NCBI GenBank assembly: GCA_977018835.1
Contig: OZ361256.1
Span: 5,890,001 to 5,954,000 of the forward strand
DNA length: 64,000 nt
Source: Minutocellus sp. GHC0000111
Taxonomy: Eukaryota
Direction of reading: 5' to 3'
Shown: piece after piece, positions 1 to 64,000 of the stretch
Numbering within the stretch: position 1 is the stretch's first letter
Layout: each line of letters starts with the position of its first letter
Notes under the pieces: model-generated
What the model was told of the DNA's origin: nothing
Database searches by the model: none
The model's input: only the letters and a program-made list of their open reading frames with translations
Program-made: the position numbers and the translations under genes

Positions 1-1102
1 TGTCCGAGAAGAGGCTTTCACCCCTTCCCTTGGCCGCCATGCCTTCACGGACCAATGAATTGGCAACGCGTTCCCACTCGGCACTATTGCCAACAATGAG
101 AGATGGAACGTGTGACTCGTAGGTGGTGAACTGCCCCTCGTTGGGCAGGCTCGAGCCATAAACGGCAGGGTCAATGTTGAGAGGAGATGTGTCGTAGTCC
201 GTCATCCAACCACCTCCGCTGGCGGCCATGGCAACGTGACGGAGGTAACAGGAGCGGTCGTAGAAGACGTTGTCTCCCAAAGGAACTTCCTTGAGCTTGG
301 CGTCGATATCGGCAAAGTCGGGGTGGGCCTCGGCATCCTTGATGCTTAGGATGCGCTGCAATCATGTTGAAGGAAGGAGACGATAATACAAATATCCTTG
401 TGTGAGATGCCGGTCGTTATCGATATCGTTTCCACCCTTCCACCCCATGCACAAAAGAAATAAATACACGTAATGTAGGAACCACCACAAAGCACCCAAA
501 CTGGAGTCGATACTACTTACCGGGTTCCATCTGGCGCCGGACCAGGCCTGCTTCCAAACCGCCAAGGTCTCGGCGTCGATCTGGCTGATCTGCCGCCCCT
601 CCGGTATTGCGAAGAAGGTGTTGACCACCGGACGAGGATCGGTCTCGTCGAACGCAAAGATGTTGGATTCGTCGGCCAGAAATGGCTCGGCGAGCTTTTG
701 CACCGTTTGAACAATGGCAGGATCGACCTCGTTCACCGTGGCAAGTCTGCGCGAAGATGAGCCACGAAGGGCGTCGGAGGAGGCGGCGGCGGCGGCGAGC
801 CTTCGAGAATGCCGAAGGTTGCCGCCTGCTGCTGTGCTGCCCAAACTGCCAAACTGGCCGGAGGACGACAGCATGAGTACCGCCGCGCCGGATGCCGCCC
901 AAAGAGCGGCCGAAAGCATCCTTGGTTTCGCACCGGCTTGGACTAGTTGGTGCAGCGATCGGTGCGACAGAAGATGGTCGTTCTCGATACTAACGGTAGT
1001 AGAAGGACGTGGCCGATGGTGCCGGCGGCTACTGCGGCTGCTGCTGCTGCCGCGACGACGCTGCTGCCTTTGCTGTTCGACGGGAGCAGTTGACAATGGC
1101 AT
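1..1102 (-). CDS. Type II membrane protein, putative DxD-type glycosyltransferase-like (3' end beyond the window); exons 1102-521 and 355-<1
   Basis: N-terminal TM segment and RRL motifs. A GTAAGT...TTGCAG intron (520-356) joins ...WKQAWSGARWNP to RILSIKDAEAHPDF...CYLRHVAMAASGGGWMTDYDT in frame. The DYD motif is DxD-like. Confidence 0.6.
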
Positions 1103-1375
1103 CTTGACTATGTAGAAATTCTAGTAGTATGCCGACCCGGTAGCCTACTTACGCAGAAGATGGTTGAGCAGCTTATATTGGCTTGGGTGTGAGGCAGGCA
1201 GTGCTAGTGTACTAGTAGACAGTGCTGTAGGTGGATTATTTCCAGGTATGCATGTCATGTTGGAAGTCATGGCCCTGCTCTAATGGCCTCTTTCTCAGCG
1301 ATCACGGAGGCATTGTTGTGTCAGATGTTTGTGTCCTGCGCGTGACCCCAACACCAAAACTGGCATTTCGGGGCC

Positions 1376-4014
1376 ATGTCAGCTGGCTCCTGCTGCTGGT
1401 GCGAAGCTGCGAAGCTTATGAAAGCGGCGACGGCCTTGGCCCTGCCTGGAGGAAGATCAGGAGCTTCCGCAACAGCACATATTGCCGGTAGCGGCAATGA
1501 AACCGTAACCAGCATCATCATGCCCGCATTCCAGAACAACACTATCAATAGTAGTAGTCCCAGTCCCAGCCGTCGACAAAGAAGACGGCGGAGGGGGCTT
1601 TTCGTGATGGGCGTCACCGGCGTCGTCGGGGCCCTGGGCGTGCTGCAGCGGTCGTCTACCCTCCCCCCGTCGTCGAGCGATAATTATCAACACCAGTCGT
1701 CTTTTTCTTCTTTCTCCCAACACGGCGGCATGCTCCAGCTTCGCGACGACAATGGCGCTGTTGCTGCGGGATTATTCCGCCTGTTCGGCTTGGCCACGAA
1801 CGGCCATTCTTACGGCCACGGCCGGAGCCTTTCGCTCACCCTCCCCGACGGGTCGGAATGCCGCACCGACAACCAAAACGATGAAGCACCGCCCATTACC
1901 ACGCATCTGTCCGACCGGCCCCTATCGGATCCCGCCGTCCTGGCGTCGTATCCCGGGAGCGGATCCGAAATGACGAAAACGCTCGTCGAGGGACTCACCC
2001 ACCTGGCCACCGGGGACGAGCACGTTACCCACCTGCGCGACATTGTGCCTCTGGACAGGTACGTGGCCGTCACTGCCCACTTCCCCCACAAAGTAATGGG
2101 CGACGAGGCGATGCGGACGGAAACCGAGTACGTGCCCGATATCGATGATCTGCCCGCCGATGGCGATTTGCAGCAGCAGGACGATCACGAGCAGCAGGAC
2201 GACCGACGGACCTTCCCCCGGGCCACCCTCCTCCTGCGCAACCCGGCCGACGCCCTCGCGGAATTTCACGACGAGATGTATTATAACAATCGTCGCAGTT
2301 CCGATCCCACCGACCCCACCGCCGCGCGGGCCCCCCTCGACACTAGCATCGACGAGTGGGTGGCGTGGAGGGACGCCCACTTTGCCGAGGAGGTGCAGGC
2401 GTGGGAGGACCACACGGCGTACTGGACGGCGCAGTATGCCCCCTCCCGCAACAAGAGGCTCGTCGTGACGTACGAGGGCATGACGGGAGAGGAATCGGGT
2501 CCGAGGGCGGCCCATCTGTTGGCCGACTTTTTGGGACAGGTGAAGGGGGTAAATGCAGTGGAGGGGACCGACGTCGACTGCGTTTGGACCGGGATTGTTC
2601 AGAAGTACATCAGGGACAAGGGCAAGGGGGAGGAGGTTCAGGTTCACGGCCCGCCACCGCCACCAGCAGCCGCAGCCGCAGCCGCAGCCGAGGAAGAACA
2701 GCAGCAGCAGCAGCATTTGGAAGCTTCCAACCAACAGACGCAAGAGGAAGCTGTGGTAGATCTACTAGTACCCGTCGAGACGGAGCGTCGTGATCGCCGC
2801 CGCCGACTGCAGGTGGACGCCACTCGCGACTCCGACTCCATCGCCCGGACGGCCGGGTCCAAGCAGTTCCGACCCTACATCCAGGAACAGATCGCCGAGA
2901 TGCTGGCCATGCTCGACCGCCTCCGGGATCGGTTCGGCGGCGACGGCAACGGAGACAACGACGACCTCCTGTCGGTCCTGGACTTTTACTCCGAGCAGAT
3001 ACGACGAACGTACATCATCGACGTTGAGCAGCAGCAGGAGACCGTCGTAGCTGCTGCTGAGGCCAACCAGTATCTCATCCGTGGCAACCAAATGCAAAAC
3101 ATCCAACCATCCGCGAAGCCGGATCCCTCGCTCGCGGTGTACAGTCAGGCCCTCCGTCGAGTGGACGAACCAGAAGCGCTTTCGTCGGCTGTAAGTCAAT
3201 TCAGTGGAAACTATATTTTGGTAACTATTATATTACAGATGTATCATTTCATTTTGTCGCACCATTCCCCCCCTTTCTTCGCGATTCCTTTCTACACACA
3301 CAGGACAAAGCATTCTTCTATCACATCCCCAAGGCCGGCGGAACAAGCATCGAGGCTTACTACCACTACTGCCTTGACATACCAATGCCGCACATCGACG
3401 CCGTTGAGGGTATCGACGCGGATGCATTTGAAGAGGCATCGTTTTTGAAGACCAACATGATGCACCACAAATCACTCTTCCTAGACAAGCCGTTCAAGGC
3501 CCGTGTCTTCTCCGTCTTCAGACATCCGGTGGAACAGGTGCAATCGGAGTACTACTACCTTCAAACGGCCTTATGGGAGAAGGGGTACAACAAAGACCTA
3601 GGCAAGCAAATGAGCCTGGAGGAATATGCCGCCTCCCGTCCCAACCGAATGACCCAGAATGTGTTGCAAATCGGCCACAGGCACCATCCCTTGGTCAATG
3701 ACGAGAGCCTCGCCAGGGCCAAAACTATCCTTCGTGACTACGTCATGGTCGGCCTCTTGGACCACATGGTGGAAAGTGTGGCCCGCTTCGACACATACCT
3801 GGGCACAGCAGATCTGACACCCGACAGGGAGAAAATCGACCAATGCCGTGATTTGCTAGCCCAAAAGCATGAAAATACTGGCAAGCATCCCAAATTGACG
3901 GAAGATAGTGAAGAGTGGAGGCAGGTTGCCGCCCACAACGAACATGACATCGCCCTGTACGAGTATGCCGTCCAACTCTTTTCAGAGCAGGGCAGTTTGT
4001 ACCCCCAGCAGTAG
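1376..4014 (+). CDS. Membrane-anchored protein with two sulfotransferase-like domains; exons ~1376-3190 and 3304-4014 (start may be the later Met near 1519)
   Basis: TM segment; first PAPS-loop-like motif LASYPGSGS plus LLLRNPADA. A phase-0 intron GTAAGT(3191)...CACAG(3303) leads into FYHIPKAGGTS and FRHPVEQVQSEYYY, typical sulfotransferase 5'-PSB/3'-PB motifs. Confidence 0.75.
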
Positions 4015-4206
4015 CTCTCTCTGTCTCTTTTCATGAGGCAGTGGGCCGCTGCTTCTTCTGTATAATTTAGATTTTCGATTGTTTTCTTTGGATTTACCGT
4101 ATTCAAATAGATTTATTTTTAAGCTCTTCTTTGCTCCCCCTTCATAGTGTCTCGTGATGGCTGGCATGGATGGTTGGCAGAGAGGCTCGGAACCTTCTTA
4201 CCGGTA

Positions 4207-4385
4207 CCGGACTGTCCCCGAAAATAAGCATATCCATTCTGGAGCTGAGGTCTCAATATGCTTATTTTGGAATGAGGCATATGAACACGGATGAGATACC
4301 AATTGGTTCTTAGAATAAGCAATAGGCCCAAAATCTGAGGTCTCAAACAAGCATGTCAAATATGCTTATTTTCGGGGACGGACTG
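4207..4385. mobile_element. Short MITE (~180 bp), TA-flanked, related to the adjacent MITE
   Basis: TIR core GTCCCCGAAAATAAGCATAT on the left and ATATGCTTATTTTCGGGGACGGACTG on the right. TA at 4205-4206 and 4386-4387. The left tip is degenerate. Confidence 0.75.
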
Positions 4386-4704
4386 TATAGATCTCCATGT
4401 ACAGTCCGTCCCCAGCGATAAGAATATTCAGTATTCTTATTTCAGGGCTTAGATTCCGGATAAAATAAGCATATTGAGGGCTTAGATTTGGGTGATATTC
4501 TTATTTTGGGTGCATGGCAAAGGGAAATTTGTGTGGTGGAATGCTCGTCAAAATTTTCCTTTTCCACCTGCGCAAATTAAGAGGGCGCTGTCCATAATTT
4601 TCCCCGTTTTTAATCCCCCTTATTCTTATTTCTTATGACGAGCGAAGCATGACAAAAACTCGACCCCACCATGAGAATCGCCGCTCTGCCCCCTCTTCAT
4701 TACG

Positions 4705-5934
4705 ATGAAGCGCAGCGCTGATAATAGTGCCGGCCCGGCCCACAACGCAGATACGCGGTTGCGGAAACTCAAGACAGATAACTCCGGTCGCCCGATTTTG
4801 CCTGTTGACAAGAAGAAAGAGAAGGCGGAGGACAAAGCGAAAGACGCCGTTACCGAGATACTGGAGGGCCTCGCCGTCACGTTGGAGAACGACCCGAACG
4901 GACAAGGACGAGAATTATGGAACAATCCCGGCGTCGGCCATGCACTTCAACATCTTGTCAAAGCAGTCGAGGCTCGCGCTGATAAGTATCATGTTCGGGA
5001 TGATATTGATGTCGCTGCTGAGCGGCCCGGCCTCGTAGTTACCAACCTGTCCGTGGCTGATGTGAAGTTGAGGCTGACGGTCGGCATCGTCGATCAATTG
5101 CAAGATCCCATGTTTGACGCCGGACCTGAATTCTTCCCTATATTTCAACTTAATGGGAAACGGATCGATATTGGATCGGCTCTTGCTGCGCACGGCCGAC
5201 CTTTCAACACCACATCGCTTACTTTGCTTGATGGAAGCGGAAAGCTTATCGTCGCTCGTGTTGCCCTGACAATTACCGAAAAGGCCCGAAGTCTACAACA
5301 GGGCCATGTGATCAAATTGACAAAGTTCCACCGATGGCATGTGGCTCCATATGATGACATACACTCTACTGCTGGGATTGGACTAGTTGATTTTGATATT
5401 GTTGGAATGGGCCAACTTCTGCAGGTAGATGGTGGGCCATCAGCAGCGATCAGATCGGACACGGATGCTCTTGTTGCGGCCGTTTGTGAGGAAGCCGACG
5501 ATGATCCGACGGCAGCGCCGGAGGCAGACACATTCGGTAATTGGGACGAGACCAGAGAGAGGCCGCCAATACCCCCTGCTTGCTGCACTGCCGCCAACCG
5601 AAGCTGCTCAATGTACGGCACACTCTTCTTTCAGAAATGCGTCTGCGAAGAAATGCTGGTGCCGACGGAGGAGGACCTGGAGGATATCGCTGACAAATAC
5701 TACGCAACCACCATGCCAGTCGAAGCCATGGCAAATAATTTGAAGAGGAACATGCTGTATTGGTACTATGCAACTGAGGTGTATCATGTGAGAGGTTGGC
5801 TTGATCGGAAGCCCTTGCCAACCTGTCTAGTCTTTTGCATTAGGTTCATTTATCCAAATGATAAAGGTGAACGATATGTTGGATTCATCCCTGGTCATCA
5901 AGATGAAGAGGAAGAAGAAGAGGAAAATGCATAA
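4705..5934 (+). CDS. Kolobok accessory protein (KolX-like; C-terminal P2X7-ballast-like Cys domain; central RPA70N-like OB fold)
   Basis: Intact 409-aa ORF. The C-terminal CVC...NNLKRNMLYWYY...G...RKPLPTCLVFCIRFIYP...YVGF matches the R..AY.....G...R..+P.C....IR..+P....Y.GF pattern of KolX/P2X7 ballast domains. Confidence 0.7.
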   Translation: MKRSADNSAGPAHNADTRLRKLKTDNSGRPILPVDKKKEKAEDKAKDAVTEILEGLAVTLENDPNGQGRELWNNPGVGHALQHLVKAVEARADKYHVRDDIDVAAERPGLVVTNLSVADVKLRLTVGIVDQLQDPMFDAGPEFFPIFQLNGKRIDIGSALAAHGRPFNTTSLTLLDGSGKLIVARVALTITEKARSLQQGHVIKLTKFHRWHVAPYDDIHSTAGIGLVDFDIVGMGQLLQVDGGPSAAIRSDTDALVAAVCEEADDDPTAAPEADTFGNWDETRERPPIPPACCTAANRSCSMYGTLFFQKCVCEEMLVPTEEDLEDIADKYYATTMPVEAMANNLKRNMLYWYYATEVYHVRGWLDRKPLPTCLVFCIRFIYPNDKGERYVGFIPGHQDEEEEEEENA

Positions 5935-6038
5935 TCATTACCTCAACACATGTAGATAACAAGAATGTGCGTAGCACGTGAGTAACAGCACACAATAAAT
6001 CCATTTTTATTTACAGTGATAAAATATTTTACACGTGT

Positions 6039-8352
6039 TTACAAGCTGCCATTTTCTCTCAGTATCGCCGGCATCCAAGAGCTAACATCATTTGCCGATA
6101 CACCGAAGTTTGTCTTAGCTTTCTTATTATTTCTTGCAGATTTCTTGTTGCTGCCTGGGCTTCTGCGCTTCTTTCCGGCGTAAACGACAACGTCGTCAGC
6201 ATCGTAGCATTGACATTCAGCCCGAGTGTGGCCAAGCTGCTTGCATTTCTGACACTGCTGGTCAATCTTCTTCTTGCGGCCAGGCTTTGCTGGTTTCGCC
6301 TTACCAGCAGCTAGGGCCCTGTTCTTCTTGTACACATAGTCCTTGTCGTCTTTCTCGCTTCTGTTTCGCAAGGCTGCTCGAAGGCGCTTGCTGTCGCTCT
6401 TGCTCTTTTTGTACTCATCGGTGCGCTTACGCGCAAGGTCGCCCTCGAGCTTCCGGTCAATTGCATCGAATCCATCTTTTCGGGTAGGAGAATCCCTCGA
6501 TCCCAACTTTCCAAGAACTCGCTCATTGAATTCCGTACCCAGTGACTTGTGGCCAGCGGCTCTACTTGTTGCATTTGGGTAGGCGTCTGAAGCAGTCAAA
6601 TTCGGCCTTTTCCCCATCGTGAACTTCGTCACCATCCCGTTGAGCTGTTCGACGCCGGTGGTAGATTCCTTCTTGCAGTTGGAGTCGGCAGTATTCTTGT
6701 TGATTCTCTTGGTTATTTCAAGCGTCATCTTGCGAATCGTGTCGTCACTAATCTCCAATATGTCGCCATCGAATTGATTCCCCGAGCTCCATTCCTCATC
6801 GAGCTTGCCATCACTCCAATCAGGATGAGCAATGCTGAGGCGAATCCAATCACACGTGTTGGTGGTGCAAAAAGTGTGAATGCCACATTGGTGACGAACG
6901 ACGGACTGGAGTTCTTTCTGAAGGAGGGCCAGATGACTTTGTTTTTCCTCCTCGGACACAGCACCATCGGGCTGATCGAGAACGCTGTGCTTGTGCCGAT
7001 CAGTAATCTTCGAAATGTCCTGTTTCATCCGATTGATGCGTGGTCGGGGGATGGCATTAAAATTTTCAACTCCCAACATTCTCGGCCAGATGCTCCTCTG
7101 CCACACCGGCGGAGTAGGAAGAGTTGCGATAGCAGAAGCCATCATGGTCGCACAGGGCCAGCATCTCATCCTTGCTCATGTTTTTGAGCTCACTAGGCGT
7201 TATTGGATTGCCGGCTTCCCGCCTCTCCCTCAATCTTGCATTGCAGGCTCTCACGCAATAGTGGCAGCTTGCCTGAGAGATTCCCTTGTCAACAACAAGG
7301 CCAGTTTCCTTGTCTACGGCAAACACCGCTGCAGCAGAGCCAGTGTAGCAATGGCCGTAGTCGCGTTTGAGGGCGCTGCCGTCTTGGGCCACCGTAACCA
7401 CCGCCGCCGTGTGCATCTCGCCGCCTTGTTCAAACTCAACAGTCTTGCTGCTAGCGGCATGTGCTTTTGCCCTGTTCTCGTCAATGATTTCATCAGCTGC
7501 TTCAATAGCCGCTGCTCTGCATTTCTTTTCCACCTGTCGGGCATTCTTTTCGGTCGGATGGACGATGTCGGCCTTCGTGCAGAAATTCATGAAGCGACTT
7601 GCGCACATGGCCTCATCTTCCGCTGCCTCCATCAGCTCCAAGTTCATTCCAGCCTGACTTCTAGAATGCTTTCTGCCGGGGCACACAACTTCTGACCTCT
7701 GGCCGATCCAAGTGCAAAAAGAAAAAGGTTGGTTGCATCTATCGCATCGCCATTCAAATGTAACGCCGAATCCACGCCGAACTGGCTCGGCCGAGAGACA
7801 CAGATTGCCGCACGATCGGTGGAGATTCTGTGCGAAGTCACACAGCTGCTTCATCTCAACCACAATTCTTTTGCCGTTGAGCTGCACGCCGGTGATGTTG
7901 GGACGATCGGTAGCGTTGGCGGTGGGAGTAGATGACCGACCGCCCGAAGAATTCTTGTCGGAATAATATTTCAGCATCGCGTTGAGATGGGGCCCATGCT
8001 TTTCATCGTCCTGGAAGTAATTTTCAGGCATGGTCGGCAGTGATCGCTTGCCATTGCGTTGAGAGCGTGGGCTGGCGTTATCGGCTATTCTGGAGAAGCG
8101 GTAGAAGGGCTTTGCAACGTCAAGGCCTGATATTTTCTCTGGACGTCGTCGTTGGACATTGACCTCGTGTCGTGTTGGGACGTGTTGAAGAGGTGATCGA
8201 ACAAGAGAGATCTCTAAGCTCGGCGATGCACCACCGCGCATCAAGATGCGGACAAGCTCATCAATAGTGTAGTAAGTACATCTGACGTCGTCTGGGAATG
8301 AGAGCAAGAGTGAGAGGATTGCCTCCTTGGCGTTAGCACGTGATGTTTCCAT
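6039..8352 (-). pseudogene. Kolobok-type ('Mutator-like' family) DDE transposase, disrupted near 7070 by a frameshifting internal deletion
   Basis: GFGVTFEWRCDRC Zn motif; VTVAQDGSALKR (first Asp); VDKETGLVVD...SCHYC; STTGVEQLN (Glu region); C-terminal CCHC knuckle CQKCKQLGHTRAEC. The expected second-Asp (DGD-type) segment is absent at the frame switch. Confidence 0.8.
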
Positions 8353-9781
8353 GGTTGTTTTTTTGTTTTGTGTCGGTTCTGGCGCAAGATGCGCTTTTCG
8401 ATGAGAACCTTACAAAAAGAACCCCAAATGAGGGAGACGTGCAAAAATACCCCAAACAAATATCCCCTTACCTCCCAACAGCAAAACTTCAAGATATCTT
8501 AACCAGCACCACCAATGCTGGTTGTGCGTCGGCCGAGACTAATTTCGGTCGATCCGACGATGATGTGTGCGTCGACCATTACATTTCTGAGGGAGAGTTG
8601 ATTCATCGAAGTTCCTCTGAACCAAGTGTTCCTGGAGGGATTTACGACTTAATGCTGAAAGGAACGTCGATGACTCTTCGCCACTGTGGAGAGCGGCGGC
8701 CTTCGATGAGGAGCCCATTGTCACGTTGGAGTGCTAACTTTGGCGATGGTGCGAAGAAAAAACGGCACAAAACACGCATTTTGGGGGCTTCCTAAAAGTT
8801 ATGGACAGCGCCCTCTTAAGAAACCTGTCATCATGACAGATTTCTTTATGATGAAATAGAGAAAGAAAGCCGCAGCGCGCAAATCGGCCGCTCCGTCGAC
8901 TTTTGATTCATTCGCATGTGATTTCGCCCCCCTCCTCCTCGCCGCCTCTCCTGTTGCCAGTGCTGGCACTACAGGTAGCAGTACAACTGGCCTTAGGCCG
9001 TGCATGACATGTGTGGCTTGGCTCAATGCCGTGCAGACAGACTGTGCACACACGTAGAAAAATTGCCTGCTGCTGCACAGGCCCGGTCGGTCGGTCGGTC
9101 GGTGACTTGCCGTCGTCGTGCCTCCAGAGGGGGGGTCTCGGGACCCCAAAGCCGAAGAAAAATAAGAATAATATTCTTATCTCAGGGCTCAGATTTCAGT
9201 AGAAATAAGAATATTGAGGGCTTAGCAATTACCCCAATATTCTTATTGCTGGGGTCGGACTGCATGACGACGACTGACTCTGACTTGATTGATTGGCCAA
9301 AACTCTCCACCAGAAATGGAACATTCCGTTCTGCACATATTTTTTCGTCAAGTCTCGAATGTCCCTTGCTGATACTCCGGTCGACGAGCATGTGCTGCCT
9401 GTACGGTGAGCGGAAATGCTTTGCATGGAGAGGTCATCCATCCCAGCAAGAGATTGATTGGAGCAACCAATCAACCAGAGGCAGTTCTCCTTTAGTTTTT
9501 CCCCTTTGCGTTATCAAAAAAGTTCGTCAAAGTCTTTGTGTCCCCGCAAGCTGCAAGCAGCACAAGATGACTTTTCTGTGTCGGGCCATACGAAGTGTAC
9601 TTTCCCATGAACGACCAGCGGCATAGCACGGCCATGAGAAGCAAAGAGGCAGCCCAGCAGTGCCATTCTTCTTGCCCAAAAGGTCAATAGATGCAATTCG
9701 TAGTGGTACTGGTACTGAACTGCGCAGCCAGCTAGAGAGGACGAAGAGAGAGGGAGAGAGAAACATACACACACAAAAATA

Positions 9782-11682
9782 ATGAGGCCATTGCATGATG
9801 CACACGCATCATCCGCGCGAGCCGATCGAGACGACGCTTTTGACGTCGAGGCAATGCTTTCGGTGGCGTCGGCAAGAGTCAGGCCGACGTCCGCTGCAGT
9901 AGCGGCAGCGGTAGGAAAGAAACGCCGGCGCGGTCCTCCTCGGGCCGATGCCGGCGGCAGCTTGTTCATCCCGCCGTTTTCGTCGTCGTCGTCGTCGTCC
10001 CATCGGCGCTCCAAGGCAAGCAGATCATCGTCATCATTATCTGCTACTGCTGCTAATGCGGCTGCTACCAGAAAATCTTCCCAATCCAACCGCATCCTTT
10101 CCCTAACCCTCGTCGCCATCGGCTTCTTCGCCGTCCTTTCGGCCACCGACCATCGGGGGCTGCTGTCCCTCGACTCAGACTACTTGGCCTTCGGCACCAC
10201 GCCGACCGGCTACGTCCGCCGTCGTCTGGCCGAGGCGGCCGGGATCGTCGAACAACAAAAGCAGCACGCCTGCGCCGCCTTTTCCGTGTGCGGCGATCCG
10301 TGCGACGCGACCCGATCGCAAACCTGTACGGAGGCCATCGGCCAATGTTCGGCGACGATCGATCGGATCGACGGACCCCTCGGATCGACCCTGGCCGTCC
10401 TAAGTTCCAACCCGACGTACCGTCTCAAGGACATACTGTTTGTCATTGGCAACCGATACCGGTTGGATTCCATGACCATATTGGGCGAACCGCGCTACCG
10501 CGGCACGCTGTTGCGGGAAACCCTGGTCAGGACCTCCACCTACGACAAGTGGGGGAACGGCACCATGGTGTCCCTCCACAGCAGTCTGTCGCCCGATGAG
10601 GTGGAGGCCATGGTCCAAACCCGTTCGGACGTCGAGGGACAACCACCCGGGACGGCCTACATGGACGGCCGCGAGGGTGGCAACGGCATCTACCTCGCCG
10701 ATCGGGACGATACCATCCCCACCTTTGCCGGCCTGCTCAAACGGATGTACGAGGAGGGTCGATGCGAGGGTGTGGTCGGTCCCGACTACGGTGGTGGTGC
10801 CGACCAGCAGGTTCGGGGGGACCAGCCCCTCATCGTGTCGTATCGCATGGGCGACGAGACGTGGCCCAAGTCCGTCGCGGACGATTATGCCGCCAAGCTT
10901 GTGGCGGAGCTGTCATCCGTGTCGTCGGCTTCTCCGACGGACGAGGAGGGGGGCAACAGGGCGATGGTGAGGCCGAGACCGAGGCCAAGGCCGAGACTGA
11001 GACCGTACAGGAGAACACTAACGACGAGGAGGAGGAAGCCAGGGAGGCGGCGAATGAAGATGAAGGAGAAGGCGATACCGGCATCGAAATCCAAGAGCAG
11101 AGGAGGAGGCTGCAGTCTGTCAGCAGTAGCAGCAGCAGCAAGAGGGTGCAGATCCGAGGGGCTCTCCACTATGGCAACGACTGTCACTCGGGCCACTACT
11201 TCCGAACTCAGAATAGTGAGGTGGTGAACGTCCGAACGTTGAGTTACTTTGTCGAACAGCTCGAAAGGGGTGGCGTCGAGGTCGAGTGAGTAGCTGGGCT
11301 GCGTACTATTTTTTTGTTTGGGTGTCGATCAACTATCGTCGTTTATTTCTTGCATGCCGTATAATTCCTCATTCACTCACCTTTCAGCCTTCTCTTTTCA
11401 ATTGAATCATTTTTTCCCTCTTTTCTTGGCCCTCTCAGGATATTATCCAACGCAAGCGTCGACCAAGACATGTGCGCCTTTGTCTTTGGCCGGACGCCAC
11501 AGCAAAAGCCAGACTCCAACCGAGGATTCCAAGAGCTCGTCGGCAAGATCAACGACGAGTACGATGGCAAAGGATTCAAGAGTCCTCCGCCTACGGAGGA
11601 GGAGGAGCAGCAGCAGCAGCAGCAGCAAGAGGAAGAGAAGGAAGAACCCGAGACTGAACAAAGTACCGACCGGGAAGCCTGA
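9782..11682 (+). CDS. Type II membrane protein, possible GT11/GT23-like glycosyltransferase; frameshift in the G-run at ~10950; intron at ~11286-11438
   Basis: TM helix and RRRL motifs; VSYRMGD resembles HxRxGD. Adding one G restores the frame into ...GALHYGNDCHSGHYF.... A GTGAGT...CTCAG intron leads to ILSNASVDQDMCAFVFG. Confidence 0.5.
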
Positions 11683-11866
11683 AGTCGCGGCAGAATAATG
11701 AATTTAATACTATAATATATTTACATGTAAAAACAATGCAAGTATTGGTATGGTGTGGTGTTTCTAGATCTGCCTAACACGGTACCACTAGATCTACCAC
11801 CACTAGAACATTGTACGCTCAGTCCAAGATCTGCTTTTTTTGGTAACTGTTCTACTGTGCTATCTG

Positions 11867-13060
11867 CTACCGCTTTTTCCACCAGATGTTGTTTGTAATT
11901 TTGATCAGAAAGTTGGAATCTCCTAGGTCTGTCGAGTTTGTTCTTCCTACAGTCTCACTCAGGTCTCGATTGACCATCGCCAATGTGCGTTTGTCGTTGT
12001 GATACGGATCGCCATTGACACTGAGCAGAGCATGGATCTTGTACCCATTCCGATAAATGAGAGTCAAAAGTGAAACGATGGGCAAAGGTTCGGTGATGGA
12101 GTTCTCCATTATGATATTTTCAACTTTTCCAGATGAGAGAATACGCTTGGCACCAAGGAAGGAAAAGTATTCAAATCCCTCGACATCAACCTTCATTAGA
12201 CGAATTGGAGGCGCAGTGTCTTCCAGCCACCCTTCTTGAATGGCAACATCATCCAATCTGACCACTTTTGCGGGTATCGCTTTGCGGAATTTCTTGGCAA
12301 GTCGCTCGACAAAGAAGGAACTCCCACCTGGATTCTTGCCCGTGGTCAGATTCATCGCCTTCTCTTCGGAACCAACTCCATAGGGAAATATCCGCACACT
12401 GCCATCTTGGTCCCAGCCATTCAACTGCAATGATTCGCACACCCGCACGGACATGATTGGGTTGGGATCAAAGGACGACACTTGATGTCCCAGCGCTCTG
12501 GAGAAGAGAGTGAACCAGCCCACGTTCATGCCCACATCGATTACACGTCCTGACACGGCAGTAACATGAGTTCCGTTGCCGTTACCGCTGCTGCCAACAC
12601 CATCGCCATCGCCAGACAATACATCCTTGAATATCTTCGTCAGTCCCTTCTCGTAGTACTCCCCCTTGTTGTGGATGCTGACCCATCGCATCTGATCGAA
12701 CCACTCGATGAATAGTGATATCCAGAATGGCGGCTCCGTGATGGTCAGTCGCTTGGGGGATTCGGCCAGAGCCTTGTTGGGATCGTAAAAGTCTTCGTCT
12801 TGCCTGCGTGCCATGATCTTTGGGCAGGAGACGGCGCTGTACGTGTGACTGTGTTGCGGTGTGTTGTCATCGTCCTTGTTTTTGTACGTTTGCTTTGGCG
12901 GCGGTTGGTAGAACATTCCATCACCCAACAATGCCCCCAAAGCGCTGCTACTGCTGCTGCCGCCGCTAGTTTGTGTGTGTATTCTCGACAGGGGCAGCAT
13001 ACCAACCAAGAGGATAATGACGGCTCGAACCAGCAAGGTGGTGGGAGTGCGAGATGGCAT
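11867..13060 (-). CDS. FkbM-family (Methyltransf_21) SAM-dependent methyltransferase, type II membrane
   Basis: VIDVGMNVGWFT, SFDPNP, VRLDD and LMKVDVEGFE motifs; N-terminal TM; single 397-aa ORF. Confidence 0.9.
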   Translation of the reverse strand: MPSRTPTTLLVRAVIILLVGMLPLSRIHTQTSGGSSSSSALGALLGDGMFYQPPPKQTYKNKDDDNTPQHSHTYSAVSCPKIMARRQDEDFYDPNKALAESPKRLTITEPPFWISLFIEWFDQMRWVSIHNKGEYYEKGLTKIFKDVLSGDGDGVGSSGNGNGTHVTAVSGRVIDVGMNVGWFTLFSRALGHQVSSFDPNPIMSVRVCESLQLNGWDQDGSVRIFPYGVGSEEKAMNLTTGKNPGGSSFFVERLAKKFRKAIPAKVVRLDDVAIQEGWLEDTAPPIRLMKVDVEGFEYFSFLGAKRILSSGKVENIIMENSITEPLPIVSLLTLIYRNGYKIHALLSVNGDPYHNDKRTLAMVNRDLSETVGRTNSTDLGDSNFLIKITNNIWWKKR

Positions 13061-13266
13061 GCCGAAAGTGGAGTAGAGGTGCCGACTACTATATATATTG
13101 CTGCGTACCGTACGTAGCTGCTAGCTATGCAGCATTCATTCGTCCTAACTCTTCTTTCTGGGTACGTGCGTGCGTGCGTGTAATAGAGCGGGTACATGTA
13201 GTCGGACTAGTACATGTACAGCTGTAGCAGGAATTCGTACATACGTAGCTAGAGGACCATAATGGC

Positions 13267-16200
13267 ATGTTAATCATCCTGCGGAGCCCCAGCCCAGGCA
13301 GGCGCCCCAGCCCCCATCATGCTCACCAGCGCGGAGGCAGCAGCCCTCGCAATCCTCGAGGCGGCGAGCAGGACTTTGACGCCGACCCCACCGAGCTGTT
13401 AGCCGCCATCCACTCTCGGAACTGGAAGAAGGCGGGCAGCTCCCTCCGGGGCGATCCCGACCAGGCCTCCATCTGGATCTACCGTCTGGACGATGAAAAT
13501 AATAAGTCCAAGAAGAACAATGGCGATGATGACAATGACGACGACGACGACGACGACAACGACGACGACAATGCCGCCGTCGAACCGCAACGGCCCGTCA
13601 AGTGGCGGACCCTCCCCCTCCACGCGGCCGTGCTGTTCCGCGCCCCACCCAAGCTCCTCCGCTCCCTCCTCAAGGCCAACCCGCTGGCGGCCTGCCACAG
13701 AGACGATCGCCATATGCTGCCCCTCCACCTGGCCATCAAGACGGGGACCGGCAAGGCCACCGTCCGGACGCTGCTGGAGGCGTATCCTCAGGCATTGGAC
13801 GAACGCGACGACCAGGGACTGCTGCCGCTGGATTTGGCCAAGACGTCGACCAGCCCGTACCGGCGGGCGTATTTGAATGCCTGGGCCGAGTACTACTACA
13901 AGCTCCATCGAGAGTGCGACTTTGATACCAACCCCACGGAACTTTACAGTTATCTCATGAACAAGGAGTGGGAGAAGAAGAAGAGTAGCAGCAGCATTGG
14001 TGGCAATGACAAGAATGACAAGGACGGTGCCAAGGCCAAGGGCAAAGGAGGGAGATACCTGTCCAAGGTCCTCACCCAGGCCGATGCCGCCACGTGGGTG
14101 AGCCGGAGGGAACCCCGTACCGACGACAACGGATCCGGCGAGCTGCGGTGGAGGATGCTCCCCCTCCACGCGGCCATTCTGTTCCAGGCACCGGACAGCA
14201 TCATAACGGCCATCCTCAACGCCCACCCGGAAGCGGCGCAGGGTGCCGACGATTCCGGCATGCTGCCCGTCCACGTCGCGCTGGCCAAGCGCTGTTCCGA
14301 GACGGTGCTGAACGCCCTGCTGCGGGCCTACCCTCAGTCCATGACCGTCCGGGATGGGAGGGGCAACCTCCCCATCGACGTGGCGCGCAGGTCCAAGTCG
14401 GTCCACCGCGAAGCGTACGTCGAGGCCCTCGAGAGGAATGTGGCCTTCTACATGCTGGAGGAGGAGTGCGACTTTGACGCCAACCCGTCGAGCTTGTACC
14501 TGTCCATCGAGGATGGCAACTGGGACGTGGCCGAGCATTTGGCACGGAACTGTCCCGAGGAGGTACGGACCTGGGTGGCCAAGCGAGAAGAAATCAAGAG
14601 CAAGAAGAAGAAGAAGAAGAAGCAGAAAGGGACGGGCGAGAACAAGGACGACGACGACGACGACGACAACGAATCTACGTCTCCCAAGGACACCAAGGTC
14701 AAGTGGCGGATGCTGCCGTTGCATGCCGCCATCCTCTTCACGGCTCCCACCGAGACCATCCGGGCCCTCGTCCAGTCCTATCCCGACGGATGTTCCTGCA
14801 AAACCACCCCGGAGAAGATGCTGCCAACTGCCGGTCGAGGTCGTCGAGCTAATGCTCATGTACTATCCCGACTGCCTCATCGATGCCGACGTCAAGGGAC
14901 GGACGGTCTTCACCCTGGCCGAGACTAGCAAGAATCCCAGCCTTCGTGCAGGTTATATGGGAGCGCTCGACCGTGGTCCCATGTACTGGAAGCGCCTGCG
15001 CGAGGCACAGGAACAGGGTGGGCACGAGAGCGTCGGCGATGAGGATTACGACGCCGGCATCGGGGGTATTGGCACCAACCTGACGTCCACCGCTTTGGCC
15101 AGTCATGACGAATATGGAGAGGCGGACCTTGCCACTCCAATCGAAATGAAGGCACGAGCTCAGTCAAACGTCCGAGCGGCTCGAGCTATGGACGAGAATG
15201 GCATCCTTCTACCACCGACGCTCACTCCTGCCGCCGCGACCGGGGCCAGTGCGGCTGCTGCACTGGCAGCTGCCAATTACATCCATCAGCAGCAGATGAA
15301 AGGCTCTCATGTGCAACCACAACAGCAGCCAGAGTACTACACCACCAGTCCTACGCAAGGCAGCCACGGTGGCGATTGTTCTGATGAGGCCAACTTCCCG
15401 GGAAAGAAGGAGCAGGGCGCGATATCGCAGTATCTTTCTCGCAGTCTCAGCAATATCAGCCCTTCGAAGAAGAGGAAGGATTCCAAGTTCATCGGCAAGG
15501 AGCTGGTCGGCGTCCCCCAGGGATCGTTCGATGTTAGCAAGATCAAGACACGAGCTGCGTCGCCCCCACCTCAGGCTCGGAATGGTGGTTTTTCATCGGG
15601 TGGCGCCGCAAAGAACCGGTCTTCATCAGCCAAGAGGCTGAGACAGAAGGTTAGCAAGCTACTTCGCAGTGCCAGCCGTTCAAAATCTCGTCAACGAAGT
15701 GAGGTAGAGAGAGATACTTCCATTCATGCCGCACCTACTTACTCGGAACAACGGGCCATGGCCCCTTCAAACCAGTTTGCTGCACCAGCGAATGCATATG
15801 CACAGCAGCAGCATCAAGCACGACCAGGAGGCAACGGTATGCCGCTCATGGCGGGAACAGTTGCAGCGGGAGTGGCTACAACAGCGGCCATGGTGCAACA
15901 GAACATGCAGAATCCTCATCTCGCAACGCAACAGCAGGTCCAAGCCGCCGGGGCCGTTGCTGGAGGTGGTCGAAATGGCGTCGTTGCTCCCGAATCAATC
16001 AACGTCGGCCAGCCCGACGAGATTCAGAATGTAGTTAGCGATCTGACAGACCCCTACAAGCCGAGGGTTGCTCCAGAGTCAATTCTCAAGCCTCAGAAGC
16101 GTGGTCTGGGATACAGTCCCTCTTCCGATGCCAACGAAGCCGCCGCCGAAGGGCCCGCCGAAGCTCCTGTCTACAACGGAACCCCTGCAGCTGAGGCCAC

Positions 16201-17036
16201 CGAGGACAGATCCTTTGTATCCCCAGGTGCTATGCTGGCGAAACAAGAGCAAAAAGAGATGGCTGCACCCGCAACGCACAGACTTGTGATGAAGTCTGGA
16301 CTCAAGGGTTCAAAGAGCACTGCAGGTGGAATGGTGAGGCAGAGATCGTCGACTCCGTCGAGGTCGAATGGACGTAAAGATCAAGCAGCAATCGAGAGAG
16401 AAGCAGCACAGTACGCTGCAACCGCTCGCAATCGAAGTGCAGCTTCTGGAACCAGCGCCGGTGTCCTTCGTAGCGGCCTCAAGGATAAGAAAAAAGCAAA
16501 CAAGAAGAATAAGAACTCATCACAAGAAGAGACGCCTAAGCCTCGCGGAAATGGTAAATATTCGAGCAGAATGGCAGCTGCAAATCAGAAGGGAGCCCGC
16601 CCGAACACCGTTTCAACTCTCACTGGCAATCCCTCTATGGTCAGTAGAGATACCCTCCAGGATGTCCAGCAAACAATGAATCTTCTCAATCCCAATGCCG
16701 GAGCGAATAATGGCATGGCGACGAATGCAGACCTGCTGTCTCTGATTGGTCCGACAGAATATCCTTCTGCGTACCAGAATGAGCCTATTCGGGATTTATC
16801 AAGAGCTCAGTCCATGGATTCGCTCAACGAGGACAGCCCGTGATGTCAATAGACTGGAGCAAGCAGTTGATGATGTCGTTGATGCCATGGGAGAAGCCAT
16901 ATTCGATAGCAAACTTATGAACGGAATTGCATCCATGCTCGGAGGAAAAGACAAGTCACAAAAGAAAGCTGACGATGATACTGCGACTTATGCCAGTTCC
17001 TTCCATTTGAATGAGATTGGCCCGCAAAAGAGGTAA
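13267..17036 (+). CDS. Ankyrin-like repeat protein with a long low-complexity tail; two frame disruptions (~14828 and ~16838)
   Basis: Three modules of (EC)DFDxNPT.LY...W...WRMLPLHAA...MLPxH.A...D..G.LP. The third module lacks the LH-A segment at ctgcca|actgcc. Removing one C at ~16838 extends the frame to the stop at 17036. Confidence 0.7.
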
Positions 17037-17178
17037 GCCGCAATGGTACGTTACCTAGGTACACATACACACTTTATATCCAGAATAACCAAAGTAAAAA
17101 AAATAAATTATTCAATCAATCCAATTCTGTCGAATCTTATCATTTGAATCACCACGGCACCAAAGTATATATTAATAC

Positions 17179-17547
17179 ATGGATGATAGCCAATCGTCAG
17201 CCAAAGAGACTCCTATCTTGATCGGCAAAATGGCAGAAGATCTCGCAAATGAAATCATCCGAGCCTCAAGAGGGATGAGGACGATGCAAATTGCCATCAT
17301 GAAGAAACGACTGGACCATGCTCATCGAGATTACTTCGTCTCAGGGGCGGAGGAGGGCCAAATACGACGATTCTCTAATTTTTCTGATGCCAACAACTAT
17401 CTCAACGCTCGGGGATTCAATCGAATTCTCGATGGCGAAGAAGAAAAATATTGGAAGAGCCGATTCTTCTCCATGTTGAGTTCGGCATCAAGGAACATTG
17501 AAGTTGGAGTCATAATCTATTCACGCGGCGTACCTGTAACAATGTGA
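17179..17547 (+). CDS. Hypothetical 122-aa protein
   Basis: ATG-initiated ORF in AT-richer intergenic DNA; no recognisable motif. Confidence 0.25.
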   Translation: MDDSQSSAKETPILIGKMAEDLANEIIRASRGMRTMQIAIMKKRLDHAHRDYFVSGAEEGQIRRFSNFSDANNYLNARGFNRILDGEEEKYWKSRFFSMLSSASRNIEVGVIIYSRGVPVTM

Positions 17548-17614
17548 AAAGTGAAGATAAAAATAAGCAATATATGATAACTCGGTGCTAACTAGTTTAT
17601 CAGAAAAAAGTAAT

Positions 17615-20137
<2,523 letters not shown>

Positions 20138-20600
20138 GGTTTGCTATTGTTGTGTATTTGACTCAAAGAGCACCGAGTACCAAAAAAGTGATGGGCTGGG
20201 CGAAGTTCCAGTCGAAGGCAGTGCCAGAGCGCCGCCGGCACAATGGAAGAAAAAACGAGCGGTGCCGAGGCCGCCGACCAATGCCGTCCGTGGGCTTCAG
20301 TACAAAAGCTACCAACACTCCCGACGGATAGAATTTGGGGGCTTCAATTTACCTAATTTTCATTAGGTATCCGCATTTCCTCGAAATTGAACAAGAATCA
20401 GAAACAAGTATCGCAGAATAGAAATAGTATTCCACAAATAGTCTTCTTCCTTATTTTCGATTTTCGCCAAAATCTGACGTGGTGGACAAAGTGCCCCACC
20501 AAAAATCGGCAGGGCCGCCCTCGACCGCACAAAGCTCTCCCCTCTCGCAGGAGTCACTTTTCATCGTGCCGTTGTTCGAATCGAAGCATCCCATCGAATC

Positions 20601-22075
<1,475 letters not shown>

Positions 22076-22643
22076 GCAAGCAAAAGTTGATTTTATTTTT
22101 GGTTTGGCGTCTTGGGTTTCTGTCTGCTTCCTCGAGATTGTTCGGCTGATGTGAATGTGGATTATAGACTCTAAACGATAGAAAATTTTTGAACGACTAT
22201 CGACTTGATATGATTGATATTGTTGCGTGCCAAAGATTTGATTACCGTACTGGTATTGTGTCCATGCTTGTGATTCGATTCTTTTTCACTCCATCCGTCC
22301 ATCATCTTTGCTGCTGCCGCAGAGCGGCCGCAGCGTTTTATTTTTTCACTTTGCAACTTCGCTTCCGTCAAGATGGTCTTTACGTCGCCCGCCAAAACTG
22401 AAGAATTTATTTGTCGAAAATGTCAACCACGAAAAATGCTTTCGAAATGACGGATATCTCAGCTCACGTGGCTTTCTCGGCCTGTCGTCATGTCTTTCGC
22501 GCATTTTTGGCGTTCAAATTTCTTCTTCTTTTTCCGGAACTTCCTTGGCATTGGAAGACAACCTTTGTCAAACCTTTCGCAAGTGCCATCTTATGAACGA
22601 ATTGAAACAGGAATATTTCGTTGTCAAATCGTTTCACTGAACC

Positions 22644-24566
22644 ATGGTGTTCTTTGGGGTTAACATTTCTATCTCCCTCCCGTCGTTCCTGAGTAGTGCC
22701 AATGCCATTCTTGGCGGTACCTCGTTGACAACAGGAGGAGGAAACGGTCTTGGAAATGCCAACGTTGGCATAACCCGTCCCAACCCACTTTACGACAATA
22801 TTCAGACGGAGAACTGGGATATGGCGTTGCAAATATTGATGCGATCGGCGGCCAATTCCAGACCCAGCAGCAAACCGCGCAGGGCGGGAAACGACGGCCT
22901 ACTTCCGCTGCACATGTTGTGTTGGGTTGGCGCCGGACGGAGACAGGACGCCGGTGTCAACAACAACGGTAGCGACTCGGACGATTCTGATAGCGAGGAA
23001 AATACCCCCAGGATCAAAGAGGCAGAGATTCAGTTTCAGAAATGTCAAAAGGTCCTCGATGCACTACTTGAGGCCTATCCTTCTGCCGCCAAGCGAAAGG
23101 ACAACTTATGGTGAGTGTTGCTGTTCGAAAAGTCATTTTTACTTTATCGTGGTTTCCCTTTACGATGCTTTCATAGCTCACATCAGCTAAACCCAATGCG
23201 TGTGCCTTTCGCTCAATTTTAAAAGGGGCTGGACGCCACTGCATATGGCATGCTACTCGGCACGATCGTCCGGTATCACCGTACGAAAGCTGATTGCCAT
23301 CCACCCTTCAGCATGCTCAATCCGCGACGAGCAGCGCCTCGTACCGCTCCATCGAGCCTGTCTCATGGCATCCGATGACATATTGGAAATTGTCAGAGTA
23401 CTGCTACTAGCCGACCCATCTCAGGTCAACGTCGAGATTCGCAATGGAGAGAGGGACGTGCCATTCCATCTGCTCGTGGCGCGAATTCATCACGAGATAC
23501 AGAAGGAACGATTCAAGCCACTGAGGATTCAAAAGGACTATGGTCTGGCGAAAAGTAGTACCGCTGGTTATAGCAGCAGACGCAATAGCAACACAAGCAG
23601 TAGCAGCGATGATGAAACCGCAATCGCAACACGTGGCCATTTCATGAACCGCACTCACAACTGGAGCAACTCATCGAGGCGACGTTTTTGATACTGGAGG
23701 CCGAAGAGCGAGGTAGTATCGGAAACGGATATTTGACGAAACATCGCATGGTCGAGCTTGTCAACGGATGTCTACGCAAGGGTCGGTGTCCCAATCAGCG
23801 TCTGTTTGCCTACATGGCTCTCTGGGATCACCCCGAGCTCGTCACAATGAGCATGGATACTTTTCGTGATGAACTCAACAACGAGGGAAGTAGCAGCGAT
23901 AGCATCAGTACAGGTGGCATTATGCTTCACGTTGCCGCCGGCCATGCCAAGCAAAGCATCAATGATTGTCACTGGTGCGCAGCCTGCAACCGTGGCCTGG
24001 CGGACCCGCACTTCGTAAGTCAGGACAATGGTGAAAGTTGTGATCTCACATGCGCATATCGCAAATGCAGTATTGACGAGGCCGACACTACGGCAGAAAC
24101 AAACACCGAAGAAGGAGAACAAACAGAACAGACACAAGACGGAGAAAATAATAGCAACAATGGTGGCAGTCGGACCCAACGTCGGACGAGCTGGTACCTT
24201 CGCTACAAGGATCGAATGTACAAGGATGTCATGCTGACGATCCCGTACGGATGCATCCTCAAGCAGATTGCCAACCTCTACCCTCAGGCAGCAGAGACCA
24301 AGACCAATGATGGCACGTTGCCACTCCACCTTGCCATTCGAAACGGCCATACTTGGATCCCCGGAATTCAGGCCATATATCGATCATATCCAGCCGCTGG
24401 GCGTGTCCGGGATGCCGGCACTGGCCTTTATCCCTACCAATTGGCGGCTGCGAAGAAACCCCAGCCCGAGGATGATGAAGAATGGGATCGAAAGCGATAT
24501 CTATCGGAGCTCACGACGACATTTGAACTTCTGAGGGCCGATCCTGATGTAGTGTTGAAGATTTAG
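22644..24566 (+). CDS. Ankyrin-like repeat protein; intron at ~23111-23225; frameshift at ~23614
   Basis: DGLLPLH, W|GWTPLHMAC, LVPLHRAC, DGTLPLHLAI and TGLYPYQLAA...TTTFELLRADP (a typical diatom ankyrin-like C-terminus). Adding one A in GAAAC gives DENRNRNTWPFHEPHSQLEQLIEATFLILEAEE. Confidence 0.75.
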
Positions 24567-25119
24567 CTAGATCTAATCAGGGCGAAGAAATACGATTGGA
24601 TTGTGCCATGGTATGTAGAGTGCATAGAGTTGAGAATGTGTTGGAAATGTGGAGAGGGAGGAGAGGAGGCCGAAGAAGAGAGATGTCTTTCAATGACTTT
24701 CTTTGGTGGATGAGAGAGCAAGAGCGAATTCGGATCCTATAATTGTAGATTATATACATGAATTATTTGAACAACTACACCGAAATAACAATACATGTAG
24801 GAATCCTTACGTGTAGGAAGTCAGATAAGACGGACGGGTGGGTCCTCTCTTCTTCCGATTCCTCCGCGCTCCCCGGAGGCAGTTTCTTCGGTGTCATGGT
24901 GATACATTCGCGAGCCTGCCTGCCCAGTGATGCCGATCACGCCGGCGCAGCAGCCCAAAATTTTGAACCACTTGCTTGTGAACGTTCCTCTCTTCGCGCG
25001 TTTGTGCCATGTTTGCTGATTGACAGTTGGCAAAGATACATCCTCATTCATGCCCGCATTCAAATCAACTCAATAAATAACAGCCGCCCAATCCTCAGAC
25101 ACGAAACGAAACGAAAAGC

Positions 25120-25996
25120 ATGAAGCTCCTCAACTCCCTTACCTTGGTACTTTTCTCCCTATCGGCACGCACCGTGCTCGGCGGAGGAGGTACTGCCGCC
25201 TCCGATGAAACATCTGCCGCCGATGCCCACAAAGCCGGCTCCCTCCGCCGAGGATTGGGAGCGCCACACTGTGATGTTTACAAGCCCTTGATCGGATGCC
25301 AGTGCAAAAGTGGCATCTACTGCGGTGGAAACGAAGAGAGCACTGGCAGTGAGTTCAACTCGTGGCTTCTCGTTGATCTAGCTAGAGTTTGTTCGCTACA
25401 TATATATAATTGGCATTCGTCTCACATGCACATCGGCATCACACACACACATCAAAACATTATTTATTAATCCACTCCCAGTCGACGCCGCCGAGTTCCA
25501 ACCGAACACTCTCTACGATTGTGACGAAGGATGCTACACTGTTCGGGAGGTATGCGGCGATGACAAGATCTGCTCCTTCGAGCCCTGCACGCAAGACGAT
25601 TTCTGCAAGTCCGTCCCTCCCCCCACCCCTCCCAGTGCCAAGCCGTCGGCAAGTCCCAGCAGCTCACCTACGCCCTCTCCGACCGACTCTCCCACCGAAT
25701 CTCCGTCGTCTTCCCCATCACTTTCCGATTATGACTGCGATGACAAGAAGAACATTGGAAGAAAGTGCACTGTCACATTGGGAACGCCAGGGGCTTCAGG
25801 TGCTACCGGAGTTTGCGTGAAAGAGGGTGGATTCCCCAACGATGCCTCCGACAAGCACGACGACCGATGCTGCCCTACATCGATTGGATTTACGGTTTGC
25901 TCGAAAAGTTCTGGATCAAAAGGTTCAACCGATTGCTGCACTACTGCCGAAAAATGCGATTACCACACTGGCGAGTGCTACTCGCCCGTGCCATAA
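25120..25996 (+). CDS. Secreted Cys-rich protein with a Pro/Ser/Thr linker; exons 25120-25348 and 25482-25996
   Basis: Signal peptide and RRGL motif. A phase-1 intron joins GIYCGGNEESTG to IDAAEFQPNTLYDCDEGCY. PS/PT repeats and a Cys-rich tail follow. Confidence 0.8.
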
Positions 25997-26573
25997 TTTT
26001 GAGTTGGATTTGTTGGATGTTTGATCCTCCTTCCTCTGAGCAGAGAGAGTGGATCAAGACGAGGACATCATATCACGAAGCGAAACTTTTGGTCTTAGAT
26101 CACCGTGCCAGTCTACATGCACCGGTATGTATTGATTGATTCATATATTTTTTGTTCTTCAAAGTTCCGTCCATTTTTGTCCGCGTTCCGTCGTACCATG
26201 CGGACAGACAGATCATACGGTATTATATATTACATAAGAGAAGAATTCATAAGCTGCACTAGATCCACTACGTAGTTAAAGCTGTACCGGAACGTTCGAT
26301 TGATTTAGATATTGCATGCATAAAGGTACATGACGTTATCGGCAGTTCGTTGCTTTCCCAGCCGCCAGTCTATAAAAATTCGGCCAGGCGTCAAGATGAC
26401 TGATGATATTTCCGTTGAATGCCTCGCGCCGGCCTCGCCTCCTCGCGCTTGGTCACAAAGGCCACGCGACACGCTTCAACCACCCGCCACACGCACGCAT
26501 GAGACTTGTTGTGGACAACAGTGGTGGGAGGTTGCTAAAGAAAGAAGACGACGACAACTGCAACCAAGCAGCC

Positions 26574-29102
26574 ATGAAGACTTCATCAACCCCTTTGGCA
26601 TCGGCGGCTCTCCTCCTCTCGGCACATTCGGTGCTGGGCGGACGTGGTCACAAGAACGAGCAGGATGCCCATTCTCTCCTCCACGAAAGAACTCCGTCCG
26701 AGCACAAGACCAAATCGCCTGCAACCATCTCCTCCAACCTTTCTCTTCGAGGAGGGAGGGCATTGGGACACTGCGACTTTTACGACCCGGACGGGGAATG
26801 CAAATGCGAAGACGGCATCTATTGCGGTGGCAACGAGGGCAGTACCGGGCGTAAGTTATGTTGTGCCACATGTGACCGCTAGAAATTTCTATTTCTCTTC
26901 TTTGCTTTTCTTCTTTCTTGAGAATTGATCCACTCATATTTCAATATCATTTTTAACACCCTGGCATGTTTGAGCCCAACACACTCTACGACTGCGACGA
27001 GGGATGCTACACTGTTCGGGAGCATTGCGGTCAGCACGAGGTGTGCTACTTCGAACCATGCAAAATTGATGATTACTGTACCGACGCCCCTCCTCCGTCC
27101 TCGGGATGTCCTGGCGGCATCGACGGATGGTACTGCGGCAACAACCCTCATGTTCCCAGTGATCTTGTCGATCAAAGGCTGTATTGGTGCGAAGATGGGC
27201 ACTATACCAGGCACGATAGTTGCTGGAACAATGATCCCGCAGAGATTTGTATTGTGAATGGCGGAGGGAACGATGAGTGCGTTGATCCTACTACGATATG
27301 CCCCGACGGCAAGGATGGATACTATTGCGGTAACAACCCGAAGGTTCCCAGTGATCTTGTCGATGGCAGGCTCTACGAATGCAAGGGCGGCCACTACTCA
27401 AGGCTAGATACCTGCACAAACAATCCCACACATTTGCCTCCGCCCAACGAATATCAGATTTGCATGGCGAATGGTGAAGGGTACGATGAGTGCGTCAACC
27501 CTATGCCTACGTGCCCCAACGGCAAGGACGGTTATTACTGCGGTAACAACCCCCATGTCCCCGATGATCTCGTTGATGACAGACTCTATGAGTGCAAGGG
27601 CGGCCACTACGAGAGGGTCGACAGTTGCTGGAATAATCATCCGGTACAATTCTGCAAGGTGTATGGTGGCGGGCATGACGAGTGCGTCGATGCCCATCCT
27701 GCTCCGGCCCCTCCTCCGCCGTCGCCCACATGCCCTGGCAACAAACATGGTTATTACTGCGGCAACAATGACCACGTACCAGCAGACGAACATCTTGACG
27801 ATGACGTACTATATTATTGCAAAGACGGTCACTACTCCAAGGTAGATACTTGCACGAACAATCACCCATTTCAAGTCTGCAAAGTGCAGGGCGATGGCCA
27901 CGATGAATGTGTCGATGCTTATCCATCTCCGGCCCCTCCTCCGCCATCACCGGAATGTCCCGGAGGCAAAAATGGAGATTATTGCGGTAATAACCACCTG
28001 GTCCCTAGCCACCTCGACGACGGTGTCTTGTATGCGTGTGTAGATGGCCATTACAGTCATTTCATTGATTGCAAGGACTTGACTCCTGCCTACTGTAAGT
28101 ATTTTTGTTGCTCTTGGGGATTCATCGGAATGATTCTAATCAATGGATGACATGCAAACTTACAAACTCAAGTTGCACTCACTTCGTGTACACCCCCATT
28201 GTACAAATATTTTACATGTAGTCTGCTCCGTTTCTTCATCAAATGGCGACGATACCTGTAAGCCCGTTCTCCCCCCTACCCCAACGGCCTCTCCTTCCGC
28301 GAAACCTAGCGCCTTTTGCGACGATGATGACAACAGGAATGTGTGTCCAGCCACCCCGTCGTCGAGCCCATCTTTCCCAGAATGCGTCGGTATCGATGGA
28401 GTAGAGGCTAGATGCCGAGAATATACTGACAAGGATAAAAATACCGCCAAATGCTATGAAGCAACCGAGCTTCTCCTTAATACCAAAATGGCTTCGATGG
28501 AAACAATAATGGAACACGCCAAAAAATTCATGTATGGCGTTTACTGCGGAGATGGCAATGGCTGCGTAGAATCGGCAGAGTGCTGTACTCCACCCGAACC
28601 ATGTGATAAAGACGACGATAATGGAATCGACCAGTCATGCAAGATCAATAAAGACTGTGAGGCCCTGGCCGGCCACGATTACACAAAGCTCCTCCAGTGC
28701 GAAGCCAGCTTTGTCGAAGATCTTCAACATGCGTATGTCGACTCTCTCGACAACGGTGAGCCCAAACTCAACGGCTTTTGCGATGAGGAATGGTATGACA
28801 CGGAATTTACCGTTCCCATTGATCAGGGTACTCTCGTAACAACCGGAGCCCAGTTCTTCAAGCACGAGTCAATCCTCAATGCATTCTCGCCTTGCTGTAG
28901 TCCGTACGGCGTAAGACAATGCCTTGGTAGTGGAGGCTCTGTAGTAAACGAGTGCAAGGACGACAATGTCCTCTGTTTTTGCAAGTCTATCGCAGAGAAG
29001 TTTGCATTCCTCGGGGGCGACTATGCGACTTGCGCCAATTCCTACAAGGATGTCGGATGCTCTCATGTGAGTGATGATGTTATACCGTTTCCCCTCCATT
29101 GA
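26574..29102 (+). CDS. Secreted Cys-rich repeat protein (tandem paralog of 25120-25996) with ~6 GxYCG repeats and a C-terminal degenerate PLA2-like domain; introns from 26851 (acceptor damaged) and 28095-28221
   Basis: Signal peptide MKTSSTPLASAALLLSAHSVLG; same first domain and intron position as the neighbour; five ~60-aa CP.G.DGYYCGNN..VP..L....LY.C..GHY...D.C.NN....C...G.G.DECV repeats. Confidence 0.75.
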
Positions 29103-29219
29103 ACGTACCTAGGTATTCTGGCTTCACGAACAGGGTTTAAATGTCGACGAAGCAAAAAGTACACAGAGATTCTACATAGTAATAAACATTTTCATACTGC
29201 ATAAGACTATTCATTCATG

Positions 29220-32009
29220 CTATAATTCTTCCTCTTCTTCCTCTGCCTCGCCGTCGATGGCATCCTCACTATCTTCCTCGATAATATACGGTACATAAAT
29301 CCACTCAATGACAGCATCTGCATTGGAGCAAGGCGTCGAAATGAGCTGCTTTCCTGCCCAGAGCTTCAGCGGTAATTTGTCGTCGATCTTCTCGGCGGCA
29401 TCTATATCTTCTTGATCTGGTACCAATGTCTCTTCGTCGTCCATTGTATGCCTCTCAATTTTGGCATCCTCTTCCCAGTCATCGAAATCAGGCTCTCCTC
29501 GTCCCGAGACGGCGAAGCACATGTAAGGATCTTGCGACCGCCCCTTGCTCTTGATGCGGTCTATTATATGAAGTGGGACGTTAGCATGAATACTTCCTTT
29601 GGGTGTGACCTCGCCATCTCCAAAGGAAACAAACTGATTCCATCGGTGGACGCAAGGAAAAACATGAATGGGCCCACCTGGCTTCAACCGTTCGCTTTCA
29701 ATGTCGGTACATCGCCCCTTTCGTAGTCCGTCGACCTGCTTGAGCAAGCAACTTGGGCCGGTTCTGCTATGAAGGCCACGTGTAAAATTTTGCTCGCCGC
29801 TCTCTAGCCTCTCAAAATTGCCATCGGAACTGCATGGTCCGATCTCCCATCGATTGTGAGGTACGGTTTCCTCAATGATGACTGCACCAGTCTCCCACGT
29901 CGGTGCCAGAGTCGCAGCCACCCCCTCCCGAAAGCATGGAAAGAGACGAACCCGGTTCTTGGTCATTCCAAGACCCAAGCACAAGGGCTCTGCATCATTC
30001 AAAGTTTCCTTGGCCACAATCAGTACGCCCTCCCCCTCGAAGGACGTGTCAACAGGGTTCGGTGGGAGCGGAACATCAAAGCTATCGACGGCATTCTCCA
30101 AAATAAACTTCTCATCCCTAGCACGTTTGATATCGATAACGTCCTTGATATTGCTGTCCACGGCATCGTTGAATTTGCGAGCGAACAAATCGCCCGCCAA
30201 TTCCAAAACGGGCAGATAGTCCATCGTCGTTGTCGTCGGCGACCGGCCGCAGTGGTCGGGATCCTTCATCACGCACTTGCGCGGGTCGCGGCTTCCATCG
30301 TCGAGCTCGTTCTCCCACCGATCGAACTGCACGTGCAGAAAGTTGTTGTTGTGATGCTTGCCGCAGAATTTCGAGTGGCGCAGCGCCGTCCCAAAGAAGG
30401 ATTCGTCGGCCACCACCACATGCTCGGCATACTCGCGCAGATCATGCACGAGGGTACCCGGTGCGTCGTCGGCAATGTACTGGGCGAATTCTCGACTGAG
30501 GACGAACCACTGCGACGAGGTGTAAATGTCAATGCCCCAATTCAGATCATCCAGCGGCGTCAGCCGATATATCCGATGGAGGGCATCGTCACATTCGACA
30601 AAGTAGTTCCACGCCGCCGGTCCTGGATCACTGGGCTTGAAAACTACATGGACAAAATTTGCATCAAGGGGGTATGACGCCAACCGTCGTCGAATCTCTG
30701 CATTGGACGCAATGGGGTACGTCGTACTGGCCAGATGGACGAATTTGTGAAACTCCAGCGGTTCGTCCAGGGGATATCCATCGTGCGCAAAGCTGTACCG
30801 CATAATCTGGAGGGTGGCATTGACCAAGCTAAAGCCACCCCAGTTGGCCCGCACTCGGTAGGGATGAGGCAGAACATGAACGTACTCTCTCGTCGCCGCA
30901 TACTCCACCAGTGCATCGTAGGTCTCATCCGAGCTTTCTTTGCCATCCACGTGTACGACAAAGGTATATCCCTCCTCATACAACACATCTATCAACCGTA
31001 TCGTGGACTTGGGATCATTGTGCGTCAATATGGCATACAACAATTGAAGATCGTTGGCATCGTCCAAATACACGGCCGTATCGTTGGTCCCATCTCCCCG
31101 GGGGGGTTGGTACGTGCGATTCTGTATGTCCCCAATGGTCACCCCGTCGGGCAGATAGTCGAAATCGTACTTCTCTTCGTCGCATTCGCTGTAGAACTGC
31201 TCCTGATGGAAGGGCATCGACCCCTCCACGCCAATGGCATTGAGGAAGTACCCCATGTGCTCCCCGATCTTCCGACGGCATTCGTCCGAGTGGGCCCTGG
31301 CGGTGTACAGGTCGGTGAGTCTGTCGCGGGTGGATTTGAGGAGCTGGTCCATGACGGCCCTGGAGGCATCGGAGGCGGAGAGCGAGCCGAGGTTGAGATG
31401 GGACAGGTCCGTGTGCGTTTCGGCCCGTTGCTGATCCCACTGCGTCTTTGGTTTGGGTTGCTGAGGCTGTTGGGCATGTGCCTTGCGCGTTGTTGTGTGG
31501 TACTGCTGCTGCGTCTTCTTTTCGGGTTTGTCCATGGCTTGGGCAGTTGCATCTTTTGCGTTTTGTTGTTCGCCATCTGCTTGATGCGGTGGTGGGCCAT
31601 GTCGGACCGCCTCTTCCACGGTGGTGGCCTCATTGTTATTATTTTGCCCTGTCTCCTCTTGCTCCTTCGCATGTGCATCTATCTCAGCACCGCCAGCTTC
31701 ATTTTCAGTGCCAGTTCTACGACTGTACGCCCGATGCTTGTTGGCAGCCGCAGCGCCATGACGATCTGATCTATCACTGTCGGTCCTGGTCTTGACGTTG
31801 CCGCCCAGCGCCGTGTGCTCCTCATCGCCGGCACCATGCTCAGCGTGGGGTGCCCGCTGTGGCTCGTCGTGCTGGTTTTGCCTTTCGTGCGTCTGCTTTG
31901 CCGCCGCCAAGGCAACGATCACCGCCACGAGGAGCAAGAGCTGCCGACATGGGAACGACCTCCGTATCCTGGTACGTGGTGGCATCGCTTTTCCTGCCCT
32001 CGTTGTCAC
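29220..32009 (-). CDS. GT14 (Core-2/I-branching, xylosyltransferase-like) glycosyltransferase with a C-terminal Cys-containing, lectin-like region
   Basis: LLYAILTH, VVHVDGK, WGGFSLVNATL, HLASTTYPI, SQWFVLSREF, ADESFFGT and LFARKF motifs; signal/TM; 929 aa. Confidence 0.88.
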   Translation of the reverse strand: MTTRAGKAMPPRTRIRRSFPCRQLLLLVAVIVALAAAKQTHERQNQHDEPQRAPHAEHGAGDEEHTALGGNVKTRTDSDRSDRHGAAAANKHRAYSRRTGTENEAGGAEIDAHAKEQEETGQNNNNEATTVEEAVRHGPPPHQADGEQQNAKDATAQAMDKPEKKTQQQYHTTTRKAHAQQPQQPKPKTQWDQQRAETHTDLSHLNLGSLSASDASRAVMDQLLKSTRDRLTDLYTARAHSDECRRKIGEHMGYFLNAIGVEGSMPFHQEQFYSECDEEKYDFDYLPDGVTIGDIQNRTYQPPRGDGTNDTAVYLDDANDLQLLYAILTHNDPKSTIRLIDVLYEEGYTFVVHVDGKESSDETYDALVEYAATREYVHVLPHPYRVRANWGGFSLVNATLQIMRYSFAHDGYPLDEPLEFHKFVHLASTTYPIASNAEIRRRLASYPLDANFVHVVFKPSDPGPAAWNYFVECDDALHRIYRLTPLDDLNWGIDIYTSSQWFVLSREFAQYIADDAPGTLVHDLREYAEHVVVADESFFGTALRHSKFCGKHHNNNFLHVQFDRWENELDDGSRDPRKCVMKDPDHCGRSPTTTTMDYLPVLELAGDLFARKFNDAVDSNIKDVIDIKRARDEKFILENAVDSFDVPLPPNPVDTSFEGEGVLIVAKETLNDAEPLCLGLGMTKNRVRLFPCFREGVAATLAPTWETGAVIIEETVPHNRWEIGPCSSDGNFERLESGEQNFTRGLHSRTGPSCLLKQVDGLRKGRCTDIESERLKPGGPIHVFPCVHRWNQFVSFGDGEVTPKGSIHANVPLHIIDRIKSKGRSQDPYMCFAVSGRGEPDFDDWEEDAKIERHTMDDEETLVPDQEDIDAAEKIDDKLPLKLWAGKQLISTPCSNADAVIEWIYVPYIIEEDSEDAIDGEAEEEEEEL

Positions 32010-32277
32010 GTGCTGTGGCTGCCTCTCTGACGTTCACATGCATGGCTACATGGCTACCTAGGCCTAGCTAGGTACGGCTCCACTGCGATGGCTCGCGGGC
32101 CGTGATAACTTTTGGTGAGCCGGCTGGCTCGCTGCTCCCTATCGCTTCACTCGAAAATCAAATCACAAGCAAGACGTGAACCGCGCCAAGCGTGGAGATA
32201 CCACTCTTTGTGCTCTGTCCAATTCGATAATTAATTGCACGGTATCTATTTTCCTTTTTGCGAACTAGTCTAGAACC

Positions 32278-33258
32278 ATGGTCCGTACCAACAACTCCAA
32301 TAACAACAGCGGCGGTCCCGAAGACGCCGCCCTTCAGGTAGCCTCGTCCGTCCTGTCCAAACAATCCCAGTACACCGACGACCTGTCCCGCAAATTCCAC
32401 CCCCTGGCGTGCGATCTGGCCAGCCGCCTCCACGACGAGACCGGAGAGCTCGCCCAGGCCCTCCTCTCCTACGCGGCCGACGTGGACGAATCGCAAAACC
32501 ACGGTGATGCCGTCCTGAGCACCAAGATGGCCGCCTTCCTCGACGAGCAGCGCTCTCGGCTCAAGCGGCACGTCGTCCAGAACGCCAAGCGGGCCCGGGA
32601 CGTCGAGGCCTTTTGCGGTGCCGTCGGGGCCGTCCGGGATGACATTCGGATGAAGCGGCAGCACGTGGCCAACGCCCAGCTCGACAACGACGACGTGGAC
32701 GATGAAACCGCCAACGGTATTTTGGCCAAGTTCGACATGAAGAGCGGCGACGGGGTGGACTACGAGAAGACCATTTTGGACCAGATGAAGGAACGGACCG
32801 GTGACGATGGTGACGGTGATGGGAGCGAGGAAGAGGACCTCCAGCGATTCCAGTCCAACGCCATGGTACGGGAAATGCTGGAACGCCTCGGCGAGAAGGT
32901 CCAGGGAGGGGCCAAGACCACCGGCGAGGACGACGACGACGACCTGGAGATGGTCGGCGATGCCTCCGGGAACAACCACGGCGCCGACCTCAAGTGTCCC
33001 ATCCTCACCACGTATTACGGCCAGCCCCTCAAGAACACCAAGTGCGGACACGTCTACTCGAAGCAGGGCATCGAGCAGCACCTCCGGGGACACGGCCGGA
33101 AGAAGTGTCCCGTCGCCGGCTGTACCAACGACGACGTGCAGAAGCGTCAGCTCGTGGAGGACGTCGAGATGGCCATGCGGGTCAAGCGCTTCAAGAAGAA
33201 GGAGGAGCGGCAGAAGAGGGCCAAGATGTCCCAGCTGGACGACCTGGACGATGAGTAG
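32278..33258 (+). CDS. NSE2: E3 SUMO ligase NSE2/MMS21 (SP-RING), Smc5/6 subunit
   Basis: Helical N-terminus, acidic DDDDDLEMV, and SP-RING LKCPIL....QPLKNTKCGHVYSKQGI...KCPVAGC. Confidence 0.85.
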   Translation: MVRTNNSNNNSGGPEDAALQVASSVLSKQSQYTDDLSRKFHPLACDLASRLHDETGELAQALLSYAADVDESQNHGDAVLSTKMAAFLDEQRSRLKRHVVQNAKRARDVEAFCGAVGAVRDDIRMKRQHVANAQLDNDDVDDETANGILAKFDMKSGDGVDYEKTILDQMKERTGDDGDGDGSEEEDLQRFQSNAMVREMLERLGEKVQGGAKTTGEDDDDDLEMVGDASGNNHGADLKCPILTTYYGQPLKNTKCGHVYSKQGIEQHLRGHGRKKCPVAGCTNDDVQKRQLVEDVEMAMRVKRFKKKEERQKRAKMSQLDDLDDE

Positions 33259-33366
33259 ATCTAGATCGATTGAGGTACGTGTTACGGTTACCGTACGATG
33301 CATCGATTGCACCGCAGAGGGGAAAAAGGCGACCCCAAGGTTTGGGGTATCGTTGCATATATATAT

Positions 33367-33897
33367 GTTAGGCCCAAAATGCGCACTGTCCCAGTTCGCG
33401 AACTGGGATCCCAGTTTGCGAACTAGGATTTATTTATCCCAGTTTGGAAACTGGGATCATAGGCACAATCTCAGTTTGCAAACTGGGATCAATCGAGAAA
33501 TAATGAATATTTAGCATGGATGATATCGCCTTTGCTTCTCCTCGCTTCATTTTTTAATTTGCAAATTCAAGATGTGATGCACAGTGCAACTTGTATTGTA
33601 GATAGATCTACCAGTACATGTACAAAATAGTCGTTGTGCATGAGCCAACACCGGCGCGGCAGTTACCATTCTGGCACTTGCCGAGAACACCAGTTTCCAA
33701 ACTGGAATTTATTATTGTTCCAGTTCGCGAACTCGTCTGGTTCCCATATTCGGATTAGCTAATTTATCTCAGTTTACATTCTGGTAGTATCAGTGCGCAA
33801 ACTGGGATCCTAGTTTGGGAACTGGGGCCCAGTGCGCAAACTGGGATAAATGAATCTCAGGTTCGCGAACTGGGACAGTGCGCATTTTGGGACTAAC
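33367..33897. mobile_element. MITE (~530 bp) inserted in a (TA)n tract
   Basis: 37-bp TIR GTTAG(G/T)CCCAAAATGCGCACTGTCCCAGTTCGCGAAC with 1 mismatch; TATATA on both sides; ~10 internal near-palindromic CCAGTTyGCrAACTGG motifs. Confidence 0.9.
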
Positions 33898-33973
33898 ATA
33901 TATACGAATCTATCGTACGACTTGCCGAGCGCTATTGGCTACTGGTGCTCCGTCTACATGTAGTCTAGTAATG

Positions 33974-35395
33974 TCAGCGAGCGGTGGCGGTGTAAGAATC
34001 ACCGTGACTGCCCTTTTCCGGCAAAGTAAGCTTCATATTCTCCTTCCTCATCAGGCTCGCAATGTAAAGCAAGTACTGCGCCTTGAAGTAGTTGACGTTG
34101 GCCAAATGGTGTAACCCGTCCGAGGTTTGCGCCTCGGTGGTGAAGCTGGTCCAATCCACAATGGCAAACCCTTTCACGCCCTGCCTGAGGAATATGGCCT
34201 CCATCTCCCGGTTGAACCGCAGGACGTTCTCCCTCCGCTGGACGACGTACTTGGAATCCAGCGTTTCGGCCTGGACGCCCATGGAATTCCATGTGAAGGT
34301 CACGCTGCCCCTTTCGGCGCAATCCCGAACGGCCTCGAGCATCGGATGGATCAGCTCCCAATACGTCCGGGACGCTTCGACTTCGTAATGCAAGCCACCG
34401 TTGAGGATCAGGAGCAACCCCCTGTCATCACCGTCGCGGTCGCACTCAAAGTCAGCGAAAGCCGTCGCGTCGGCTACCTCACCCGCCTTTCGCGTGCGAT
34501 GGGTCGTCCGCACCTGCCCCCCCACGTCCAACCTGGGACAAAGTCCCCTCGTGTAGGGGACCAAGTTGTCGAACGTCGGGCTCGTCCTTCGGCAGTTGAC
34601 GTTCTCGCTGAACTGTCCGTCGCATCTGCACCCGTAGCCGGCATCGCCGGGGCCGCCGGACACGACCCCGCCGCGGACCAGGTCGTTCGACAGGGCCATG
34701 AGGAAGCCGGAGCGCAGGTGCCGGGCCAGGGAATCGCCCTCGATCGCCACGCGGCCGAACCGATTCACGACGTCTCACACCTCGTGCGGGGACAGCGCCA
34801 GGAGGTCGCACCCGCGCGGGACGAAGGTGGACGGCAGGGCCTGCCGCTCGGCGCTGCTCAGGCGGTCGGCGCGGAGGCGGGCGTCCCACACGCGCCTCCC
34901 GCCCCGCACGGCGGCGAGGGCGTCGGCCACCGTCCGGCAGCGCCCCTCGCCGCCCGGGCCGTGCTTGGGCACAAAGTCGGCCGGCCCAATCGAGAAGGGG
35001 CGGCGCTCCGAGCTGTCCTGGAGGTAGAAGTGATCGCCGCGGCCCAGGACCGTGTTGTGCTCGCGGCAATGCTCTAAGTCGGACGGGGGCGGGAAGAAGA
35101 CGGAAGACTTTTCGATGGTGGCCAGCCCTGGATCGAAGTTGGACGCGATTGCGGATGCGGATGCATTGTTTTGCTGTCGAGGCTGCTGCTGCTGCTGCTG
35201 CTGAGCACTGCCGAGGGCCACGTTGCCATAACGAAGCAGGCCCTCGAGGCGGCGGGAAAGTGACTGCGTTTGGTATGTGTATCTGTATGGACGGAGCTCA
35301 GGCTCGAGCAGCATGCCGGCGCCGACGAGGGCGGCGGTAGCGCCGGCTGCTGCTCGGAGCATCCTTGAGGACGGCGACGGCTTGTTACGCTTCAT
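33974..35395 (-). CDS. SGNH/PC-esterase-like (GDS...DxxH) type II membrane protein, putative polysaccharide O-acetyltransferase/esterase, with an in-frame TGA at 34777-34775
   Basis: Two ORFs in the same frame separated only by TGA: ...PRGCDLLALSPHEV*DVVNRFGRVAIEGDSLARH...NGGLHY...TSDGLHH. Confidence 0.7.
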
Positions 35396-35762
35396 GGCTT
35401 CGATGTTTCGCTCTTCTACTCTAATTGTAGGCTGTCTCTACTAGCTACTAGCTAGCTACGTAGCTATTACATGACAGCATGAGCGGCTCGCCCGCCCAGC
35501 TAGGATTCCTACGTAGGAATTCCTAGCCCGGGCCCATAAAATGACTCCGCTAGGGGCCATTGTCCGGAAAATGTCCGGAAAAAGTCGCTCTCTTTTCGTT
35601 CTGCAGTTCCGCGCCATGGCCGCCACCCGCCTTGTTCTTTTCTCCCTACATTTGTATTAATATTAGCTACTAGCTAGCTAGTCTAGTAGCAGCTAGAGCT
35701 CAGCCCAGGACAAAATCTAGCTAGTTCGTAGCTGATGCATCTCCTCTCATCACCTCGCTAGT

Positions 35763-37103
35763 ATGATGGCAGCGTCTTTTACTTTAGGGACCATGAGCGC
35801 CCCGCACTCGCTCCCCAAGACCAAGAAGCGCACCCAGACCCTTGTCGGCTGCGCCCTCCTCCTGGCAACAGCAGGCGTTGCCTTGTTCTCCTGCGACATC
35901 GGCAGTACTAGTGCTAGTACTGGCAGTATGCCCCCGCGTGGCAAACGCCTCCTCAGTGCTAGTGCGGTCCGCGGGGCCGACGGTTCTTCTACTAGTACTA
36001 GTAGAGAGCTAGCTAGAAGTAGTCGCCCTCGTCCTCGCAAACTAATCGTATTCTACTGCGGAGGCGAGGGGCATCCCGGCAGCATCGCGCGCTCCGTGTT
36101 TCCGGAGGCCGAAATCGAAGTAACCAACCAACCGACAAGAATCGACAAAGAAAATGTAGAGACGGCCTCCCCCGACGACATTCTCGTCGTTGAGAAGTAC
36201 GGCGGAAAAGGATGTCCCGAGCATTTCGATTTTGACTCGTACCTCTACGACTTTCCGGGCATTACGCTTCACTTCAACAGCGAACCTTTCGACGTGCCGT
36301 GCATGGAGCAGTTCGACGGCGTCAATCCGTACCCGGCCTGCGAGAAGACATACAATCGCGTCCCCCCCGGCGACCGTGTCTTTGTGCTCGGGCCAAGAGC
36401 GAGCCCCCATCCAAGAGCGATGAAGCTCACGTACCTGGCCAGGCAGGCCTGGCAACGCGGGGAATACAAAGACCTTGCCGGGCCCCGGCCGCGCAACACG
36501 GGGGAGCACTTCCTCCTCTACGCGGCCTCGCACTACATTCACTTCCGAGAAGAGGCGGCCAGGAACATATCCCAGACGATTGCCCCCATCCACTACGCGG
36601 GGAAGTGCCAGGGAAGTCCGCTTCCAGCTGAGCCGTCCAGCTTTTACGTCGCCTGCACCGGCACGAATCCACGGGCCGTGCCCGCCCCCAAGATGAGCGA
36701 ATACGAGCATGCGGGTATGGTGGGCAACAAAGTGCTCTTTCACGATTATCGATTCGGCCTTGTGCTAGAGAACTCCCTTCTCGATGGTTACATAACCGAA
36801 AAAATACTATTTGCCTTCCTTGCAGGGACTGTCCCAGTATATTATGGCACCAAGGAGATATTTGACATCTTCAACAAGGACGCCTTTATATATTACGACA
36901 TCCACGATCCTCAGCCGGCCCTGGACAGAATACGGTACCTAGAAGAACATCCCGAGGCCTACGATCTGGTTCTGCAGCAACCGATTCTGGCCAATGGAGA
37001 AAAGACGATTGAGGATTATTTCTCCTTTGACGATGCCGTTGGAGGTGGCAAGCTGAAGCAGAAGATTCGAGAAATGGTCGGATGGTCGGTTGGAAGTGAA
37101 TAA
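35763..37103 (+). CDS. GT10 alpha-1,3/4-fucosyltransferase-like protein
   Basis: YRFGLVLENSLLDGYITEKILFAFLAGTVPVYYG signature; N-terminal TM. Confidence 0.9.
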   Translation: MMAASFTLGTMSAPHSLPKTKKRTQTLVGCALLLATAGVALFSCDIGSTSASTGSMPPRGKRLLSASAVRGADGSSTSTSRELARSSRPRPRKLIVFYCGGEGHPGSIARSVFPEAEIEVTNQPTRIDKENVETASPDDILVVEKYGGKGCPEHFDFDSYLYDFPGITLHFNSEPFDVPCMEQFDGVNPYPACEKTYNRVPPGDRVFVLGPRASPHPRAMKLTYLARQAWQRGEYKDLAGPRPRNTGEHFLLYAASHYIHFREEAARNISQTIAPIHYAGKCQGSPLPAEPSSFYVACTGTNPRAVPAPKMSEYEHAGMVGNKVLFHDYRFGLVLENSLLDGYITEKILFAFLAGTVPVYYGTKEIFDIFNKDAFIYYDIHDPQPALDRIRYLEEHPEAYDLVLQQPILANGEKTIEDYFSFDDAVGGGKLKQKIREMVGWSVGSE

Positions 37104-37368
37104 AGCTCGATGGACGATGGGCGTGTAGTAGAAATTTAAATGAGTGGATCTGAATCCTCTGGACTAGAAAGTTCCGTGGCAGGTAAAATTCAAGTGTAAA
37201 TCATTCCCCAATATATATAAATTGACGGACGACTTTCTCTACAAATTTATACGCAGTGCATACGTATGCAAGTTGAGTGGTACTCTACAAAGAGACATGT
37301 CAGCGCGAGGGAGATTATTCTCGCCTGCCGCTGCTGCATCTCTTGATACATTTTCATCTACATGAGTG

Positions 37369-39451
37369 CTATCGGAACACCTTCAAGGCAAAGTCATCGT
37401 CCAGGGCACCTCCTATCAAATAAAGATAGTCTTGCAAATGGTGCTGGTACAACGAACTGGGACTGCTCAGCTTCTTGAAGGCACGCTTCTCGGCCCGTCG
37501 GACGTGCTCGGCCTTGATCATGTCGCCGCAGATGGCGGCCACCTCGTTGGCCGTGCGGGTTTTGCCATCGTCCAGACCGAGGCGGAGGCGGACGCCGTCT
37601 CGTTCGTGCGGAGACAGCTCGGTGGCCAGGGCATTCTCCAAGCTTTGCCGGAGGAAGGAGAGTTCGACAAATTCTTCTGGTCGGGGTTCGTTGCTGAAAG
37701 TAATTGTGGTGAAAAAGTGGGAAGAGGGGTGGGCAAGTGTGAGATTGAAAATGACTCGAAACAATTGTAGGCTTGGTGGCAAAAGGATTCTATCCACGAA
37801 CGTCCACAAATAAATAATAAAACTCACCACACCAGAGTATCGCCAATGCAAAGGTCGTTGTTGCCGACTCCGATCTCGCCGGCGCTACTTCCACGCAATT
37901 TGGACTGACCATCCACTGGTTGGTCAATGGAAAATAAGCTTTCCGTCGCCGACAGGGCATAACGTAACCTCTTGACCGACGTCCCGAACTCCTCCGCAAA
38001 GTCCTCCAGGGGGGGGGGGGGATGGGCCTACCTTCTCGCGTAAGTTTAGCAATGGCCTTCAAATATCGATTCTTGAGGAGGTGAAATTGTGCCGGTAGCT
38101 TGAGTGGGCCGGTCTTGGCCGTCTGGAAGGAAATTCTCACATAGTTTTGGATCCACCAAGTCGAGTAGGTGGAAAATTTGAGACCCTTCTCGTAGTCATA
38201 CTTGTCGATCGCACGGGAGAGACCTAATATACCCTCCTGGATCACTTCGTCCAGTGATGGGCGATCCCATCCACCTTCGTATAGCTCACGTAGGTTGCCA
38301 CTGCCATTGGCCATCTGCGTTGGGTTGCCCTTTATCCATTTCTTGGCGATGCTAACGACGAGGCGGATATTGCACTTCATGAGCTCTCGACGTGCCTCGG
38401 CGCCCACCCGTAATGTGGTGCGGGCCTCCGCTTTTCCACCCCCAACGCCCAGTATTTCTATGACTTCTTCGTTGCTCAGTTCAGCAAGATCTCGCTCCAC
38501 TCGGCCCACGGCGAATTTCGATCCCTCTTGTAAGGCAATGGGAATATCATCATCTGCATCGCGGTTGCGGTTGTTGTACATGTAGCCCATGCCATCAACC
38601 TCGGCGATTTCACCAGTATCTTGGTCCATTATGGTAAACCCACCATCTTCCGACATGATCATATTGTTGTCGTCGTCGTCGCTGTTTTGAGATCTTTCGT
38701 CGCCTTGCACCAGAGAAAACGAGCTGCCCATGCCCAGCTGGAACAGTTCCTCATCCGACGGCAGAAACTGCACATTGGCATCCTCCTGAGGCAAGTCCCA
38801 TTTGTCGTAATCGCCCATATCCGCCATCCCTCCCGCAACCTGCCGCCTTCGATCGCCGTAGAGCTCCCTCTCCACCCTCCGATTGTCCGCCAGGTCGGTC
38901 AGCTTGTCGCGCAGGGCGGTCGCCGCGGCGATCTGCCGGCCGAGCTCGAGCTCCTCCTCTCGGCTTAGGACGCGATGGTCGAGCATCTCCGTCCTCTGGT
39001 ACCACGAGAAATCAGCCTTGGTGGATGGTCGGCCAACTCGCTTTCGTCGAGGAGTGGCAACTGGAGATTTGCGACGGCTGCTATTTGTTTGCTGCTCCGC
39101 GCTTTGCTTGGTGTTGGTCGTGCTGATGGTCGCTTTCGCCGCAGAAGACGTGCCGCTTCTGCGTTTGCGCCGGGTTTTATTATCGTCGCTGATCCTGGTC
39201 GCTTTGGGTTTTGCCGCCAATTGTAAAGATACCCGCACGTTATTACATCGCCCTAAATGGTCCCCAAATGCATAACTCGAACAGGTCGATCTTTCGTCCA
39301 TTCGAGCACCTCTTCTCCGGACAGCTGTTGCCGAATTCGTCAATCGATGCGCTGGCGGAGATGAATTTTTCCGACCTGATTGAAATGCCTCGGAAAAAGA
39401 TACCAGGGCGCACACACTCGATAGGAGCGCTAGACGAGAACAGCCCGCCAT
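37369..39451 (-). CDS. Nucleus-encoded plastid RNA polymerase sigma-70 factor; frameshift in the 13-nt G run (38009-38021); intron 37827-37694
   Basis: Bipartite signal MAGCSRLALLSSVCALVSFSEAF; region 1.2 VLSREEELELGRQI; region 2 NIRLVVSIAKK...IQEGILGLSRAIDKYDYEKGLKFSTYSTWWI; region 4 LSPHERDGVRLRLGLDDGKTRT...VRRAEKRAFKKL. Confidence 0.9.
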
Positions 39452-39759
39452 GTTGCACATCTTGGAACGGTTGGGTCGGGTTGCAATGGACGCAGTACCG
39501 TCGTCCGTTCCGATAATTCGCCTCATGGTCCGACCACAGACCACAGAAGGGTTTTGCGGGCGAGCTGGCGGGATCAAAATTCGGGAACAGTCTGTCCGTC
39601 TGTCCTCACAAGTCTTGGTCGTCTTGGTAGCACATCGGTCCGATCCCATCACATGTGCATCAAAAGCAAGCAGAGGGAAGTCAAAGCACAGCTGGTCGGT
39701 CAAACATGTTTGGACACTCTATTTCTTGAGCTACGTAGCTAGACTGACCGTATACATTA

Positions 39760-41196
39760 ATGATGGCGCGTGTCTTTCTATTCCTTCTCCTCTCGCTTTC
39801 GGGCCGGGCAACATCCTTCTCGGCCACTCCGACACCGCCCCGACCCCCCGCCGGCGGTTCTGGTCATGCGGGTGACGACGGGCAGCAGCTCCAACAAAGC
39901 GGAACACGTCTCAGGAATCCAACGACGAAAGAATCCATCGCCTTTACGGCCCGTATTAAAAAGTCTCGATCGGCCAAGGACGGAATCCGGGTCATCCTCG
40001 ATATCGAGGACACCTCGGGTTGTTTCCCAGATGTGTTCCAATACAGTGCTGCCATCAGCAAGTGCGCCAAGGAGAGGCAGGTGACGGCAGCTCTCAGCCT
40101 GCTCAAACGCATGGTCAATCAGGGCGTTGCCCCGGATGTGGTGGTGTTTGGGGCAGTTATTGATGCGTGCGCCAATGATGGGCAGTACAGAAGGGCAATA
40201 GTGTTCCTGAATGATATGGAAGAAACGTATGGCGTTCGACCGAATTTGACATGCTTCAATTCTGCAATAAGTGCATGCGAGAAGGCAGCGAAATGGGAAG
40301 AAGCTGTGAAGCTGTTGCGCGGAATGGCTCAAAAGAGAGTGGATCCGGACGTAATATCTTACAACGCAGCAATCAGCGCATGTGAAAAGTGTGCCGAGTG
40401 GGAAAGAGCTCTTGAATTCTTCAACGAGATGAAGGAAGTGGGCATTCGGCCTGATGTGTACTCGTACAGCTCGGCAATCAGTGCATGCGAAAAGGGAAGT
40501 CAGACCGATACTTCCCTATCGTTGTTTGCCGAGATGAAATCTGAAGGCATTCGGCCTGATGCAATAACTTACAACTCAGCCATAGCCGCCTGCGGAAAGG
40601 GAGGAGCTGATTACACTGATACTGCTCTTTCGTTGTTGGCCGAGATGAAGGCTGAGGGCATCCAACCGGATGATTATTCCTACAACTCAGCGATAACTTC
40701 ATGCGAGAAGGGCGGTGCTAAGTATACTGATACTGCCCTATCATTGTTCAATGAGATGAAAGAGGCTGGAGTCAAACCTGATGGGGTGACCTACACTACC
40801 ATCACAAAAGCTTGTTTCGACTCGTCTCGATATTCCGAGACCCTCGTGAAAGTAAGAGAGGCGGCCAATCTTGGTGTAGAAAATAATGGTCAGGCTATGT
40901 GCATCGGTATGTCAACTGAGAATGATCAGGCAAAGTGGGATCTCAACGATCTAACAGAGGCAACTGCATGCATGCTCCTCTCGGATGCACTGCTATCTGT
41001 TGCTACCGGCAATGGTGGGCCACCTCCAAACTTTCAAGATATTACTGTCGATACTGGCAAAGGACAAGTTCTCCGAGAGAAAGTCCCTGCATTCCTCAAC
41101 GACGTCGCTGGATTGGATATCACTGCCATCGAGGGGAGCGAGGGCAGATTCCTTATGGAGGCGGCATCTTTGGAGGAATGGGTGGCATCGGAATAG
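39760..41196 (+). CDS. Plastid-targeted PPR protein (8 P-type repeats) with a C-terminal Smr-like domain
   Basis: Signal ending in ATSF; repeats such as PDVISYNAAISACEK; C-terminal WDLNDLT...ITVDTGKG...LREKVPAFL. Confidence 0.88.
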   Translation: MMARVFLFLLLSLSGRATSFSATPTPPRPPAGGSGHAGDDGQQLQQSGTRLRNPTTKESIAFTARIKKSRSAKDGIRVILDIEDTSGCFPDVFQYSAAISKCAKERQVTAALSLLKRMVNQGVAPDVVVFGAVIDACANDGQYRRAIVFLNDMEETYGVRPNLTCFNSAISACEKAAKWEEAVKLLRGMAQKRVDPDVISYNAAISACEKCAEWERALEFFNEMKEVGIRPDVYSYSSAISACEKGSQTDTSLSLFAEMKSEGIRPDAITYNSAIAACGKGGADYTDTALSLLAEMKAEGIQPDDYSYNSAITSCEKGGAKYTDTALSLFNEMKEAGVKPDGVTYTTITKACFDSSRYSETLVKVREAANLGVENNGQAMCIGMSTENDQAKWDLNDLTEATACMLLSDALLSVATGNGGPPPNFQDITVDTGKGQVLREKVPAFLNDVAGLDITAIEGSEGRFLMEAASLEEWVASE

Positions 41197-41370
41197 TACA
41201 AAAAGTTCCAATCGCTACTTGAACAAAAACATTAAGAGAGGCGTCAGGTGCCCACAACCTGCCTTTCTAAATATAATATGTTAGCTATAGCAAATCATAT
41301 CAAAAATAATGTCTTATGCAGTATTGGTCTAAATGTTTTTGACTTATTTCGGTACTACCGACTCAATTTT

Positions 41371-41950
41371 TCAACGAATAATCGTTGGCAGTTCTTCATT
41401 GGCCAGATCTTCCGCTAGAAGTGATAATCGAAGGGCGGTGCTCGAGAGTAGTGAAGATGTAGATATCGATCGTGGAGGCGGATGCGAGGTGGACGGGGAA
41501 GAGCTACCTGAAGTTGTGGTAGATCGAGAGTGTTTCAATGATTGAATGTCTAAGCTCATAGTGGAGGATGCACGGCGAAGCCAGCTAGCTACTAGGCCTG
41601 TCAGTCTGCTTCTCCTCGCGGTTCTGAGGGTGAATAGTTTCTTCGGCAGCTCCGTTGCATGTTTGTGTTAGGCAAAAATGGGCATGTTCGAGGTCGTCCT
41701 GAAGCTCTTCGTTTTCTGCCTGAAGGGCATCAATTTGGTCCAATAGAAGGCGATTGTCGTGTTTCTCAGCTTCAATCTGCGCCAGCGCTGTGGCAAGGGG
41801 AAACTTGAGGTCCAGGACCTCTAGGGTCAGTGGTGATGGGTCCTCCTTGCTGCGCACGGTTTGGCGACCCTCTCTAGACGACATGCGCTGTGCGTCGGCA
41901 CTTTTGCCCATTCTCATGGCGAGAGTACATTGGGACGAAGAGTGCGGCAT
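41371..41950 (-). CDS. Small coiled-coil protein with a frame disruption at ~41600
   Basis: Coiled coil LLLDQIDALQAENEELQDDLEHA. After a frame switch the sequence continues as GLVASWLRRASSTMSLDIQ...EELPTIIR*. Confidence 0.4.
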
Positions 41951-42102
41951 GGTTGCAATGGTGCGGCTTGCTTATTAATTGAATAGCAGTAGGAATTTGT
42001 ACTACGCAGTTGAGTTAGTGTGGAAGTTTGCGATGCTTGTGCACTTGTGGCGTTGTGGGAAAAAGTGACACGTCGGTCTAATCATGAAGGCTGTTTCTGT
42101 TT

Positions 42103-42510
42103 TTACAATGAGACAATTGTCAAGATCCGGAAGTGCGAGGAGCTTCTCGGCCGAAGCAAGTGCTCAAAAGCTCGGCGTGGAATCACCTCCAATGGCCTTG
42201 GGGATGCCAAAGATCCTCGCATCCATATCATTCCACAAACCAGCCCATCGTCGGGACGGGTCCATTGAACGTCCGAGAACAGGAGGCACTGTCCCGATTC
42301 AGACCACACGGGCGATTCCAGCCAGTGGAAGTCGTATTGAGAACAATCTGCTACGACCTCAGCGGGTCCAGAAAAAAATTCAGCTGCTCGGCCTAATTCG
42401 TCGGCGTTTGGTGGTGGCAACGTCGAAGCAGCGTCGGCTGGCACAATGCATAGTGCAATAAGATTACAGACGAGAATGATTAGCGTACTTGACCCCATTG
42501 TTGCCGCCAC
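42103..42510 (-). pseudogene. Truncated SMP-30/gluconolactonase-like gene fragment
   Basis: Signal peptide followed by FHWLESPVWSESGQCLLFSDV (W.EGPVW...LLFSD first-blade motif); the rest of the beta-propeller is missing. Confidence 0.5.
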
Positions 42511-42678
42511 TACGTATCAAGTACCAGATCGACCCTTTGCCTCGTATCTTTTGACGAACTGACTGGGCGAGTCAGAAGCCGGGGAATTTTTTGTCCGCGA
42601 CTGTGGTATTTGCAAGCACCGCAAGCGAGCATGACCGAGCGATGCGGGGACGCGACCGCCACCATAGGCCTACCACCT

Positions 42679-42864
42679 CACAGCAATATCTGCCAGCCGG
42701 ATGACTCGCATACTCTTGGTCGCATTTTCGGTGGCCGGCCGGCGCGCGAAGCAACCGACCGGCGCGCCCAACACAGCACCATCTGCCAGCAGGATGACTC
42801 GCATACTTTTGGTCGCACTTTCGGTGGCCGGCCGGCGCGCGAAGCAACCGACCGGCGCGCCCAA
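42679..42864 (+). repeat. Two tandem copies of a 93-bp unit starting CACAGCA (terminal unit of the foldback element)
   Basis: Copies start at 42679 and 42772 and differ at a few positions. Confidence 0.9.
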
Positions 42865-45800
42865 CGCGAGCCACCATGGCGGCAAAAATTCAAATTGCCG
42901 CCGCTACGTGCAGAACGAAGGCGATATCTCGCGCTGGTGTGGGAGAATTACGGCACGAGACCAACCAGGTACTCCCGACATCCTGGTGATATTCCCGTTG
43001 GTCTCGATCCACAATTCTCCATGAGCAAAAAAAATAACGGCCGCAATCCCGCGGTCAACACCGCAGACAGAATTGCGGTGCAGGACGCCCTGGCTGAACT
43101 GCTCGTCCGTCTTCGCAGAAAGGAACTTCATTACTACAATTTCATCGGCAACAACAACGACTCCTTGATGAATGTGTTGGGATGCAGTCCCATCATGTAC
43201 GGCGCCGTCATGCACACTGCGGGCATCTTGCGTTTGAAGAAGAAGAAAAAACACGAAGACTGCGATGTGTTTTTTTGTGAGGACAGACAACCAGAATGGA
43301 TGGGATGAAATGGCATCAAGACACTGCCTTGCCGACGACGTTCAGCGAACCCCATACAAAAAGAGCATGTTTGTTCGCCTCGGTTCTATCAATCCTCGCG
43401 CAGCCGACGCTCTCCATGATGATGGATGGATGGCTTTCGACATGGTCACGGTCGAGCAACAACTTCGCCTCGAAATGCCGCCGCCGCGGCTCAATTTGAC
43501 GAAGGCATGTAATGCATTCCTCAAGTCGGTCGCACCACATGTGTCGGTGGGACATGCGGCGATGGACTACGAAATCAACAACAGGCAGATGTTGCTCGAG
43601 GCCCAGAAGTTCCCTGGTGGGCACAATGGCCAGGACGATGGGTGGGACAATGACGACGATGTTGGGACGGTGGGCACCCTGACCACGACGGAGGCCGGCG
43701 AGATCAGTGAGGACGATGACGACGAAGACGAGGACTATGTGCCCTGTTATGAGGAGGACGAAGCTGATGTTGCAAGAGAGGACGCTACACATGAAGCACA
43801 CATGCAGCAGTGGCTTTGAGAAGAGTCGTCAGAAGCACGGTGATGGCGAGCCAGAGATGGGAGCTGTCGATGATGCCGAGGATGACGATGCCCCTCACTT
43901 CCATTTCCTGAAAAAGGCCGGCATTGAGGCGGCCGACTCAGGTAAAATAAGGGCAGTGCTGGCAGAATGCTGGAGAGCTTTGTCTATTAACATTTCTGAT
44001 GGCAACAACAAGAAGAAACCAAGGACAACAGAGTTCATCCACCATAACACCTCCACCAAATGAACTCTCCTAGAGCACAATCGCGAGGAAGATGGCATGA
44101 CGGATGACGACATCAAAGAGCTCTGCAAAGCTTGCTCTAATTTGCTCTCCACACTCTTGACGCAATATATTCCAGGTTTCTGAAATGGTGCATGAAATGG
44201 GATGATGAGGCAAAGAAGGCTGTGAGAGAGCTTGAAGCATTGATTGCAAGTGCCCTCAAGCAAGCACGGGCAATCGGCGCAAAATTATTGCAATAATTTT
44301 GCGCCCGAGAGGAGGCAGATGGCATTGGGATAAGTTTATGCAACAATCAACCCGACAAAGGGACTTTTTGGTCTGGGAGACAAATGGGTGAGTTAAGAAG
44401 GACGTGATGTGTTTGTTTGGGTGTGCTATTTACTTTTTTGCTCAATCGCGATGCTGTTTGTAAAAGTTGGATTGTGCAATTCATTTGTTATTGTGTAGTA
44501 GTAGTGTAATTTCATTTTCTAATTTTATACATGCCCTGCTCCCATCTCTACATCCTCATCTCCATCGGTGGCCATCATGATCATTTGTTGGCGCTTGTCA
44601 TCAGTTTCTGCTTTAACAGCTTCGGTCCTTTTCCTTGTTCTTGCCACCCGAGAGTTTCGCTCCCGCCTCTCCTCGACCTTTGGATTGGATGCCCTCTCCT
44701 CAGCCTTGAACTGCGCCGTCTGTTGGGCCTCATGTCCCTTGACGCCCTGAGTCCGACGATCTTCCTTAACGCCCTCTTGGTGGGCTCGCTCTACAAACGA
44801 TTCGTCGAGCCAGCCAATAGATGCCGCCCCATCCATTCTTCACTAGCCAAATGTGTTGGTCCAAGATGTGATCTTCGAGTAAGTGCCACTTGGGCGTTGT
44901 GCTAATGCCGATTGCCCGTGCTTGCTTGAGGGCACTTGCAATCAATATGCTTCAAGCTCTCTCACAGCCTTCTTTGCCTCATCATCCCATTTCATGTGCC
45001 ATTTCAGAAACCTGGAATATATTGCGTCAAGAGTGTGGAGCAAATTAGAGCAAGCTTTGCAGAGCTCTTTGATGTCGTCATCCGTCATGCCATCTTCCTC
45101 GCGATTGTGCTCTAGGAGAGTTCATTTGGTGGAGGTGTTATGGTGGATGAACTCTGTTGTCCTTGGTTTCTTCTTGTTGTTGCCATCAGAAATGTTAATA
45201 GACAAAGCTCTCCAGCATTCTGCCAGCACTGCCCTTATTTTACCTGAGTCGGCCGCCTCAATGCCGGCCTTTTTCAGGAAATGGAAGTGAGGGGCATCGT
45301 CATCCTCGGCATCATCGACAGCTCCCATCTCTGGCTCGCCATCACCGTGCTTCTGACGACTCTTCTCAAAGCACTGCTGCATGTGTGCTTCATGTGTAGC
45401 GTCCTCTCTTGCAACATCAGCTTCGTCCTCCTCATAACAGGGCACATAGTCCTCGTCTTCGTCGTCATCGTCCTCACTGATCTCGCCGGCCTCCGTCGTG
45501 GTCAGGGTGCCCACCGTCCCAACATCGTCGTCATTGTCCCACCCATCGTCCTGGCCATTGTGCCCACCAGGGAACTTCTGGGCCTCGAGCAACATCTGCC
45601 TGTTGTTGATTTCGTAGTCCATCGCCGCATGTCCCACCGACACATGTGGTGCGACCGACTTGAGGAATGCATTACATGCCTTCGTCAAATTGAGCCGCGG
45701 CGGCGGCATTTCGAGGCGAAGTTGTTGCTCGACCGTGACCATGTCGAAAGCCATCCATCCATCATCATGGAGAGCGTCGGCTGCGCGAGGATTGATAGAA

Positions 45801-46416
45801 CCGAGGCGAACAAACATGCTCTTTTTGTATGGGGTTCGCTGAACGTCGTCGGCAAGGCAGTGTCTTGATGCCATTTCATCCCATCCATTCTGGTTGTCTG
45901 TCCTCACAAAAAAAAACACATCGCAGTCTTCGTGTTTTTTCTTCTTCTTCAAACGCAAGATGCCCGCAGTGTGCATGACGGCGCCGTACATGATGGGACT
46001 GCATCCCAACACATTCATCAAGGAGTCGTTGTTGTTGCCGATGAAATTGTAGTAATGAAGTTCCTTTCTGCGAAGACGGACGAGCAGTTCAGCCAGGGCG
46101 TCCTGCACCGCAATTCTGTCTGCGGTGTTGACCGCGGGATTGCGGCCGTTATTTTTTTTGCTCATGGAGAATTGTGGATCGAGACCAACGGGAATATCAC
46201 CAGGATGTCGGGAGTACCTGGTTGGTCTCGTGCCGTAATTCTCCCACACCAGCGCGAGATATCGCCTTCGTTCTGCACGTAGCGGCGGCAATTTGAATTT
46301 TTGCCGCCATGGTGGCTCGCGTTGGGCGCGCCGGTCGGTTGCTTCGCGCGCCGGCCGGCCACCGAAAGTGCGACCAAAAGTATGCGAGTCATCCTGCTGG
46401 CAGATGGTGCTGTGTT
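42770..46416. repeat. Long inverted repeat: arms 42770-44278 and 44907-46416 (~1.5 kb each), 628-bp spacer
   Basis: The arms are reverse complements with only a few indels and substitutions, and the same peptides appear on opposite strands in the ORF track. Confidence 0.97.
44525..46291 (-). pseudogene. Internally deleted, frameshifted RAG1/Transib/Chapaev-like transposase (partial mirror copy at ~42895-44278 on +)
   Basis: Reconstructed C-terminus ...ARAIGISTTPKWHLLEDHILDQ...GG(I)GWLDESFVERAHQEG matches the TPK.H.L..H...G...E...E..H motif. Termini are CACAGCA...TGCTGTG. The catalytic Asp core is not visible. Confidence 0.65.
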
Positions 46417-46614
46417 TGGGCCTTTACTTGCCGATTTGCCTTGATATTTCGGTGGATTCCCGGATCTTTGGATGGCTCTGCCCCTCTAATCTCAAAAAAC
46501 GATGGCGTCAGCGTTTTGCCTCCTGCACATGCATGATTTATGGACGAAATGAAAGTCAGGAAGTCAAGAGCGCACGCTACTTTGATATTGTTTCGCCTTT
46601 ATTTCCTTTATATT

Positions 46615-49600
46615 ATGATCATCAGCATCCCGCGCCCTTTGGGCGGTGGCTGCAGTGCAGCCGCCATCCTCGTGGCTTTGGTGATCGCCAGCGAAAGTGG
46701 CGGCTGCTCAGGCCCTCATTCTCTTCGTCGTCTGCCAACAGCAATAATTATGGCTCATGCGGGTCCTTCTTTGGCATAGTTGGCGTTGATGCCTTCACTC
46801 TCCCCACTTCACGAACCACTGCAACTCCTCTCTACTCCTCGTATTTGGATTCCATAACTGCCTCGGTAGTTCCCAGCAAGAAAAAATCGTACTCGCCATC
46901 CTCATCTTCAGGAGGCAAAAGTAACGCCGCCGCTGTAGCAGGTGACACGCCTCCGCCCAACTTTCGATCCTTTTCGTCTTCGGAACGGAACGAGCGCAAG
47001 CTAAGGGGCACGCTGGGTTCACTTCCCATCCGAGAGGATCATTTGCAGTCGTTGATTAGTGATGAGTGAGTAGTCGCAAGATAGATGTGCTTGTTTTGGT
47101 TGTCGGAAAAAAAATATTTATGCTCGAAGTTTTGTGTTCTCGTTGCTTATACTGAACGTCTTTGCGTTTCTACATTCGTAAATTCCCAGTATTGACTACG
47201 ACACTCCTGAGCTTGGCGACTTAAGCTCCAGTGGGGGCGGCGACGTTGAAGCGACGCTCGGCCGGCTGGTCGGCTCGGCACTCTCCTCAATCAACACGTA
47301 CCTGCCAGATGATGTATATTACGATGGTCGTTCTGACGACGGCGCGCTCTTGAGGGAGTGGATAAGCGATCCAACGAATGTCCGTGCTCTCGCTCGCCGT
47401 GCTCATTTCGACATTGCTCCTGGAAATTTTGGTGGCAACGGACTGCCTGACGACGATCGTCGTGGATTTGGAGACATTGCGGCCGAGGAACGCCAGATTG
47501 GAAAGTGGACATCTTGGATCACCGACCCTGCCGTGGCTTCAGCAATGGTCAACATGGCGCTGGATGATACTTTCACATATTATCCAGATGATTTCGTCGT
47601 CGGCGACATCCGTGACGAATACCAGGTTCTGACTTCTCTCGAAGACTATTTGACAGATCCAACTTCGGCCAGGGCTCTGGTTGCATCAGCTCTCGATGGC
47701 ATTCCCAGTGCACTTCCGGACGACTCGCCCTTTTCCCAGGAAAATGATGCCGCCACAGTACTTCGCAAGTGGCTAGATGCCGACCCCGATAATGCAAGGC
47801 GAGCTCTTGTCGGATTTGCTGCGAGTATGGATGATAAATTGGGCCTTCTCAGTGATGATATGGCTGCACATGCAGCCCTACCAGGATATGAATCTGTCGA
47901 TGAAGTCTTGAGACGATACAGAAATGATCCCACTACATTCCGAGGCCCCAACAGCAAGGCATCCAGGGCCTTTGCTGGAGATGGAGTCTCGACCGTTCTG
48001 AGTGACGATGCAGCCATCGGTGAGGAGCTCATGCAAAGCTTGAGCGCCTTTTTGGTGGATCCCACAAACGTCCAGAGACACGCTGGGTTTGGAGGCGGGC
48101 CCTCACTTAATCCGGACGATTCGAGTTATTTACCTGGATACGAAAACCTTTCTGATCTTCTTTCTAGATATGGTAACGATCCCACAACCATTGCAAAGGC
48201 GGCAAATTTCGGCGGGGCAGCAAGTGCAGCTCCGGATGATGGAAGTATCGGAGAAGCGCTCAAAGACATAGTTTCAGTTTGGTTGTCAGATCCTACAAAT
48301 GCCAATGCAGCCCTCCAAGAAATGGGCGTCGATGGAAGTGGATTGCTTCCAGATGATATTGAGTATTCGGCTGATGAAGCTGGTCTGTTGTGGCTTGAGA
48401 AGTACCTGACGGATGCCGATGGTCGGCTCAATCTCAGCCAGTGGCTGTCCACGGAGGGGAACTTGGAACGCATCCTTTCGGACACCCGATTCACCTTCCT
48501 TGCCGACGACGATGCACGAGACCTTGGCCATATGCCGGCTCAATCGCGTTGGGGGGGTAACGATCCAACAAACCCATCAGCGAAAAGGGATGCTTATGCC
48601 TCTGGTGTTGAAACGCCCAAGGGATTTTCGCTGTATTATGGCTCTGGCGCAAACATGAAGCGCGTATCCTCCGCCGGAAACGACAAGCTCGTCACCATGT
48701 TTCCAGATGACAAATTCTACTTGCCTGGATATGAATCGCCGAAAGATACCCTTGGACGATATGCTCTCGATCCCACGACGTTCCGGGCCAAGTCTAATGC
48801 AAATGGTTTGGAAACTCCCAAAAATTCGCTCTATTACGGAAGAAATTCCGCTGGAAATGCTTCGGCTGCTTTTTCTACAACTGGACTGGCCTCATCGCTT
48901 GCCAAGCAAGCCGATGGTAATCCAGGAGCGACATTCATGGCCGACGACGACGGGAGGGGCCTCAATTACATTCCCGCGCCTGGTCCTCAAGGAGAAGGGG
49001 CGTCTTCGCCAGTTAGTGCTGCCTCTACCGTCGCTGACGGAGGAATTGTTAACGACGCAATTGTTGGTGAGAAGCTCATGCAAAGCTTGAGCTCGTATTT
49101 GGCAGATCCGACAAACGTCCAGAGACTGGCTGGGTTCGGAGGTGGACCGACCATTAATGCCGATGATTCGAATTATCTACCAGGATATGAGAATATATCT
49201 GATCTTCTTTCTAGATATGGCAACGATCCCACAACCATTCGCAAAGCTGCTGCATTTGGTGGGGCAGCATGTGCTTTGCCGGATGATGGCAATATTGGAG
49301 AAGCGCTCAAAGATATTGTTGGCGCATGGCTAAGTGACCCCACGAACGCAGCTGCAGCGCTCCAAGATATGGGTGTACATGGAAATGGATTGCTTCCAGA
49401 TGATATTGAGAACTCTGCTGATGAAGCTGGTCTGTTGTGGATCGACAAGTTCCTGACGGATGCCGATGGTCGGCTCAATCTCAGCCAGTGGCTGTCCACG
49501 GAGGCGAATTTGGAAAGAATCCTTGCTGATGACAAATGGACCTTGGTACCTGACGACGATGCACGAGACCTTGGCCATATGTCGGCCCAATCGCGTTGGG

Positions 49601-50217
49601 GGGGTAACGATCCAACAAACCCATCAGCGAAAAGGGATGCTCATGCCTCGGGTGTTGAGACGCCCAAGGGATTTTCGCTGTATTATGGCTCTGGCGCAAA
49701 CATGAAGCGTATCTCCTCCGTCGGTAACGACAAACTCATCACCATGTTTCCAGATGACAAATTCTACTTGCCAGGCTACGAATCACCGAAGGACACCCTT
49801 GGAAGATATGCTTTCGATCCCACGACGTTCCGGGCCAAGTCGAACGGCTCTAGCGGATTGGAAACGCCCAAAAATTTGTTGTTTTACGGCAGAAATTCCG
49901 CTGAAAATGCTGTTGCTGCTGTTTCTGAAACTGGACCGGCCGCATCGCTTGCCAAGCAAGCCGATGGTAATCCAGGAGCGACATTCATGGCCGACGACGA
50001 CGGGAGGGGCCTCAATTACATTCCCGCGCCTGGTCCTCAAGGAGAAGGGGCGTCTTCGCCAGTTAGTGCTGCCTCTACCGTCGCTGACGGAGGAATTGAT
50101 GGCCACACACTCTATCCAGATTGCAGCGATTATGGCGCGTATGGCGATGCTTTAAAGCGAAGTCAGAGAGATGGAGGCCATTTTTACTATGGAAGACACG
50201 TGAGAGATGACTATTGA
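46615..50217 (+). CDS. Probable plastid-targeted repeat protein (~1150 aa) with ~20 DPT/xPDD units; frameshift at ~46714; intron 47066-47189
   Basis: Hydrophobic leader plus GVDAFT (ASAF-type) once one C is restored. A GTGAGT...CCCAG intron joins in frame to the 955-aa ORF. Confidence 0.7.
48003..50098 (+). repeat. Intragenic tandem duplication, period 1047-1050 bp
   Basis: CTCATGCAAAGCTTGAGC occurs at 48028 and 49075; 48893-49048 is identical to 49943-50098. Confidence 0.95.
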
Positions 50218-50484
50218 TTTGATACGGCGAACCCAAAAGTGAAATCACATCGCTTTGTCACTAGCTAGAAATTCCTACTCGCTCTCTGGCGGTCAGGGCA
50301 TGCCATGCCATGCCATGCATGGCGATTTTATTTATTGAATACTTCGTGTAAGTACAATATTTGATGTAGTTGTGTTTATTTAACGTTTAATTAATAGTAC
50401 AAGTACTCTCTAGAGTAGGGGACCCAATGACTTGTCGGAGGAGGATGTTTACACAAGGAGTTGTCGGTTGCAGCTCTTCTCTGT

Positions 50485-53181
50485 TTAGAAACCGCCCGAC
50501 CCGTTACCGCTGCCTCTTCGATTGAGCATGTCCAGACCAGAGGCCGCAGCTGAGTTGCTACTCGAGTTATCACCGTCGGCAGCAGCATTTGATCCGCCAT
50601 GCAGATTGGCCATAATATTGGCGTTGGCCTGGGCGGCGAGGCTGGAAATGCCGGTGGGAACGCCAGCTCCTCCAGTGAGGTTGGCCGAGGACCAGCCGGC
50701 GTTCCCGCCAAAGAGGAACGAGGCACCGGCGGCGCCAAGGGCACCGGTGCTGGTGCCCGCCATGCTGAGCGGCATATTCCTCAACCGCACATCAAAACTA
50801 TCGTGCTCAGCATTGTGCATAAGGAATCGGGCCAGCTCTTGGGTCGAAGTGGTCGCCATGGGTGGCTGCTGCAGCTGAAGGATGGAGGCAGCAGTGGACG
50901 AGGCGGTGGTAGCGACCGGAGCTGCTGCCGTCGCAGCAGCTGCCACAGCACCGAGGCTCTCGTTGCCGGCGAGGAAACTGGCAATGCCGGGCGTAGTAAT
51001 GAACTGATTGGAGTTGACGGCGGCAGCATTGGCGGCGCCATGGGCACCATGGGAAGTAACAGGAGTGGTGCTGTCCAAATTGCTTACGTCGGAGCTGATT
51101 TGTTGCCACAAATTCAGTAGGTCGGAGTCACCGGACTGCTGAGAGTGAGATTGAATCTGCTGAGCTCGGGCCGCCTGCTGGCGATGGTAGTTGGCCTCCG
51201 TTGACGGCTGCAGAGCCTGAGCAGTCTGAGCATTACTGTGACTGCTGGCGGCATTCAGCTGCATCTGGGCATTGATCTGGTTCTGCAGATCGACCTGCTG
51301 CTGCAGCAACTGCTGAAGGAGCTGTTCGGCATTGTTGTTGGACGCGGAATCCTGCTGCTGCGAGGAGGCTTGGCCACCAAATGCGCCAGTGTTGGTGATC
51401 ATGCTAGTAGTAGAAGAGGCCGGCTGGGCGGCATAGGAAGGATTCTGGGTGGGGAAGAAGTTGGTGGTGGTAGCAGCAGCAGCGGCGGCAGCAGGCTGGC
51501 CCAGATGGTCCTGATGATCCAGAAGATACTTGTTGATTTGGTTGGACGTGATGGCATCATTTGCATTGCCTGTAGAGCTGGACATTTGGTGGACATTTCG
51601 TCCTCCGGCACTGTTGACATTGACATTGGCACTGGCATTGGCGACGGCAGCGACGTAGTCGTCGTCATCGCCGAGGTTGAGCATCTTGCGGGCACGGCGG
51701 ATGCGGCCGCAGAGGTTGTTCTTGTGAAGGATGAGGCTCATTCCTGGTGTACATGTTGGCGAGAAAGAGATTGCAGACGGCAGAGGTAGAGAGAGAGGGA
51801 GAGGAAGGTTGTTGTGAGATCAGCGATACATTGTCCGAAGGACAATACCATATTATGTATACTACGTAGTAGTATAATTCATGCATACAACAAGTAAGTA
51901 CATGTACTCACCATCCTGATCGACAATCTGGTTGGCCGTCTCCCTGAGAGGCGCATTGCTACCACCACTATTACCACCACCAATGCCACCACCATTGCCG
52001 CCCTTCTTGTTCTTCTTGTTCTTCCTGCCTTCCCCTGCACTGTTGAGTGCCCCCACCCCAACGGGCCTGCCAGTAATTTTGCTTCGAAACACAAATCCAC
52101 CCTGAACCAGAGCCTGTTGGAGGGTCAGTCCCGGATTGCTCAATTTGGCAATGACGGCCCGTTCCATGCGGGGATCGGATTTGCGTCCCCGTTGGCTCCG
52201 CTTGGTCTGGAGGAGGATGGCCAGAGCCGAGGGAGATCGGCTGATGGTGGTAGTGTTGGTGTTGGTGGGAATGGAGAAGGAAGGAGAAGAAGAAGACGCC
52301 GGAGCTTGGACCTGGATCGCAGCAGCTGAAGCTGGAGCCGGAGCCGCAGCTGGGGCAGAAACCGCAGCCTCGTTGGTGTTGGTAGTATCGGTAGTACCGG
52401 TGTTGGACGTGGATGTGCCGGGCAGAGGTGGCATCATCTCGACGTCGACATCGTTGTCTTCGACGTCGCCGTTGACGTTGTTGTCACTCCTGGCACTACT
52501 ACTACTAAGGATAGCATTAGTAGCACCAGTGTCCTCGGCTTGAGCTTGGCCTAGACCTTGGCCTTGAGCTTGGCCTTGAGCTTCAACCTGAGGAGAGGCG
52601 GCCGTCGTCATGTTGGTAGTACCAGTGCCTGCACCAGTAGCAATCTGCTCGGCGGCGACGGCCCGACCGAGGAGAGCCTCGAGGTTGGAGATGCTGTGAC
52701 TCCCGACAGGAGTGCTAGTAGAAGCATCGGCAGTAGACTTGAACTTGAACTTGTTGACGGACGTGGACGCAGACTTGGCCGGAGTCCCGGTGACCACAGA
52801 AACAGAATTCTGCTTGAGGGCGTCGAGGCCGGCAGAGTTACTACTAGTAGTAGAGGCCAGGAGACCTCCTCCTCCTAGTCCAACAGCGGCAGAATCAGCA
52901 GCAGTAGCACCCGGACTGATCTTGCCAGAGTGATGGCTATGGCTGGCCGTGTAGTCATACTGCTGGTAGCTGCTAGTAGTGGGGTACTCCTGGTTGTGAT
53001 TGTTGCTGCTTCCGGCAGCAATTCCGATACCGCCGGCCGACACCGATACCGATACGTTGCTGTTGCTGGCGTTGCTGCCCAAGCTGAGGTGACCGCCAGA
53101 ATTATTGCCGCTGATGCTCGAGGCCAAGGAGTGGTGCGAATTCTGAGAGGCGCGGCGGTGGTTGAGGAACTGGTCGTTCAT
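50485..53181 (-). CDS. Low-complexity S/Q/A-rich protein with a small conserved basic domain, putative transcription regulator; intron 51911-51744
   Basis: RGRKSDPRMERAVIAKLSNPGLTLQQALVQGGFVF...VDQD|GMSLILHKNNLCGRIRRARK joined in frame across a GTGAGT...CCAG intron. The 5' end is uncertain. Confidence 0.65.
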
Positions 53182-54671
53182 TACAAGTGTTTCTTCAATG
53201 GACTGATGGGCTGATAGATGGATGGGCTGATAGATGGAATAAATGGACTGACGGTCAGGAAGAAAGAAACAAGGCGGACAACGAGAAAGCAAGCGAGCAA
53301 GCACAGATCAGAATTAATTTGGTGGATGGAGGCAGATGGAAAGTAACAATATATTTCTACGTAGCTACCACAAAGTATATTTGCAACGCAAAACACAAAA
53401 CACCATCGACGATACGAGAAAGCAACGGCATGTGGCATTAGGCATTAGGCATTACAACAGCAGCGTGATTCCAAGATTGATTCCCTTTTTTCAAACTGAC
53501 TGATGCGGACAGACAATGAGAAGACAACTTACCAACTGAAAGATCGATCGTTCCGATTGGCTGGAATTGTTGTACGGTAGTGTATAGTTTGCGCAGTTAA
53601 TTAGCCTCCTGGGTGTCGGTCGATGGTCGATGTCGAATTCAATGTCGAATCGAAGTCGCAGGCTTGGTTTGGTTCCTTCCGTTCCAGCAGAGGGAAAAAT
53701 AAGCAAATTACACGTAAATGGTTTGCAATAACAGACAGGCCAAGAAAGATAAAGTGAACTGCCGAACGAGAGGCTGCTGCTGCCTCGCGGTCGCACTGAT
53801 ATTGTGTATTGGTGTGTGCGGCCACCGTGGGAGCAGCTGGAAGATGTGATCAAAACACTGTCCGACATGATTGGCCGCATGGAGGCCGCACCTGGCAGAA
53901 CGGGGCGGTACCGGCTCAACACGGCGAGGCACAGAATTTTGCCTTTCCGTTTTTGCCAAATCGGCCCCACTAAACCTTCAACTTGAAGTGAGAAAGACTT
54001 TTTCGACTCCAACGTTTCTGTAACTTGAAGCGATGCATGACGAGTGAGACTTTTTCGCTCATTCCAAAGAACTCCACAACACATGTTTTTCCGCCTAAGG
54101 GGATAAATGTTTTTGGTAGGCTCGCACGTCATGTCGTCATGATACTCGACTGATTTCTGACCTCGGAGGAATCAACTGACGACCATCTCACAAATATGGC
54201 ACTGAATGGATCCTGAGTCTTTTCTATCGTTCAAAACAGAAACTTGAGGGCGATTTCTCGCTTCACTCTGGAAACAGGCTTTGTTCCCACCAGGCCTTAC
54301 TAGCTAGTACCCCTTTCAGGCAGCCTACTACTACAAAATTCAGGCCAGAAACAGGCCCAAAAAGAGCCGGTGTGGTTTGTGCCTTGCTTTGTAGCCTAGA
54401 TTTATTTTACTCAGTCGATTCAATCAATGCTTCAAATGTATGGTAAACACTAGTTGCATTCATAGTAGGAATTCCTCTAGTGGATGTATCATTTTCATAC
54501 CGTGCTGACTTGCTTTTTTTACCGGTAATTACTCATTCGACGAAGCAAGTCAAACCAACCCAAGACCCAAGACAGGAAGACGAGAAGATGAATGAATAGA
54601 AATACGCAAAGGTGAAATGCGATTGGGAGTCAATTAAAATTAGTACTTGGCTGACTGATTAATCGTCCCGT

Positions 54672-55362
54672 TTGCGTTGGTCGGACGTTGCTTGCCTTTT
54701 GCTACACATGTGGACGCCAGGTCAAGGCAAGGGGAATTTTACATCCGTTACGCTTCATCACGACAAGTTCTTGTTTGCTGTGCGCGGGAGAACAATTTCG
54801 ATCTATGATACTTCGTTAACGTGTGAAGACAGGCCAATCGCAACTGGAAAGCTCGACCCAAATTCAGAAAAGCCAGAGAGGTTACTTGTGTTTGGAGGTC
54901 GGATATGGCTTGTCTGCCCATCCTATGTCATTTGCACGCCAAAGGGAATCCTACAGAGCCTCAACAAGCTATCGTTGAACAGTGGTAGCGGTCGAGGACA
55001 CACATTCGCCGTCGATACCGACCATACGTTTCATCTTGCGCCCTCTGATTACCGGTGCACCTTTAAACACGGCAACGATCTTTTGTTTGTGGGAGATTAG
55101 GGTGTTTGATCGTCAAGATGTATCGAGGCCCTTTGTCTTCTCTGCAGCTTCTTCCGTCACATCAATGTTTGCTGATAAGACCAAATTGGTATGTGCAACG
55201 AAGCATCCCAATAAACGTTCGGGACGAGTAGAAATATTCCATTTCGATGTATTTTCCAAGACAATGTTTGCCTCGATTGTAGTGAAGAAGACATTTCAGA
55301 GTCAACACGGAATGCATGATCCGCAATTGAATGAATTTTGCCATTGCTTATTCCTACTATGA
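54672..55362 (+). pseudogene. Possible degraded beta-propeller (WD40-like) gene fragment
   Basis: Overlapping ORFs with beta-strand-like blocks (FTSVTLHHDKFLFAVRGRTISIYD; SVTSMFADKTKLVCAT); no clean start. Confidence 0.25.
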
Positions 55363-55553
55363 CGAGCGAGCGTCGGTGGTTACAAGCAAATCATTGACGT
55401 CGACTTCTACTGTGGGAGGAGAAGTACAGGTCTTTGATTTGCTTCGGTTGGAGGGGAAGTAAGTAGGTACACGTATTGTAGTGTCTGATATGGGCGCGCA
55501 AATGAATTCTTGTCTTTACATTGTACATGTACTGTATTCGCTGCAACCTAGAG

Positions 55554-56570
55554 CTAAAGACACAGACAACAGCAACACGAGTAGTAGCAGCAGTTGGGAC
55601 ACGGTTCCTTGGTATTCCGGCCCTTGAGCACAATCCGAAAGAGAGGCCTGCACAGACATGCCGCACAGTCATGACAGGTACCAAACGCCCGGAGATAATC
55701 CGCCACTATGCTCTTGAGTTCATTGCCATCGAACGAATTGCCATGTCCCGGAAATACTCGTGTCACTTTGTCGCTGTTGGCCAACGTGGATATAATTTCC
55801 ATGGACTTGATGTTGTCGGATACGCTCGAATAGGGCAGATAGTCCAACATGGGACCTTGGTAGATCACATCGCCGCTAAAGAATATGCCATTGTCTTCAT
55901 CGAACAGCCCGACACTTCCCCGTGAATGGCCTGGCAGATGAATCACTTTGAACTTGCGATTTCCCAAATCGATCACATCGCCGTCGGTGAGTATCCTCGT
56001 TGGTTTGACTGGATGCAATTTGTAATCCTTGGGCTTCCAATTGGCACTGGGCGGTTTGCCGCATTCGCACCGGCTCATGAAGCAGCATGCCTCGTAGCTG
56101 TCACCGCTTTCAAGAGCATTTGCTTCGGCGGTGTGGATTGCCACCTCCTCGAATTGATGCAGACCACCGGAATGATCAAAGTGCACGTGCGCCGCGATAG
56201 CCAAGTGTGGTTTACTGTTGGTTTTGCTAATGCTGATGCTGCCCTGTTGGTGGTTGGCGTCGCCATCGGCACCGCTAGATCTACATTGACATGTTGTATC
56301 GATCAAATTCTTTCGACGCAAAAACGACGGCAAATCCCAAAGACCGATGCCGGTGTCGACAATGAGATCTTTCCTTGTTCCATGGACGACGTATATGTTG
56401 GCGACGTTCCAGGAATTGTAGTACCGTTCACGAATTTGCGTTATGCCATGATGAGGGAATTCTTTGAAGATGACAAAGTCATGGTCGTAGTTGTTGGGGC
56501 CGGGGCTGAGGGGATCTTTTTTATTTTCGTTGGCAGAGGTGCTGGCGGTAGCGGCGGCTGATGTGCTCAT
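55554..56570 (-). CDS. MBLAC2: Metallo-beta-lactamase-fold hydrolase, MBLAC2-like
   Basis: LIVDTGIG, HVHFDHSGGLHQF, HLPGHSRGS, FSGDVIY and PGHG motifs; Cys-rich C-terminus. Confidence 0.82.
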   Translation of the reverse strand: MSTSAAATASTSANENKKDPLSPGPNNYDHDFVIFKEFPHHGITQIRERYYNSWNVANIYVVHGTRKDLIVDTGIGLWDLPSFLRRKNLIDTTCQCRSSGADGDANHQQGSISISKTNSKPHLAIAAHVHFDHSGGLHQFEEVAIHTAEANALESGDSYEACCFMSRCECGKPPSANWKPKDYKLHPVKPTRILTDGDVIDLGNRKFKVIHLPGHSRGSVGLFDEDNGIFFSGDVIYQGPMLDYLPYSSVSDNIKSMEIISTLANSDKVTRVFPGHGNSFDGNELKSIVADYLRAFGTCHDCAACLCRPLFRIVLKGRNTKEPCPNCCYYSCCCCLCL

Positions 56571-57452
56571 TTGATATCAGCCAAAACCACAAAGCTATGT
56601 AGCTAGCAAGCGCAAAAGCCAAAGGCCGAAAATAGAGGGTGTCGCTCGTCGATATATATGCTAAGGTGGAATTCTCTGCCAGAGTACAGGCACGGCGTAG
56701 TGCGTAGTGCGCTTCGTTGCTTGTTGCTCCCTTCCTCCCCCGGGCGGGCAAGCAAATCCGCTACTGACTGCCGCGCTACACTGTACCGTACAAAGAAATA
56801 ATAGAGGGGCTCATTCAAATTTCCTCCTTTCGGGGCTGTTAGTGCTAGTACCCCCTCATTCTCCACGTGCCATAATCCGTCGGTGGTGTGTGTAGAATTA
56901 GTACTGGTTTCTATGCCGGTGGGGGCCGTCGTCATTGCGTCTTGACTTGCGTTGCTTGCGATGATGCCAGCTGGCGCGCATGCTTGCTTGCTCGCTTGCT
57001 CGCTTGGACTGCTGGCTGGCCGAACGACTGAGTGACTGACTGCACATCTACATACATACATGTTCTCCCCGTTGCGGTATCTTGTCTGCTTCTCTCGCTC
57101 TGTACTACTAGTAACAGCAGAGAGGGGATCATCGGCAGATACTGCACGCTTCATCAGTTTGTTGTTCATTTAATTTGCAAGTCCCGGGCGGCATCCAGTA
57201 ACAATTATTTTGGCGGCCGGGGCCGGGGTGTACAAGTAATATCTTGACTTTGGCGCTTACTAGACTAGTAGCTGCTCGGCCGTTGATTGTTGCTTGATTG
57301 TTTGCGAGTTGTTGTTAGCAAGTTGAGTTGAGTTGCCCCACACAAAACAAAAAAATCAATAAGCAATATCCATCCATCGAAACGAACGACCATTGAAGGG
57401 AAGGAAGCAGGCAGAGGCAGGCAACAGTGACAATACAACAGTCGAGAGAGAG

Positions 57453-60400
57453 ATGCAGGGCGGCGGCGGTTATTACGGCGCTGGACCTGGTGGACAAGGC
57501 GGTGGTTATCCTTTTCCGTCAACTCCCTCGGCTGCTGCTGGCAGTGGAGCCGCTCCTCCGAGGGCTCCCTCTCCCTTCAATAATGCCCCGCCCGCTGCTG
57601 GCGCTGCTGCTGCCGCTGGCGGTCCTCCTCCTCCTCCGATGATGACGGGCGGCGGTTATTACGGCGGTGCTGGTCAGCAGCAGCCAATGCAGCCACAAAT
57701 GCAAGTGCAGCCTCCGACGCCCTCGGCTCATGGCCATGCTGCTGCTCAATACGCTGAATATGGCGGCCATCATGGACATGGCCATGGACAGAGGCCGCCT
57801 TCTCCTGCCGGCGGCATGACGATGTATGGACAGCAAATGCAACAGCAACAGCAAATGCCTCCTCCTGCGACACCTGCGGCACACGCGGCATTTGGTCAGC
57901 AGCCTCCGACGCCAGTCAACAATACTTACAACAACAGCAATACTTCTGCTGCTGGCGGTGCAGCCATTGCTGCTGGCGGTGGAGGTCCTCCTCCCAGAGC
58001 CCCGTCTCCGTTCCGTCCTCAGCCGACTGCGACAGTAGGACAACAACCACCAATGGAACGACGGCTATCAACAGCCTCTTCGGCGGGAAGTGCCGCCGAA
58101 TTGTTTGCCTCGGCCGGGCCTGCCAATGTGCCCTCTCATCAGCAGGGACCAACCACGCAAACGCAAACACAAGCCCAAATCCACCACGTACCGTCCCACG
58201 CCTCGTACGCCTCCTCCCAAGGATCCTTTGACCAACACGATCACCACGACAGCGCCATGGGACCGGGTCTCACCGCCGCCGCCTCTCTGTTCTCGTCGGG
58301 CATCACCTCCGCCGCCAGTGGGGCCGCCACGTTGTTTGGTTCCGCCCAAAAGAAGGTGGCGACGGTTACGGCGACGACTTCGGCAGGAAATATCAATATC
58401 AATGCCAGTAGAGTGGGCAATGTCGTGCAAAGTGTCAAGAGTGCCGGTGCCGCCATAACAAGCAATGTCACCGAAAAGGGCGTCAGTGGATCCATATTGG
58501 GAATGGTCGAAAAGGCCGGGATGGCACCACCGCCAGTTCCAGTGCCGGTTGCGCAAGGTGGAGGAGCTGCTACAGTGGACGCTGCTACTATGCCAGCGGC
58601 AGCAGCGGGGCAGCAGGGCGAGCTTCTGGTGGAGGATCTTGGCGATTCGTACGACGATGACGAGGATGCCAACGGTGATGATGGAAATGCAAATGGTGCA
58701 AATTGTGCACTGCAAGAAGGGTGGGAGGAGATTATCGATAAAACCAGCGGACAGCCCTACTATTACAACTCGACGACGGGCGAGACAAGTTGGGACAGGC
58801 CGGTGGTGGTGACTACGACGACGATGGTGGTGGAAGATACTCCTGTTGAAGCGGCTCCTGTTGATGTGGCTCCTGTGGCAGTTGCTGCTGCGGAGCCCGA
58901 GCAAGCACCTGCGCCACTAGAGGAGGTTGCTCCGGTTGCTGCTCCGGTTGCTGAAATTGCTCCTCAGCCTGAACCAGAACCAATCGCAGAGCCTGCTGCT
59001 GCCCCTTCTGTTGCCGATGCCCCGATTGGCGAAGAGCGTCTGCAGGACGGGTGGGAGGAGATTATGGACGAAGCCAACGGTATGCCGTACTACTACAACT
59101 CTGCCACCGGGGAGACCACGTGGGACCGACCGGTGGCGCCTCCTACTGCTACCGCTGCACCTTTTACTGCTGCCGCGGAAGAGCCAGCACATGTAGTGGA
59201 ACAGACGGCGGAACCGGAACCGGTGCCCGAGCCTGTACCGGCAGAAGCTATTGCTGGTGGTCCACCAATGGCCGCCCCTGGCATTGTCGCTGCCCCGCCG
59301 TCGACGGCACCTACCGAGCTGGAATTTCCTCCTCAACCGGCATCGTCGTCGGAAGTCGTGGCGGGAGGGGTAGCATCATCTTCTCAGGAGGCACCGACCG
59401 TCACGCTGCTGCCTGCCGAGACCGAGTCGGAGATTGGTGGTGGTGAGGCTGTGCCTGAACCCGAACCGGTGGAAACTGCGGTGGAGGATGACGCACCAGC
59501 GTCTGTGGCCGCGCTTGCCCCAGGATGGGAAGAGCTTTACGATGAGGGCAGCGGGCAGCCGTACTACTACAATTCGACAACTGGAGAGACCAGTTGGGAG
59601 AAGCCCGTTGTTGACGAAGCCGCTGCTGTCGGTGATGTGGCTCCTCCTCCTATCGCGACTGAAGAGGAGGATATACCGACTCATGACACGGCAGCTCCGT
59701 CCACCGTCGAAGAATCTGCGCCTCCTGCACTTGATGTTCCGGCGTCGGTAGAAGAGATTGCCGATGTCCAAGCCCCAATCGAAGCGGAACCAGAGGTGGC
59801 TGTGGCGGAAGAGATGCCAGAACCTACTCCGGTGGCTGAACCGGTGACGGAACCCGCTGCGTTGGATCTACCGGAGGGGTGGCAGGCGTTCACTGATCCT
59901 GGTGGCCAAACGTATTATTACAATCAGAGCACCGGTGAGACGAGCTGGGACAAGCCTGCAATAGCCGAGGCGGTTCCAGAACAAGCTGCAGTTGACATCG
60001 CTGCTGAAGCGCCGCCGCTGGAAGCCTCTGTGGAACCGGCACTTGATGAACCTGCACCTACGACGCAAGCTGAGCCTGAACCAGCACAAGTACCCGAGCC
60101 GGAGCCCGTTGAACCAACAATGGTGCCATCGACCCCGGCTCCCGCTCAGCAACAGTTACCACCAGCAGCTGCAGCCTTTTCGGCTCCACCAAAGCAGAGC
60201 GTGGAGGTCGCATCCACTCCGTCTCAGGAGGGTCAACCTGGTCCGGCAGAGCATTCCCGCCAGGTTCAGAGTGCCGCCCGGCCTCCAATCTCTTCCACAA
60301 CGGCCCGGGCGCGACTCAATCTGCCTTTGCCATCGAAGAGGACCCTCAATGTCCCGAGCCGCACTCCCCGGCAGCCTGGTCAAGGCGTAGCTCCATCGAC

Positions 60401-63400
60401 AGGAGCAAGCTCTACTAGAAGAAGATTCCGTCTACCACCCCCGTCGATCAAATCGACACCGACTCCATCTCAGGAGGAAAACATCACCGTCGTCCCTACG
60501 CCGAAGGAGGCGGTTGAGCCTCTGCCTACAAAGACGCCGCACAACACACCAGCCTTTGACGTCGATTACATCGAAGATACCGGAGAAGGTCCATCCTTGG
60601 AGCTTCCGGGATCATCGGCGTCGGCACCTGATGCTTCGGGCACCGAGGCACCTGCTGCAGCACCCACGGCACCCATCCCAACTCCGGCCTTGCCGCCTCG
60701 TGGGCCAATCGTGCCATCGATGACGCCTGCGGCCGGAGCTCAACCAGAGTCGACGGTCGAGGCCGCCGCAGCGGCATTGTCGCAGCCTTTCAAGATCGAG
60801 AAGAAGCTGAGCTTTTCGTCGGCAACGGCGCAGGAGGAGCATGCCGCCCAGGTCGGACTTGGCCCCGATGAGGTGGAAGAAGATGAGGAAGAGGAAGATG
60901 ATATTGTTGCTGTCGATAAATCTGCTCAACCACCACAGGAAGGCACCGAGGCATTTGTAGCTGGCGTTGTTGCAAGTGAAATTGTGGATGAAGCCATTGA
61001 CCGCGTGATTGATACCCCCGCGGCAGCTACAGGTGAGGCGGAAGATACTGTCGGTGGTGCGGGTGGTGGCGTGCCGGAAGCAACAGGTGCTGCGCCAACA
61101 CTCCCGGTTGGCTGGCAAGAGCTTACAGATCCCAGCAGTGGACAGCTTTACTTTTACAATTCAGAGACGGGCGCGACGAGTTGGGATCGGCCGCCAGCCG
61201 TTGCCGACGCTCCTGCAGTTGAGGAGGATGAGGCCACTACTCCTGCGGTTGAGGAGAGTGGCGATGCTACCGATGCTGTCCAACAACAAGAACCACCACC
61301 GCAGACCGAGGCTTCGGAAGAGACTGTTGGGAGTGGAAGTAGCTGGGAGGTCGTCGACGGCGGCGCCGACCCCAAGGAAGCCGAAATTAAGCCGTCGGAA
61401 GATGATGGAGTACCTCTCGAGAACAACAGTGACGATGGTTGGGCAGCTGCCAACCCAGAAGCAGAGGGCGCCACTGAAAACGCCGGCGAAGGCGCTGCTT
61501 CCTCCGGACCCACGGAGCAAAGCGAGCTTCCAAGCGGATGGATTCAAGTTATTGATGAAACATCTGGCGATCCTTACGTAAGTTCATCTCTTGCGATTTG
61601 CTATCTCTCTAAATATCTTCTTTGGCTTTCCATCTTTCCAGCTCAATCCCTAATCCTTTCTTTCTTACCTGTTCACCGTGACACAGTATTTCAATGAGGA
61701 CACAGGAGAGTCGTCATGGGAAAAGCCGTCCATCGATACCGATGACTCCCCTGCGGAGCCCGGGTCCGATGAGCCTGTCCCCGAGGCTGCTGCTGTGGCA
61801 CCGGCGACCACCGAAGAAACAGCTCCGACTGCTGACGAGGCTGAGGTCATCGTCGGCGATGATTCTGAACTTCCCGAGGGGTGGTCGGAACAAACAACGG
61901 AAGATGGTGAACGGTACTACTTTAACGAACATACTGGAGAGTCTTCGTGGCAGAGGCCACCATCGAACCCGAAAGATAATGTTGCGGCAGTCGATGCCAG
62001 CATCTCTGTATCCGAAACGGAATATGAATTAGCTCCGACAAGTGATGAGGGATGGCAGACAGTCAAAGAAGCCCCCGTGCTAGAGAGTGCTCCAGATGAT
62101 GCCGAGACAGAAAGCCTCCGAGCGCTCTTGACTAAGCAAGACATTGGCTCGTCGCCACCGCCTTCCGTTTCTGAGCTGGATGGGATGATGCCGGTGTCAA
62201 TGAGTCAAAATGCAGACACTGAAACAAACGAAGAAGAAAATGACGAGTCTCGGCCTGAGCCTGAGCCTGCTCAAGATACTGGGGAGCTCCCTCCGGGATG
62301 GCTCGAGTGCACGGACCCAGAAGGAAATACCTACTATTTTAATGACTTGACGGGCGCATCCAGTTGGGAGCGACCTCAAGGCGGCACCACTGGTGATGCG
62401 CCTGAACCCGCCGAAACGGAATCTGCCGTCGATGAGGCTGAAACAGAAAGTTTACGCGCCCTGTCGGCCAAGAGAGATGTTGGCTCTTCTCCTCCTCCGT
62501 CTGTATCTGAGCTCGACGGAATGGTTGAAGTTCCCCCCACCGAAGGAGAAGAGTTGGCAGTTGAGAACGAAACCTCAGCACCTGTCGATGCCGATGCCAT
62601 CAACCCCGAACCGGCTGAGGCTGAAGTGCCAGGCAAGGAGGAAGTAGCCCCACTGCCCGAGCCTTGGGTCGAGCTAATGACTGATGCGGGAGAACCATAT
62701 GTAAGTCAAGTGTTCCTGTGTGTCTTTGCGTCGTTTGGTCGAAGCTTTCTATTCAATGCTCCTCCCACTAACCTATTGCTTTCTTCGCATCTCCTTTCGC
62801 CAATCCGTAGTATTACAACCAAGAGGATGGTACAACATCGTGGGAGCGACCACAGGCTCCTCTCGAGAGCGCAGTTGGCGCTGGTGACGACATTGGCGGT
62901 GCTGCTCAGGAAACAACAGGGGCTACTGGCGACGACACTGCTGCCGAGCCGAACCCTACTAGTATGGATGTGTCCAGTGAGGCTGAGCAGCGTCCTCAGA
63001 CCCTCCCAGAGAATTGGACGGAGGAAACAACCGATGCTGGAGAGGTATATTATTACAACACTGAAACGGGCGCAACACAGTGGGATCGCCCCGTCTCAGA
63101 AGACGCTACAGTCGAAGATTCGCAAATTGGAGGCGCTCAGTCCACTGACGAATTTGTCCACGTTGAGAAGGAGCCCGAAATGAGCGAGGATGGTGCACCT
63201 TCAGCCGCCGCTAATACGGCCGGTGACTCTGATGAACTTCCCGCTCCATGGGAAATGCTCTACACTCCAGAGGGAGAAGCCTACTATTTTAATCAGGAGT
63301 CCGGTGAAACGAGTTGGGAGAAACCTTTGGCTCCGTCAGCTCCGTCGGGACCGGTCGATTATCGCACATCTGCTGCGTCCGCAGCAGCAGCGGCGGCGGC

Positions 63401-64000
63401 GGCGGCCTCGACATCCAACGCAGCATCCTCTCAAGTGGAACTTCGTCCAAGACCAGCGCATGCCATTGCTTCCTTCGGATTTGGTGGTAAACTTTCTGTT
63501 ATGTACCCTCAGCAAGCGACCTCGCTCATGTCAACGCCCGCGGGCGGAGGATCTGTCGGTCTCCGTCGAGGACCCGTCGTCATCCACACCCTCAAGGACA
63601 TCCTCGATGCATCGGACGCCGCTCTCTCTGGCGATCCCTCCTCTACTAATGACCAATTCCAACCGATGATTACCATGAACGAGGCCGATGCCTTCCAAAG
63701 AATTGAAGAGAAGGCTTCGTCGGAGAACGCCAGTCTTTTGTGGAATTTGATTCTAATCGCTTCGAAATGGAATGGTCGTCTAAGGAGTATCAACGGTCCC
63801 AACGACCCGAATTCTCCCGAGGCTGCCATCGTCCAACTCCTTCTTGACTCGGACAAAAAGACCTCGTCGAACGACAAGGACCAGCAGCCCGCGTACGCGA
63901 TGCCCTCTCCAATGAAGGTTGGTGCTGATGGTGTTGATACACCGAGCGTACAACAAGGAGGCGTCGTAGCCGATCTTGAGGATATTCAGAACCACCTCAT
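57453..64000 (+). CDS. SEC16: COPII scaffold Sec16-like protein with 11 N-terminal WW domains (continues beyond the window); introns 61578-61686 and 62701-62810
   Basis: Eleven LP.GW....D..G..YY(Y/F)N..TGE(T/S)SW(D/E)(R/K)P domains in Pro/Ala/Glu-rich linkers, then RPAHAIASFGFGGKL...GPVVIH...LLWNLILIASKWNGRL, the start of the Sec16 conserved region. Confidence 0.8.

Follow-up and report, generated by a model that had tools for sequence, protein, structure and literature searches.

The foldback locus described here, in a window of 64,000 nucleotides (the whole stretch of DNA analysed) of Minutocellus sp. GHC0000111, is composed of a dead, nearly whole copy of a RAG1/Transib-type transposon and an inverted copy of that element's own 5' 1.5 kb. 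The two likely arose by one local rearrangement from a break at the 3' end of the element, and the locus is probably an immobile scar and not a proven silencer. We place the probability of this reading as a whole at about 60%. Its junctions are sharp enough for the sequence of events to be reconstructed and, as a foldback, the locus is a further example of a common by-product of DNA transposons.

Layout of the locus and the 3' end of the element

Two arms of 1507 and 1508 bp (42772-44278 and 44907-46414) face each other in inverted orientation around a 628-bp spacer (44279-44906), an arrangement which the initial annotation had described and which is present in the assembled sequence (Table 1). 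They differ by five events in 1.5 kb: a 2-nt indel near 43269, 1 nt near 43812, 2 nt near 44145, TG/CA at 44189-90 and 2 nt near 44238. Over the stretch aligned with copy A, the stub preceding the left arm, there is no difference between the arms (0/93). The outer ends had been placed at 42770 and 46416; the true termini are 42772 and 46414, the two extra nucleotides being flank. The CACAGCA reported for the arm ends occurs three times in the window, where chance would give 0.07, and its start at 42772 also shows varied flanks in public DNA contigs.

Both arms carry the same internal transposase deletion, as was first noted, together with one private stop codon common to both. The deletion removes about 572 codons (residues ~329-900 of the intact family protein P0011), including D516, D615 and the CxxC motif. 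TPKWHLLEDH was correctly placed in the spacer; it is encoded on the minus strand, as is DESFVERAHQ, with frameshifts between the two, and a frameshift in this C-terminus of copy C is a 4-nt duplication near 44808. The anatomy departs from the picture of two inverted 5' halves: on the right, the copy running from 46414 to 44291 is an almost whole element of a deleted subfamily that is itself multi-copy.

Table 1. Features of the foldback locus and its surroundings (positions in the window).
Feature	Position	Strand
Copy A: 5' stub of another family member (CACAGCAATATC...), 93 bp, 5/93 differences from both arms	42679..42771	+
Left arm, B: internally deleted element, 1507 bp with the 5' terminus; last bases GGC, without a 3' end of its own	42772..44278	+
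Perfect zero-loop palindrome, 30 bp; centre 44290/44291, the likely 3' end of copy C	44276..44305	
Copy C: nearly complete non-autonomous element, 2124 bp; 5' CACAGCA at 46414, 3' end likely 2 nt short	44291..46414	-
Right arm: portion of copy C mirrored by B	44907..46414	-
Transposase C-terminus in the spacer: TPKWHLLEDH 44868-44897, DESFVERAHQ 44777-44806, stop 44525-44527	44525..44906	-
3' trailer and subterminal region of copy C, 234 nt, AT-rich; likely 3' UTR	44291..44524	-
Deletion junction in B, with G>T stop common to both arms	44054..44078	+
Identical deletion junction and stop in copy C	45107..45131	-
Outer flank of copy C, read inward GCCCAAA; nearly the GCCCAA preceding B; mirror match, not a target site duplication (TSD)	46415..46421	
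Nearest ORF on the left, pointing away from the foldback; without Pfam match	42103..42516	-
Nearest long ORF on the right, 1011 aa, internal repeat, pointing away; without Pfam match	47182..50217	+

The statement that no 3' TIR is present was mostly wrong: the 3' end of copy C is likely there, and what stands of the claim is a loss of about 2 nt. The family contigs listed for runs X1 and X3 end at 44291-44297, and a loose end of run X1 (2 records) places ...CA before 44291. From these two X1 records the family 3' end likely reads CACAATAATTTTGCG, copy C lacking about 2 nt of it. One record of run X18 breaks at the same base but has GA instead of CA, and protein P0041 independently sets the 3' end near element position 2126. 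The 3' trailer of copy C is covered at family-level depth in public contigs. At the same end lies the longest palindrome of the 64 kb (the runner-up has 20 bp); its centre coincides with the point where the family contigs stop, and its first three nucleotides (GGC) are the last of the left arm.

A RAG1/Transib-type family

P0011 (1,097 aa), like P0008, represents an intact transposase ORF of the family. Its AlphaFold model (pLDDT 80.9) aligns structurally with RAG1 at Z 20.8 (4wwx_E, 522 residues aligned, rmsd 7.1), with BbRAGL at Z 19.9 and with HzTransib at Z 13.6; Foldseek gave 46 matches at E<=0.001, the best at 5.6e-12, those listed being RAG1, BbRAGL or HzTransib. In the non-gap rows of an 81-sequence alignment conservation was found for D516 (61/66), D615 (76/76), C632 (71/72), C635 (73/73), H978 (69/71), H983 (72/72) and E1004 (68/69). 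The assignment to RAG1/Transib-type transposases, proposed initially from the CAC termini and the motif, is thus supported by the predicted RAG1-core-like fold of the intact protein and by motif conservation. By their order, and by the definition set out in PMC12730594, the D-D-E residues are the putative catalytic ones. The termini are of the CAC type (5'-CA..TG-3'), directly so for the 5' CACAGCA and, from the two X1 records, inferred for the 3' CACAATA.

The CMCT clade, or Transib superfamily in the broad sense, comprises Transib, TransibSU/RAGL and Chapaev according to what PMC4411706 and PMC12730594 set out of it. The diatom family is like this clade in the RAG1-core fold, the D-D-E, C(2)C and H(4)H motifs and the CAC termini, and unlike it in that the deleted copies have no RAG2-like gene. 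Asymmetric TIRs are described for subgroup I Transibs (PMC9435367), and the diatom family resembles these and AanRAGL in its asymmetric ends. In distinction to the solved RAG1/Transib members, to which its identity is about 11%, the diatom transposase has no Pfam RAG1 match and carries a helical hairpin insert of ~120 residues (residues ~733-850).

Pfam searches with four pieces from the window and three full proteins gave no significant family and no RAG1 match; the best-scoring entry, Gag_p24 (E 0.002), was rejected as it was below its cut-off. In the PDB a sequence search with P0011 returned nothing, and a profile returned coiled-coil matches only. The ESM Atlas neighbours of the transposase include DUF1280 (12% of members), unnamed cnidarian clusters and RAG1. 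Relatives of the family number 623 at E<=0.001. Viral contigs contained no match to the family, and metagenome contigs gave 12 pattern matches and no relatives. The 121 loci retrieved with an 18-nt 3'-end pattern were set aside as chance matches, none of them (0/121) extending into the element or encoding a transposase. The papers covered by the literature search gave no description of such a RAG1-fold family in diatoms, and this recently active, high-copy, RAG1-fold diatom transposon with intact ORFs is apparently undescribed in them.

The family rearranges often: a switch from sense to antisense was seen in 4 of 33 close family proteins and a tandem duplication in one (161 proteins examined, of which 48 matched at 55% or more).

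Proposed origin of the foldback

The proposed rearrangement has four steps. The 3' end of copy C would have broken about 2 nt inside its terminus, plausibly mis-cut by the family transposase. The broken end would then have been sealed as a hairpin or fused with its sister, so that 15 nt were copied back on themselves. Next, by way of GGC/GCC, synthesis would have changed over to the other strand at a point 628 nt upstream and from there have duplicated C as far as its 5' terminus; a full tail-to-tail palindrome which later lost about 600 bp on one side would give the same product. The new end would finally have been joined by AAC/GCCCAA microhomology to base 93 of the older copy A, with deletion of the intervening DNA.

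Three rare variants are common to both arms: a TGA stop where eight of eight aligned family proteins have Gly, an Arg where six of six have Gly, and a 3-nt insertion at 45601 which is missing from 99% of the depth in X1 and from 100% in X3. The private changes among these, not seen in any aligned family protein, argue against two separate recent insertions of sister elements (B nested in A, C nearby and inverted) followed by a deletion between them. Such a history would also leave the central palindrome unexplained and would have lost its TSD without trace, and we regard it as improbable, even though B begins exactly at the terminus, as expected of transposase insertion, a nested inverted insertion is known in the family (P0041), and each arm has variants of its own. 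The deleted form is moreover multi-copy, its junction being seen five times, in P0009, P0016 (twice), P0017 and P0018; the shared internal deletion was for this reason, being family-wide, discarded as a sign of local duplication.

Some observations sit less well with a single copying event. Each arm has changes that the other lacks, among them a 2-nt insertion in C, so that a single event would need later mutation or sequencing error in addition. Three of the five arm differences fall within the distal 135 nt (p about 0.006). One difference is TG against CA at a single TpA site, while of the ~26 other TpA sites about one is changed; independent mutation accounts for this less well than does a patch taken over from another member of the family. 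The microhomologies are exact over 3 nt only. The hairpins made by RAG/Transib enzymes normally end up on the flanking DNA and not on the transposon end, and the second step would therefore need an aberrant reaction or host repair.

The suggestion that the unit might itself be mobilised is left unsupported. No direct repeat of 2-9 bp surrounds either 42679-46414 or 42772-46414, and the flanks match in mirror form. The family ends are asymmetric, CACAGCA... against the probable CACAATA..., and an element with two 5' ends may be no substrate. A mobile foldback moved by the family transposase is thus extremely unlikely, although both outer ends are intact CACAGCA termini and a source of transposase exists in the intact ORFs of the family.

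An assembly artefact, in which two real loci (copy A on the left, copy C on the right) were stitched together via a high-copy repeat or a chimeric fold-back read, is unlikely but the more serious alternative. Homopolymer and dinucleotide indels are the usual type of long-read error, and four of the five arm differences are of this kind; slippage indels are, however, common in other family copies too, and the fifth, a two-base substitution, corresponds to variants that occur naturally in the family. Mis-joins are easy at an element whose depth in public runs is 100 to more than 1000 times that of the flanks. On the other side, the outer flanks are not mirror images, unlike in a plain fold-back read, and the breakpoints lie at true termini (with no offset for the 5' end and at most 2 nt for the 3' end), which is rare for a random chimera.

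Public contigs bridge the outer junctions, the left one in two of four DNA runs and the right one in three of four. The junction of the left flank with copy A stands at about full flank depth (16 against ~20 in X1, 192 against 192 in X3); at the right junction the bridging contigs of X1, X2 and X3 reach about one third to one half of that depth, and a second, divergent allele accompanies them. Such unequal depths could be taken as a sign of mis-joining; together they fit a foldback carried by one haplotype next to a copy A that is older and shared. The junction of copy A with the left arm was not found among the contig matches listed. At the centre, 44280-44289, depth was zero in all four runs looked at over the interval 44220-44350 (DNA runs X1 and X3, RNA runs X6 and X8), a gap which denotes neither absence nor lack of transcription, as filtered contigs drop rare links between high-copy paths and the 30-bp palindrome is close to the 31-letter word size of the contigs. 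The X1 contigs listed match the left flank with no difference over about 1.7 kb, a point against the artefact. Since X1 agrees almost exactly with the flanking sequence in the window, and since some low-depth joints survive in X1 and X3, the gap at the centre is a reason for caution.

A possible silencing role and the TpA signature

The initial annotation had seen in the locus a candidate silencer of the Mu killer type. The architecture is present in the assembled sequence as an inverted duplication of the 5' TIR and a partial transposase gene, and in outline it resembles Mu killer; the proposed silencer role is hypothetical. For a silencer like Mu killer or the Ac killers, the left-arm promoter would give a 3.6-kb RNA with a stem of ~1.5 kb, which would be diced and silence the family in trans. 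As a proposal about function it does not conflict with an origin of the foldback from a 3'-end break; we consider it quite unlikely.

The hairpin would form only if the left-arm promoter were still active and its transcription ran on for 3.6 kb, through the antisense 3' trailer. Copy C is nearly complete and keeps its own trailer of 234 nt inside the spacer, where its transcripts likely end, so that only read-through from the left arm would give a hairpin. The nearest ORFs point away, leaving no evident host read-through. Family sequence was found in 9 of 11 RNA runs among those listed, from three studies, the contigs assigning neither copy nor strand. This accords with a silencer, but at 44277-44278, where RNA contigs of X6 and X8 depart from the left arm, their loose ends carry on as the ordinary family sequence does. 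The arm ends fold as predicted by computation, and targets exist in the intact ORFs. In a high-copy family with other sense/antisense chimeras, one more source may add little.

The closest parallels are from maize. In its account of Mu killer (Muk), PMC3440606 describes a locus that, like the present one, goes back to an internally deleted element and has the 5' TIR twice, together with part of the transposase gene in inverted form; that inverted part measures ~1.3 kb as compared to 1.5 kb here. Muk was genetically shown to silence MuDR, whereas for the diatom locus silencing would be a prediction. The diatom family is high-copy and of the RAG1/Transib type, and at its locus one of the two arms lies within an almost complete copy whose 3' trailer is in the loop, the neighbouring ORFs being directed outwards. 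The same source presents the silencing of high-copy lines by Muk as incomplete and its hairpin model as disputed. The Ac killers p1-ww-id1 and p1-ww-id4 (bioRxiv 10.1101/2020.01.07.897926), as described there, are likewise inverted repeats of 5' element sequence, id4 apparently being run from the element's own promoter, and arose by aberrant transposition and fusion of broken ends. These repeats come with Mb-scale duplications, and their dsRNA and siRNAs have been measured, in distinction to the diatom locus, which has a perfect 30-bp palindrome at the 3' terminus in its centre. Among diatoms, inverted-repeat constructs are described as silencing genes in Phaeodactylum, where small RNAs of 25-30 nt are described as mapping to methylated transposable elements. 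Should the silencer reading be true, this natural and segregating locus could serve as a trigger with which to study how transposon silencing begins in diatoms.

A very unlikely extension would have the transposase hairpin its own end and the resulting foldback RNA steer both silencing and a TpA-to-CpA/TpG erasure of the family, as a natural killer allele on one haplotype that would direct a genome defence by DNA editing. This would be testable within one species, since the allele would lie on one haplotype.

As a separate observation, the family copies differ overwhelmingly by TpA-to-CpA/TpG changes (20/35 against 15/467), a signature derived from amino-acid variation among the copies. CpG decay was rejected as the source of the Tyr/His/Cys variation, as Arg never occurs in those 19 columns; outgroups have Tyr or Phe in 15 of the 19. 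Some CpG change is also found, as seen in the H/R and R/C columns 270 and 906 and in 5 of 109 CpG opportunities. TpA-specific hypermutation of foreign DNA is reported for Bigelowiella natans in bioRxiv 10.64898/2026.01.13.699255; as presented there, T/A-to-C/G transitions are likewise concentrated at TpA and leave a TpA-poor, CpA/TpG-rich sequence. The B. natans case concerns viral inserts in a rhizarian and was measured directly in mutation-accumulation lines, while that of the diatom DNA transposon is inferred. The strong TpA-directed signature supports a repeat-targeting process outside Bigelowiella.

Anatomy of the foldback

The foldback consists of a 5' stub (copy A), a left arm and a right copy on the opposite strand (44291-46414), the outer part of which forms the right arm. 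The long inverted arms of the initial annotation are present and differ by five events, and the CACAGCA terminus which it placed at the arm starts is seen at 42772 and 46414; a third instance opens the stub at 42679. These are the three instances of the window, against an expectation of 0.07. Over the 93 bp matching the stub the arms are identical to each other. The transposase motifs named by that annotation lie in the spacer (44279-44906) on the minus strand, split over two frames.

Features of the foldback (window positions)
Feature	Position	Strand	Length	Remark
5' stub, copy A	start 42679		93 bp	CACAGCA terminus; 5/93 mismatches to both arms
Left arm	42772-44278	+	1507 bp	
Right arm	44907-46414	-	1508 bp	
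Perfect palindrome	44276-44305		30 bp	longest in window

The same annotation had described the right copy as a mere 5' half and the 3' terminal inverted repeat as absent; the first description does not hold, and the second largely does not. Family-level depth of public contigs continues across the spacer and stops at 44291-44297, two records of the public DNA run X1 leave 44291 for unrelated DNA with CA as final letters, one record of a further run (X18) breaks at the same base but has GA there, and the family protein P0041 puts the element end near element position 2126. The right copy is therefore a nearly whole element of 2124 bp, and the two X1 records point to CACAATAATTTTGCG as the likely 3' terminus of the family. 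This end is the centre of the palindrome, whose first three bases also close the left arm.

The parent transposase family

The host is grouped by the named relatives of a GAPDH of the window, which are diatoms; a TPI-GAPDH fusion is also found. The left part of the foldback reading frame is 97% identical to P0004 (920 aa), from a cluster of nine proteins including the intact P0008 (1089 aa) and P0011 (1097 aa). The window copies are devoid of P0011 residues ~329-900, and thus of D516, D615 and the CxxC motif. Since this deletion junction recurs five times, in four other proteins, the deleted form is on sequence grounds a non-autonomous subfamily. Other forms are P0041, a mini-element whose 3' end is fused to a 5' end of ~250 bp and which sits in opposite orientation inside another copy, P0124, a copy with a different deletion, and P0016, a tandem partial duplication. 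In X1 the summed depth of contigs covering the element is ~5,000-17,000, versus ~20 for the flanks; in the DNA run X3 it is ~28,000-95,000 versus ~190. These values indicate roughly that the family is high-copy and do not amount to a copy count.

P0011 as modelled by AlphaFold (81-sequence alignment, pLDDT 80.9) matches RAG1 (Foldseek E 5.6e-12; VIA Z 20.8, 522 aligned, rmsd 7.1), followed by BbRAGL (Z 19.9), HzTransib (Z 13.6) and the P element (10.6), with coiled coils lower. The D-D-E, C(2)C and H(4)H motifs, called for by the CMCT definition (PMC12730594, excerpt), are almost invariant in the family alignment. Predicted fold and motifs support the RAG1/Transib-type assignment, and in fold, motifs and termini the parent family agrees with the Transib/CMCT group (PMC4411706, excerpt; PMC9435367); a RAGL element is known from another stramenopile (PMC9435367). 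The 623 relatives found at E<=0.001 carry no Pfam annotation, and P0008 and P0011 have a ~120-residue helical hairpin insert at residues ~733-850 of the predicted RAG1 fold. Together these proteins possibly constitute an undescribed Transib-related lineage; literature searches outside Repbase listed no paper on this diatom family.

Origin of the foldback and the silencer reading

Both arms carry changes that none of the aligned family proteins has (a stop at a position with Gly in 8/8, an Arg at one with Gly in 6/6), so that one arm is likely a copy of the other. No target site duplication of 2-9 bp surrounds either candidate unit (42679-46414 or 42772-46414), and the GCCCAA before the left arm resembles a mirror of GCCCAAA, which borders the right copy on its outer side. 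In the simplest account the right copy would have been broken ~2 nt inside its 3' end and the break sealed as a hairpin or fused to the sister, copying would have proceeded back as far as the 5' terminus, and the new end would have been joined by microhomology to the older copy A at base 93. Against a single clean copying event are the arms' own changes, the clustering of their differences (3/5 within the distal 135 nt, p ~0.006) and one TpA site that reads TG in one arm and CA in the other, a difference suggestive of a patch taken over from a different copy or of a polishing error. RAG-type enzymes usually put the hairpin on the flank and not on the element end, so that hairpin sealing in this account would be an aberrant reaction or host repair.

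Public DNA contigs of X1 and X3 span the left junction with the full depth of the flank. Across the right junction they come from X1, X2 and X3, at one third to one half of flank depth and next to a second allele that diverges by ~8% (38 differences over 488 nt); this pattern fits a foldback present on one haplotype. The centre junction (44278/44291) was confirmed in none of the public runs examined as contigs, for which reason an assembly of the foldback by artefact, while unlikely, retains some weight. A patch at 46440-47255 has a second allele, ~8% divergent, and 73 bp (46514-46586) deleted in X2 and X3; its flanks have a single allele among the contig rows listed.

The locus works like a DNA-transposon foldback by-product. 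In outline it shares features with Mu killer (PMC3440606, excerpt) and the Ac killers (bioRxiv 2020.01.07.897926, excerpt), and inverted repeats elicit a response in diatoms, which also produce small RNAs from TEs (PMC2724275, PMC4247016, excerpts), all of which would favour the killer-type silencer proposed initially. However, the loop retains the right copy's own 234-nt 3' trailer, and because both arms encode the same sense, convergent transcripts are complementary only if one reads across; a hairpin stem would come only from left-arm read-through. The nearest long ORFs are directed away from the foldback (0/4 ORFs tested nearby gave a Pfam match), and in contigs of the RNA runs X6 and X8 loose ends take the normal family path. 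Inverted arrangements are also not peculiar to this locus, since 4/33 close family proteins (P0026, P0041, P0090, P0093), some of which may be assembly chimeras, switch between sense and antisense (161 proteins examined, 48 with hits, 15 more distant set aside). Nine of eleven listed RNA runs from three studies contain 39-60% of the words of 44200-46900, a signal that may stem from other copies or from DNA carry-over. We regard a working silencer as quite improbable.

TpA signature and other features of the window

Differences among the family copies (42772-46414; P0004-P0124) are mostly TpA-to-CpA/TpG transitions. Nineteen protein columns vary between Tyr, His and Cys, none with Arg, and outgroups have Tyr or Phe in 15/19. 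With the right copy's codons as reference, at non-synonymous sites in columns of at least three sequences, 20 of the 35 T>C changes that are possible at TpA occur in at least one other copy, versus 15/467 for other T>C (Fisher p 2e-17, a statistic which ignores shared descent and pools proteins of unspecified samples), 5/109 for C>T at CpG and 5/2417 for transversions. The two kilobases filled by the arms have TpA observed/expected ratios of 0.27 and 0.30, the lowest among the 64 kilobase segments. The signature, here in a diatom DNA transposon, matches the TpA hypermutation reported for Bigelowiella natans (bioRxiv 10.64898/2026.01.13.699255, excerpt), a preprint whose main text does not use the word 'diatom', while supplements might include other taxa. 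Among the papers listed by literature searches there was no diatom report of TpA hypermutation.

The TpA bias is absent from the differences between the TPI-GAPDH fusion and a second GAPDH gene (17615-19432, minus; ~20600-22075, plus); as these inverted genes are 96% identical over 647 bp, their sequences suggest gene conversion. Other features are a MITE-like element of 545 bp (33360-33904; 44-bp terminal inverted repeats, 20-bp internal repeats), a short AT-rich repeat that holds inverted copies within itself and occurs twice, 4.7 kb apart (4332-4507, 9159-9225), a 1011-aa ORF (47182-50217, plus) with a ~350-aa tandem duplication, recurring DPT/DD motifs and no Pfam match, and, inside a long coding region, a repeat array (58710-63326) which by motif we take to be WW-like.
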